Shown here piece after piece: positions 1 through 64,000 of a stretch of 64,000 nucleotides of DNA. The DNA comes from Perkinsus olseni (Eukaryota): contig JABANN010000045.1 in the NCBI GenBank assembly GCA_013115125.1, forward strand, positions 1-64,000, given 5' to 3'. A model generated the notes under the pieces. The model worked only from the letters and a program-made list of their open reading frames with translations. It was not told the origin of the DNA and made no database searches. Position numbers and translations under genes: made by a program. The first letter of the stretch is position 1. Every line of letters starts with the position of its first letter.

Positions 1-245
1 CTCAAACACGTAGTATGTGCTGAATTAGACTGATTTTTGTGATTTGCATATCGAATTGGAACACCCTGTATTGTTATTGTTATATGTTTTGCGAGTATCG
101 AAAAATGGATGAGCGAGAGCACTCCAACCACTATCCCCCTGGTCAAGGAAGAAAAACTCAGCGAAGCACGTAGGCCCGCTTGAGATACCTCCTTTCAATT
201 ACAGCACATTTGGCTCAATCCACAGACGATGATAGCAACTCCCAG

Positions 246-1820
246 TTAGCGTTCCTCGAAGCTTAAAAGTTGGCTCACTTCGCGGCCCCCAGCCTTGAGT
301 GCGTCCATAAGCTTTCCACCGGCCTCGAAATCCACTTCTCTGTCGAACAATGACAGCCCACCAGCTCCGCCGACCTGAACCGAGTTCTCATACTGCAATG
401 GCCATGGACAGGTCCATCCACCTGGAGCGGCGGAGGGTCTCCCTCCTCCAGGCGCAGGTCCTCCAATAGAGGCGTTTTCGGCGTTATGTGGCGGTCCAAT
501 AGGTCTAGCCCTCCGTCTGTCCGACCGCACAGGAACATCAAGCGCCCGTACTGGCGAGGCAAGATGGTGCAGCCGATCTTCTGATGGCAACCCCCGCCGT
601 ACCTGCAGTTGTGGGCGGCGTAATCACAGGGAAGCATGAACGACCTACGAGTTCAAAATCTCCTTTTCCTTCCATGCTGCCTCGAAAGTCGTACGGTCAT
701 TCAGAGCCTTCACCAACTGCTAGCAGCACCGTGAGGACGATGGGTTGGTGACAGGTGTGAAGTCAGCGTTACCTTCCTCACATACTCCTTCTCAGGGGCC
801 GTACTGACCTCAACTCCCAAGGCTCCCTGGGCTGCAGCAGTGGGGTTAGCAGAGAGAGGCAACACCATACAGTGGCACTTCGATATGTATCTACATCCAA
901 CGGAATCACGGGCGCTCGACAAGGACTACCCTACCCTTCCACGAGCTCGCGACTGTCTTTGAATTCCTCTCCCGTGCTCCGTATGAACCTGTCTACCGCG
1001 GCCTTCGCCAGGACTAGCCCGTGTGGACGTGCGCCAAGGCTCTCCTCATGCATGCCTGGCTCCATCAACTTCCGCATGCGAGTCTGAATGGTTGAGTTTT
1101 CGAACTACTCTACACGAAACCGACAGCGCCACCTGAATGTTGCCCCGAACGTCGCGGAACAGCACTGACGTAACCCCCGGGACAACGGTCTTGAGGAAGG
1201 GTGTCAAATTGAACTGCCGTCGAGGTGAGGACGACAGCACGGTGAGATGGCCTCCACTTGCCGCTCTGAGAGAACTACAACATCACCGCCCATCCGCCGA
1301 CCGCGCGGAGGCTCACATCTCCTCGACGGCATCGCGACGTATAACGAGCAAGTCCCTTGGATCCGCCCTCGGCAATGTGGCTGCCACCGTCGTACCGGGC
1401 TCCTCCGCCAGAGGAAGATCCTTCCACGAGTGGACCACCAAATCGAAGGAGCCTGTGTAGTGATGAGATTACTCAAGACACCCCACCTCCGCCCGCCCAC
1501 CTTCCAGCAGGCCATCCCTGAGGAAGCTAGTGAACACGCCCGTCTCCGGCATCTTCCAGAGCGGATCTTTCAAGTTCGTATCGCCGGGAGCCTCCTGGTA
1601 GTGACATTCGACCTGACGACCGAAGCAAAAAGCTCTCGTAGACCCGACTCGCTACCGTTAAACTCCCCCAATGATCAACCAGCCCCTCGCACGACAGGCT
1701 GCTCACCTCCACGGCCATCTCTTTCTCCAACAACTCTGCAACCATCAAAGTCTGCAGCCTCGCCAAGTCGCTCCGACGGGAGCCGATGTGAAGTGTTGTC
1801 GGCGCGGATGCCGACGCCAT
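246..1820 (-). CDS. hemC: Porphobilinogen deaminase (hydroxymethylbilane synthase), copy 1; multi-exon, apparently lacking most of the C-terminal HemD-like domain
   Basis: Spliced translation: MASASAPTTLHIGSRRSDLARLQTLMVAE..GDTNLKDPLWKMPETGVFTSFLR..DLVVHSWKDLP..LPRADPRDLL..SSPRRQ..DVRGNIQTRMRKL..PTAAAQGALGVE..YGGGCHQKIG (cofactor Cys). GT-AG introns of ~45-60 bp. The 3' end is uncertain (stop at 246, or at ~199 if a further short exon is used). Confidence 0.9.
769..895. repeat. 127-bp exact repeat (copy A): one hemC exon plus splice-site bases
   Basis: ttaccttcctcacatactcc...cgatatgtatctaca is identical to 5956-6082. Confidence 0.95.
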
Positions 1821-1955
1821 TGATATTAAAAACTTATGAGGCATGCTTTTCTGACCACCTCACGCAACAAGTGACCGGCGTACGGAAACGTACTGTCTAG
1901 ACAATGACTGATGTAATCCGCTTATATCTTGAGTGCTGATCTACCTTGTGAGTGC

Positions 1956-4079
1956 TTATATCTTATCAGACGTCCCCACGTTCTTAATCAGCATGGTGCG
2001 AATCTCGGTCATATCTTCCATAGCATATCGAACGCCCTCGCGACCGATGCCCGAGTCCTTCACCCCGCCGTACCTAACAACGCCGATTTGCCGCACACCG
2101 CAGCGCTCCGAAAACTCACGGCATCGAGTCCACCCTAATACTGGGGACGTCATTGACGACTAGTCCACCTGTTTGAAGGTTGTTCCAGGCGTAGAAAGCC
2201 CTGTTAATGTCGTTGGTGAACAGGCCAACGTGGATGCCGTACCTACACGAGCGACCCCATTCCATCAACAACGCCACTCAGACGTACTTAGAGTCATTAG
2301 CTCGCTCCACAACCTCTTTGAAGTCGCTGAACTTAGCAGCGCAGAGCAGCGGCCCGAAGGCCTCCTCCCGCCAGGCGTCGGTCTGGTCAGGCACGTCAGC
2401 CAGCAGAGTGGGTTCGAACATAGCTCCTCGTCGTCCCCCACCGCAAAGGACTGTACAGCCAGCACCAACAGCGCCTTTGACTGCCGCTTCCAGCCTCGTA
2501 GCCTCCTTTTCTGATATAATCGGCCCTACGAATGTCTGTTCATCCTTCGGGTCGCCCATGCGTAGTGACTTCACTTTCTCGACCAAGGCGTTCACTACCT
2601 AACTCGCAACTAGGCCATCAATAGAGCACCCTCAGTAGGACTTCTCTCACTTCATCATATATGTCCTCCTTAATATAGAGCCTCTGTGTAGATATACAGC
2701 TCTGTCCACTCTGGTAGAAAGCCCCCAAGGTTATCCGATCGACCAGATACTGCAGTCCTTCATGCGGTATCGAGTCCACTATACAAGCGGCATTGCCCCC
2801 CAGCTCCAGGACGACTCCTTTCCTGCCGGCCTGATATCGGAGCGTGCACGCCAAAGGAATCCTATTCACGTGCACTACCCTGGCCTTCATGTCCCACCCA
2901 ACGCTCGGGCTGCCAGTGAAAGACAGCAGCTTGAACCGATCATCAGTCGTCAATGGGTCACCATCTACGAAAAAGCAGAAAACTCCGTAAGAGACATCAC
3001 TCCCGCAGCCCACTTCTACCTTGCCTCGAGCAGGGAATGATAGAGAACGCGCCCTTCGGAAGGTCCGAGCATTCAGCAAGAACCTCTCCTATTATGAGGG
3101 ACCCTAGCGGAGTAGCGCTAGCTGGTTTCAGGACGAAAGGGCATCCGACGGCGATCGCTGGAGCTATCTTGTGTGCGGCCAGGTTGAGAGGGAAGTTGAA
3201 GGGAGCGATCATAGAGACGGCGCCTTTGGGGACTCGCTTATAGAGCTGCTGCAGGCCCCGGTTCCTCTCAGATATTTCCATAGTACTCCACTCGCCGTAC
3301 ATACGCGTCGTCTCTTCCGCAGCGATGACGAAGGTGTCGATAAGACGTAGGACCTGCCCGCCACAGCGTGAACCAATGGTGCCATATTTCATGAAGCCAG
3401 TAAGACACGGAAAATACTAGAGACTCACAAACACGCTCTCCCCTAGCCGGAGGCAGCACTTATAATCGCCAGGCTAGCGCTCTGCCACCATCGACCAGAG
3501 CTTTCTATCATTCCCCAACGAGTTAATCAGTCGACCGGCGAGTTCTACCGTCGTGCACACTCGTGGCACGACTAGGCCCATCCTTCCCTGCCAGCCTACC
3601 TCAAGCCTAGAGTCCGCTATGGGCTTGCCAGCTTCGACACAAAGGCAGTAGGCCAGCTCCTCAGCTCTAGTCCGGAACCTGCTTCCGCAGCCCAGCTACC
3701 CAGGCCATACTCATGTTCAGCCCACCCACCTTTCAACGCAGTACTGTAAGACTTTCTTGCGCTGGAACGCAGGCATGGAGGCCATCGCCTTCTCACTACT
3801 GTAAGCGGCCGCAATGGCCTTCTCTACGTCTGCCGGGCTGGCCATGGCGACTCGGCACACGACATCACCGCTGTACTTGTCAGTAACCTCGAGATCTTTA
3901 TTAGAGTATCTAAGGGCAGCTCATCTGGTAGGCCACATTCGGGCCCCCGACTACTACACCGCCTCTCCAGCAAGGTAATACGGCCAAGCTGGAGCGATCG
4001 TCCTCGAGTAGGAGCTGAACGAGCGACCAGCGAACCATCGGGACAGCTGTACTAACGAGACTGGTGCAGCCCTTTGCAT
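1956..4079 (-). CDS. Aldehyde dehydrogenase (ALDH21/RNP123-like), multi-exon, with putative mitochondrial presequence
   Basis: ATG at 4079 gives [59 protein letters not shown] motifs present: [51 protein letters not shown] (catalytic Cys), [19 protein letters not shown]. Stop at 1956. Confidence 0.9.
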
Positions 4080-4341
4080 CGGGGCGAACGAAGACAACTG
4101 ACTGAGGACCGGAACTTCGCGCCCCTCCGTCGTTCGGATAATGACGATATGGTTTCAGTCCACAATCCACCAGGCTATGGCTGCAAGAGCTGCCCTAACA
4201 ACGCAAGTATGGTGAAAAGCACTCCAGAGAAAACACCTTAGAGTCGTACAACAGCGAAGGAACTCTAGGAATAAATGGAAACAATAAATCCGCTGTATGC
4301 GGTAACTTGAGCTTTATGCTCATTGCACTATCCTCTTCGCT

Positions 4342-7105
4342 TTACTCGCGTCGGATACGCCTCTCAAGCTCCTCGTAGTTGAGACAAACAACAATACGAT
4401 CCTTGGGGACGCCAGCGGCTAGCAGTGTCTCCAGTGTGTGGCCAGGCCCAGTGCCATGGACAGTAACCTGAACATGCTTATAACGGCCGTACTAACGGTA
4501 GCAAACATGGGCCCCTTACCTTGCCAAGAAGCTCGGGTAGCAACCGCCGGGCTTCGGTGAACGCTGAGCCGCTGCCCCAGAAGATATGACTGGCCGACTT
4601 CAACTCTTCGGGGCAGGTATCGGATTGATATTTCGGGATCAACGTGTAGGTGCCAAGCTGCTCAACCTACAAAGCATAGCTCAGTACGGCGTTACCATAT
4701 CGTGTACGAGAACAACGGAGTAACGCTTCCTGACCCTACGCCCGATCCCCAGCCTTCCCTACTTCGCAGTCCGGTGCCGTCTGGAAGCCACCGGCCCGTT
4801 GCTCCTCAGCCGCCTCGATATGAGTAACCTTGATCCACTTCCGCAGGGACGGAGCGATGCTCTTCTTCAGATCAGGATTTTCACTCTCACCCAGATTGTC
4901 TGTGCACCCTGAAGAGCAGTCACACTCCCTACGCAGCATCGACAGTATTCAGCCTTACCAGTGCACCAGAGGCCCCTCCCCGCCAGTCGGTGCCAAGAAA
5001 CGATGCCCGCAACCCAGACGGGGATGTCCATCGCATTGATAGTCTGTACCAGGTCCGCAGGGGAACTCGGTAACGCAGATGATTTGGCTACCCACAGACC
5101 AACCTGATCAACAATAAACCTACGGGTAGACAAAGATCGCGTTCTGATAAGGGCGCTGAGTGTCGCGGATAACTAACAAGTCACGTGGCGCTTACTCCGT
5201 CTCCAGCGGCTCTGAGGGCCTCCAGCAGAGTTTCGCCAGCATTAGGATCCATTTCTCGAGTGAACAGAGACAGTCCTCCGGCCCCGCCAACCTGAAGTAG
5301 AATTCAATTCACCCACACCCTAGCCATGCACCGCTAGATAATGACTGTAAACTACAGTCGTGTACGGCTGCCCCCTATATTATAGTTTGTAATATAGCGG
5401 CCAGTCGAGCACGAATCCTGTCATTCAAACCATGCGCTCGGAAAACCGCAAGAGAATAAGCACTCGGAAACCGTGTAGCTGAAAGCTCTCTCTTCTCGGC
5501 TTTCCGGTGGAGCCTCCAGGGATGCCAAGAGCAGCTATAAGACCGCATTCCCATCGATACTACCTTCAAGGGATGCTGATCGCGGTCTATTCGGAAGGCG
5601 TCTCCGATGGAGCTGGTGGGGAAGATTTCACCTCTTAGAAGGTCTACTCCTGCGTCCGTCCGCCCTCTCAAGTGCTCTACCTTACCATACGGCCGCGGTA
5701 GAACGGTGCAACCGATTCTCTGATGGCAGCCCCCGCCGTATCTGTGCCGAACGACACGGATGGGACACAGCGGATGACCCGCTGGACGGAGACTTACGCG
5801 CCGAGGACCTCCTTCTCCCTCCAGGCAGCTTCGAATGTGGTCTGGTCGTTGAGTTTGGATACGATCTGCAGCAGAACACCAAAAATAGCACTTCATTGCA
5901 AACAGTTTCCAACCCTCCCGAGACGCTAGTTGCATGCCCGCCCGTACTGGTATCATTACCTTCCTCACATACTCCTTCTCAGGGGCCGTACTGACCTCAA
6001 CTCCCAAGGCTCCCTGGGCTGCAGCAGTGGGGTTAGCAGAGAGAGGCAACACCATACAGTGGCACTTCGATATGTATCTACACGGCGTTATTCAGTAAGG
6101 CGAGCATCTCGAAAAATAAGAACTCGGAGAAACATGAAACAAGGATCGTGCAAAACTCAATGTCCGCGCTGGTATCGAGGCATCAACCCAAAATGGCGGT
6201 ATTACCCTTGAACCAGCTCTCGGCTCTCTCGGAACTCCTCTTGATGGCTCTGTACAAACCGATCTACCGCTGCCTTGGCAAGGACCAATGCGTGAGGGCG
6301 AGGGCCGAGGCTCGCATCATGACGAGCCGGGTCCATCAGCTTGCGCATGCGTGTCTGAGAAGACGATGGGCTGTGAAGCTAAGACGAAGCCAAGCGCGAA
6401 ACAAATACCTGAATGTTCCCACGGACGTCTCGGAACTGAACAGTCTGGACACCGGGGACCGCCTTCTCGAGGAAGGCTGGAAGATTCCACTGCCTTCGTG
6501 GAGATGACGACAAAACGATCAGCTTGCCGTTCATCGACCGACTGATAGCACGAGATCACCGTGACCGTTAGCGTCGGCACGATGGTGTTACATTTCCTCC
6601 TCAGCGTCCTTGCGGATGATGATGAGATCCCGAGGATCAGCTCGGGGCAAGGTGGCTGCCACGGTGGTACCAGCCTCCTCGGCCAAGGGTAGATCCTTCC
6701 ATGAGTGGACCACCAGGTCGACAGTCCCTGCGCGACGACCGAGTCAAGGAACTCACAGAAATGGAGCCGAACCAGTGGTTTTGAGATGCGAGAGTCGAAA
6801 CAGAAAAGAAGGCTGTATCGCAGTGATCTACGATAGGCCTACCGTCCAAGAGCTTCTGTCTGAGGAATGTAGTGAAAACTCCGGTCTCGGGCATTTTCCA
6901 TAGGGGGTCCTTCAGGTTAGTATCCCCAGGGGCCTCTTGGTACTCACATTCAACCTACCATCATGGTATTGATGATCCCTATTCCGCTTGCCACTACCTT
7001 GTAACCCATTTCTCGGAGGCGATCCGCGACCATTAGGGTCTGTAGACGGGCGAGGTCGCTCCTTCTGGAACCGATACGAAGCACCGGGGTGGAGTCTTGT
7101 GACAT
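4342..7105 (-). CDS. hemC: Porphobilinogen deaminase with fused C-terminal uroporphyrinogen-III-synthase-like domain (HemCD-type), copy 2; multi-exon
   Basis: ATG at 7105: MSQDSTPVLRIGSRRSDLARLQTLMV..MPETGVFTTFLRQKLLDG..VDLVVHSWKDLP..SSPRRQW..DVRGNIQ..QGALGVE..YGGGCHQRIG. Extension follows: VGLWVAKSSALP..VWVAGIVSWHRLAGRGLWCTG..DNLGESE..IFWGSGSAF..HGTGPGHT..NYEELERRIRRE* (TAA 4344-4342). It resembles the C-terminal domain of bifunctional HemCD proteins as known from Leptospira. Confidence 0.88.
5956..6082. repeat. 127-bp exact repeat (copy B)
   Basis: Identical to 769-895. Confidence 0.95.
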
Positions 7106-8110
7106 GATCGAATTGGAGAGAGAAACTTAACACTTGACGGACTTGATAGCACGAAGGAGAGGGCGAGCTCAGTTCTCCGTTCGCTAAAGGCCCTCCCATC
7201 TGCTATGGACACGACGAGGAAACTTACAATAGCATTTTGGAGCGAATACAGTGGAGCTTGTCAAAGAGGAAGAGTTGTCATCTATAGGCCCTGGGTTCAA
7301 ACCTGACATCTGTTGTTTTATTGAAAAATCAATGCATTTTCCTGCGCACCAGTCATCCCGCCACGAATAGTCAGCACAATTGCCAGTCGAGTGTCACTCT
7401 CGCCGACTAGCAGATACAGCAAACACGTTCAAGTGCTTAATGGTTTTTCTCAGATTCTGTCGGTCAGTTTTTTTTTCGACTTTCGTGCGTTATGCCAGTT
7501 TATTCGGCAACAGAGCAGCTTCCAGGTCCTCTGAGCCCGAACGGTATCTTCAAGAGTGGATTAGTCTTGATGCATGTACTGTTCGGGATTCGATTAGGAA
7601 TGGATGTCTTCAGCTCAACGGGGGAAAATTGGCGGGAGCAGAATCCGTAGCGGGTGCCATGTGGATCCGATACGAGTCTGGTGAAGATGCTCCATTCGTG
7701 AGGTTTTCTTGTTCTTCAGAGGATTCGAGAATCTCGAAAGCACCCCTTGCTGTGTCTAACATTGGCGGGGTCCGTTTGGGCGCTGTGGCTGCATGAAGCT
7801 CTCGACGCTGATCTGATTCCCTCGCCAAATGCATGGACCACAACGCAGGAGTGTATGGAGTGCATCCGTGGCCAAATCGACAGCGTAGGCAGCTTCTGCT
7901 TCCCTCCTGTTAAAGTTGGAAGGAAACTCGTTGGCAGGTCGATGATCTACAGCGTGCTGCTATGTCGGGTTTTCGAGCGCTCTTTATTTCCAACGGAGCA
8001 TTGTCTTTCGTACAAGCCGTAATGTTGACACTCATGCTCGAGATAATAGGATACACTTGGGAGCTGCGTGTAGGTGAGATCCAGCAGCTGGAAGTGCGAA
8101 TGTTTTAATT

Positions 8111-10976
8111 ATGAATCTCTACCATACAGGAACTGTCCGTGCTACTCTCTCGGCCGTAGTAGTAGCAGCTACCGGTTTTGCCTTGATGCATGTGATGGAC
8201 CTGAATGATATCAGTACTTGCAAGGAGCCGCTACGATATGGCAGAGTTGAAGGCAGCCTGCCATTGGCTGTTGCACGTACGTTGGGCTATGGGACTTGCT
8301 AGTGGGGCAATAACGGTCAATGTCAAAGATGTGGATAGTGTGATGCACTCAGTTACAGTGCTGCTTGCTTCGGAGCATATTCGGATATCTTCCGATATGC
8401 TACCTCGCGAGCTCCGACTGGGATTCAGGGTTGCGCCCGAATGGCATTGTTGGCTGCTCTTCATAGTGTAAGTGGGACGACCCGGCTTCGTCCACTTTAC
8501 GAGGGGTGGATTACTCGTGTGCACTCATAGAGCTCGCGCTGGCGTGGTATTGAACAATACTGTTGGAGGCATATCATTCGGCTGATCACAGTTCTTCGAC
8601 TGGTAGGGCAACATGGCAGCTCTCGACGGTCTCACTGGTGCGGATATACACCCCATGGATAGTGGCGGGTCAGCTACTCGGTCTCTGTGACCTGTCTAGA
8701 CTGAAGGCCTTCTTCGGGAAGCTTCGCGACCCCAAGGTCAGCCCGTTCGCTACCATTGAGTAGCCCTCGTTGAGGAAGAGAAAGATCTAACGTTCTCCTT
8801 GGTAGATACGACAGTTGCTGAAGCACATCGCAGTGCTCGCTGTGGCGATCGGCTACTGCCCCTTCACCTTCGTAGCTTGGCCAGCATTCGATGATGTGAG
8901 CGAATCATATCTTGGCATCGAGTGGCTTAGATGCGCTTATCCTTAGGCTCTTCCACCGGCCCTTCGAATGACGATATGGCAGGGTTCAGAGCAGCTGTTG
9001 GGAGGAGAAGATCTCCTAGGCCCACTCATTTTCAAAACCATTGTTCTCGGATCGCTAGCAGTACTGATGTCCGGCAGAACAGGTAACGATGCCCGGAGGG
9101 TTAATCTCGACAGCCAGCTTTGTTTGAGGTCCGCGGTTCCGTATTGTCCATCTTCAGACCTATTCTACTACATCGGGGGGATCTGCGTTTTGGTGCTGAC
9201 GTTTTACGTGATGAACTCGCCAGTCTTCGTCTTCCCTCATCTAGGATTGGTAAGCATTCCGTGGCGGGAGGTACCCCTAGTCGTACAGCAACCATCGTCT
9301 GACAGGTCCTGTTGGTACTTGAATGTTACAGCGCCCTCACCACAAACAGACTGTAGACCTTCCGAGTACCATTCCTCATACACTTCTTTTGCGATCTCGC
9401 GATGCACCTTGTCGATTGCTGCCGCCTGCTTCCATATCGAGGATAGCGTAGAGTCTATTCAAGGTTGTCTGGATGGGTGACCCATCATGGGTCGTTGTAG
9501 TTGTCCTAGTCCGAAGCACGGGCACAATTCTGTGCATGCGTGCAGATGCGGCCTCCAAAGCATGAGCGGAATGAAGCTCTTGTGCATGCGCTGCGGGGTT
9601 CTCGGTTCGAATAGGGTAACCAGCTGAACCTTTCAGCGAGGGTTCCCTGTCTCATACCGGCAGGCTCGGGACCACTCGAACCTCCAACGTTCCATCAGCT
9701 GGTGCCCATGCGTGCAAGGTTTTGGCTACGCTGCGCGCGGGGTGCTTCTGTATTTTTGCCCCCCCCCCTTCACGCTGTTCGCTATCAATGGCATGTTGGG
9801 TAGTTACTCTTGTGCACTCTCGGGCTTCCTTGCTTTTCTATGCCTGGCAGCCGATCCCTTTCTGTGTCTCTGTCGATATGATTTCCTGCTTTCAGTCGGT
9901 CCTCTCTCCAGTTCAGATCGCCGAGGCTTCACCAGTCGAGTATCGGCACTCGATGGCTTCGACGTACTCTGTTCGCTCCAGGGGGACTCCGCTTGAGGGA
10001 GTCGGGAGAGCTTGAGAGAGGGCCTCATAGCTGAGGCCATGAGAGCGAAGCAAGGGCAAAGGGTGAAGGATCAGACCGAGCCCCTCTGTGGATCTGAGCT
10101 ACAGTTCTTCGTTAATCTGATATGCGAAGTTTCGCCCCAACTGCCAGGCATGCCCACGATAGTCATGCATCTTACAAGAATGTTCCCGGAAGCCGGTATA
10201 TGAAGCCAGGTGTCTCCTCATCTCCTCTGTCTCCTGAACACCCATGGCCACCAAAGTGGTAGGTGTGGGCTGCTGCGTGTGCATGCTCTTAGGCAAGGTA
10301 GGCAGACGGACGGCTCCCTAAGCCTGGATGCTGGGGTTGGACGTTTGTTCAAATGCTGCTGGTCTTGACAGCATCAGTCCCTATGCGGTAGGTTCAGATT
10401 GTTATTTTCAAAGTGAAGAGTAAACCTCCTTGTCAAGGAGTGATGCCGTATTGTCAAGGAGTCCTTGAGCAAGCATCATCGAGTGAGACGGTGGGCGGCC
10501 CCATCTCCTATAAGATCAGACTAGCGGTTGCTCGACGAATTTAAAAGGTCTTTCCTTGTGTGCTCCGGAGTCAGTCATCATGCACTTCCGGTTGTGATGG
10601 CAACATGTTAATTTCCATCCAATTGGCCTTTTGTGTCACTCGCCTTCCCCGATTGTCTCCTTCTCGGAGGCTGTAGTTCCCAGGACTACCACAATGTGCT
10701 GTCCATAGGCTCAGCTCGCGGGTTTTCCTACCATAGTTGACATTCCTTGGTATTGCTGCGGTATATTGGTCGCTATGGTTCACTCTACTGTTCGTATGGG
10801 CCCCATTCAACCGAATGCGAGAAAACGGGGATGTGCATGCGTGCATAGCTAAAATTCGCGCCCCCCCCCGCGGCCTTGGGGCCCCTCGTGGCCGTGCCTC
10901 CTGTGAACTTCGGTCAAGCGCGTACCGTCCTGGGAATGAGTCCTTGAGAGCGTACCCTTTCGCAGCACCTCAATAG
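8111..10976 (+). CDS. Hypothetical multi-exon membrane protein (boundaries uncertain; may be more than one gene)
   Basis: Series of short hydrophobic + strand coding blocks separated by GT..AG segments (ATLSAVVVAATGFALMH; IAVLAVAIGYCPFTFVAW; LFYYIGGICVLVLTFYV; FLGIAAVYWSLWFTLLFVW). No family recognised. Confidence 0.4.
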
Positions 10977-11255
10977 TACCGTATCGTTCGTATCTTTGGG
11001 GACAAGGATTCCGTATGCTTAAGAAGATATCTCCAACGCTTGGCATAGCTTGTGTTCTCTGTCTCTCTAGCAATGTCTGGAGGGATTCTATCATTGAGCA
11101 ATCATTGTTTATGTGTGAGAAGGGATCATGTGATAGAATAAATCATGTTGTTGGTGTGAGGTTTTGAGGGGCCTGATCGGCGGACTGGGGCACGAGAAGG
11201 ACGAAGACGATGAATCATGTTTGACTGTGTTAGTTACTTTGTATTTATTTCACGA

Positions 11256-12824
11256 ATGAAGTACGTCTGTGCTTTCCTTTCCATTGGCGCAGTGCTGTTG
11301 GGACCGCTGATGTTCGGTCTCACAACTGGTTTCACCGGTCAGACCATCGATACTATGGCCAACACGGTCGCTACCGCTGATGGCACTCCTATTCAGATCG
11401 GTGACTATGACCATTTGTGGGTATTGCATGGCTCAAGCGAGTCTTCCTTGTTCGGTTCCCTTATGAACATCGGTGCCATGATTGGCGCTTTCATCGGTGG
11501 TCCTCTCATTGATGCGTTTGGTAGAAAGTGGACGCTTGTTGGATGCTCTCCCTGCTTCGTTCTCCTTTATCTGTGGCAGGCTTTGGCCCACACCTCGTGG
11601 CAGTTGCTGTTAGAGCGTATTCTTGTTGGTATTATTGTCGGTATCGAGTCCGTGGCTGCCCCTACCTACATTGGTGAGGCTTCTCCCACTAAGATCCGTG
11701 GTATGTTCGGTGCTGCTAACCAGTTGGCTGTTACTATTGGTGATCTTATTGCCTATGCTTTGGGCCTGGGTTTCAGGACTCAGGCTAACTCTGTGGACCC
11801 CAACGCCACCAGCCAGACTTTCTGCAACTGGCGTGATGTAAGTTGGATCTACCTCATCCCGTCTGGGCTGTTGGGAATTCTCGTTTTCCTTGTTCCCGAG
11901 TCGCCTCGTTGGCTCGCTGAGCATCGTGGGTTGGATGCGGCCAAGAAGGTGCTGTTGAGACTCCACGGTACTGATGAAAATGACCCAGATGTCGTCGACG
12001 AGCTGAAGGCATACGAGGTGACGGTTGAGGCTCAGAAGGCCAAGGCTGGTATATCTAGGAAGCAGCGTTTCCACGATGCGGTGTCCGGCCTCCGTAAGTA
12101 CTGGATCCAGGTGGTCATCGGTGTGGTGCTGCAGATCTGTCAGCAGCTGTCTGGTATTAACGCAGTCATTTTCTACCAGACTACTATCTTCCAAGCTGCT
12201 GGTATTACAAACAACCAGATGATGGCCCTTGTTACTATGATCATTCAAGTTGTCGTCACCTTCATCTCCTGCTGTATTATGGATCTCGCTGGTAGGAGAT
12301 TCTTGCTCGTCTTCGCCGCTTCGGGTATGTGCATATCTGCATGGATGTTGGGTCTCTTCTTCTACCTCCAGAATGTCACCGGATTGACCAACGTTGGCTG
12401 GTTGGCTCTGGCTTCGGCTTACTGCTACATTGCCTTCTTCTCTATCGGTGTCGGTCCGATTCCGTGGCTTATTATGTCCGAGATTTTCCCCAACGATGTC
12501 AGAGGCAACGCTGCTGCCATCGCTACTGCTGTCAACTGGCTCTTCGCATTCATCGTTACCATGTGCTTGGATGCTTACAGGAAGGCCATCACCTACCAGG
12601 GTGTCTTCTGGAGTTTCGGCTTCATCTGCTTGGTGATGGTATTCTTCGTTCTCTTCTTCATCCCCGAGACTAAGGGTAAATCCTTCGAGGCGATTGAGGC
12701 CGAGTTCGATAGGAAGTATCACAGGAAGCATGCTGCCAAGAACGAGAAGAGTCCTGTTCAGAATGACTCTATGGGCAAAGCGGGAGAGACCCCCTCGAGC
12801 CCTACCACTTCCGAGGCGGTATAA
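11256..12824 (+). CDS. MFS sugar porter (hexose transporter), copy 1, intronless
   Basis: 12-TM ORF with DAFGRK, YIGEASPTKIRG, PESPRWL, QQLSGINAVIFY, DLAGRR, GVGPIPWLIMSEIFP and PETKG motifs. Start placed at MKYVCA by comparison with paralogs. Confidence 0.97.
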   Translation: MKYVCAFLSIGAVLLGPLMFGLTTGFTGQTIDTMANTVATADGTPIQIGDYDHLWVLHGSSESSLFGSLMNIGAMIGAFIGGPLIDAFGRKWTLVGCSPCFVLLYLWQALAHTSWQLLLERILVGIIVGIESVAAPTYIGEASPTKIRGMFGAANQLAVTIGDLIAYALGLGFRTQANSVDPNATSQTFCNWRDVSWIYLIPSGLLGILVFLVPESPRWLAEHRGLDAAKKVLLRLHGTDENDPDVVDELKAYEVTVEAQKAKAGISRKQRFHDAVSGLRKYWIQVVIGVVLQICQQLSGINAVIFYQTTIFQAAGITNNQMMALVTMIIQVVVTFISCCIMDLAGRRFLLVFAASGMCISAWMLGLFFYLQNVTGLTNVGWLALASAYCYIAFFSIGVGPIPWLIMSEIFPNDVRGNAAAIATAVNWLFAFIVTMCLDAYRKAITYQGVFWSFGFICLVMVFFVLFFIPETKGKSFEAIEAEFDRKYHRKHAAKNEKSPVQNDSMGKAGETPSSPTTSEAV

Positions 12825-13971
12825 TTAAGCTGATAGATGACATCGAGGCGTCTACTATGATCTCTGGATCGCCAAGTGATGACGTTTCAACCTATCGGCG
12901 TAATTCTAATCGCACGTTCAGTGGTTTTTGATAAGCTCGTCGGGAGACGATGTCTTATCGCTTGTTTGTCGTCGCTTCATTATGAAGGGTAGAGCAAACG
13001 TGTTGTGGCTGTATGTATGATGGCAGAATGTTCCATTCTCGGCATAGCCGTTATTTCGAACTGTAACTCCTGCCGTTATCCGATTAGGCTGTATTCTTTC
13101 GTTACTCCTCTGCTATTTTATATGATTTGAAGATATCGTCGCAACTGTTGTGGCTAACGCCTGGCTGCGTATAATTCACTTGGTGATTCCTCGTGAAGTA
13201 GTAGCACGGTCCACTTGGATCCGACAGTAGCCATTCTCGATACTACACGTCGGGAGGATATCACGTTATACAATTTATCGTTCTTCTTGGTGATGTTATT
13301 TCCCTTTAGTATTGTATTAACACCATTTAGTGTGCCTTTACCTGTGGGATTCGTCATCTGTGCTCAAGATAACTAAAATTGTCCTTACTATCTGTAGTTT
13401 CTATAATTTGCTGGATCGGTTCAGCTATACCGAGGTCGAAATCTCTTCAAGATTGACGCCTCGCGATCCCGAAAGCCGAGATGTCTCGGCCGCGCTTCAG
13501 TTGGGTCTGTTCGGCCATATACCGCTTCCTTATATTCCGCTTGGCGCGTGGAACACGTCGCTTACGCCGGAGATTAAGGGCGATGGTGAAAGGCTTTTGC
13601 GTCCTCTGTGAAGGTGACGGTGAAATCGTCGCCAGCAGACCCGTGGTTTCCATTCATCGGAGACCACCACTGCGCCCTGTCCACTGGACCCCAAGTTTCT
13701 AATTTTCGGTGTGTATATCGTCGTGTGTTGGGTTGACTTATTCTGCTAGCCGTGTTTTCCACAGACTAGAAGACGGGGGATGATTAACAGGTCTTTGTTT
13801 CACGTAGATCTTTCAATTCATAGATATCTATTGCCGTCATATCACGACTTGGTGAAACATGAGCGATGTTAGCGTCAGTGCCATAGCTGTGGAGTCTCGT
13901 TGGAGGAATTGGGTCTGTGTGGTTGACGTGGTTCCTGCTTCAGTTCCTGTTCACTTGTATTTCTGTTACTT

Positions 13972-15525
13972 ATGAAGTACGTCTGTGCTATACTTTCTGT
14001 TGGTGCGGTTCTTCTCGGGCCACTGATGTTCGGTCTCACATCTGGTTTCACTGGTCAGACTATTGATACCATGGGGAACAGCGTTACCACTGCTGATGGT
14101 ACCCCTATTCAGATCGGTGACTATGACCACTTGTGGGTCTTTCACAGCTCGAGCGAGTCTTCTTTGTTCGGATCTCTTGTGAACATCGGTGCCATGTTCG
14201 GTGCTTTCATCGGCGGTCCTCTCATCGACAGGTTCGGAAGGAAGTGGTGCCTTGTTGGCATCTCTCCCTGCTTCGTTCTCTGCTACCTCTGGCAGGCTTT
14301 GGCCCACACCTCGTGGCAGTTGCTGTTCGAGCGTGTTCTTGTTGGTATCGTTGTTGGTGTCGAGTCCGTGGCTGCCCCCACCTACATTGGTGAGGCTTCC
14401 CCCACCAAGATCCGTGGTATGCTCGGTGCTGCCAACCAGTTGGCTGTTACCATCGGTATCCTCGTCGCCTACGCTTTGGGTATGGCTTTCAGGACTCAGG
14501 CCAACTCTGTGGATCCCAACGCCGACAGTCAGACTTTCTGCAACTGGCGTGATGTTAGTTGGATCTACCTCATCCCTTCCGGCCTCCTCGGCGTCCTCGT
14601 GTTCTTTGTTCCCGAGTCGCCTCGTTGGCTCGCTGAGCATCGGGGATTGGACGCGGCCAAGAAGGTGTTGTTGAGACTCCACGGTACTGATGAGAACGAT
14701 GCGGATGTTGCTGTTGAGCTGAAGGCTTATGAGGTCACCGTTGAGGCTCAGAAGGCCAAATCGGGTATGACTCAGAAGCAGCGACTCAACGATGCGGTGT
14801 CCGGCCTCCGTAAGTACTGGATCCAGGTGGTCATCGGTGTGGTGCTGCAGATCTGCCAGCAGTTGTCTGGTATCAACGCAGTCATTTTCTATCAGACCAC
14901 TATCTTCCAGGCGGCTGGTATCAGCAACAAAGAAACCATGGCTCTCATTACCATGGTTGTCCAGGTCGTTGTTACTTTCATCGCTTGCTGCATCATGGAC
15001 CTTGCCGGCAGGAGAGTATTGCTGGTTGTTGGTGCTAGCGGCATGTGCATTTCTGCATGGATGTTGGGTCTCTTCTTCTACCTCCAGGATGTCAGTGGCG
15101 TGACCAACGTTGGCTGGTTGGCTCTGGCTTCAGCCTACTGCTACATTGCTTTCTTCTCTATCGGCGTCGGCGCGATCCCGTGGCTCATTATGTCCGAGAT
15201 TTTCCCCAACGAAGTTAGAGGCAACGCTGCTGCCATCGCTACTGCTGTCAACTGGCTCTTCTCCTTCATTGTCACCATGTGCTTGGATGCTTACAGACAG
15301 GCCATCACTTACCAGGGTGTCTTCTGGAGCTTCGGTTTCATCTGCTTGGTGATGATCTTCTTCGTCGTACTCTTCATCCCTGAGACTAAGGGTAAGTCAT
15401 TCGAGGAGATTGAGGCCGAGTTCGACAAGAAGTATCACAGAAAGCATGCTGCTAATGCCAAGGAGACCTCGCCGGCTTCCGTGGAAGAGGGTCCCCACAG
15501 CCCCACCACTACTGTGGAGGTCTAA
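13972..15525 (+). CDS. MFS sugar porter (hexose transporter), copy 2, intronless
   Basis: 517-aa ORF with the same sugar-porter motifs (DRFGRK, PESPRWL, QQLSGINA, PETKG). Confidence 0.97.
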   Translation: MKYVCAILSVGAVLLGPLMFGLTSGFTGQTIDTMGNSVTTADGTPIQIGDYDHLWVFHSSSESSLFGSLVNIGAMFGAFIGGPLIDRFGRKWCLVGISPCFVLCYLWQALAHTSWQLLFERVLVGIVVGVESVAAPTYIGEASPTKIRGMLGAANQLAVTIGILVAYALGMAFRTQANSVDPNADSQTFCNWRDVSWIYLIPSGLLGVLVFFVPESPRWLAEHRGLDAAKKVLLRLHGTDENDADVAVELKAYEVTVEAQKAKSGMTQKQRLNDAVSGLRKYWIQVVIGVVLQICQQLSGINAVIFYQTTIFQAAGISNKETMALITMVVQVVVTFIACCIMDLAGRRVLLVVGASGMCISAWMLGLFFYLQDVSGVTNVGWLALASAYCYIAFFSIGVGAIPWLIMSEIFPNEVRGNAAAIATAVNWLFSFIVTMCLDAYRQAITYQGVFWSFGFICLVMIFFVVLFIPETKGKSFEEIEAEFDKKYHRKHAANAKETSPASVEEGPHSPTTTVEV

Positions 15526-15967
15526 GTCGAGTGATAGATGACAGCTAAGCGTCTGTACTGCTCGGTACACAATCGGGCGATGGCGCTTGGGGCTGTCGTA
15601 GTGGCTCGGATCTTACGCTCCCTAGTAGTTTTATGAATAGCTCGTCCTGGATTGGCATCGATCGTTAAGTGGTGTTCTGTTGGTCTTGTGGACTTGAAGA
15701 CTCTATTGTAACTATATGTGGCAACAGACTGCTGCGCTTTAGGCGTAGCTGTTGTTCTCTATTACATCATTCTTATTACTTACTTTATACTCTCAGTAGC
15801 ACGGCCTTCCGTTGCTACCTCATTCATAACCCGCCAGTACTGTTACAACTTATGTAACTGATGCGCGGCCTGATCGAGAACTCGTCGTATCATCGTCATT
15901 CTGGCAGAAGCTGGTATTGCTGGTGTGTACTACGAGATCGTCGCTTTTACCAGCATACCTAGTAGGT

Positions 15968-16016
15968 ATCGAGTAACTGCTGCTGTAGGTATTACCTACA
16001 GCAGCAGTTACTCGAT
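15968..16016. repeat. 49-bp palindrome (24-bp perfect arms, 1-nt centre)
   Basis: atcgagtaactgctgctgtaggta-t-tacctacagcagcagttactcgat. Confidence 0.95.
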
Positions 16017-17221
16017 TCGAATCGCGTGCGATCTCATATCCACAATTGGCATTCTGGTCAGCGAGATGTAGGTCTGGTTACAAGCGTCGTTCGTCCCCTG
16101 ACGTATTGTATTTTATGATTATTCCATTCGGTTACTCAGTGTTCGGCGGATCACCTCAGAAGTCGAGGTCCCGCTAGTATCGCACATCAAAAGCTGTTCT
16201 TCCCTTCATGAGAATCGTCTTTCTATGCCAAGTACCGCTTCCTTGTCTTCCGTTCAACGCGTGGAACCAGCGTTACATAACTACGAAGATTAGGGTTGAT
16301 GGTAGAGGGTCACCTCAGTATTCCGTTGGTGATGAAGTCATTCTCTGCGAGGCGATCGACAGTGAACAGTAGAGACTGCGTCTCACCTTACTATGTTAAG
16401 TTTCTAGTACTGGATCTATACTAGGGCAAGTGTTGAGTTGAAAGTTGGTCACAAAGTACGGTGCACCGTAGTCTAATGTACGGTGTACATTACATTCCTG
16501 GTTAAATCCCGGAGACTAACTCTTCGGTACGGACTCCATCGTACAACATGCTCATATTTTATAATGGACAAGTAACCTTAGCACTTGTATCAGATAGCAG
16601 ATTCACTCAATATATCCTTCTCGGCACAGAGAAGGATTTCTCCGCCTGATAACGCTGAACGCGCCAAATTTCCTTCAACATATAGTCTGTCTAGGGTTCG
16701 GCCACGTCCGTTAGTGGTCCGACACGAACTTCGTCTGCCAAGTAGAAGCGTCAGGTTGCGTGACAAACTGTGATGTGCTTCCCACCTCGAGCTATGTATT
16801 GTGTCGAAGCTGTCTCTTTCGTCGCAGCCCGGGGCCGCGAAGACCCCTCTTTTGCGATCACAGAGGCCTGACTGTTCGGTGGTGGGGAGCTTAATCCGGT
16901 CTCGAATCTCTGCAACCTGTAGACAGGCTACAGTATCAGCTCGAGGAAGTGGTTGTCAGTGAGCTGAGCGTGAGCTCAGACGGACTGGGTAGAATTGGGC
17001 TCTAGCCTTCGCGTAGTAGCGTGAACGACGTCCACCCAAGGCCCAGAGCCCATCGCACTCGGTGATGGATAGAAAACCGTAGCGAATCTTCGCTAGGTGC
17101 CTAGGCTCTTATACATAAGAGTTTTTCGAGTTCGCGGTCTAACGTTAGGCTTTGAGCGAAGGACTTCTTAAGCAGGAATGGATTCAGTTCAGTTTCTTGT
17201 TATTAGTCTTTTCCTTGACTA

Positions 17222-18790
17222 ATGAAGTATATCTGTGCTGTGCTGTCTGTTGGCGCAGTGCTGTTGGGACCACTGATGTTCGGTCTCACAACTGGTTTCA
17301 CCGGTCAAACTATCGATACTATGGCCAACACGGTTACAACCGCTGATGGTACTCCTATTGAGATCGGGGATTATGACCACCTATGGGTGTTGCATGGTTC
17401 CAGCGAGTCCTCCTTGTTCGGATCTCTTGTGAACATCGGTGCCATGTTCGGTGCTTTCATCGGCGGTCCTCTCATTGACCAATTCGGAAGGAAGTGGTGC
17501 CTCGTTGGGTGTTCCCCTTGCTTCGTTCTCCTTTATCTGTGGCAGGCTTTGGCCCACACCTCGTGGCAGCTGCTGTTGGAGCGTATTATTGTTGGTATCG
17601 TTGTTGGTATCGAGTCCGTGGCCGCCCCCACCTACATCGGTGAGGCTTCCCCCACTAAGATCCGTGGTATGCTCGGTGCTGCTAACCAGTTGGCTTCTAC
17701 GATTGGCAATCTCATCGCCTACGCTTTGGGTATGGCTTTCAGGACTCAGGCCAACTCTGTGGATCCCAACGCTACTAGTCAGACTTTCTGCAACTGGCGT
17801 GATGTGAGTTGGATCTATCTTATCCCGTCGGGCCTATTGGGAATTCTCGTTTTCCTCGTTCCCGAGTCGCCTCGTTGGCTCGCTGAGCATCGTGGGTTGG
17901 ATGCGGCCAAGAAGGTGTTGTTGAGACTTCACGGTACTGATGAGAATGACCCGGATATCGTTGAGGAGCTGAGGGCTTATGAAGCCACGGTTGAGGCTCA
18001 GAAGGAGAAGGCTGGTTCGACGAGGAAGGAACGTTTCGACGATGCGATGGCCGGTCTCCGTAAGTACTGGATCCAGGTGGTCATCGGTGTGGTGCTGCAG
18101 ATCTGTCAGCAGCTGTCTGGTATTAACGCAGTCGTTTTCTACCAGACTACTATCTTCCAGGCGGCTGGTATTAGCAACAAGCAGATGATGGCCCTTGTTA
18201 CTATGATTATTCAAGTTGTCGTCACCTTCATCTCCTGCTGTATTATGGATCTCGCTGGTAGGAGATTCTTGCTGGTCTTTGCCGCCTCGGGTATGTGCAT
18301 TTCTGCATGGATGTTGGGTCTCTTCTTCTACCTGCAGGATGTCACCGGATTGACCAACGTTGGCTGGTTGGCCCTGGCTTCAGCCTACTGCTACATTGCG
18401 TTCTTCTCTATTGGTGTCGGTCCGATTCCGTGGCTTATTATGTCCGAGATTTTCCCCAACGATGTCAGAGGCAACGCTGCTGCTATCGCTACTGCTGTCA
18501 ACTGGCTGTTCGCATTCATTGTTACCATGTGCTTGGATGCTTACAGGCAGGCCATTACCTACCAGGGCGTCTTCTGGAGTTTCGGTTTCATCTGCTTGGT
18601 GATGATCTTCTTCGTTCTCTTCTTCATCCCTGAGACCAAGGGTAAATCCTTTGAGGAGATTGAGAATGAATTCGATAGCAAGTATCACAGGAAGCATGCC
18701 AAGAATAAGGAGCCCGCTGCCCCGAGAAGTGAGATATCCTCGACTCTCGAGGAGTCCTCTACTCCTGTGACCACAACCGCTGAGCCGTAG
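17222..18790 (+). CDS. MFS sugar porter (hexose transporter), copy 3, intronless
   Basis: 522-aa ORF with sugar-porter motifs. Confidence 0.97.
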   Translation: MKYICAVLSVGAVLLGPLMFGLTTGFTGQTIDTMANTVTTADGTPIEIGDYDHLWVLHGSSESSLFGSLVNIGAMFGAFIGGPLIDQFGRKWCLVGCSPCFVLLYLWQALAHTSWQLLLERIIVGIVVGIESVAAPTYIGEASPTKIRGMLGAANQLASTIGNLIAYALGMAFRTQANSVDPNATSQTFCNWRDVSWIYLIPSGLLGILVFLVPESPRWLAEHRGLDAAKKVLLRLHGTDENDPDIVEELRAYEATVEAQKEKAGSTRKERFDDAMAGLRKYWIQVVIGVVLQICQQLSGINAVVFYQTTIFQAAGISNKQMMALVTMIIQVVVTFISCCIMDLAGRRFLLVFAASGMCISAWMLGLFFYLQDVTGLTNVGWLALASAYCYIAFFSIGVGPIPWLIMSEIFPNDVRGNAAAIATAVNWLFAFIVTMCLDAYRQAITYQGVFWSFGFICLVMIFFVLFFIPETKGKSFEEIENEFDSKYHRKHAKNKEPAAPRSEISSTLEESSTPVTTTAEP

Positions 18791-20328
18791 TTCTCCCTTA
18801 TGCAAGAGAGGTGCTGCCCCTGTACGTGCTAAAGACCCTCAGTAGTAGATTACACTGCAGGTGTCAGCGAGACAAGTTTCTAATCTTATGCCCACACTAC
18901 GGTCGTTAAACTGCTGCACATTCTGATGCTCTTGATGCTGAAATGCAAATTCCTATCGTGATGGGTGAGTTGAAGACTCCATGCCCATCGTCTTCTGGGA
19001 GCTAGTAAAATTGTTTATGTTGGCCCGATTACCGATAAGCCCAAGATTACAGTGGCTATGCGCTAGGAAGTTCAAGTTGTATAAGACTCCTATCACCACT
19101 CATGCGGTGGTTCATGGTGTAGCTATAGCATGTTATTATGGATGAGTTCCTTTTGCTGCTTAATGCCCGAAGTGGCTGGCTGCGCCCTCTCTCCAGTGGC
19201 TAGTAATAGCAGCTGCGTTCTACTCGGATCTGATTAACCTTACTCAGTGTCGCAGTTCCTGCTTTGCGATGCTCGTTGTCACTTCACTGTATTGACGACG
19301 GATCAAGCATATTGAGTGATTTTGTCACCATGACTAGCCATTGTAGAATAATCCTATTCACATACTACTGCTGTACAAAATTTATAGCTGTTTCTCATAT
19401 CTGATCCGTTTATCCGGTCTGAGATCGCCCAGCAACTTCTTCCGTCTTTCTCTGCTCACGTCGCGTGTGCTCGCGGGCCTCGAGTTGTTAATCTGGATCG
19501 AGCCTCAGCCAATCTTTTTTTGTTCCAGCTTGTCGACACGGGGAGTAATTATCGCTGCTATCCGAGTCTTGTAGTTTTCTCGCGACACTTCTACTCGTTG
19601 CACCCACCGAACAGATCCGAGACCGATGCGGGTGATGAACGTCAATCAGTCCCTCCTGATTCCATTCGGAGGCATCGGGGAAGTGGAACGTCTCGATTCG
19701 ATGTGCTCTAGTTCATAGTCGGAGGTCGTTTCGAACCTAAGCTCCACTTTTACCCACCAGCTCAACTCGGAGATTCTTGGAGCGATTGTTGCGCGGATTC
19801 GTACAATTCAATCATCATCTGCCCTCATCTTGAGTGCTTTAGGAGCTTCTTGAGTTAGTGGTATGTTAAGCGATTGGTTCGACGTGGCAGTGAAGTCCTA
19901 GTTGCGCAAGGTGTATGCAAGTTACTAATCTGATAGCACCGTGGACAGCGAGCATGCTCACTAAATTCTTTCATTCTATGCGCCGATTGCCTGTTCACGT
20001 TCTCTTCCTGTACGTCACCTTTTCCTAAGGTGAGAGGAGACAGAGCGAACACAAGCTTAGCGATATTCCACGGGATGCGCACCCTTGTGTACATGTCTAG
20101 TCACGCTAAGAAGCGCGACTGCTAGCGTGCACACCTGAGGTTCATCCGAAGTGGCTTGTTTAGCGGAGGATGGACCAACGGGTGCTCTCTCGCGCAATAT
20201 CCGTTGAATTGCTCGGCGGCTTCGAAGTCGTGTGTCTCGTCGGCGGGTGGGCTTTGGAGGTGGTGTTCACCTCACGTACGAGTGTTTTTCAGTTTTTTTT
20301 ATAAAGTTACTTTAATACCCAAAGCCCT

Positions 20329-21966
20329 ATGAAGTATCTTTGTGCTATTATTTCCGTCGGAGCGTCCCTTTTTGGACCGTTGATGTTCGGTTTGACATCT
20401 GGTTTCACCGGTCAAACAATTGATACGATGCAGAATGGCGTCACGACTGGTGATGGTACACCAGTGGCAATTGGGCCTGATGACCATCTCTGGGTATTCA
20501 CCAATACTACTCAAGGTTCTCTGTTCGGTTCGTTGGTCAACCTTGGTGCTATGGGCGGTGCTATCCTGTTGGGTGGTCCTCTAATCGAGAGGTTCGGTAG
20601 GAAGTGGGTCTTGCTGGGATGCTCTCCTTGCTTCCTGCTCTGCTACGTATGGCAAGCTTTGGCTCATACCGCCTGGCAGCTCTTGTTCGAGCGTGTCCTC
20701 GTCGGTTTCGTCGTCGGTGTCGAGTCTGTCGTGACTCCGACGTATATTGGTGAGGTTTCTCCTACCAAGATTCGTGGTGCATTGGGTGCCTGTAACCAGC
20801 TGTCTATCACCATCGGTATTCTCATCGCCTACGCACTTGGTTTGGGATTCCGAACAGATTCCGGTTCAACTGATCCTAACGCTAACAGCCAGACTTTCTG
20901 CCAGTGGCGTGATGTGAGTTGGATCTATCTGATTCCGAGTGCCCTGCTGGGTATCTGCATGTTTTTCGTGCCCGAGTCCCCACGTTGGTTGGCCGAGCAT
21001 AATCGTGCTGATGCCGCTAGGAGGGTTTTGCTGAGACTTCGTGGCTCTAAGACAGTGGAGGAGGATCCAGAGATTATGGCAGAGGTCAAGGCTTACGAGT
21101 CCGAGGCAGAGGAGAATGCCAAGAACGCGAAGGACAACTGGAAAGAGACAGTCGTTTGGTCGTGGCATGCTCTGGGACGCGCCAAGACGCAGCTGTTTAT
21201 CGGTGTCATTCTGCAAGTTTTGCAGCAGTTATCTGGTATTAACGCTGTTATCTTCTATCAGACTACTATCTTCCAAGCTGCTGGCTTGAATAACAAAGAG
21301 ACCATGGCCCTTGCTGTTATGGCGGTGCAAGTCATTGTTACATTCATCGCTTGTTGTATTATGGATATGGCGGGAAGAAGATTCCTGCTCGTCTTGGGCG
21401 CAGTTGGTATGTGTATAGCCGCTATTCTTTTGGGTGTCTTCTTCTTTGAGCAAGGCATTGATGATAACAACATCCCTGCGTTGGCTCTTTTCGCTGCCTT
21501 CTTGTATATTGCCTCCTTCTCCATTGGTGTTGGTGCCATTCCGTGGCTGATCATGTCCGAAATCTTCCCCAATGATGTCAGAGGTCTCGCTAGCTCTATC
21601 GCTACTGCCGTCAACTGGTTCTTCTCCTGGATTGTCACCATGTTCTTGGATGATTACAGAAGGGCGATCACTTACCAGGGTGTCTTCTGGAGTTTCGCCT
21701 TCATGTGTTTCGTGTTGGCCGTCTTCGTCTTGGTATTTGTACCAGAGACCAAGGGCAGGTCATTCGAGACGATCCAGGCCTACTTCGATTCTGGTCGTAT
21801 CGTCAATTGCGAGTGTTGGGATAACTACAAGAGGAAGCACCAGAAGCCAGTGGATCATAGCGAGGACAAGCAGGTTCCTGAATCTTCAGTTGACCAGACG
21901 GAAGTGCAAGTATCTGTTAAGGGCTCACCCTCAGCCGATCAGAAAAAGTTGGATCAGGCTATATGA
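20329..21966 (+). CDS. MFS sugar porter (hexose transporter), copy 4, intronless
   Basis: 545-aa ORF; ERFGRK, PESPRWL, QQLSGINAVIFY, PETKG. Confidence 0.97.
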   Translation: MKYLCAIISVGASLFGPLMFGLTSGFTGQTIDTMQNGVTTGDGTPVAIGPDDHLWVFTNTTQGSLFGSLVNLGAMGGAILLGGPLIERFGRKWVLLGCSPCFLLCYVWQALAHTAWQLLFERVLVGFVVGVESVVTPTYIGEVSPTKIRGALGACNQLSITIGILIAYALGLGFRTDSGSTDPNANSQTFCQWRDVSWIYLIPSALLGICMFFVPESPRWLAEHNRADAARRVLLRLRGSKTVEEDPEIMAEVKAYESEAEENAKNAKDNWKETVVWSWHALGRAKTQLFIGVILQVLQQLSGINAVIFYQTTIFQAAGLNNKETMALAVMAVQVIVTFIACCIMDMAGRRFLLVLGAVGMCIAAILLGVFFFEQGIDDNNIPALALFAAFLYIASFSIGVGAIPWLIMSEIFPNDVRGLASSIATAVNWFFSWIVTMFLDDYRRAITYQGVFWSFAFMCFVLAVFVLVFVPETKGRSFETIQAYFDSGRIVNCECWDNYKRKHQKPVDHSEDKQVPESSVDQTEVQVSVKGSPSADQKKLDQAI

Positions 21967-23067
21967 GTTATTGCTGAATAACATTTGATGGTGCTTGGGT
22001 GATATAACCAAGTACCCATCTCTGTATGGTAGAATGCCCGGGTGGCAAATTATGCTCTACTTGGATTTCTCTTAATTTCTTTCGGTAGGTCGCACGTGCT
22101 GTGATGTACTTGTTGTTGTTGGTTTACGTCCTTGAAGCAACTCCTACCTTTGGGTTACCTAAGTTTATCTAAGTTTACTACATCTATAGCTCTTTTTCTT
22201 CGTTATTGCGGCGATCGAAACTTTATCGGTGCCAGCAACTGTTGTAGTTTTTGGTGCCTACTTTATACTGATTATATACTGGGACAATCTTTGTTTACTT
22301 CCCTCTCTTGTGGTTAGGCTGAATATTTCAAAAGTATATGGAGCATCGCTCGAGTCTAGAATTCACACTGAAAATGGTTGTCTTTGAGTTGTAAGGTGTC
22401 TTGGGTAAGGAGTGGTTATACTCGCCGCCACGGAAGTGAGATTAAAGAGAGGGGAGGGGTGCCCATGCGTGAACTCCGTGTCCTGTTCGAGGCTAGTTAG
22501 TCTCAAACTCGGGTATTGGACGTGGAGCGCTTTAGAGGGCTCTGGTTTGCTGGGGAGTCGCGGGAATTCCAATGCTATGGCTCTGCTTTCAAGCTTCTTG
22601 CGAATTCCTGGGGATCGAGAGATGAGATTGCTGTATTGTCCCGAATGCATTCGGGAGACCGGGAACAAGGGGCTCGAGTTTACTGAACTCAACACGTAGT
22701 GTTAACGGCCATCTCCGTTGAGGATAGCCACCAGGTATTATTGTAGTGTGTCTACGTCACGTAAATCACGTGTCTCAAAAGGCAGACTGAAAAGACCTCG
22801 GTGTTGAATCCTCTGTGCTTGGAGTCTCCTTGGCATCTGTCTATAACACAAAGAGAACACAATCCATCAGCCTTCCGCTGAGGCTAGCGCTAGTACACTC
22901 TTCTTTCTTGGCTTTAGTTTTGCTCGATATCGTTCGGGGACAGATGAGCGGAAGCGTTGGCGAATAGAGTAGCGACTGCTTTGTGCGATGCGGGGAATGA
23001 GTTGGGTACATTCCTCATACTATTTAATACTCTCAGTTTTTATCCACTAGTTTCATCGCTAAGGTTC

Positions 23068-24606
23068 ATGAGGTACCTCTGTGCAATACTCTCTGTTTCG
23101 GCTTCCCTATTGGGACCACTCATGTTCGGTCTGACTCTGGGTTTCACTGGCCAGACTATTGATACCATGCAGAATAACGTTACTACTTCTGATGGTACAC
23201 CTATTGAGATCGGTCCCGATGATAACTTGTACGTATTTGATACTTCAACCGAAGGCTCCTTGTTCGGTTCCCTGGTCAACCTGGGCGCCATGGGCGGTGC
23301 TATCCTGTTGGGTGGTCCTCTTATTGAGAAGTTCGGCAGGAAGTGGGTTCTTCTTGCTTGCTCACCTTGTTTCCTCCTGATCTACGTGTGGCAGGCTTTG
23401 GCTCACACCTCGTGGCAGTTGTTGTTTGCCCGTGTCCTAGTCGGCTTCGTCGTCGGCGTCGAGTCCGTCGTCGTTCCCACCTACATCGGTGAGGTTTCCC
23501 CCACGGCTATTCGTGGCGCTTTGGGAGCCTGCAATCAGCTCTCCATCACCATCGGTATCCTCCTTGCCTATGCCCTCGGACTGGCTTTCAGGACTGACGC
23601 CGGTTCTACCGATCCCAACGCTACTGACAGCACCTTCTGCCAGTGGCGTACGGTGAGTTGGATCTATCTGATTCCCAGTGCTCTGCTGGGTATCTGCATG
23701 TTCTTTGTGCCCGAGTCTCCTCGTTGGTTAGCTGAGCATAATCGTGCGGAGGCTGCCAAGAAAGTTTTGTTAAGACTTCGAGGTTCGAAGTCAGTTGAGG
23801 ACGATCCCGAGATCATGGAAGAGGTGAAGGCTTATGAAGTGTCAGCTGCTAACAACGAGAAGAATGCGAAGGATACTTGGAAGGAGAGTGCATCCTGGGC
23901 CGTCCACGCCCTTGGGCAATGCAAAATGCAGTTGTTCATTGGTATCGCACTGCAAGTCCTACAGCAGTTCTCTGGTATCAATGCTGTTATATTCTATCAG
24001 ACAACTATCTTCCAAGCTGCCGGTCTAGATAACAAGGAGGGTATGGCTCTTGCTGTCATGGCCGCTCAAGTGGTTGTAACTCTGATTGCCTGCATAATCA
24101 TGGATATGGCGGGAAGGAGGGTCCTACTGGTAGCTGGCGCTGCGGGTATGTGCATCGCGGCTATTCTGTTGGGCGTCTTCTTCTTTCTGGACGATGTCAA
24201 TGATAACAACGTCAGCTGGTTGGCTATTTTCTCCGCCTTCTTGTATATTGCTTCCTTCTCCATCGGTGTCGGTGCCATTCCATGGTTGATTATGGCTGAG
24301 ATCTTCCCCAACGAAGTGAGGGGTCTATCTGCGTCTATCGCCACTGCCGTCAACTGGTTCTGTTCCTGGATTGTCACCATGTTCTTGGATGACTACAGAG
24401 AGGCTATCACCTACCAGGGTGTCTTCTGGAGCTTCGCCGTCGTCTGTTTGGTTATGGTTGCCTTTGTTCTGGTCATTGTTCCAGAGACAAAGGGTAAGAC
24501 CTTCGAAGAGATTCAGGCCTACTTCAGTAGAAGGTATGGTGACAAGACCAGGACTGTGGACGCTGCCGTTAAGGTGGACGTTGAGAATGCTGCGGGTTTG
24601 CAGTGA
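23068..24606 (+). CDS. MFS sugar porter (hexose transporter), copy 5, intronless
   Basis: ORF from MRYLCA (paralog-aligned start); EKFGRK, QQFSGINAVIFY, PETKG. Confidence 0.97.
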   Translation: MRYLCAILSVSASLLGPLMFGLTLGFTGQTIDTMQNNVTTSDGTPIEIGPDDNLYVFDTSTEGSLFGSLVNLGAMGGAILLGGPLIEKFGRKWVLLACSPCFLLIYVWQALAHTSWQLLFARVLVGFVVGVESVVVPTYIGEVSPTAIRGALGACNQLSITIGILLAYALGLAFRTDAGSTDPNATDSTFCQWRTVSWIYLIPSALLGICMFFVPESPRWLAEHNRAEAAKKVLLRLRGSKSVEDDPEIMEEVKAYEVSAANNEKNAKDTWKESASWAVHALGQCKMQLFIGIALQVLQQFSGINAVIFYQTTIFQAAGLDNKEGMALAVMAAQVVVTLIACIIMDMAGRRVLLVAGAAGMCIAAILLGVFFFLDDVNDNNVSWLAIFSAFLYIASFSIGVGAIPWLIMAEIFPNEVRGLSASIATAVNWFCSWIVTMFLDDYREAITYQGVFWSFAVVCLVMVAFVLVIVPETKGKTFEEIQAYFSRRYGDKTRTVDAAVKVDVENAAGLQ

Positions 24607-24674
24607 GTCTAATGGACAGAGATCCTGTCGCTATAACATGAATCTACAATTTTTATTGAATGAGGGCCATCCTC

Positions 24675-24745
24675 TCTTCAATGTTTAATGACTGATCGTT
24701 CAGACAGTTCTTCAATGTTTAATAATAACTGATCGTTTAGACAGT
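24675..24745. repeat. Imperfect ~35-bp tandem duplication in the 3' flank of transporter copy 5
   Basis: tcttcaatgtttaatgactgatcgttcagacagt followed by tcttcaatgtttaataataactgatcgtttagacagt. Confidence 0.85.
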
Positions 24746-25484
24746 ATACGTGGAAGAATCATTCTACGAACCCGTTCACGGGCGACAAAGTTATCGCACT
24801 GTTCTACGGGGTTGTTTAAGTGGCTCCTTGTGATCTACTTGCAAGTTTATGTCGTTGGATAAGCTACTCTTGAAGGATTGGTCGTTGCTGTGTTAGTTAA
24901 TTAAGCCTGTCAATAGTATAGACGTTCGTCCCTGCGGTACCACCGGAGTGGTAGGCTTTCTGTTTGATGAAGATGATGGAATTGTGCAGGGTGAATTAAC
25001 TGACGTTGAAGCCAGGTTAGAAATAGTTGAAAATTTAGGCTCAGATTGGGTAAGTCGACGACCTCAAACTTGAGGCGATAGCGAGTCGCTGTCAGCGACG
25101 GTTGTTGGCCCATCGCTGCTGGGCTCATTACTACAGAGTTAATGAGTCATTAGCTATCAATGCCCGCACAAAATACATGCGCGTGTTTGCCAGGGATTAT
25201 TTCATTCATTCTTCGAGCTCATAGACGTGATCGGGCCCTCTCAAAAAAGTTGAACCCATTGCAATAGACGACAGGGCATCGATGGTCCTATGGACTCACA
25301 CCAACTCGAATTCCTTGCGTGGCGGGTCTTCGGAGCGGAAATAGCGACTGTGCGCGTCAATGGGACAGGACTGTGCGGGCAATGAGAACAGCCGGTGCGA
25401 AGGCTCATGCTCAAGAACCGCCGAGTGGTAGTCGTTTGATGCAAGATACTTCACCAAGCGGTGCGTAGGTCTTTTTTCTTCTCA

Positions 25485-26951
25485 ATGAAGTGCATGTGTG
25501 CGCTTCTATCTGTTGCGGCTTCTCTGTTGGGGCCACTCATGTTCGGTCTCACTATGGGTTTCACCGGTCAGACTATCGACACCATGCAGAATAACGTAAC
25601 TACTCTCGATGGTACACCTATTGAAATTGGTCCCGATGATAACTTGTACGTATTTGTTACTCCAACGGAAGCCTCTTTGTATGGTTCCCTGGTCAACCTC
25701 GGCGCCATGGGTGGTGCTATCCTGTTAGGTGGTCCTCTTATTGAGAAGTTCGGCAGGAAGTGGGTTCTTCTTGCATGCTCACCTTGTTTCCTCCTGATCT
25801 ACGTGTGGCAGGCTTTGGCTCACACCTCGTGGCAGTTGTTGTTTGCCCGTGTCCTAGTTGGGTTCGTCGTCGGCGTTGAATCCGTCGTCGTTCCCACCTA
25901 CATCGGTGAGGTTTCCCCTACGGCTATTCGTGGAGCCCTGGGAGCCTGCAATCAGCTTTCCATCACCATTGGTATCCTCCTTGCCTACGCACTTGGACTA
26001 GCATTCAGAACGGATGCCGGTTCTACCGATCCCAGCGTTACTGAGAGCACCTTTTGCAACTGGAGAAGCGTCAGCTGGACCTACTTGATCCCTTCCACTT
26101 TGTTGGGTATCTGCGTTCTCTTTGTCCCCGAGTCCCCCAGGTGGCTTGCCCAGCATAGCAAGGTTGAGCATGCTACACGGGTTTTGCTGAGGCTTCATGG
26201 CTCAAAGTCTGCGGCCCAAGACCCTGAAATCATGGAAGAGATGAAGGCTTATAAGGAAACGGCAGAACGTGGCTCAGAGGTGACCTGTCGCAGTTGGCAG
26301 GGTCGTGTTAGTCGGGCTTTACACGCTCTTGGCGAGTGCAAGACGCAGTTGGCAATCGTTATCATGGTGCAAGTTCTGCAGCAGCTCTCCGGCAACAACG
26401 CCTTCATCTTCTACCAGACGACTATCTTCCAGGCGGCTGACATCGACAGCAAGGATGCGATGGCCCTAGCGGTTATGGCTGTTATGGTTGGTGTGACTCT
26501 AATCGGCTGTGTGGTTATAGACAGGCTTGGTAGGAGAGTGCTCCTTGTAACTAGTGCTGGAGGTATGTGCATAGCAGCTGTTCTCCTCGGTACATTCTTT
26601 TTCCTGGACGATGTCGACCATAACAACGTCAGCTGGTTGGCCATCTTCTCCGCCTTCTTGTACATTGGATCCTTCTCTATCGGTGTTGGTGCCATTCCAT
26701 GGCTGATTATAGCAGAGATTGCCCCCAACGAAGTGAGGGGACTGTGCGCGTCCATTGCAATAGCCGTCAACTGGTTCTGTTCTTGGATTGTCACAATGTT
26801 CTTAGATGACTACAGAGCGGCGATGACGTACCAGGGAGTCTTCTGGAGTTTCGCTGTTGTCTCCTTAATGACCATCATCTTCGTGTTGCTCTTCATACCC
26901 GAGACCAAGAATAAATCTTTTGAAGAGATTCAATCACACTTCCACTCATGA
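25485..26951 (+). CDS. MFS sugar porter (hexose transporter), copy 6, intronless, divergent C-terminal half
   Basis: ORF from MKCMCA; QQLSGNNAFIFY, DRLGRR, PETKN; short C-terminal tail. Confidence 0.95.
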   Translation: MKCMCALLSVAASLLGPLMFGLTMGFTGQTIDTMQNNVTTLDGTPIEIGPDDNLYVFVTPTEASLYGSLVNLGAMGGAILLGGPLIEKFGRKWVLLACSPCFLLIYVWQALAHTSWQLLFARVLVGFVVGVESVVVPTYIGEVSPTAIRGALGACNQLSITIGILLAYALGLAFRTDAGSTDPSVTESTFCNWRSVSWTYLIPSTLLGICVLFVPESPRWLAQHSKVEHATRVLLRLHGSKSAAQDPEIMEEMKAYKETAERGSEVTCRSWQGRVSRALHALGECKTQLAIVIMVQVLQQLSGNNAFIFYQTTIFQAADIDSKDAMALAVMAVMVGVTLIGCVVIDRLGRRVLLVTSAGGMCIAAVLLGTFFFLDDVDHNNVSWLAIFSAFLYIGSFSIGVGAIPWLIIAEIAPNEVRGLCASIAIAVNWFCSWIVTMFLDDYRAAMTYQGVFWSFAVVSLMTIIFVLLFIPETKNKSFEEIQSHFHS

Positions 26952-27427
26952 TCACAGACCAAAGAACGATCCTCTTGCAAGTGTACTGGGACTCAGCGAA
27001 TTCATCGCAGCTCAATTTCTTCCGCCCATCACGGTAAGATTTCCCTACGGAGATGTGGATCGAAGAGCTTTCAATATTCAGTGGCATCTCTCCAACTAAC
27101 CGACCAACGGTGCAGGTTTAGTCCTACGTTTTGATTCAAGTTACGATTGACCCTCATTCGCCAACTTTGTGTGCGCGTGAACTTGTTTTGTGTTATCGAA
27201 AGTTTGGTAGTTCGAGTGTGCTCCTGCAACCGTCATCAGCAGTACATGGGTGCATTCCACGAGCTGTCCGTATACTGAGCGTTCAGGGAGCTCACACGGC
27301 TAGTAAGCTTGACATATGTCTATGCCTCATTCTAGGTGCGCCACTGGTTTGTGACGTGTCAAGCTCCTCAAACTCCCACTATACCATTCAGAAACTTATT
27401 CGGCGGATGGCCCATCCGGGATGGGGT

Positions 27428-27613
27428 CAATTTGCTGATGTCTCAACAACAACAACTCGCTAATGTGATGATATCATCCTCGACCCCCATATAGGCTACG
27501 GCAACGGCAACCCTATCCGCCAATTTGCTGATGTCTCAACAACAACAACTCGCTAATGTGATGATATCATCCTCGACCCCCATATAGGCTACGGCAACGG
27601 CAACCCTATCCGC
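27428..27613. repeat. Exact 93-bp tandem duplication (2 units)
   Basis: caatttgctgatgtctcaacaac...ggcaaccctatccgc at 27428-27520 and 27521-27613, followed by another caa. Confidence 0.95.
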
Positions 27614-27869
27614 CAAGAAGGCTTCTGAATGGTATAGTCAGAGAGGGAGAGTTAGATTCAAAGTTAGGCGAATCATCAGGGATTACCGTTGGGGACTGGA
27701 TGACCCCCGATTACTAATGAAAATCGGTGGCTATCAGAAACGCATCACATACAGCACAACACAATCATGCAGCCTTCGACATTGCCTGCTCTTTCTCTCT
27801 CAGCAGCGCCACTAGCTGGTCGGCCCTTTGCTTATACTGATAGGACGAGTCTCGATACTACCTAGTCGT

Positions 27870-28900
27870 CATACACCTACGATCTTCTCAATCTTTGCTG
27901 CCTCGGTTTTCTCCATCTCCGTCGAAGGCATCATTCGGCGATTCTCCCTGGGCGAAAAAAGGCTCATAGATTCCTACTTTAACCCAGAGCGTGTTACTCC
28001 AGCATGCTCCCTTTGATAGAATTGACATTCCTCTGGTACTTCTTCAGGATACCTTTGCAACGGTTGAGGCACTCATTACGGACCTCCCGCGTAACCTTCG
28101 GCAGTACAACGCTAATCTACAATCGAGTCTATGACAGATTCAGAACTTCCCCTGCCTGAGATTGCCTTATTCCCATCTTTGTTCACCGTCCAGTTCTTCC
28201 CCCTCAGCTGAATAGCCTTCTGGCACCTGTACAAGTCTGCCTCGTCGAAACTACCGACAGGGTGTTCTACGCTCCTGCCAAGCCGTCGTCAAAAACAGAG
28301 AAGTTGACCGTCGTGGCATTGACGATGCTCATCTGTGATACGCTCAACAACGGCTTCTCCGCCACCTGATCTTCGGGCTCATCATCTCATCCACTCCTCG
28401 CGACCCTACTGTGATGCTCCTGAAGAGCTCAGGAGACGCCTGCTCGACCTGCACTTCTTGCAAAGCGGACTTCATCTCTTTCACTTCTTCATCGAGAGCT
28501 TGAGTTTGCTGAGGCCTCCACAGTTTCATCGAGCCTTTGCAGTCTAACTGTACCTCTTTCAGCATATTGGCATGCTCCATCTTCTGATCTAACCGTTGCT
28601 GTCGGCGCTCGGCCGGGGTCAGTGAGCCCACTGAGACCATCACGCTGCAGACCACGGAGAGTGCCATCCAATATCACCGCTTTTGGTGTCCTCCAAAGAC
28701 AGGAATTTATCAGCTTCTCTTCGGTCACGCAAATCCTGATCGGCGTACTCCGGCAGCGAGATCCGATGGCCTGCCTACCTTCTTTCTCTGAGCACTCTGT
28801 TGCTTCTCTTCCTTCGTCTTCTGCTTGGGAGGACTCTTCTTAGCGAAGCCTCGAGCCCCGAAACGGTCAGTTACCGAAACTGTCGGCTCTGCCAGTAGAC
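27870..28900 (-). CDS. Hypothetical multi-exon coiled-coil protein
   Basis: Charged heptad-like blocks (LTPAERRQQRLDQKMEHANMLKE; ALDEEVKEMKSALQEVQVEQ) separated by intron-like segments. Boundaries uncertain. Confidence 0.35.
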
Positions 28901-29374
28901 TCGGAGCTCCAAACTGAGACCGGCAGAGTGAGCCACAAGACCGAGCGGCCGTTGAATACTCGCAACAGGCCGTGCCTGAGGAGGCTGCTGTGCCTCTCGG
29001 TAGAATGTCTAAAAGCCGCCAGCGAACGCCGGGTGACGAACATGTGCGGAGAAGTTAAGAAGGATTCTTTAAGACGAGATCATTGCGGAAGGAACACTCT
29101 ATCTCCTCGGACCGAGAACTCGACTCGCCAAGCCCTGAAATTTCCGCTTCCGGGCTGCTACTGTGAGACGGGAGAACCGCACGATGGTACGACTACAGAG
29201 CCCGTAAGCCGCGTCAGCAGAGCCGTACAGGACCGTGACGTGCCCGTTTATCCAGGCAAGACCGGTCGACACGTCCCATCAGCCTCTACGCCGAGGAAAA
29301 CGACCTAAAGCCGGAAAGAAAGGCCTCGGCCGATTTCTACTAGGGATTGGGAGATCGCTCAACTTGAGCCATCT

Positions 29375-29789
29375 TCATTCAGCGATCGCTCTTGTGATGA
29401 CTTCGGAGACAGATAGCTGCCCCCCAGGCGGCAACTTCCTCAAATGATGCCATACCAAACAGAAGGCGATGAGCAGATACCCGATATACATAACTGCCAC
29501 GACGACCAGGAAGAACAGTCCTACTAGTGTCAACGTGAGCCGACACGCACCTATCTGTGCGAATGGGTTGTGTGACACGAGACCCACTAGGGTGTCGCAC
29601 AGTCCCCAGCCGCCCACCCAGAAAAAGAATATCGCGAATTGCAACTGAGGAGAGAGCCACCTTCTCCTTCGCAAATGTCGAAAGCCCTACAGCGAGTGAA
29701 GAGCCAGCTAAGCCATCATTCCTCAGCGGAGTATTCTCCAATTCGCTGCCGACTCCACCCATTTCTACGTCAATCGGATGCGAGGGCAC
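29375..29789 (-). CDS. Small hypothetical membrane protein (spliced)
   Basis: MPSHPIDVEMGGVGSELENTPL... joined across frames to a TM segment VGLFFLVVVAVMYIGYLLIAFCLVW..RAIAE*. Confidence 0.45.
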
Positions 29790-30220
29790 TTACTGCTTCA
29801 AAAACTTGCAACAAGGATCAGATGGGCCTGGCAGCTAGCAGGTGCCTTCGACTCTGATGCGCTCTTAAATCGGCTCTGGCCCACCACCGTCAGATTACTT
29901 CCTGGTCAATCCCATCAGCGCGCAGGAGAATTCCAGCACGATTGTGAGTAACTTCATAATAACAAAACGACGAAAAGTTGAAACATTTCTATTACAAATC
30001 ATTCAAGAGGTTGAAAAGATCCCCTTCTGTTGGGCGACGGAGGGAGGAGGTAAACTCAAGTATCACCTGGCACCTTCGCAGCTAGCCCAGAGTAGCTAGC
30101 CTTCCTGAAAACAGCCATAGATAGCAAGCCGTTGACTACCGAAACACGCGGGTTCGAATCCCAGACATAGCATCTACTGCAATCTAGTGATAGACGCATT
30201 CGTTTTTACTCCCGTCGTTA

Positions 30221-31888
30221 TTATAATAGACTCCGCGTCCGTGAAGAGAGCTGTTCCCCGTGGTTCTCCGCACTACACGCAGATCGGCCATCGCGACGTT
30301 CATCAATCGGCACCACCGTCTGGTTGGGCTCAGGACCACAGTACCTTACACGCACAGGAGGGAGCCTCCGCGAATCGGTTACAGTGCGAGAAAGTTGACT
30401 CCCGCGATTGGCTCTCAAAAAGCATAGCGCAGCGCCAAAGCAAAGCCCTACTTTGAGGTTGGCCGGATAAGTTTATTATTAGCCCTTTGCTCTACAATAT
30501 GGGCCGTCCATCCTGTTATTCTAGAAAACACAAAGAGTGGCGTGAAGAGAGGCGTTGGTACCTGTGGGCAAGTGCGCAGATAGGCCGTACCGCGCCCCCT
30601 ACCCCGCAGTAGTGATATGCCGATGCACTGTAAAAGTCGGCGTTGGGATACATCCCCTTCTCGCTCATCATCACCTCCTCTACCCGCTTCGATATGTTGA
30701 ACAACAGCGTGGTTCGACCCGGCTTTTGAGACAGCGCTCGAGAACACTCCTCCATTATTGGTGAGCGAGGGTCCCCGGCCTTGTATCTTGCAGGATAGGG
30801 GCTATGCCACTCAGCCCGGAGCCAAGGCCTACATTCTGTGGCCGAAACCCATCACCAACTTCTTCTGCGAGAACATTTCGTGTAGCTTTCTCTCAGCATC
30901 GTCAGGGTTCTCGAATGTCGATAGCAGCTCCATTGTGGCCTCGTTAGCCCCACCATGCAAGGGACCCCGAAGCGTACCTGAAACTTGCCCTATATTGTCA
31001 ACGGCCGTTGGGCATCCACTCACCAATGGCGGTGGTAAAGGCCGAGTACGCATCGCTTAGTGTTGCAGTGGTGACTCTAGCAGCGAAGGTAGAGGCATTG
31101 TAGTCATGCTCAGCATAGCAGATGAAGGACTTGTCGAGCGTGCCTGCCCAGCGGTGGATAACTCAGCCTCGCACCAGCAACCCGTACGTATCATGTCTCG
31201 ATCAGGGGATGAGTCGTACCCCGACTGATGGAGTAGTCGGAGGAAGTGGGCCGCCATGGTCTCTCGAGGATCGCGCTTGCTCGTGGACACATCGATCCTC
31301 CTCCCATAGTGCGAGAAGTGGAACCAATGTCTACAACCACTGCAGCTCCTTCCTCTGACTGCAGTAGAGACTTACAGAACCGCACAGGGTAGCACGGCCA
31401 TGAGCCTCTCAGCGACATCAACTGCTGTGTCGTCATGGACCCTCACATCGGGGTCCTCTGGCTCCGGTTCGAGGCAGCCAATCAGTGAAACGGACACTCG
31501 CAAGACCTTGCACGAATAACGACCTATCGCAAGGCGTAGAGGCTAGACGGCCTACGTCCATCGGATGGGTATCTTTCGGTAGCATCTCGAGCATGGTCTT
31601 CATGTTGGAGCTGAGTTTCCTAGCAGTCCCTTGCCGCAGCAGGTAAGCGTCGAGTTCACGTCGAGTGGGTAGAGTGCCTCTCAGTAGCAGATACCTATCA
31701 TGGGGTGCCTTGGCCGAGGGAAGCGCCGCCATCACCTACGCGACTTCTTCGAAGGTCTCTGTCTTATCGGTTAAGTCTTTCACGTTGTAACCGCGGTAAT
31801 TGAGACCACTACCGAGGCCGACGGTGCAGATCGCCGAGACGCCGGCCACTACACCGGCCAAGCCATCGGGCTGAACTCCGGATGACAT
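30221..31888 (-). CDS. prpC: 2-methylcitrate synthase / citrate synthase (PrpC-type), multi-exon
   Basis: [134 protein letters not shown]. Confidence 0.9.
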
Positions 31889-32393
31889 AGGGGAGGATCA
31901 ACGCGCTTGAGAAAGCAAGGGAATTGAGCCGCATTTTCAAAGCCACGAGCATGTGTACGCAAACGTGAGCGACCCGGGAAGTCCGACAGGTGGTTGAGAG
32001 CTCTTAACGGAGCCGGTGCCTTAGGCATCACCCGAGGGCTGGGACCAGTAGTACTAGAATTGGATCACTTGAAATGCTTCAACCTGCGCTCCGTACCAGC
32101 GATTTCCTTCGCGTTAAAACGGCAAAATTACGGACAATCTACCACGCGCATAATCGTTAAAGCGTAAAGAGATCGCATCATCAGTTAAGGCTTTCCATGA
32201 ATTAAGGATGAAGGAACCTCGCCAGAAGCTACCAAGCCACAACGAGCTGATACGAAGGAACGATGATTGTGAAGTGATTCCCTTCATCGTCCGCTGACTC
32301 GATACACTTACCCTCAGACGGACGAGGCTAACGAAGTGAGCACAGAGAGGTCGGACCTGGACCGCCACCAGAAGCCCTCCTCATCTGAGAACG

Positions 32394-35300
32394 ATGAGGA
32401 TGATGCATACGTCGTGGGTAAAAGGGCCTACTGCTGTTGAGGATCCAAGCGACTTGGCGTCAGTGAGCCCTCCTCGAATATCGAGTGACGACCACCCGGC
32501 CAAATCCTCTTCATCCATCGTCAATGGAAGTAAGAAGCCTCAGAGCTGTAAGAGGCCATCCAACCCTGCCAAGGTACACTAGCAGGCCCTTTGACACCGT
32601 TGGCTCGCCTTCTATGGCGGGGTGTCTTCGAACCTGTCATGACCTCCCGTTGGAGACGACTGATATCAGTCTTATTCATCGTAGCGAAGAGTCGGCTAAC
32701 GGCCTGTACTTGAGGCTGTCGCTTAGGCCGTGTGCCTGGCGCCGTACACCCCTATGATACGATATAAAGGCTTCATAATGGACGACTCAGTAGCGATAGT
32801 GAGTGCACCACAACGAGGTAGTCAGCCTGTCCACAGCGACCTCGGTAGGTGCGCAATCTTAACGTGGTTGGGGAGTCGGTCAGCTGGTCCGAACTCAACA
32901 GCAGAGATTTCTGGGGCCTCAACATGTTCGATGGCGGCTGGACTCACAAATCCTTCCGCCCTATCACCACCATCACGTAGTCACTTGCCAGCTTCGCTCC
33001 GCTAGAAAGGCCTCCCTACGGCAGTTACCGGTGGAACTACCTCCTGCATGGCCTGGACTCGTCGGGCTTTCACGTCGCCAACTTCCTCCTCCACGCTGCT
33101 GTCAGCTTCTTGATGGTAGACTATCAAAAATCCTACACAAACCGTTGAGCACTCATCCAGATTCCGCTATGTACCATCGTATTGGGAGCTCCTCGGCTGT
33201 TGGCCGTCATCGGGGCAGCCTTGTTCGCATGCCATCCGGTGCATACCGAAAATTTGCTGTAACGTGCGGTGGTCCTGAAATCGGTCCAGTGGGGCTGAGC
33301 TAGGTACCTAGTGTGCCGCGCGGACATCCTGGCTGCACTCTTCTCGATAATCTCAATCGTCCTCTATATCTCGGCAGCTGGCCACAACAATAAGGTAGAT
33401 ACCTCCGTCCAGAGGTTTCTGAGGAGCCTGTGGATGTTCAGGCTGACTCGGGCCTTTCCAGGAACGAGGAGGGCCCCCACTGGGTGCTAATGATGTCTGG
33501 TTGTCTCCTTGCGTGTCTTCTCGCCGTGGCGGGAGGGCTATCGAAGGAGGCCGGTTTCACAGTACGCAAGTCGTCTGTATCGCCAATCCGATGCCATCGG
33601 ACTCAGGTCCTACCCATCCTCGTAGGGATTGAGATTTTGCACTTGTGGCGGTCCCTCAGAGATGGGAAGCCTGCGAGCTACTCGCGGGCTACCCAAAGGA
33701 TCGCCATGGTAGACACTTCCCTCGTTCAGTGCTGATCGATGACTTAATCTAGGTCTGCTTTGTGACCATCGCCTGCTTGCTCTGGCGCTATTCTCATACT
33801 CGCGGTGAGGGAGGGGTTGCGGCCTCTATGCGTGCTTTTGGTGGGGCATAGGTACGGACGTTAACATGTCCCCTCAAGACAACCCGGTGCAGTTCGAGAC
33901 TGATAGACTAACCAGGATGCTCACGTGAGGGTTGTTAGACCCTTCCCTGCATAACGAGCCCTTGGAAGATACGCTTTCCTTCACGGCCAATACTTGAAGC
34001 TCCTCATTCTCCCCATGTATTTGTGCTACGACTACTCCCTCAATGCCATCCCAATGCTACGGACCTTCCAAGATTGCAGATTGCTGCTTCCACTAGCCTC
34101 ATACGTGAGCTGCGACCCGGCGCAAGACGCCGCTAGTTGTCTGTGCCACCAGTTACTCATAGCATGCTTGTTGGCGGTTGGACTGAGGCTGCTCACCACT
34201 GTTGGCCTCGAGCGCAGCCATCAATGCTCACGAGAGCGGGGCAAGAACAGTTTGGTCGGCCTCGCGGTGCTGATAGTCACCTGGGTAGTCCTAAGACGAG
34301 TATCGCCACAGTGGAGACGGTCCCTTTGTGCAGTTCCCGGCCTCGAACGTCATGTTCCCCGTTGGCACTGTTATCGGAGAGCGCCTGCTGTATATCCCTT
34401 CCATTGGCTTCATCATGCTGGTCGTAACGTTGCTAGAGTCCTGCGCGAGTCGGCGCAGCGGACTCCTCGACCCGGTCAGCCAACACCGACCATCTCGCCG
34501 GCAGTCCAGTAGACCACCGAGCGGTGTCCTCAGGGTATCTCCCCGAGCGCGTCATTCCGCGGATACTCGTCAAAAAGTCATGTATCGTTAGGGCTCAAAG
34601 CTGGAGCAGGTACGGCCGCTTGGGCGGGCCTTCCGAACAAATCTCTGCTTACCGCTGTGGTAACCTCCACTACTTCGCCAACATGAGTCTTATGGCATTC
34701 CGACGTCACTGTTGCAGGAGGGGTATTTTCAGCAAATCCCAACGCCACAAGGAGCCAAAAGACCTCGCGCAGCAATGGACGAAGGATCGCCAACCGCAGA
34801 GTTTCGATTCTTCCAAGTCCGGGCATCGTGGTACACCTGGGCCGGTGCTGCCAGGCAGGAGCCTTCCGTCTCACTGCTAGGTGTCCCTCGGCTTCGCCGT
34901 CTTCATCCTCATCCCTGTGTTCTCTACCCGAACCTTCTTGCGCGTGCTCGACTGGAGTGATCCAGATGTGAGTCCGCAAGTTCATGCTCGGAGCTGCAGG
35001 TGTGATGACAGGTCCTTTTCGTTGTGGACGGCGTGAGACAGCCGGCGTCGGCTAAAACTCAAGTGAGGTCTCTTCCACTGCCGCTCCTGCCGTCTAGGGA
35101 ATTCTGTGTTAATTTACTTGAAACCTCGGTCGAGTATGATTGGCCTTCCTGGTTGGAGGGCTCGTTCGTCATCAGTTCAACTTGGGTATTACGTACATGC
35201 AGCAGCAGAAGTGGGACGAGGCCGTCGGTGCGCTGGTCCGCTGTGCTCTAGCTGACCCGATGAGCGGCCTGCCGTAGTACCTATTTCTATTCGGCCAGCA

Positions 35301-36072
35301 GCCTGAATCAGGAGGCCACAGGTACTGGCGTATCGGCCAAATCGAGATACTGCGTGGTAACTTCCCTGTAGCTGAACAGTGGTTGATGGAAGCCACCACT
35401 AAGTTTGGGGCGAGCCTCATGGTGAAGGATGAGGAGATCTTCCACGACGCCGCTGTCGCCCTATATCAGAATGGTCGTCGCTCTGCACCGGTTCGAGTCG
35501 CAATCACGGGGTAACTTCAGGCAAGGTCGATATGGCTGTGGAGTATCTTCATATGGCCCTCACTATGAATCCGGACTTTCCGAAAGGACTCAACAATCTA
35601 GCGTGCGCGACGCTGGGAATTGAGTATTCGCAGGGCGAGGAACGCGGGCGATACGGTAAGCCGCGGGGTCGCGAGGTGGTGACGTGTTCGTTATCCTCAA
35701 GTGCAGATGCTGTCGATCGAGCCGCGCATTACGTGAGTCAAGCCATACAGCTCAGTGAGGCGTCTTCGATACAGAACCCGCTTTACTGGCAGAACATGCT
35801 CTTTTTCGCCAAGTACAGTCAGTGGGCCGCCCGCTTGTACCATCGACGAACGCCGAGTTTTCTTGGCGACAGGTTGGCTAACAATATGAAACTGGCCAAG
35901 TCCGCTGAGCGCAAACTTTCCGAGATCATACCTGACATCACCCCGAACGATCTATCGAAGTCTTCAGCCGACTGTAGGTCGTAGGCGGCCGCCTTCTGGG
36001 TCTGATAGTCTACAGTGCATTGTCATGTCACAATCCAATTCAGGCACGTGGGAGTTCGTTCCTGCAGCTTGA
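32394..36072 (+). CDS. TMTC: TMTC-family protein O-mannosyltransferase (GT-C membrane domain, DUF1736, TPR), multi-exon
   Basis: Motifs GFIMDDSVAI, DFWG..THKSFRPIT, GFHVANFLLH, LFACHPVHTE, RADIL, SKEAGFT, DNP, LCYDYS..IP, FPASN..VGTVIGERLLYIPSIGF, then TPR-like repeats (MNPDFPKGLNNLA). Start and end approximate. Confidence 0.88.
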
Positions 36073-36850
36073 TAATACATGACTCATGACGGCGGTGTGT
36101 ATGGATGTGCAATCAGTCTCCATATCCACTTGACCACCTGTTGAGCTCCTGTGTTGGTTGGGGTCCGTACGTACTGCCGCTGCATCCAAGATCTGCAACG
36201 TTATCGCAAGATAGTCACCTCATGCCCAACTCCGCTCCACAGCTCTTCCGGAATCGGACTTGCGGAGGCATGGGTGCATCGGGCTCCGACATTTTTGATC
36301 ATCGATACTGCATGATGTACCGTATGGCCGAGTGGATGGGGTTGGTCGAGAGGGGCCCGTGTCCTCGAGCTAACAGGAGGAACAGTCGAACGCCTATGAG
36401 CTCTGAAGAAGCCTACGCGTTCCTTGGGAAAGTGGGAGCATCTGAGGAATCCTCAGCTGCGATGAGGGCCGCCGAGCAGCATGGATCTTACGAAGGCAGC
36501 GCCGAGGCGCCATTGGATACTTGTTCAAAGAACGTTCCCGAGGTCGCGGAAAGTCGAGACCAACCTGATCCTGGCGACGGGGACATGCCCAACAGTTCGA
36601 GTTGATAGGTGAGCAATAGGGACTTGCCGTGTCGTAGAGTTTCTAAGCACTTTCAGGGCAACGACACATAGTGCTCACTGCAACGTTCATAACGCCGAAG
36701 GTCATGTCATTTCATGCGGAAAAGTTACCTCCTAGAGGTTAGATGAACTCTGTTGTGCGGACTTGGTGACCAACAATCATTGCGACTGTGTTTATGCTCT
36801 GTACCAGGAACGAGAGTTGTTGCGTCAGTGACAAGTGCATGGTACAGAGA

Positions 36851-36923
36851 TGGAGAACCCGGGCATCGATCCCGGTGCCTCTCGCTTGCTAAGCGAGCGC
36901 TCTACCATTTGAGCTAGTCCCCC
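36851..36923 (-). tRNA. trnA-AGC: tRNA-Ala (AGC)
   Basis: Reverse complement GGGGGACTAGCTCAAATGGTAGAGCGCTCGCTTAGCAAGCGAGAGGCACCGGGATCGATGCCCGGGTTCTCCA folds as a cloverleaf; anticodon arm CTCGC-TTAGCAA-GCGAG. Confidence 0.96.
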
Positions 36924-37082
36924 ATGGTTTTGGACTCTTTGAGCGAGGCTTAACCGCTCCGTTTCTTCAAAAGCGTGGAAGCCTCACAACTTGCCAATCG
37001 CAAGTGCGTGACGTTAACATCTCGACGCTAACAAATCGTCATCGTATCTCGTAATGGCGACTCTTTGGTTGGATAGAATCCC

Positions 37083-38421
37083 CTAGCTGACCGGAACGAG
37101 CACAACGCCGTAAAGATACTTGAAACGTTTTGACGGGAGTCCGCCCTCAATGGGGGCCGGGCTCTCAGCATACAAGGACTCGTCAGGACACGTGTGCATA
37201 ATGGGGAGGAATTCCTCTGCTAGCTGCTCTGCCAGCCATTCTTTGGAGATGCCGCCAGCGCTCGCTTTGGGTCCCACCAGCTCGACATACCTGCATTAAC
37301 CTCATTCCATTCAATGCAAACTTCGGCAGTCCTCGTTACAGCGTACCTCGCCCAGAGTCTCTCCCCAACCAATGCCGAGGGGCCGTAAAGGCCATTAATG
37401 CCTTGCCTTCGATACGTACGGAGTGTCGAATGCACGTAGCCAAGGTGACGTTTGAAGCTCTGGCCATCGTCCGCATTGTCCCGGCCCCCATGAAGGCAAC
37501 ATTCACAGGAGGCGAAAGGCCAGGCCAGAACACACCACTGCCTGCTGGACGGACCGTTTGTGATGAAGAACTTGCGTTGGTTGTTGCCGTGAGGGTAGGC
37601 CATGACGAGGGAGTTATCGCCCGCTGCTGCGCATAGCTGCCGAGGCGCACCAGGGACGGGGTACAGTTGGAGACAGAACTGACAAACGCCACGCGATAAA
37701 GCTAGGGCCGCGCCCAAGCTTGTGCCACCGCACCGAGGTTACTTTCACGTCGGGGCAGCCGACAGTCCTTATCCTATCGTCCAGCTCCCTGAAACTCTGA
37801 CGCGTCACATCAGGATTGCCGCCGTGCTCATCTATGAGCCATTGAGCAGCGCTGATGCTCAACACTGTGTCAGCTACACCTGGCCGTAGAGGCCACCTGA
37901 AGGAATCGTGGCACATACTATCGAGGAATGCCGCCAGTGCAGCAGGGCTTACGGTTTGCCCATATCCATCAGCACTTTGTCGACAAGTCCGCCCCGGCCT
38001 TCAATCAGCTCCATCATCGCCATCGAGATGTCAGTGGCTACAATGAATCTGTTCCGCCTTGTGATTGCCCTTGTGGAGAACCCCGAGCCACAACCCAGTT
38101 CCAACCAGAGACCTGACGCGTACCGGCGAGTTATGAATCAGCCCATGCATAGAGGCGGGGGAGACGGTCATACGCAATTGGAGACTTCCGAGTGGAAACT
38201 CCCGTTCGACAGTCCTCAGATTCCCCACCTGCGCCATCGACCGAACCCTTGGTCTTCATCAGCTGCACTGCTGTTGCCGTGAGTTCCGCCTGGATCTTCT
38301 GATTGCTCACACTGCCGTACTTCTCAGCCTCTTCTGCCGACGAGTAGGCGTTACCGCCCGGACCAGCAACCACCTCAGGCTTGGTCGAGTCTCTCTGGCG
38401 TTTCCTTCCAGTGTGAGGCAT
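37083..38421 (-). CDS. Class I SAM methyltransferase, BUD23/WBSCR22-like, multi-exon
   Basis: KPEVVAGP..YSSAEEAEKY..NQKIQAELTATAVQL; motif I WLELGCGSGFS; DISMAM; PLRPGVADTVLSISAAQWL; CLQLYP. Confidence 0.75.
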
Positions 38422-38513
38422 CGTAAAGGAGAGCACCTCGAGACATATGATTCCATCAACACCGTCCGCTCCCCCACTAGCAGCAACACAAGGACAGAGG
38501 AATGGTGGGAAAT

Positions 38514-40401
38514 TCACATATGGCCCAGTGCCCGTAGCGGGTCCCCATGGGACCGGTATTGTTGTTGATGGGACTTAACCGCCTTAGAATGCACGTTCTC
38601 TACGTCTGATACGGTCTTGCGCATCTCCGACTGAAGCTGCTGTATGCAGATGGTCTGACCAGGGAAGAGCATCTCTATAGTCGGGAGCCTCGCAGCTTGT
38701 CGGGTACCTGGTCCTTAACAATCTTCAACAACTTCTGCTGGTCAGCACTCGATAGCTCCGCTGTCGACCCGGGCGCCCCAGGAGCTCCACTGCGCTGCTC
38801 CGCCATGCTGGCCTGAGACGAGGCGATCCATCCGCAGCCGGTAAAAAGGAGACACTACCTTGTAGCGAGCCTCAGCGAAACGCCCCTGTACAACAGCAGC
38901 CCGACGCTCCAACTCGGAGTAAGCAGCTTCAGCCTGAGGTGGTTGGCCCTTAGAAGCGATGATGGCCCGTACCGCAACTACCTGTGCATAGGCTCCCCCC
39001 ACCAACTGTTGCGGCTGCCGCGACTGCGCTAGCTTGTCGATGAGGGCCGCTACGTTGGTGAGCTTGCTGACTGACAATAGAAGCCTACTTAGCATGAAGC
39101 AGTGCCGCCGGACTTTACTTAGTTGTTGATGCCTTAGCCTGGCTTTCTCTAGCTCTTTCAGCGTAGTAACGGAGACATAACCTTCTAAGTTGGAATATTG
39201 AACCTGAGCAGCAGGGCCTGTCGCCGGCAAATATTCTCGAGTGACCCCGTAACCACAATATAGACCGGCTTCAACTATCAATCCCTCTTCCGGATTCTCA
39301 TCCCGGGAGCGGCTCCTCACGAATAGCGATGAGTCCGCGACTGCGGCAAGCTTCAACCTCGGGAGCGCCCCGCATCGGCCCGGGACACTCCGATGATTGC
39401 TACTTTAACGTTTTCCATCATCCCCTCAGCCTGAGCCACGAGCTTCTGCTGCTCGGAGACTCTCGATACCATCTGGTCAACTGACGTCATAGGCAGTGGG
39501 TAGGCCCACACACCCTGGGCTGCTGAGTCCGGACGATCCAGCATAGCCGGGCACAGGTCCTGAAGGCGCCATTCAACGGGAGGAGCTCAGCGTCGTCCTA
39601 ACCTTGGCCATTTGCCACTTCATCTGATCGGGCCCATGCACGGAGGACTGATACGGCTGGGCGAAAACTTGCATTGCTTGGTTTTTATTATCTGTCATTA
39701 CGTACCTGACAGCCTCTCGTTGCGCGAGTCAGAGAGGCTGACGGCAAAGGTGGTACGTGAAAGCGATCATTCGAGGCTGAGTGGCCGTGGTGATCTGATT
39801 CATTCGGCTTCCGAACTCGGCTATGGCGGCCTGTGCCTCTTGAGACGACTGCAAGCCGCCTGCTGCTGCCAAGCCTGAGCGGTAGCCAGACTCTCCTGGA
39901 CAAGTGTGAATTGGGTACCGCCCTATTACCGGATCCACTGCCAGCTGCCCCACCGAACAGCCCCCCACCACTGGACTGAGCACCACCTCCGAAAAGCCCA
40001 CCGCCGCTCGACTGAGCACCACCTCCGAACAGCCCTCCACCGCCACCACTACTGGCCGGCGCACCGAAGAGACCGCCTCCACCACTGCTCGGAGCCGATC
40101 CGAAGAGCCCTCCACCCGCGCTGCTGCTGGTAGCGCCACCGAACAGACCCCCACCAGTGTTGCCTCCCCCTCCAAACAGTCCTCCTCCTCCACTACTCGA
40201 AGCCCCCCCACCAAAGAGAGAACTTCCACTGCCCGGCGTTGATCCGAAAAGGCCGCCTCCAGAGCTCTGCTGAGCCGGGGTGCTGCCGAAGAGCCCCCCG
40301 CCCGCTGACGATTGGGGTGTCGAGCCGAACAGCCCTCCAGCCGAGCTCTGCGATCCCCCGCCAAACAAGCCAGTAGAAGAGCCAGTAGACGCTCCGAACA
40401 T
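38514..40401 (-). CDS. FG-repeat nucleoporin, Nup54-like, multi-exon
   Basis: N-terminal GGLFG repeats (MFGASTGSSTGLFGGG...), then WQMAK..PLPMTSVDQMVSRVSEQQ and coiled coils (LKELEKARLRHQQLSK). TGA at 38516-38514. Confidence 0.8.
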
Positions 40402-40595
40402 GCTGGCCTTACAACGCTAAATGCAAGGCCCCATTCCGCCATCCACTTTGAACCCAACACCTTCATCAACCTTAGACGTTTGAGGAAGCAATCTATGTCA
40501 GGAGAAAGTAGAAACGTAATAGAGGCTTCAAGCTTAGTCAACTGCAGTGATGATAATACTATACAGATGAGAATAATCATCACGACGACGATGTT

Positions 40596-42956
40596 CTAAT
40601 CAGAGTCGGAGTCGGAGTCAGGGAAGGGGATCGAGTTGATGCCTGTCTCGAGAGCTCCACCGCCACGCCACGAGGCTCGCTTCTTCTTAGCCATCTCCTT
40701 GCGGAAGTCTGGCAATACCACAACATCTTCGACTCGCGCTAGGGTACTACACTACTACCTTTACCACGAACCTTGATCAGGTCCGAAGCTGCCTTGTCAC
40801 CCCAGGTGTCACCAGCACCATGGCCGAACCTACACAGAGTAGTTCCAGGAAAGCTCCACCAAGGCAGCTTAGCAATTCTACCTCTTCTTTGCTTCATGAG
40901 TATTGTCCTTTCTCGAGGTCGTAAGATGGGAGATGTACCTGTCATTGGTCCCCTACCACCTGCACACTTGAAAGAGATACCTACTTGGACTCATCTATCC
41001 GCCTCCAGTGGTCTCCATGCTTCTTGCCAGAGGTAGCAGCAGACTCTCCTGTGCTGTCCTGCCACCATTCAGAAGAAGGCGCCTCGCTCCATTCCCATTC
41101 TTCGGAACTTTCGGGCGTCGTGGGAGCCTGCTCCTCGCTTTCTTCCGCGGGTTGCTCTGATAGGACACCCGCTACATCAATGACCCCCGACCCGTCGGTA
41201 ATACCAACAGAAGCCTTCTCCTCCTGCTCGTTCTCAACCTCTGCACTCTCTTCCTCGGCCTTCTTTGCTTCTGAGAGGCAACCTTGCACAAGCCAAGCGA
41301 ACTCAAATCCCGATCTTGAGCCGACGCCCAGAAGAGTATCACTAAACTCAGCCCGAACGACATTACTCTCGGACTGCTTCTTCTTGGTCACCACAGCTCC
41401 CCCTTCAGAAGCAATCTCCTCCTCCTCAATGGCCTCGTGCTTCCCTAAAGACGAAGGATCCGCGATCAATACCCAACCTCGCTCGGATAATCCCCGCGTT
41501 CTGCACTACTCTTCGAATGCTTCTTTTTCTTCTTGGGGGCCTCCTCTTCCTCCACTACTGCCTCGGGTTCCTCGACCTCCTCTACACTCTTGCGATGCTC
41601 TGAATGAAGCTTTGGTAATGCAACAAATCGCCCGTTCGTGATCGATGGTACTACTCTTCGAGTGCTTCTTCTTCTTGGGGGCCTCTTCCTCCTCTTCTTC
41701 TTCCACTACCTCCTCAGGTTCCTCGACCTCTTCTGCACTCTTGCGATGCTCTAAGTGAGGCCCGGATGGTAGAGCAAATCGCCAGACGTTTTCAACGGTA
41801 CTACTTTTCGAATGCTTCTTCTTCTTGGGAGCCTCCTCTTCCTCCACTACCTCCTCGGGCTCCTCGACCTCCTCTACACTCTTGCGATGCTCTAAGCCAG
41901 GTAAGAACAGAGATACCCAAGTTTCTCGGCAGTGATCAGCAACGATACTACTTTTCGAGTGCTTCTTCTTTTTCTTTGGAACCTCCTCCTCATCCTCGGA
42001 CTCCGCAGCGACCTCCTCTACCTCAGCTATCTTATGCTCTGAAAAAGATTCTCGAAATTGAATCGATCTTGGTTCGCCTCCACCCACAATACTTTTAGAG
42101 TGCTTCTTCTTTCTCTTCTTCTCGGGTTCGGCCGGCTCCTCAGCAGCGACTAAGAGGAGATCCCGATTACTCGACCGCAGTGCCGACACGCTCGGGAATA
42201 TAAAAGTTTACTACCCTCGGCCTCCTCCTCCTCCTGAGCGACCTCCTCCAGCTGACCATTCTCTGAAAAGAATATGTGAGAAGCTCTTCTACGACTCGGA
42301 GCTAGTCACAGCTCTAAGTTGTATAGGACAGCAAACACTGGGATCGAACACCTCAGGTGGTCGATGCTCACTCTTAGAATGCTTCTTTTTCTTTTTCTTC
42401 TCGACAATCTTAGTGGATTCGGGCTCTGAAGGGGAATCATCGTTGTCTTGATAACGCTCTGTCTCAATTCAAAAGACTCCCTATTTTACCTTCAGTGACT
42501 TCCTCCACCTCTGCCTCTTCTGCTGCTGCTAGCGCCTTCTCTAAGAAAAAACCACGGCCGTCGTAGCGCAAGTCACGAAGAGGCACTTTTCAACAATAAG
42601 TACTACTTTTCGAGTGCTTCTTTTTCTTCTTCTTTGCAGGCTCCTCGGCGTTGACCTCTACAAGCTCTTTCTCATCTGAGACGCCACCCATACTACGCTT
42701 AGTTCCAGCCAAGGAAAGAACGATGTAGACGAGATGCACATGCCTTGAAAATCAACCCAGCTAGACAGACGAGATCACCTTCGGCGGGTGCTGCTTGGAG
42801 CTCTTCACTGATCTCCTCCGCCTTGCGCTCTGAGAGAAGTCACGCTACGAAAGAGGGAGTTCAGCTTCAGCTCACTCTTGGAGTGTTTCTTCTTCCTCTT
42901 CTTCAACTCGACATCACCCTCGACATCAACTGCAGGACACGGAAGGCGAGCCATTG
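40596..42956 (-). CDS. SRP40/Nopp140-like nucleolar protein with repeated acidic/basic exons
   Basis: C-terminus TWGDKAASDLIKVRGK..FRKEMAKKKRASWRGGG..INSIPFPDSDSDSD* matches the SRP40_C pattern. Many EEVEEPEE..PKKKKHSKS repeats. 5' end uncertain. Confidence 0.8.
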
Positions 42957-43486
42957 ATGACTGGTATAAGTTGACTATCTACTCGACGCAACGCATTCGA
43001 GTATTCCCGCTGCCAAGTCCGAAGACAACCAAGCCTCCTTCAGTGAAAAACACCGGCCAGAAAAATCGAAGAAGTGCAATACTTGCAAATACCGAGTGTG
43101 AAGAAGCTTTGCATCGTAGCGGATTCGAAGTTCCCAGAATAATAGCTCGGGGGAATGGGTTGTTTCGACTTGATCACTCGGTAGCGCGGCGACGAGGAAA
43201 AAAGCGGCCACCGGGGATCGAACCCACGCCGTCAAGCGGTCACCGTCACCGGGGATATGACCTTCCTCTGGGCGACTCGCTCGCGGATCAGTCTCCATTG
43301 AGGACCAATGTACCTCCGGAGAAGGTCTTCAACGATTGGAGATAACATCATGCGTCGTCGTTCAAGACTCATTAACACAACGCTCGGATGGTTTTGTGGC
43401 AACATCAACAACAAAAAGCATCACAAACATTGTTTTATGGTGGGAATCAATAATCTGAGTCGCGGAGTATCGTACGAAGTCGCATG

Positions 43487-44964
43487 TCAACAGCAAGTTT
43501 CGAATAGATCAGGGCCTTCAAGAAGCAGGTTAGCCAAGTGAAATATGTCTTGTCCTTCAGCCCAGGAGTATTTAGGGACTCTGTAGTGATCCTTATAATG
43601 AAGGGTGGAGTATGGTCCACGCCAATGGTCTAGGTTATCCGGCTTTCTGGGGTGTACCTTGCCTGTTAAGAGCCACATTACAACACCCTGAGATATATCA
43701 ATATCAGTCATGAGGTCAGCCTCTGGGACACCCTCTTTCTGTGCTATGTACTTCACATAGTTTCGGAATCGCTGATCGCACTTCTCAACCATGTAGGGTT
43801 TGTCAGACAGTTTGGATGGGTCGGGAACGACCTGGTCCGCACCCTCTTCCAACTCCCTCAATCGATCCTCGTCGAACTTGAGCTCCATCTCCCTGAATGT
43901 TAGAAGGAGCAATAGAGTAAAGGGCAGCAGCAGCAGAGTCGGGAGGAAAACACTTGTGGTCCACAATAGTGGAGCGAACTACACCTGCAAACTGATCTCA
44001 GCAATGAGCCCTTACGGTATATAGCGATCAAGAGTCGTGGATAATCTTGTTATCTGAAGAGGCTGCCCGGGTGCGGGTGTATCGAGATTGACCCATGTAA
44101 CCCATTGTACCTACGAAGACAAGGCTGTTGGACAAAGGCAATCAGGGGGGATGACCGACGAATTGTGCCTTTCTCTTGGAGACGTAGCGATACAGGAACT
44201 CTAGCTGCATGTCTTCACATCCGTGGGAAGGACCTCTCCAATGAAGGTCATTTTGAGACACATACGAGGAGAAATACTTGAGCTTCGAGCGTGACGGCCT
44301 TGGAAAGGGCAAGGTACTTGGGTACGGAGCTAGATTCAGGGCTCCTTGCATCCGTGCAAGCATCTCCTCCTCCCAAGGGGGTATGCCACCGATCTCCTTC
44401 ATTAGATGACGTTTAAGGGAAGGCACCCTGTCTGTAAGGTTCTTCTCTGTAGCGTTCTGGGCCTCAATTGAAAAGCCGGTTCCAACGCCCTTGAAACGCC
44501 TTGTGAGATGAGCATCCATCGAGACGTCGAGGAAGAATCCATACCTAAGAGTGATGAGCATACCGCATGGCCTGTGAAGGAAGAAGACTATTTCATCACG
44601 TTGAGTTGGTCAGATCCCGGACGATATACTTCACGCGCCCTTCAGCATCACAACCAACAGCACACTGAAAGGAATGACCAGATGGTCAGACGCTCCCTGC
44701 TCAAGCCGCATCACATGCTCTTTATCAACCTCAGAACGTGTATCACAAAAGTTCGCTCGATATTTGGTTGCCCGCTGCTCAGATCGAGTACTCGTAGCCT
44801 GTGGAATGACAAGAGAATCTCGACTGTGAATCTTCATTCACATTGAATGAGAGGCTCACCTCCGAAGTAACTGGAGGGTCACGCGTTGGACTCCCTTTCA
44901 ATATCCCTTCCACCAAGTGAAGCGTCAGTGTTACGAATATAGAGGAGAACAATGAAGTTGGCAT
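43487..44964 (-). CDS. Hypothetical protein(s), lineage-specific; possible N-terminal signal peptide
   Basis: Consecutive minus-strand ORFs (44779-44964 MPTSLFSSIFVTLTLHLVEG; 44142-44561; 43487-43966) with protein-like composition. Exon linkage not resolved. Confidence 0.4.
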
Positions 44965-45901
44965 GAGTACGGTGGCTACGATGAAGCTACTATGGGGATC
45001 GACTCGATCCGATCGACTCTGTCACGGTACCCTCCATTGACGGTACCTTCCGCTACCCCGTTGGGGGTAGCGGGCAGTTGCAACCCATGAATTAGAGTCT
45101 ATCAATCAGCGATCTGCTTCAGCGACACTTCTAGGTTGTGGCGCTGATGCGTACCCGAAATGACGAACAGATGACTTCATGTTCATGCTAGAGTCTATAG
45201 AAGAACCTCTACCTGAACAGGCTCTCGTATATCAGACGAGAAGATTAACGATCTCATAAAGCAACTGACAGCATAAGTCAACGCTGACTATGCCTTCGAC
45301 CTCATCATCATCATCGCCGACTAATGGGACGACAGATTCTGTCAAAGTACCGAGAGAACAGGCAAGAGGAATGGTTGATGCGCCCATAACCATCATGAGG
45401 GCTCTCTTGGATCAAAGACGGACAGCTTCGCTAGAACACAAGTGAGCTTGATCATTTCCGAGCTGGGCCGGCGTGAAGAGGTTTGCTTCTCTTGGATGAT
45501 GCACAAAATTCGCAATAAGATACTGCTGTTGCAAATGGGGTGCGCCCGAGAGACGGGCCCAGAACGCCGGCGCACTCTATTCGCAACGATTACTATTGAG
45601 CAACCTACAGCGTAGGCCCTTGAAGGCGCAACTATCGGAGAACGGAGAAACCGAGATGCCTCGTCGATAGCCACGACGTCGGTGAGCCAATTCACCAGTG
45701 CTCGGCAGTGACAACTCTACACAGACAACAGGTGATGCCTAGGAACGAGAGGTGGCTGTCATAAGATGATAACGACAGATCACAACCAGCGGCGAAAGAA
45801 AGCACTCAACGGTAGTTACAGTCCACCACCACGTGAATGCAAAGTAGCAGTGGTAGTAGTAGTTCGGGAAGGTATACACCATTATCGTGAAGAAGGACGA
45901 A

Positions 45902-47227
45902 TCATTCGTGCAGGCCCATCAGTCGCAAAACACTTTCCTTGTCAAGCAAGTTCTGGAAAACCGTATGGTTCTCTGATGTTGCTTGCTGTACGCTGTCAAG
46001 TTGCTCAGCAGTGAATGTCCCTGTAGTGACTCCAATGGCGAAGGCACCCTGAAATGATGAATAACCATTATAAAATACGGTAGAATACAACGGTCACTGA
46101 TGGCCGTTCCCTCACCCCGTCAATCGCAGCTTCGATGTCGCTCGGAGCATCGCCGACATGAAAGTGCCTGAGAGTGAATGATCGCTGATACTCATACGAC
46201 AGACTAGCTCGTAGGGAGGAGGAGGCGACTCGAGTCGAGGAGAGAGCATTCAGATGGAGCCACCGAACCACAATGCTCGCATGAGCATTGCGCAGTCTAA
46301 GACAGGGACCCTAGAGCGGAAAGCGTAGGGGAGGTCGGCGAACTTACTTTACTATATCAGGAAAAACGGAGTCAGCCTTGCTGCGGGCCATACGAACAAG
46401 CTCCGTTCGATAAGGCGAGTCGTTACCTCCGAAGGCACCAACCTGAGGATGTGATAACCTCTACAGCATGATGTGTGATGAGCGGAAGAATGATTACTCT
46501 AATCGGGTCAGTGGTGAAGTATTGCTCGATGCCTAGGGCACGCATCTTCGCCCAACCAATAGACTCGACGTTGCCTGTGACCAAACCAACGATGACCTGT
46601 CAAAAAGGAGGGCATGGTGACCCGTCCAATTCAATCAGCAGACCGCAAGGAGGCAGTCCTACCTTGTCTTTGTAGTTCTCAGAGAGCGTTTTCAACAACG
46701 ACTCGACACCCGGTAAGATCTCCAAACCCTCACCGAACTTCTCGAAATGTTCACGTCCGAATTTGTCCATAACCTGAGGGTCTACGAAATGGCTCGGCGG
46801 AACGGTCCTCCCAAAGTGGTCATAGGGGAGGCGAAGACCGTACCTTCATAACGGCGGCAACCTTATCGTCGGTAACTTCCTCAGGCGGGCATCCGTAGTG
46901 GACAGCGAGATCTCTCGCGATCAACATGTCAGTCATACCATGATGAGGAATCTGAAAGAGAAATGCCGGTTGCCTTCGAAGACCTCTGCCGGTGGCACTA
47001 AGCTAAGGGGCCCACGCCAGCACAGCTCATTTCTCAACTCTTACAGCAGTAACGTCCGCATCGTCGGTGTCGAAGACCGCCTTCATGCCAGCAGCGAATG
47101 CTAGATGGTGCCATCTGTTGCGCTCAGCGCTATTGGCCCCTACTGACCGAACAAGTGTTCCGTCGACATCAAAGGTCACTAGAATACGGGTGCCTTGCTG
47201 CTGCTGTTGCTGGACGGCGGTGGACAT
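45902..47227 (-). CDS. HAD-superfamily hydrolase, multi-exon
   Basis: Motif I LVTFDVDGTLV; HHGMTD; ILPGV; motif II GLVTGN; motif IV HVGDAPSDIEAA; IGVTTG. Confidence 0.9.
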
Positions 47228-47667
47228 ACTGGCTTCACCAGAAGTAATCAGACGTAAGTTAAACTGCGCTTCAAAGTAGACCGATGTCGGGAACACCTCC
47301 TCCTCCTTCTTGAGCACCAGGACGAGGAAACAACGTCACAGGAGAACTCAACACCTTCGGACCTATAAAACCTATAAGACATGTAATATTAGCAAGCAAA
47401 CTATTTGCAACCCGGCCGGAACTCGTTTGAGACCAGTAGCCAGTAGCCAGTCGCAGCGTTTAGTCAAGTATAAGAGGTGAGGACGAGGGCATATCGGAGT
47501 CACTCGACAGTGGTCCGATAAAGTACAGAAGAGTTTCACCTACGCTATGGCATAACTACCGGAAACGACAGTTGCTAGAGAACTCGATAGTGATAAGGCA
47601 TGATATAATCGTTATAGTACGTCGAAACACAGAGAGGTGAACTGGCGGGCAGCGGCGGCGGTTAACT

Positions 47668-50600
47668 CTAAGCCGTAGGGTTGTCCCCTCCAAACGCTGG
47701 CGGCGCGGACCTGAAAGGCCCAGATATATCAGCCGGGCCGTGGACCGCGGGCTCGACAAACCAGGTAATGGTTCTTGCGAGGGGTGAGGGAAGGCAGGGA
47801 TGAATAGTGTACCCGAACTCACCCTTTCCTGTGATGCAGACCCTGATGCGAGAACTCTCCCAACTCCATATCGTAGCCTCTGCTGGCTTGCAGTAGTTCC
47901 TCGTTTACATAACGACGTGCTCTCCGAGGTGCAGGGGAATGATGAGCACTACTGCCGAATGCTACCTACAAAAGCATGAGAGGCTCTCAGGCGATGAGCC
48001 AAGGCCAGATCGCTCCGCCCACCGCCTACCTCTTCGCCCCAGCGCTCAACTGAAAGCATTCGTTTATGGTACGTGATGGGCTCGTAGTACTTGTCGATGA
48101 CCACCATTTCGTGGATCAGGTCCTCGGCCTGATGACGATGAGACAGTTGAGGTAGCGAACACCAGCCGTCAGTGTTCTACCTTCGCGAGCACAGCATGAT
48201 CTGTCTTCTTTACCGACTTCACAATAATCCGTTTGCCGGCGTGGCTGTACCTGAAAAGACGGACTGGACACTGGTGTCACGTCGGGAGCTATTTGACTAT
48301 CGGTTCTCAACAAAGGACGGCGGTCGTGTTGTACGTGAATGACTTTGACAAGACCATCAACAAGTGTGGGAAACCCACAGTCCCTCGGCCGCCACAGAGA
48401 ACTACCGTTCGGCGAGGGTGTTGATGGCTTCCATGGCGCTGTATCCGTGAATATCAGCATTCTGACAATGGAGTTCGGCCGTGTCTGGATCAGACGCTAT
48501 ATCGAAGGCTTCTAGGAAGTCCGATGAGGAGGCGAAGCAGAGGGGACCATGCAGGTCATAGACCTAGACAAGATTACACGATCGAGTGGGCATAGGGTAG
48601 GGGGATGGTCACCTTGAGTTCATCAGTGCTCATATCCGGACGTTCGACTACACTCAGGCTCTTGTGGCTCTGCCAGGAGAATAAAAGGGCCTACCAAGGA
48701 ACTCGAGAGCTCACCCAGGAACTCATCAACACCCGAGAGCCTGCTCGACAACAGGTGCTCACTTGAAGGCACACGCCGACTCCCACGGCGATCGCCAGGT
48801 CAGTGAGAAGGGTCACCACGGTCACGACTACTATTATGAGTACATCCCCACGGGGAAGCTTCCTCGAGCCCCGAAGGATATACCGTTGGACCAGTTTGTT
48901 CCTGAAAAGGACAACACTAGAGAGCCCGCCTCAGAGATGCCACCTATGCTCACGAGCGCATCTGCTTGGTCATGAAGGCCGCCGCTACCATACCGAATGT
49001 CGACCACTCGAAGGTGTGGATAACCACGCAGAACATGACACCCACCAGGGCCGCAATAGGGATGATGTTGATGGCGTGGTAGACGAACTGAACGGGGGGA
49101 AGCAATGACTTCACAGCATCGCCAGAAACACGGATACGGGGAGCAAAGGTTATGGGATCCCCATTGAAGTCTCATCAGCTAACTACAGCCGTCTACTACA
49201 CTGACGTTCACGGAAGAGGTCGAGAGTATCTTACGACCTCGTGGATTACCAGGAGTATGAATAGTGTAAAGATACCCGCCACAAATCCAGAGAGCCTTGA
49301 AGTGCCGCCAGACTTGATGTTGATCATCGACTGTCCGATCATAGCACAGCCGCCCATACCGCCGAACGTACCTAGCAGGGCCAAACTGATACGAATTGGC
49401 GGGGAAACTCCGGTGGATATAGTTTCATAAAGGCGCATGCAACGAAACACGGCGATCCCGAATTCAGTCGGTTAAACAAGCTTGAGGGCTACCTTTCTTT
49501 CAAATTCGGCAGTGACCTACCAGTAATAAGCTGCGCCAGCCCCTGCCCCCAACACTCCCTATTAGGGTTCCCTTTGGTCTGCGTTATCTCATCAATCAGG
49601 TTCAGCGTTAGCAGTGACTCGATAATCCCTGAGCATCATGGACGGCGTAGGGTGGAACCAACAGGAAAATCTTCAAGTCTTCGATATACAGCTGTACTGT
49701 AGAGGACTCACCGATAAGAGCAATGACTATGGCATGAGGGAAAATGAAGGTGAACAGATCCCAATCGAAGGTCGGTAGGTGCCAACGATCGTCGAACCAT
49801 ATAGGTATGGGGAAGTAGCCCTGAGGCGGCGGAGGTGGGAGCCAGCCGGCTGCCAGTACTCAGTGCGCTCCTCACCTTCACCGAGGCTATGTCCTCCACG
49901 AGGCGAGTAGGCCATCCAACCTGCCTGTATATACCCCATTCAACACCGGTGGCGATGACAATGCCTGAAAATACAACAACACTGAAATTGGGCGAGATCA
50001 CCGCTAGTGACTTACCCGTGAGGGCACTGGGGAATCGAGTGAACTTTGGCAGTACGAAAGTGACGGTCATGGTGATCGCCACCAGAAGGAGCATCTTGAG
50101 GATATCATCCCAAGGCAGCCACGGCTCGCCATCGGTAAGGACCTACGACCCAACACAGTCATCACCGAACACCATTACCCGGATCGAATTAGCTGCACTT
50201 CCACCAGCAGGAAGAATCGACAGCCCATTCCACCACACGAGCAGTCGCCAACAGTCGCTGCCAAGATCTCACCTCGAAGGCTGTGAGCCTTCGCGCCGGG
50301 CCGACAGCATTTCCTTGCGTCCACTTGAACGCCTCAAGCTGGGCGAGAAAGATAACAATCGCCAGACCGTCCACGAAGCCTATCATCACCTGAAGGAGCT
50401 TCCTTCAGGGGACACACAATCCGCGGCGAGAAAATAGCAGAACGCGATGCTACTACCGGTGCTGATATCATGCGCAGGAGTTTACCAGCCCGGAAAACGC
50501 CGAACAGGATTTGAATAACTCCAGCCAACATGACCGTGTAGAAGAGGTACCCTATGCCTGGCAAGCATCAGCCCAGTGCCGACCCAGTATGGCTGGCCTA

Positions 50601-51477
50601 CAGTAGTAGCCGTACCTTTAGCTACGATGGGCGGCATGACCACTGCTGTGGAGCCGGTAGCTCCCGATATCTGACCAGGGCGGCCGCCAGCAAGAGACGT
50701 GATCACGCCCATCATCCACGCTGCCTGAGACGGTACGACTGATACACGCCCGACATGGCGAACAGGAGTTGAGCTTACCTGCAGTCCAACGACCGGGTCA
50801 ACGTTTGCGACGAATGAAAACGCTACAGCTTCCGGCACCTAACAGGAAGCCATGTAACAAGGCGTTAGAGAGCGGCAGCGATCGGGGCGAGGAAAGCCTG
50901 CGCGAGACGCCAGCAAGTTGCGACTAGAACCTGGGCCAATGCCACTGTAAGGCCACTGAGGAAATCCAGTTTATGAAGCTTCAGCCATCGCCATGTCCAT
51001 TTACCCCAACCCTGGGCCTTCTTTAACACAGCAGACTTCTCGCTACCGGACTCTCCACTACTGCTAACCTGCGGAACAAACGCTTGCTCGGAGGCCGACG
51101 ATGCCCTTCCGTGATAAAGTCCCCACCGAGTGGAAGAGTTTCGAAGAGCACTATTGTCCAGAATCGGCGGGACAGCCGGCGTCCTCTGTGCTGAGAGACT
51201 GTACCATGCACAGCACAATATATGAGGAAAACTTCAAACAATGAAGTCCCCGTGGCTGAAAGTCCATTCATGTTTCGCCACTCAGCCGTACGATGGAGTG
51301 GCAATGGACCGAGTCGACTCTATGACTGACGACATCCGGTACTACGTCATGTGAGAGGCTCGCCTCATAGATTGGGCTCGGCTCAGAAGACTCCGACGGC
51401 GTGAAATCCTTAGCCTCTGCTGAACCTGCGTCGCGATCGACCCGGACTGGATCGTCACTGGCCTGCCGAGAGTCCAT
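47668..51477 (-). CDS. SulP/SLC26 anion transporter with STAS domain, multi-exon
   Basis: [97 protein letters not shown]. 3' end approximate. Confidence 0.9.
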
Positions 51478-53494
51478 GGCCAAAAACAACTGCTACCAGC
51501 ACACAATCCGCAGGGCTCCGGCTAACTCCGACAGCCTCGTCCCACTTGCTCAACTCGAGAAATCTCCTTTCACTTCGAAACAGTCGATTTATCATGCTCA
51601 GAAACTGCGCCACTCCGCGCTTTCTCCATTATTGATTTGCGGAACATATGGGTACTATAGCCACTCACAGGCTGCTGCATTCGCTCCCACCACCACTGGT
51701 CACCGTAACTCACACAGAGCTCCGAACCTGGCAGAATGGACGCGACTTTTACTCAGAAGAAAATTGCCGACTCGCACGGTACGCCAGAAGACATTCGGTA
51801 TCAGGCTCGCTGCAACCTAAGATACTCCGACCCCCCGATTCTCACCAGCCGGAATGTCTTCTGTGGCCTTCATGACCATCACCACATGCCTGCCATCTAT
51901 CGTTCGCTCAATGTTATACCTCAAGTTGGGCTTATCCGAGTGATTATACAACGACCCAAACCCCAAAGGGAGATACAAACTGTCAAGAAAGGTCGACTCA
52001 GTTCATATCTTAAGTCCACCCATGCTCATCACGAATAACGGGCGATTCTTATTACATTCGGTCATCATTCAAATGGGAGCATTCCCCTGGGAACTCGTAC
52101 ACATAATCCTCGAGCCGCGTACCCTCCACGGCCGAACTCGTCGAGTCCGCAGCACTTATCTGAGAAACACATAGTCAAAGAGTCCCCGAACGGTCCTGCG
52201 TGTCTACACTCTTCCTCGTGAAGCCCAAGGTGGGGCAGACTTCCACCACGGTTCCCTTGGTGACGTCAGCATTCGCGAAGACGCCAAGGCCTAAGAGATG
52301 GTCCGCATGTCTCACACCAGCCGAGATTACGCTGTCCTCCAGGGTTTATCGGGCATCTACATGATGGGGCAGACGTGCAGAAAATAACGCCCGTCCGAAT
52401 GGGAAGCGTGCGTAGATGCGTTTTCAGCTATCACCTTGAATTGGGGATTTTCGAACTTCCACCGGCCCATTAGACCATATCGCTTCGGTGTGGGGCATCT
52501 TAGATTTGACCCGGATACGCGAGGAGGTCGACACCCGATTTTGGAGGGTACCGGATAGCCTGCTCAGCATAGGGAAAACTTAACTAATCATCAAGACACT
52601 GGCTATTCATCGACCACGTACCACCGGCGTCTCCAAGAGGCTCTCAACTTCTAACCCAGGGTGAAGGATTCCGCGCAGGTTCGATCCCCCCGTAGTCCGT
52701 TTCTTCAACCCCCTTACCGCACCCATCCAACATGTCCATGCCTTCTTCGTACAGCAGTCCTCAGACCCCACAGCTACGTACGAATGCTCATGTGCATCTG
52801 CTTGCTCATAGGAGGTGGAGCCCCGAAGTGGGTTGAAGCTGCTCAGCATGAAAGGTACACTGTTTTTCGGGGAGACTGCCGAACTCAAGGGTCAGGAAAT
52901 CGTTCCCCGCGTCGCTCTGCTTGGAAGCATCAGGCTTATCGAGAAGTCAGCAAGGTCTGCGTTGAAAACGTTCAAGACAGGAATCCTGTCTTAAATGATT
53001 CTGTCTTACATTCTAAGACTTTGCTCTCACTCGTCCCGGCCGTTCACCTCACTGGGTGGGCGCAATCAAGGAGGAGGCTGCTAAACCGCTTTAGTCCGAC
53101 CCCCTCGACGATTCGACTTCAGTCGCCCATACCCTAGTATGGGCAAGCTACACGGTGTAACGCCAGTTTCGTCGCCAAGGTGAACATCAACATCGGCGAG
53201 GATAAGCTCAAGGAGCGCCTTCCGGGGGCGTGTCGGTCAGGTCGCACTTCATACGTAGAGCTTTCAGTGCACTGGAAGGGTTGGCTAGTAGAGAGGTCGC
53301 TAAGGGGTGTCGCCAGGCGGGAGAGGAGGTGGCTGAGCCTAAGAGGCGGATAGTCAACGCTTACTCGGCAAGCGGGTAGACGAGAAGTTCCCCAAGATTC
53401 TTGGTTACGCGAAGTCAGATCGTTAGAGGGTGAAGGCAGAGATGCTGCGTCAATCGCGTATCAATGATGATGGTGAGAAGGATGGGTTGGAAAG

Positions 53495-53589
53495 TGTTGA
53501 GTATTTATATATTGATTGCAGAGGAATAGCAAGAGTGCAAGATAGTGAAGTCTTGCCGTCAGCTATTGTCATTAGAGGTTTACAGAGGC
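53495..53589 (+). repeat. Truncated 5' LTR
   Basis: Identical to 54343-54437; then jumps directly into pol-tail sequence. Confidence 0.92.
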
Positions 53590-54342
53590 CGCTTACCCAT
53601 GAGGATATTGTGTCATTTATCTCTTCAGCTGTACTCTCAGAGGTATCTCGATTAGATCGTCATCGTCGACAGCTGTTGAATGTTTGGTCTGACGCGTGGA
53701 CGAGATCGAGAGAGAGGAGTAAAGGCCCAGAGGCCCGAGAACATTATGTTCGAGGAGAATCAGTCTACATATATCGTAAGCCCCAACATAAATTAGATTC
53801 ACAATGGATAAGAGGTACCATTATGAATCCTATCGGCGGGCAGTGTTATGAGGTACAGCTTTCGGATGGTACACGACAAGTCTTTCATAAGGATCACATT
53901 AAGCCTTTTTATATATCAGAAGAAGAAGATCGTGTGCCGACACCCACTTCAAGAGGTCATAAGAGGAGAGATCTATCATCTCCACCTACCACTGAAGGCC
54001 TTCCACCAAAGAGGAGAGTGCGAATTGTGTCTTCTGGTCATCCTTTCTTAGCATGGAAAGATGAAGATGGTACGGTTAGGGTTGGTAGTAAGATATCATG
54101 GACCAATGATAATTTCTTTCTTGTCCATGAATATAAGCTGTTAGAGGACCATCGAACTGTCGCACCGATGTACTTCACTCCCGATGGTATATTAAGAGTT
54201 GGAGGTCCCCCAGAGAATCCCGCTACTGTTGCTGTCAACCCTAAGGGAGTCTCCGTTCTTAAACTGGAAAGCCCTACTCAGCTTTCTGTCGAATCTTCTA
54301 GGAAGGTGTCTGCTCTATAGCCGCCACCTTGGGGGGCCGAGA

Positions 54343-54525
54343 TGTTGAGTATTTATATATTGATTGCAGAGGAATAGCAAGAGTGCAAGATAGTGAAGTC
54401 TTGCCGTCAGCTATTGTCATTAGAGGTTTACAGAGGCACTCATTATCAGAGGTTCTAGAGGAGAGGTCGGTTACTAACGTAGCCATCTTGGCTCAAGTCA
54501 TGTTGCGTTATCTATAATCTCAACA
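54343..54525 (+). repeat. Complete 3' LTR (183 bp)
   Basis: TG..CA ends, preceded by a PPT-like tract, followed by the TSD. Confidence 0.92.
54477..54497 (+). other. Perkinsus-type spliced-leader sequence embedded in the LTR
   Basis: ACGTAGCCATCTTGGCTCAAG, matching the short (21-nt) Perkinsus SL as I recall it (long form ACCGTAGCCATCTTGGCTCAAG; cf. dinoSL DCCGTAGCCATTTTGGCTCAAG). Followed by TCATG, not a GT donor. Confidence 0.9.
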
Positions 54526-55352
54526 GAAAGTGATTCTCCTGCCATCCAAGAAGAGATGGATGGCATCTGATCTTGAACTTCTTCGTGATGATGGAGTTGA
54601 AAACGGAATTGGGGTTCGGCCTACCGCAAGTCGGGCATAGATTCCCCACAAGAGTATCTCGGACAGAGTACGAATGCGGACAGTCGTCACTTCGTCAGAC
54701 TTTCTCGAGAAGGCGTTCCTCTTTCTCGAGTACGAAGAGCGGATGTGGAGAGTGCTGAGTGGCTAACATGAATTTTGTGCAAGTCGGGAAGCGAGCCCAT
54801 TGTGTTGATGGTTGGCCGAGCGCTGGCTTTGGGATCGCTTGCCGATGGAGTAGCCCATCAACCATTGAGTACGGGCAGAGGTCTACACATGCCGAATGCA
54901 GCTGAGTCTAGAAAATTCAGAAGTAAGATAAGATATATTTTCTCGCCGAAGATCAGTGTGCGCACGCACTGATGCAAAGAGTCACGGTGGAGTGACTCGC
55001 GCAGTAAAAGCTCCCCAGTGGCTTTGCCTGAGAAACATGGGACGGGCGATGGATATGCCGGGCTCTTCGGACTCCTAAGTTTGGAGTATCGGCGATAACT
55101 GGTAACGCAACCACAATGTGCTGGATGGGAGCGAAAGGTTTCCTTGATATTGTTGAATATGATATGACACTGATCTGACGGAGACTCTTGCACGACTGGC
55201 CTGCGAGGATCGCGATCTGGAACGAGCCGAAAAGGGTGCATGCGCTCATGCAAGAGATCCCGAAATCTGATAGACCGACTAAAAAATAACAATCTCACCC
55301 AGCCTATCACCCAGATAGGTGAGCTGACTCTTCCTGATCTGTTGGCCCAACA

Positions 55353-55766
55353 TCAGCAGTGCCCAGGTCTCAGCTCGACCTTCTGGCCCTGGAACGCAGT
55401 TGCTATAGTATTATCCACCCTGTTGTAGACGAACTTGTAGAGATCACCCGGCAGGATGGTCCTAAGCCCACAATAGACATTCACCACTTGGCGGAACCTG
55501 CGGTAGTTATACTTGCGGCTGGAGTCAGTCACATAGATGAAAGGTGGGCCTTGATCAACCGTTATGTCCTTGCTTTTCTTGAAGTGTGCACCACACTTTA
55601 CACCCAGCTCCACATCCTCGTGACGGTTAGGGGGCCAATTGACTTGAACACAGACCGTGCCCTGCGGATTGATTTTCGCGTAATAGGTCCCAGCCGGAGG
55701 GCCGGGACGAGCCAGCGCAGTCAGCATCAGAGAGGCAGCGATGTAGACGACTTTGTAGAATAGCAT
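55353..55766 (-). CDS. Small secreted protein (137 aa), intronless, lineage-specific
   Basis: Signal peptide MLFYKVVYIAASLMLTALA, four Cys including the terminal residue, clean single ORF. Confidence 0.8.
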   Translation of the reverse strand: MLFYKVVYIAASLMLTALARPGPPAGTYYAKINPQGTVCVQVNWPPNRHEDVELGVKCGAHFKKSKDITVDQGPPFIYVTDSSRKYNYRRFRQVVNVYCGLRTILPGDLYKFVYNRVDNTIATAFQGQKVELRPGHC

Positions 55767-57850
55767 TACTTGAACGGAGCAGTATCTGCAGCAAGCCTGA
55801 TGACAGCATAGACTGATTTGGCTGAACTTCAGCCGCTGAAGGTTGTGATTGAAACTCAGACTGGGTTACCGAGCGCTGTGCGTCGGAAGGGAGCACCTAA
55901 GCCCAAGGAGAGCTATGACGAGAAGGAAAATCCATAGCGAGATCTGGGTCACCCACGCCTACACGTATACATCGAGTCTGAGTTAGCAGAACAGATAACG
56001 TGAAGGCGTCCCGTGCAGTCGTTTGCGGGCCCAAATGTAGCGGGAGTAAGTGCGTAACAAGTCACTACAGTAGGGCTACTCGAGACAGGGCTCAGAGAAG
56101 CGTAGAAAGCTAGACTCGAGAGGACTTAGAGTGACCAGGTTATCTACAGCGTAATCTAGAACACGTACTCAAGCACGCGAGCTAATGGTAGTTAGTAAGC
56201 AGTAGAGGTGGTTGTCACTATAGTGCAGTAGAGTACTGCCAGTAGTCGCGACCCTCATCTGCTACACTGTTTGACGACCTATCTCGCCTTGAGATTAATT
56301 AGAGTGTGGCCGCTTTATTAAGGCTGGGGAGGAAGTAGCTAAGAATGATGAAACTGAACAGCGTGATCCGTGACGCAATCACTCAAGTGCAAACCGCGGG
56401 AAAGTAGATATAACTCGCAGATACGGGTATTCAGGCTGCAACTGATGAAGGAGGTTGTATAGTCGTCATGAGTGAGCGCAACTCAGCGTTACCGGCGAGG
56501 CGTCCGGTCACCCGAGTCAGACGCTAAGTCGATATGGAACACCGGGAATGCACCCCTGCTGTGTAAAACGCTAACGTAACACGCATCACGCATTACACAA
56601 AGCGTAGCGGCTCTATTTGACGCGTACTGCGTACGGAACGCGTGGATTACATGGCACAACTGCAGCCAGTACGCGTACTCTTTACACGGTAGAAGTGTTG
56701 AGTTATCTGAGCTCAAGCGATGAGAAGAAGGAACTCCGTGAAACCCGGCTCTTCATTGGAGTCTTCAGTATTGCTTTTTTTCATCGGCTATTAGAGACTC
56801 GGCAGTTACTAATATCTCCCTCGATGTAGTCCGGGAACGATACTGATGATGCTGAGTTAAACCACGGTGATGGTAATTTAGTGAATGAACTTCAGTTCAA
56901 GACGTACTGAGTTCTTATGTCTGGTTCTGAGTCTATTGGACTTTGTCAATGTAACGACGCAATGAGCGAGACTAGTCTTGTGAAAGCCGAGTTAACTGGC
57001 GATGTTGAGAGTTCGGGGAATCTGGTCCCCAGATTTTGGTGGCCACTACCTCTACCGCTGTAGTGCCTAACCAGCAACGGGACGAAGTATATTGCAGGGC
57101 GTGACGGAACGGCGCAAGGGTTAAGACTAATGATGGTGTCTTCTGGTTATGCAATTGCCTTGCCCTTCAGGTTCTGACGACGAAAAAAATGAGACCCCGG
57201 TATCAGTGCGGTATAAATGAACGCTACAATCTATAATAGGACTTGGAGTTTCGATCGCGCAACGACCCAAGAGCCATGAGTGCCCCTTAATGTCACTGTT
57301 GTGGCTCGGCCTCGTGGAAGCTGGAGCTCTTGAGAGGAAGGCCCTTCGAATCACCCCCGTGTAACCCAACACGAGTCTACTCGGCTACCGGCTTCTTATT
57401 GGAGAGAAATCGAAAAAATAAGACCGAAGATCCAGATACGCTCATCAAGCTCGTGTTCATCGTAGGAGTGCATCGAGATGATCGATATTTCAGAATCGTG
57501 TCTCCAATTATTTCTGATCGTACCACCATACGATGATCTCACTGGACGCGAGAACTGAGACAGAATTTTCATAATCATCAATGTAGGAAATCAGCTTGAT
57601 AATCATCATATTCAATGGAATGATACCGAAATTGATAAAGAAGGTGACCAGTGGTCACTAACCACTCGCTGGTACTGCCAACCGCTCGCATCACGGAGAA
57701 CATGGCTCAGCGCTAACATGATCAGAGAGTGGGAAAGAAAGGCTATTCCTTTAAGGAATAATTCAATAACATCGCCGAAGTTGAACGTATACTACTGAGG
57801 CCTAGGAAATATGGGCTCAACAAGAAAAAAAGTCATTTAAGAAGTTATCA

Positions 57851-58660
57851 TCAATTAATGGGACTTTTTTGGCTGAATACGGGCAACGAATTGTCGTATT
57901 CAATCTTCAGGCCATCCTTTTTACCACTGATGTACAATTCAATGTAGCAGTCGTAGTTCCAATGAGCCAGGTCCAGGGCCCAGACATCCGCGTAGAACAC
58001 TATCTCTGAGAAAAGATCACCAACCTCGCCTATCGCAGTTACCGATGACAGGATTTGATTCTTTCCTCCCTTAGTGTCTACAGAAGCAGCGCCAGACCCC
58101 TCGCCCTTTGTCCTTACAGTACCCATATACGGAATGTTCACGGTGGTATACAACTGTGTTTTGAACTCAATTTCCTTCCGGTCGCCGACAACCTTTCCTC
58201 CAACTTTCCAGATCAGTGGCACATAGAACTCCAAGTCTACCGTTATCCCAGATGGTAAGTCAAGCTTCAGGAAAGTATGGCCCTCAGCCCAGAGACCAAC
58301 ATCGGTCGGGAGCGAGTGCGGCGGCGCAAGGACTATGAGTTTCAGAGTAGAATACCAGCCTGTGTGGGAAGTATTGGAGCGGATGAGCATGCCAGATTGA
58401 ACTTGAGTTTGGGGAGAATCCTCCAGAATGAACCAGCAGTAGTTCTTACCACCGAAGTTATCATCCGGAGGTAAGCATTTAGGAGGTTGCTCGTGCACGA
58501 CAGGCAGACGTAGGGAGCGAAGTGGAGGTCTTTGGCCAGGGCTGACGGCAGTGTCATTCACCCAGAGGGGCTTGGCGTGGACCAATACCATGGAGTAGAT
58601 GACAGCGATGATGACCCCGATCATTAAAGACGTTCTGATCATGTTGTGAGCGGTATTCAT
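57851..58660 (-). CDS. Secreted or membrane-anchored beta-rich protein (269 aa), intronless, lineage-specific
   Basis: Hydrophobic N-terminus LMIGVIIAVIYSMVLVHA; long clean ORF with alternating beta-strand patterns. Confidence 0.75.
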   Translation of the reverse strand: MNTAHNMIRTSLMIGVIIAVIYSMVLVHAKPLWVNDTAVSPGQRPPLRSLRLPVVHEQPPKCLPPDDNFGGKNYCWFILEDSPQTQVQSGMLIRSNTSHTGWYSTLKLIVLAPPHSLPTDVGLWAEGHTFLKLDLPSGITVDLEFYVPLIWKVGGKVVGDRKEIEFKTQLYTTVNIPYMGTVRTKGEGSGAASVDTKGGKNQILSSVTAIGEVGDLFSEIVFYADVWALDLAHWNYDCYIELYISGKKDGLKIEYDNSLPVFSQKSPIN

Positions 58661-60196
58661 GTCCTCTGTGCGGGAGAAGTTACAAGTTGTCTACGCTTGA
58701 ATTGTTGGCGTGCGCGTCCGCCTGTCTTCTCGCCGATAACATCAAATGCTGGTCATTATGAACACAATACGATCGTATGATACTTTATGACGTAGGCCTG
58801 ATCATCGGGAGATTGAAAGGGAGTTCAGAAATGGAGGATTGAAGAACCCTACAAATGCGGAAATCCAATAGAAGCAACGAATTCGGCAGGAAGGCTAGCT
58901 GATGGTACGTGAGCGCGCTGGAGTCCCGGCCACGGTCAGACCATGACGGTCAATTCTTATTCGCGAAGAAACTTCAGGGGCCGTGAGTCACGACGCGCAC
59001 TGGACGGCACTGGACTCTCGCGTCACTGCGCTGGACACTAGATCTTACTGGGGGGGGGTGTTTTTTCATCCTTAGGATGAACACAACCTACGCTTCACTT
59101 CAACTCAGTTTGACAGCCAGGCGATCGATGGTTAGGCCGTCTATGACGGAGCCTGACACATCCTCTTCAGTGCGCAAGAGCGTCCATCACTTGACGAGAT
59201 CCCGACCAGGACGGCTTTGACTCTATCTCTCTCTGGTAGCTGTATGGTGGACAGCTTAGCTGTAACAACTACGAGCTCTAAAAACCGAACTCACGGTTAT
59301 GCCCTGTTCCAATATCGGCGCTCAACTCCGAAAATCCATCGGCAGAAGACTAGAAGTACCCATTTCAAACAGGCTGACATACTCGTTTCGAATCGTTCAA
59401 AATCATCTTGAGGAATATGTTCGGTCGGTGTCACGGGAACCCGTTTGAGGCAACCTGGGAAGCTGCTCAACCAGATTACGCGTACTGTGTTGACGATGGA
59501 ACGTCAGAAGTAGTGGGGTACTGAAGGACTCAGGTGGACGACTATCGTGGTGACTGTATATGGTGACCTCAAAAATAAGACCCGGATGCAAGCAGGAAGG
59601 GTGATGGGCGAGTTGGTCTCCCGGGCACGCTGGCTGACGCTCGGGCCGACCGCGGTATGATGCTGCGGGCAGCTTATCGGCAGGTCCGACTAGTAGCACT
59701 TTCAATGCAGTGTGCGATGCGGATTCTACCCTGTTCCAAATCAACTACGTCCCCTATTCTTGGGGATGTTCGTTCGTGTATCAACTCCCAGTTAGGGCTC
59801 TACTCCGATCGCGTCACCTGAATCATGCGAGGTAGTCTTCGGCGGTTGTTGGTAGATTGACACTGAACACTAGATGACCTCAAAGGAAGGAGTCGTAGCA
59901 CTGTGAAGACTCCCTGGGGGGAATGCGTTGTGAAGAGGATAAACGGTGTGAACTTGTATGATAAAGACTTATAATCACGCACTTATCAATCCAATGATAA
60001 CTGAAAGCAAAAGAGGGATGTGGCGCCCACTGCTGCTCCGACGAAGATCGAGGGATGGATAGTAGAAAAAAATGAAAGGTGCCCGGATAATCTCGGGACT
60101 TGCTGCACAAAGTCAAAAAGGGTTATCGAAAATGGAGAAGTATACATAACGGAACGCTTTGAAGCCCGTGCCCCCAAGGCCAGGGGACTAGTGTTC

Positions 60197-63100
60197 CTAA
60201 GGGTCTGCTAGGCTGACGCCGAGCATGCGTATGATCATGAACCCAACAGACACTGCGGCAAGCCACAGTGCCTTCATAGCCGCTCCTCGATTGAGGCGTA
60301 CACCATACCTGCTCAAGAGAATCCAAGCTCGAAGGGAGTAACCGAGGGACTTCAGATGAGAGCAGTGTAGAGCAATAGGTTACTATTGGACTTACAGGTA
60401 AAAGCCCCCTTCAATAAGTTGCATGAAGCTGACAACAAACCATTTGTCGTGATCTATCTCGTTGCCGAAGTTCATGATATTGATGACTGTTGGTAGACGT
60501 TGGAACTTCAGATTCACCGTCGCCACCATTTGAAGCAGCACCGCCGACATCGCCAACAGCAGGCTTCCCGCGATCACCACTTCAACTGAAACAGCGTGAA
60601 ATCACGGGAGGCCAAGGAAGTCCGAATGAGCTCCAACTTTTCGAGGCCCATTTTCCTGCGCGGTTGACCCCTGCGAGGAGCTTCGTCAACTGTCCATGTT
60701 GCATGAGCGTTGAGAGCTGTGCTTATCGGACTCACCTTTGTGTGTTTCTATTGCATCACTGAATAGCAGGAGAAGTATCAACACCAACGTGACCGCCCCG
60801 CCATTAGTGAGATTCAAAACAGCTTGCCCAATAGAAGAAGAAACCTGAAGGAGTCGCGTCAGGATGATCCACCCCCATCATCATATCACTGCCTGTAGCC
60901 AGGCGAAAGACGAGATTAATAAAGCATTGAAACCCAAGTCTCGAATACAGTGGATCGCTTCGGCACTCACCTTGCGGACCACGGCACACAATACATTATA
61001 GCGCACCACTATGCCGTCCAACTTGGTGGTGCAAACGGCCCGACGCGCAAAGTCGTCCGCGGCCAAGGAGCAGAAGGATATTGCCGATGCGGAAACCCAA
61101 ACCATCTGAGACGTCATGAGAATTCCATGTAGTTCTACGATCTTCGCGAGAGGCCACAGGGGAGGACAACAGGACGTAGCCGAACGTGTCACCAGAGTGA
61201 TGGTTGCATGGGCCAATGCCTCCGCCAGGACCACGCCGTAGTTCGGTGTTGATGAGAGGAGTACTGACAAGGTGAGCAGAGCTGATCGAGTTTCGGGGCG
61301 AGGTACTACGTCCGAGATAGGGTACTCCAGCCACGCCAGCCAGGCATGCGTTCCGGACGTTTAATCTTCGCCACCTCTTCCCAAAGTTGTGCCGATGAGC
61401 GTAGTTGGTCATAGCGGAGATCCTGAGAACTTGCTCATATACCACACCTTCCCCGACACAGAGCAAGTCGTTTCGTTTCTTCAATTTTGTCTCCACATCC
61501 TAGGTACCACCGCGGTGCTACTAAATGCCACTCGTGGGGCGTGGACTCACGCGTTATCCCTGTGCGAGAACCACCAAATGAGATAGATTCTGCAGTACAA
61601 GACAACCATGCAGTGGAACTGAGCGAAGAACAGCGGGCCCACAGAACGTTGCTCAGCTGAGCCGTCGAGCATGGCGATGTAACCACCCTGGAAGGTTGCT
61701 CGACTCACCGTAAGGAGCGTGGCTATGACGACATTGTCCTCGACAAGGACGACAAGCTCTATGCTTGTCCCCACGATTAATGCTGCAATCATTGAAACGA
61801 TGTACAGCATCTGAGATAATGGGCCTAGCAAGGTAGTTAAGTCGGAAGGTGTGAAAGATCGCCACAAAGGAGTCGGGCTCCGAGGCCGAGAAATCTTCTC
61901 CTACAGATAGAAAGTGTCTTCTCCTAGTTCGTTCACTCCACGGGATAACCCCGAAAGCCTTCATCGCCCATTGGAATCTGTCGGAACTCTTGATTGTAAA
62001 TTCATCTTGGGAGCTCCGCATCTCTCTGAGAATCATCATAGGCTGGCAGGAGGTTCATACCCCATGAACCCAGCGAGAGCTCCACTGGCCACAGCATCAG
62101 ACCACACACACTGACCATAGGGCATTTCTCATTTCACGGCCTACGTTATGATGGTGCGAGCGATGATGCTGTGATGGATTCTAGCGGACGGGACCTCACG
62201 AGTTCCGCAGGTGCCATCTCTCAATTCCTTCAATTGTCCTAGTCAAGGGACGATAGAAAGTGAACGTTATTGAGGGGCTCGAGAACTGAGCATATTCGAT
62301 TGGCAATCTCGTGACAACTGTTGTACAAGATATGGTCTGCAACCCAAGTGTGGGGACGAAGCCAATGCCTAGGCAGGAGCCGAGAGGCCAGTCCGACTGT
62401 AAACTGTTGTGTGGGAACTCGCGGCCTCGGTTTCAAGCCAGATTCAACTCGATCAGAACTTACCGCCACTTACGTGACATTGAGATGCTCAATGACCTCT
62501 CGTTGAAGTCCAAACAGGGAGCAGAACGCCCCTGAACCAGCTTCTAAGGCATCGCGATGTTGTTCTGGTTGCTCCTTAACAAGTTCACGTTTCTTCACAA
62601 TTTCCATGTCGCTCAGGGAGAGATGTCCCAAACTGTCTACTATATCCTCAACGGACATCTCAGAACTACTCTTCTCTTTGGAAATCGGCGCACACGCTTC
62701 GAGACTCTGCCGCACGTGCTCTTCTATGGATCCCGAAGTCGAACTGAATGATACCGACTCTCGAGCAGTTGGATCGATTTCACTCCTTCGGGGGGTACCC
62801 AGTTGGCGCATTCCGCAACGGAGGGGCCAGGGTGATACCGGCATTGACGTCTGCGTGCCAACACCTGAATGAGTGCAGGCTCCGAACAACTGAGCAGACG
62901 CAGTCCCATCAGGAGACTCGAGCTCGTGCTTGACGACATCAAGTCAAAATACAAACGACCAGCCGGCCACTCACTGTATCTCTCTTGGTCCTGCACGGCG
63001 GGCAAGGCAGCGGCTCCCAAGACCGTTGAGACGGAGGAGCTTCGTTGGCGGCGTAGAAGTCTCGCCTCTCGTTTCGTCATTGTCGCCTGTTCGTCCATGC

Positions 63101-63364
63101 TTCGATCGTCAGCCAGACGAGGGCATGCTAGTCTTAGCTCCTCAGATGACTTCATACAACCCTCTACGGTGTAACGCATTTGCTTTTCAAGCTCGCCAAA
63201 GCAATCATCGAGGGCGGAGAGCACCTTAAAAGGATAGCTACGCCTGAGAAGCATCCCCATGGCCATGGGAAGTTGCTCACCCTCTGGCAAATCTTGTCTG
63301 TGAGGCTGTCTAGGTCCTCGTTCTCGTGTGAGGAGGGATGCGGCGGAATCGCCGCTTCTGACAT
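60197..63364 (-). CDS. Multi-TM protein, putative gustatory-receptor-like / 7TM ion channel homolog, multi-exon
   Basis: MSEAAIPPHP.. start and a long polar N-terminus, then about 7 hydrophobic segments. C-terminus YNVLCAVVRKVSSSIGQAVL..RLPTVINIMNFGNEIDHDKWFVVSFMQLIEGGFYL|YGVRLNRGAAMKALWLAAVSVGFMIIRMLGVSLADP* (TAG 60199-60197). Confidence 0.6.
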
Positions 63365-64000
63365 CAATGAACCCGAATATAAGATGGAAAGCTGCCAAAA
63401 TGAGCGGAAACAGGACCATCGACCATGATGACTCTAGCTGGCTTCCCTAGCGTATGGAAACCAAACTCCGCCGTTGGGCTTCCAGGAGAGCTTCAGTGAG
63501 TGACCTGCGCCATTGTTCGTTCAATTCACTTCACAGGGTGTTAGCCTACAGTGATAACCTCCGTGACTAATCGCACGTCACCGAGGAGCATAGGGTGTAT
63601 GCTAGAGATAAAGTCCCCTAGGCGGGAGAACAGCAAACCGTTGACGTCATCAGCTCAAAGTTCACAGTGGAGCTTATGAAGTTGTTCGTGCAACTGTGAT
63701 GGTGGATTGAGGCGGCCCATCCGCTACGACCTGTGGCCCGCCACTGCTAGGAGTGATGCTCGCTGATTCACAACTCAACATGATCATCGTATGCGTGATG
63801 AAAAGGGTTTGAAATGGATGACAATAACGACATAAACGACGAAGCTGAAAAGCCCCTGGAATCCACGACTACCATAAGGCACGAAGGGGCAGGCAATATG
63901 AGCACATCACAGAAAGCTCTGGGGCTGGGGAAATGCCTCGCCAGAGGGGGATCATACAGGTCCTTTCTCCTTCTGTTGAATCAACTCTCTCACGTTGAAA

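What the first reader, a model, noticed from the sequence alone, without database searches (positions are those of the whole stretch)
54343..54525. LTR retrotransposon whose LTR carries the host spliced leader in spliced form
Seen: the intact LTR contains a perfect ACGTAGCCATCTTGGCTCAAG (54477-54497), 134 bp from its 5' end and 28 bp from its 3' end, roughly where an R region or transcription start could lie. It is followed by TCATG rather than GT, so it is not an SL RNA gene. Established: Perkinsus and dinoflagellates add this leader to mRNAs by trans-splicing. The SL-associated retroelements I know (trypanosome SLACS/CZAR/CRE, nematode NeSL) are non-LTR elements that insert into SL genes; I know of no LTR element with the SL built into its LTR. 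Inference: the element may transcribe a cis-encoded SL mimic and bypass trans-splicing. Alternatively it may use the SL as its R repeat, so that minus-strand strong-stop DNA from a trans-spliced genomic RNA can still strand-transfer. Because all host mRNAs share this 5' end, it also offers a template-switch route for retroposing host mRNAs.
Basis: partly seen in the sequence, partly recalled or inferred. Interest (0 to 1): 0.92.

Follow-up and report, generated by a model that had tools for sequence, protein, structure and literature searches.

The report
Retrotransposon LTR carrying host spliced leader
A small, internally deleted jumping gene in a Perkinsus genome has terminal repeats that contain a DNA copy of the short leader the parasite normally splices onto its messenger RNAs, which suggests a leader-tagged RNA of the element was once copied back into DNA and the tag has been inherited since.

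Summary
The 21-mer lies at 54477-54497 and is unique in the window. It is followed by TCATG, not GT. It sits 134 nt from the start and 28 nt from the end of a 183-bp LTR, 54343-54525. Against the published P. marinus 22-nt leader it matches 21 of 22, and the last 20 nt exactly.

The LTR is genuine. It has TGTTGAG/CTCAACA ends and a purine tract upstream. A 5-bp target duplication (GAAAG) brackets a 1,031-bp element, 53495-54525. That element consists of the first 95 nt of a 5' LTR fused to the last ~245 codons of an integrase-ending pol, followed by the full LTR. Relatives of the protein were found only in Perkinsus.

In a DNA run the leader-bearing LTR is multi-copy with different flanks, and no variant of 10% or more occurs inside the leader. 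It is therefore a family trait, not a one-off.

My best reading is that this is a relic leader, like those of dinoflagellate retrogenes, but fixed in an LTR through strong-stop DNA copied from a trans-spliced element RNA. RNA contigs from one run do not reach the leader copy. I found no description in print of a leader inside an LTR.

The parts
53490..53494 (.). Left copy of the 5-bp target-site duplication, GAAAG
   Evidence: Read and confirmed. An identical 5-mer follows the LTR end. The chance of such a flank match in this window is 0.0012 (200,000 random pairs).
53495..53589 (+). Truncated 5' LTR: the first 95 nt only, 100% identical to 54343-54437. It lacks the leader copy.
   Evidence: The identity run is exactly 95 nt with no identity to the left of it.
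53588..53589 (+). Deletion junction with 2-nt overlap (GC) between LTR position 94-95 and the pol remnant
   Evidence: LTR identity runs to 53589. The RNA and DNA contig branch node starts at 53588, and an alternative upstream context, TCAAGTTCTGCAGGA, is seen in X8.
53590..54320 (+). Remnant of pol: the C-terminal part of an integrase (SH3-like part plus a Perkinsus-specific tail), ending at stop TAG 54318-54320
   Evidence: ORF. HMMER found 6 hits in 1.84 billion representatives, the best being P. chesapeaki KAF4654018.1 at 58% identity, E 1.5e-73. It aligns to the C-terminal parts of proteins that carry Integrase_H2C2 and rve. The family profile hits foamy-virus integrase core at E 1e-6.
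54331..54342 (+). Purine-rich tract GGGGGGCCGAGA directly upstream of the 3' LTR (polypurine-tract candidate)
   Evidence: Sequence. Function inferred from position.
54343..54525 (+). Complete 183-bp LTR with TGTTGAG...CTCAACA ends
   Evidence: terminal inverted repeat 7 of 7. In DNA run X1 it is multi-copy, and 3 contigs run on into unlike sequence behind 54526.
54354..54359 (+). TATA-like hexamer at LTR position 12. If used, transcription would start far upstream of the leader copy.
   Evidence: Motif match. Function not tested.
54472..54478 (+). TACTAAC, overlapping the first 3 nt of the leader copy, 20 nt upstream of the AG that ends it. A possible branch site for re-splicing.
   Evidence: only 5 occurrences on both strands of the window. 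The branch-site consensus is recalled, not tested for Perkinsus.
54476..54497 (+). DNA-encoded spliced leader in spliced form: 21 of 22 to the P. marinus 22-nt leader, with the last 20 nt exact
   Evidence: Published leader sequences from passages. No variant of 10% or more in X1 contigs.
54498..54525 (+). 28-nt tail of the LTR behind the leader (U5-like part). One subfamily in X1 has 3 extra nt at the leader/tail junction.
   Evidence: One search shows GTT put in behind 54496 in 1 contig, depth 258 of 2318.
54526..54530 (.). Right copy of the target-site duplication, GAAAG

Best explanation
53495-54525 is an internally deleted copy of a Perkinsus-specific, retrovirus-like LTR retrotransposon (integrase last in pol), inserted with a 5-bp target duplication. 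Its 183-bp LTR belongs to a multi-copy family in which a nearly complete host spliced leader is a fixed part of the LTR, 28 bp from its 3' end. Most likely origin (inferred): an ancestral element RNA was trans-spliced at an acceptor about 28 nt upstream of the primer-binding site. Reverse transcription from that site copied the 28 nt plus the leader into minus-strand strong-stop DNA. That DNA then jumped to the 3' end of the RNA without matching R, so U3(+old R) + leader + 28 nt became the new LTR at both ends and was inherited by all later copies. On this reading it is the LTR-element counterpart of the relic leaders that mark retroposed mRNAs in dinoflagellates and Perkinsus. Today the copy probably lies in the transcribed leader region (U5 side) as an inherited passenger. 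It may also serve as a splice acceptor, so that element mRNAs regain a capped leader without any sequence change. Shown: the anatomy, family membership, multi-copy status and conservation of the leader copy. Inferred: the origin by strong-stop copying and any present role.
For: The leader copy is exact over 20 nt and unique in the window. No intron follows it (P. marinus intron starts are given by primers), and Rfam finds no RNA gene there. LTR hallmarks: terminal inverted repeat 7 of 7, target duplication GAAAG with chance 0.0012, purine tract, and 95 of 95 identity of the two LTR copies. The pol remnant is homologous to Perkinsus integrase-bearing proteins. In X1 DNA the flanks have depth 93-97, the contig 54397-54498 holding the leader has depth 516, and the summed depth at 54496 is 2318. 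In the same run 3 contigs diverge behind 54526 and others diverge before 53493 and 53509, and no substitution of 10% or more falls in 54442-54525 while 4 variable sites lie in 54392-54441. The leader-to-LTR-end span (49 nt) is what a strong-stop DNA copied from a trans-spliced RNA would contain (established retroviral reverse transcription; inference). All copies share A for C at leader position 2, as expected for descent from one event. Relic leaders in genomic DNA are documented for dinoflagellates and P. marinus (passages). I found 65 environmental contigs with this leader in spliced form, 57 of them internal to the contig.
Against: No full-length copy could be examined, so the primer-binding site directly behind the LTR, and the leader in both LTRs of one element, are not shown. 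The 5' LTR here is truncated before the leader. The copy-number evidence rests on contigs of one DNA run; summed depths double-count overlaps and 25 contig pieces were not listed. The non-homologous first jump is an assumed rare event. The leader of this particular Perkinsus species is not known from the window, so A at position 2 could be its normal form. One X1 contig joins 53494 to 54342 on opposite strands, which is unexplained. A passenger role is a default, not a demonstrated fact.
Confidence: 0.6

Rival explanations
1. One reading: the leader is the working R repeat, or a cis-encoded leader mimic. Element RNAs either start at the leader copy or are trans-spliced at the AG that ends it, which gives the same sequence. 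Strong-stop DNA ends in the leader complement and transfers onto the leader copy in the 3' LTR, so trans-spliced RNAs remain able to replicate.
For: The position, 28 nt from the LTR end, fits R/U5. The leader plus tail shows no substitution among copies while the part upstream varies, and the summed depth is higher at 54496 (2318) than at 54392-54441 (about 500-516). That may mean more subfamilies share leader plus tail than share U3. TACTAAC lies 20 nt upstream of the terminal AG. The deleted 5' LTR in the window shows nothing against it.
Against: X8 RNA contigs cover 52800-54372 but give depth 0 over 54398-54585. The contig 53495-53617 is unbroken, so no RNA words cross LTR position 95/96. 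R should be at both RNA ends and at least as abundant as the interior (depth 47). This is weak evidence: it is one run, these are contigs rather than reads, and short dead ends may have been clipped. The copies keep A at leader position 2, whereas repeated copying of authentic leaders should restore the canonical base, unless reverse transcriptase stops short of the cap or this species' leader has A there. A TATA-like motif at LTR position 12 would put the start far upstream.
Confidence: 0.22
2. DNA-level capture: the LTR picked up the leader exon from an SL RNA gene, or from one of the intron-less SL-like arrays, by insertion next to it, recombination or read-through packaging, without trans-splicing of the element RNA.
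For: P. marinus has more than 100 intron-less SL-like genomic loci (passage), which could act as donors. Elements that target SL genes exist in other phyla (recalled).
Against: The homology ends exactly at the exon's last base, with no intron-like bases after it (intron starts primers). Upstream of the copy the match also ends within 1-2 nt of the leader's first base. Such exact exon borders are what splicing gives. A donor that was itself a relic leader would only move the reverse-transcription step one stage back.
Confidence: 0.1
3. Chance match, or a chimeric or mis-assembled junction, in this one window.
For: Only one leader-bearing LTR is present in the window. The window's interior differs from X1 by 6 substitutions and a 21-nt indel.
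Against: 0 of 100 shuffles give a match. An independent DNA run contains the same LTR with the leader, at 0-1 differences and at multi-copy depth, and the window's own right flank contig starts inside the LTR end.
Confidence: 0.02

Closest known systems
Relic spliced leaders of retroposed mRNAs in dinoflagellates (Slamovits and Keeling 2008, known to me only through passages) and the intron-less SL-like genomic loci of P. marinus (PMC3101222, passage)
   Same: A DNA-encoded leader exon without its intron, explained by reverse transcription of a trans-spliced RNA. Such copies are inherited and can recur in many loci. 57 of the 65 environmental contigs found here show the same kind of internal copy.
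   Different: Known relics sit at the 5' end of retrocopied host genes. Here the relic is part of the terminal repeat of the retroelement itself, at a fixed distance from the LTR end, and it spreads with every new insertion. None of the passages I read links SL-like loci to LTRs.
Retrovirus-like (Ty3/gypsy-type order, integrase last) LTR retrotransposons
   Same: TG..CA LTR ends with an inverted repeat, a 5-bp target duplication, a purine tract before the 3' LTR, and an integrase with H2C2 and core domains in family members.
   Different: The LTR is very short at 183 bp. The integrase has a Perkinsus-specific C-terminal tail with only 6 relatives in 1.84 billion representatives. The LTR carries a host leader. 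RT, protease, gag and the primer-binding site could not be seen in this deleted copy.
SL-associated non-LTR elements: SLACS, CZAR, CRE of trypanosomatids and NeSL of nematodes (recalled; not read here)
   Same: Retroelements tied to the spliced-leader system of a trans-splicing host.
   Different: Those insert site-specifically into SL RNA genes and have no LTRs. This element carries the leader inside its own LTR and is inserted at an unrelated site (flanks). Its target duplication, GAAAG, is not leader sequence.
The R region and first-strand transfer of retroviruses (established mechanism)
   Same: The segment from the leader start to the LTR end has the position and size of R+U5, which is the part copied into strong-stop DNA.
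   Different: R is normally defined by the element's own start and poly(A) sites. Here the candidate R would be a host-derived sequence added by trans-splicing, and its use as R is not shown.

Membership tests
LTR retrotransposon | Two direct long terminal repeats | tested here: met
   53495-53589 and 54343-54437 are 95 of 95 identical. The 5' copy is truncated after 95 nt.
LTR retrotransposon | TG...CA termini with short inverted repeat | tested here: met
   TGTTGAG / CTCAACA, 7 of 7.
LTR retrotransposon | Target-site duplication of 4-6 bp | tested here: met
   GAAAG at 53490-53494 and 54526-54530. Chance 0.0012.
LTR retrotransposon | Polypurine tract before the 3' LTR | tested here: inconclusive
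   GGGGGGCCGAGA is 10 of 12 purines. Function not tested.
LTR retrotransposon | Primer-binding site behind the 5' LTR | not testable with these tools
   Deleted in this copy. No genome is held and no full-length copy could be fetched.
LTR retrotransposon | gag, protease, reverse transcriptase/RNase H | tested here: not met
   Absent from this 1,031-bp copy. Pfam found nothing in 6 neighbouring ORFs. This is expected for a deletion derivative. Family members elsewhere are annotated 'retrovirus polyprotein'.
LTR retrotransposon | Integrase | tested here: met
   The remnant aligns to the C-terminal part of P0006 and P0008. P0008 has Integrase_H2C2 at 31 bits, above its cut-off, and rve at 27.7 bits, below its 32.6 cut-off. 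The profile hits foamy-virus integrase at E 1e-6.
LTR retrotransposon | Dispersed copies with different flanks | tested here: met
   X1: LTR contig depth 516 against 93-97 for the flanks. 3 contigs diverge behind 54526 and 2 before the LTR start.
Relic spliced leader (retroposed trans-spliced RNA) | Leader exon sequence in genomic DNA | tested here: met
   21 of 22, last 20 exact.
Relic spliced leader (retroposed trans-spliced RNA) | No SL intron behind it (spliced form) | tested here: met
   TCATG follows. The P. marinus introns start GTARATATCAG (primers).
Relic spliced leader (retroposed trans-spliced RNA) | Lies at the 5' end of the reverse-transcribed unit | tested here: inconclusive
   It lies where the 5' end of a strong-stop DNA would be, 28 nt plus the leader before the LTR end. 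The transcript ends are not mapped.
SL RNA gene | Leader exon followed by GT intron and T-tract terminator | tested here: not met
   No GT after the exon. No Rfam family hit on it.
SL-gene-targeting non-LTR elements (SLACS/CZAR/NeSL type) | Insertion inside an SL RNA gene; no LTRs | tested here: not met
   The element has LTRs, and its flanks and target duplication are unrelated to the leader.

The most novel reading that the evidence does not exclude
The family has made the host leader its R repeat. Any transcript that runs through the 5' LTR, including read-through from host genes, is trans-spliced at the AG that ends the encoded leader, with TACTAAC 20 nt upstream as branch site. This gives a capped RNA whose sequence equals the DNA. 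Its strong-stop DNA ends in the leader complement and lands on the leader copy in the 3' LTR. The element would then need no promoter of its own and would be immune to the loss of R that trans-splicing imposes on other LTR elements. The same homology could let its reverse transcriptase switch between element RNA and any leader-bearing host mRNA.
Probability: 0.2. Interest if true: 0.9.

Novelty: new variant of a known kind. Interest (0 to 1): 0.62.

Why it matters
Relic leaders are the accepted mark of retroposition in dinoflagellates and perkinsids, but the reverse transcriptase responsible is unknown. Reviews only guess that it comes from LTR elements (passages). A leader fixed inside an LTR would be direct evidence that an LTR element's own machinery copied and integrated a leader-tagged RNA.

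It also raises a testable question for every trans-splicing host. How does an LTR element keep its R repeat when its RNA 5' end can be replaced?

It offers a candidate explanation for some of the more than 100 unexplained intron-less SL-like loci reported in P. marinus.

The one-base difference from the canonical leader gives a simple read-level test that separates encoded copies from trans-spliced ones.

Tried and rejected
- **Pfam on ORFs:** nothing significant in 6 of 6 ORFs around the site.
- **Word-based protein searches:** the pol remnant against longer proteins gave 2159 candidates and none scored. The 71-aa frame through the LTR, tried as a way to find other LTR copies called as proteins, gave no candidate.
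- **Earlier findings of this scan:** 4 look-ups, all empty.
- **Viral contigs:** 0 matches to the 19-nt leader core.
- **Metagenome contigs:** 65 loci hold the leader in spliced form. 0 of 65 continue with this LTR's tail, there were 0 tblastn hits for 9 family proteins, and 0 LTR matches longer than 24 nt. Flank repeats in L007, L016 and L030 are simple or unrelated repeats, not LTR pairs.
- **Raw RNA runs X22 and X24:** 0 reads laid, so no test.
- **Organism-B runs:** thirteen runs labelled organism B hold 0.40-0.49 of the words. Only X8 was laid, so the rest are not evidence.
- **Rfam:** one chance-level hit outside the LTR.
- **tRNA scan:** only a tRNA-Ala at 36849-36924, unrelated.
- **TCAAG in the X8 loose end before 53588:** I considered that this might be a leader end. 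I rejected it because the 15 nt read in frame as coding sequence of a longer element copy.

Full report
**Observation.** The 21-mer ACGTAGCCATCTTGGCTCAAG is at 54477-54497 on the + strand. It is the only match in the 64-kb window even with 3 mismatches allowed, and 0 of 100 shuffles gave a match. Shorter or short-type leader patterns give nothing else. TCATG follows it. The published P. marinus leaders are a 22-nt form and a 21-nt form lacking one T (passages read). Against the 22-nt form, 54476-54497 matches 21 of 22 with A for C at position 2, and the last 20 nt are exact.

**Anatomy.**
- The unit 54343-54525 begins TGTTGAG and ends CTCAACA, a perfect 7-nt inverted repeat.
- Its first 95 nt recur without a mismatch at 53495-53589. 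Identity stops exactly at both ends of that stretch.
- GAAAG lies directly before 53495 and directly after 54525. A 5-nt flank match has a chance of 0.0012 in this window.
- The mobile unit is therefore 53495-54525, 1,031 bp. It consists of a 5' LTR cut off after 95 nt, 753 bp of internal sequence, and a complete 3' LTR preceded by the purine-rich GGGGGGCCGAGA.
- The leader, the tail, the primer-binding site, gag and most of pol are missing on the 5' side. The junction has a 2-nt overlap.
- Such a product, with intact outer ends and a target duplication, would fit a premature plus-strand strong-stop transfer before integration. A later deletion is equally possible. Both are inference.

**What the internal part is.**
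- The ORF 53427-54320 (P0001) has no Pfam family and no word-based hit among longer proteins.
- A full HMMER scan of 1.84 billion representatives found 6 relatives. Those with names are from Perkinsus chesapeaki (58% identity) and P. marinus, including a 'retrovirus polyprotein, putative'.
- Member P0008 has Integrase_H2C2 at 31 bits, above its cut-off, and rve at 27.7 bits, below its cut-off of 32.6.
- A profile of the family hits foamy-virus integrase core at E 1e-6.
- P0001 aligns to the C-terminal parts of these proteins from about residue 55 onward, which is from the deletion junction. Its first 54 residues, which include the translated LTR, do not align.
- The element is thus a retrovirus-like LTR retrotransposon with integrase last, from a lineage so far seen only in Perkinsus. 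The host species was not determined.

**Is the leader a family trait?** No genome is held for the window, so I used public runs and laid four of them.

In DNA run X1, read as contigs:
- The flanks have depth 97 and 93.5.
- The internal segment has depth 194. It carries 6 substitutions and a 21-nt insertion relative to the window.
- The contig 54397-54498, which contains the whole leader, has depth 516 and 1 difference from the window.
- Summed depth at 54496 is 2318, against about 500-516 at 54392-54441.
- Three contigs match up to 54526 and then run into mutually unlike sequence. Others enter the LTR start from unlike sequence.
- No substitution of 10% or more lies in 54442-54525, whereas 54392, 54393, 54396 and 54441 vary.
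- One contig (depth 258) has 3 extra nt exactly at the leader/tail junction.

Some caveats apply:
- This is one run.
- Contig depths are contig means, and overlaps are double-counted.
- 25 pieces were not listed.
- One contig joins 53494 to 54342 on opposite strands, which I cannot explain.

**RNA.**
- The two raw RNA runs gave 0 reads, so they are no test.
- Contigs of RNA run X8 cover 52800-54372. The flank has depth about 4-6 and the interior 47.
- These contigs include both the deletion junction (depth 23.9) and an alternative upstream context that reads on in the pol frame (depth 6.5), so a longer copy is also transcribed.
- Depth is 0 over 54398-54585. The contig 53495-53617 is unbroken, so no RNA words cross LTR position 95/96.
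- Transcripts thus seem to end inside the 3' LTR before or near the leader copy, and no 5' end of the form leader-tail-PBS was seen.
- This is weak evidence against the leader being R. Contigs cannot show ends, and, as I recall without having checked, the contig builder clips short dead ends.

**Background.**
- DNA-encoded leaders without introns are known. Relic DinoSL arises when leader-tagged transcripts are reintegrated (passage).
- P. marinus has more than 100 genomic loci with a recognisable leader but no intron. They are not expressed as SL RNA and were left unexplained (passage).
- I found 65 environmental contigs with this leader type in spliced form. 57 are internal to the contig, with 51 distinct downstream contexts.
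- None of these resembles this LTR or its integrase, and three apparent flank repeats were not LTR pairs.
- Seven literature searches and passages from eight papers gave no report of a leader inside an LTR. Reviews only propose that LTR elements may supply the reverse transcriptase for retroposition. Subscription journals and supplements were not searchable.

**Mechanism.** The shown facts are the anatomy, the family, the copy number and the conservation. The rest is inferred.

The span from the leader's first base to the LTR end (49 nt) is what minus-strand strong-stop DNA would contain if the element RNA had been trans-spliced 28 nt upstream of its primer-binding site. A first jump without R homology would then build U3(+old R)-leader-tail into both LTRs, and ordinary replication would propagate it. 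The borders of the homology coincide with the exon's ends within 1-2 nt, as splicing predicts. All copies share the A at position 2, as descent from one event predicts. I put this at 0.6.

Three observations favour it:
- The invariance of leader plus tail.
- The higher depth of that end of the LTR.
- A TACTAAC 20 nt upstream of the AG that ends the leader copy. The motif has only 5 occurrences in the window, and its role as a branch-site consensus is recalled.

Three observations count against it: the RNA contigs, the unrestored position 2, and a TATA-like motif at LTR position 12.

DNA capture from an SL gene or array is given 0.1, and is disfavoured by the exon-exact borders. Chance or mis-assembly is given 0.02, and is contradicted.

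**Verdict.** This is a real, replicated feature: a known phenomenon (the relic spliced leader) in a new and mechanistically telling place (the LTR of the retroelement itself). Its function is unproven. The decisive data are full-length copies and mapped transcript ends.

Noticed in passing
window 11214-26951 (+): Six uninterrupted ORFs of 503-553 aa spaced about 3 kb apart. The 3 of 6 that I scanned are sugar transporters (Sugar_tr, E 1e-103 to 2e-115). This is a tandem array of intron-less transporter genes, and no leader copy lies upstream of any of them.
   Followed up: partly
window 41217-42903: Repeats with a period of about 141-150 nt, rich in CTT/CCT on the + strand, overlapping a 233-aa ORF on the - strand. 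Probably a repetitive acidic or lysine-rich protein. Not studied.
   Followed up: no
window 53494 / 54342 (run X1): One DNA contig (mean depth 94.5) joins the left flank to the reverse complement of the internal segment's 3' end with no letters between. This could be an inverted arrangement of 53495-54342 in that strain or a graph artefact.
   Followed up: no
window 54403 (run X1): A contig follows the LTR to position 61 and then continues with a G-run purine tract and TGTTG..., which looks like the start of a related LTR. It may be a second, more deleted derivative of the same kind.
   Followed up: no
window 53624 and 53792-54260: Relative to the window, run X1 has a 21-nt insertion behind 53624 and 6 substitutions in the pol remnant, while both flanks are identical. 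RNA run X8 holds both the form with the insertion and the form without it.
   Followed up: partly
L001-L065 (metagenome contigs): 65 environmental contigs carry the Perkinsus-type leader core in spliced form. 37 of 65 are preceded by TCC. A few are followed by a second, decayed leader (2 of 65 at 5 or fewer of 15 mismatches; e.g. L046, L022 by eye). Some with the leader at the contig start may be transcripts.
   Followed up: partly
window 53300-55300 (runs X8-X20): Thirteen runs labelled with a second organism code hold 0.40-0.49 of the sampled words, against 0.77-0.82 in runs of the first organism. Only X8 was laid. There the held part is the upstream flank plus the element up to the start of the 3' LTR.
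   Followed up: partly
window 36849-36924 (-): A tRNA-Ala (AGC) gene, the only tRNA in the window.
   Followed up: no
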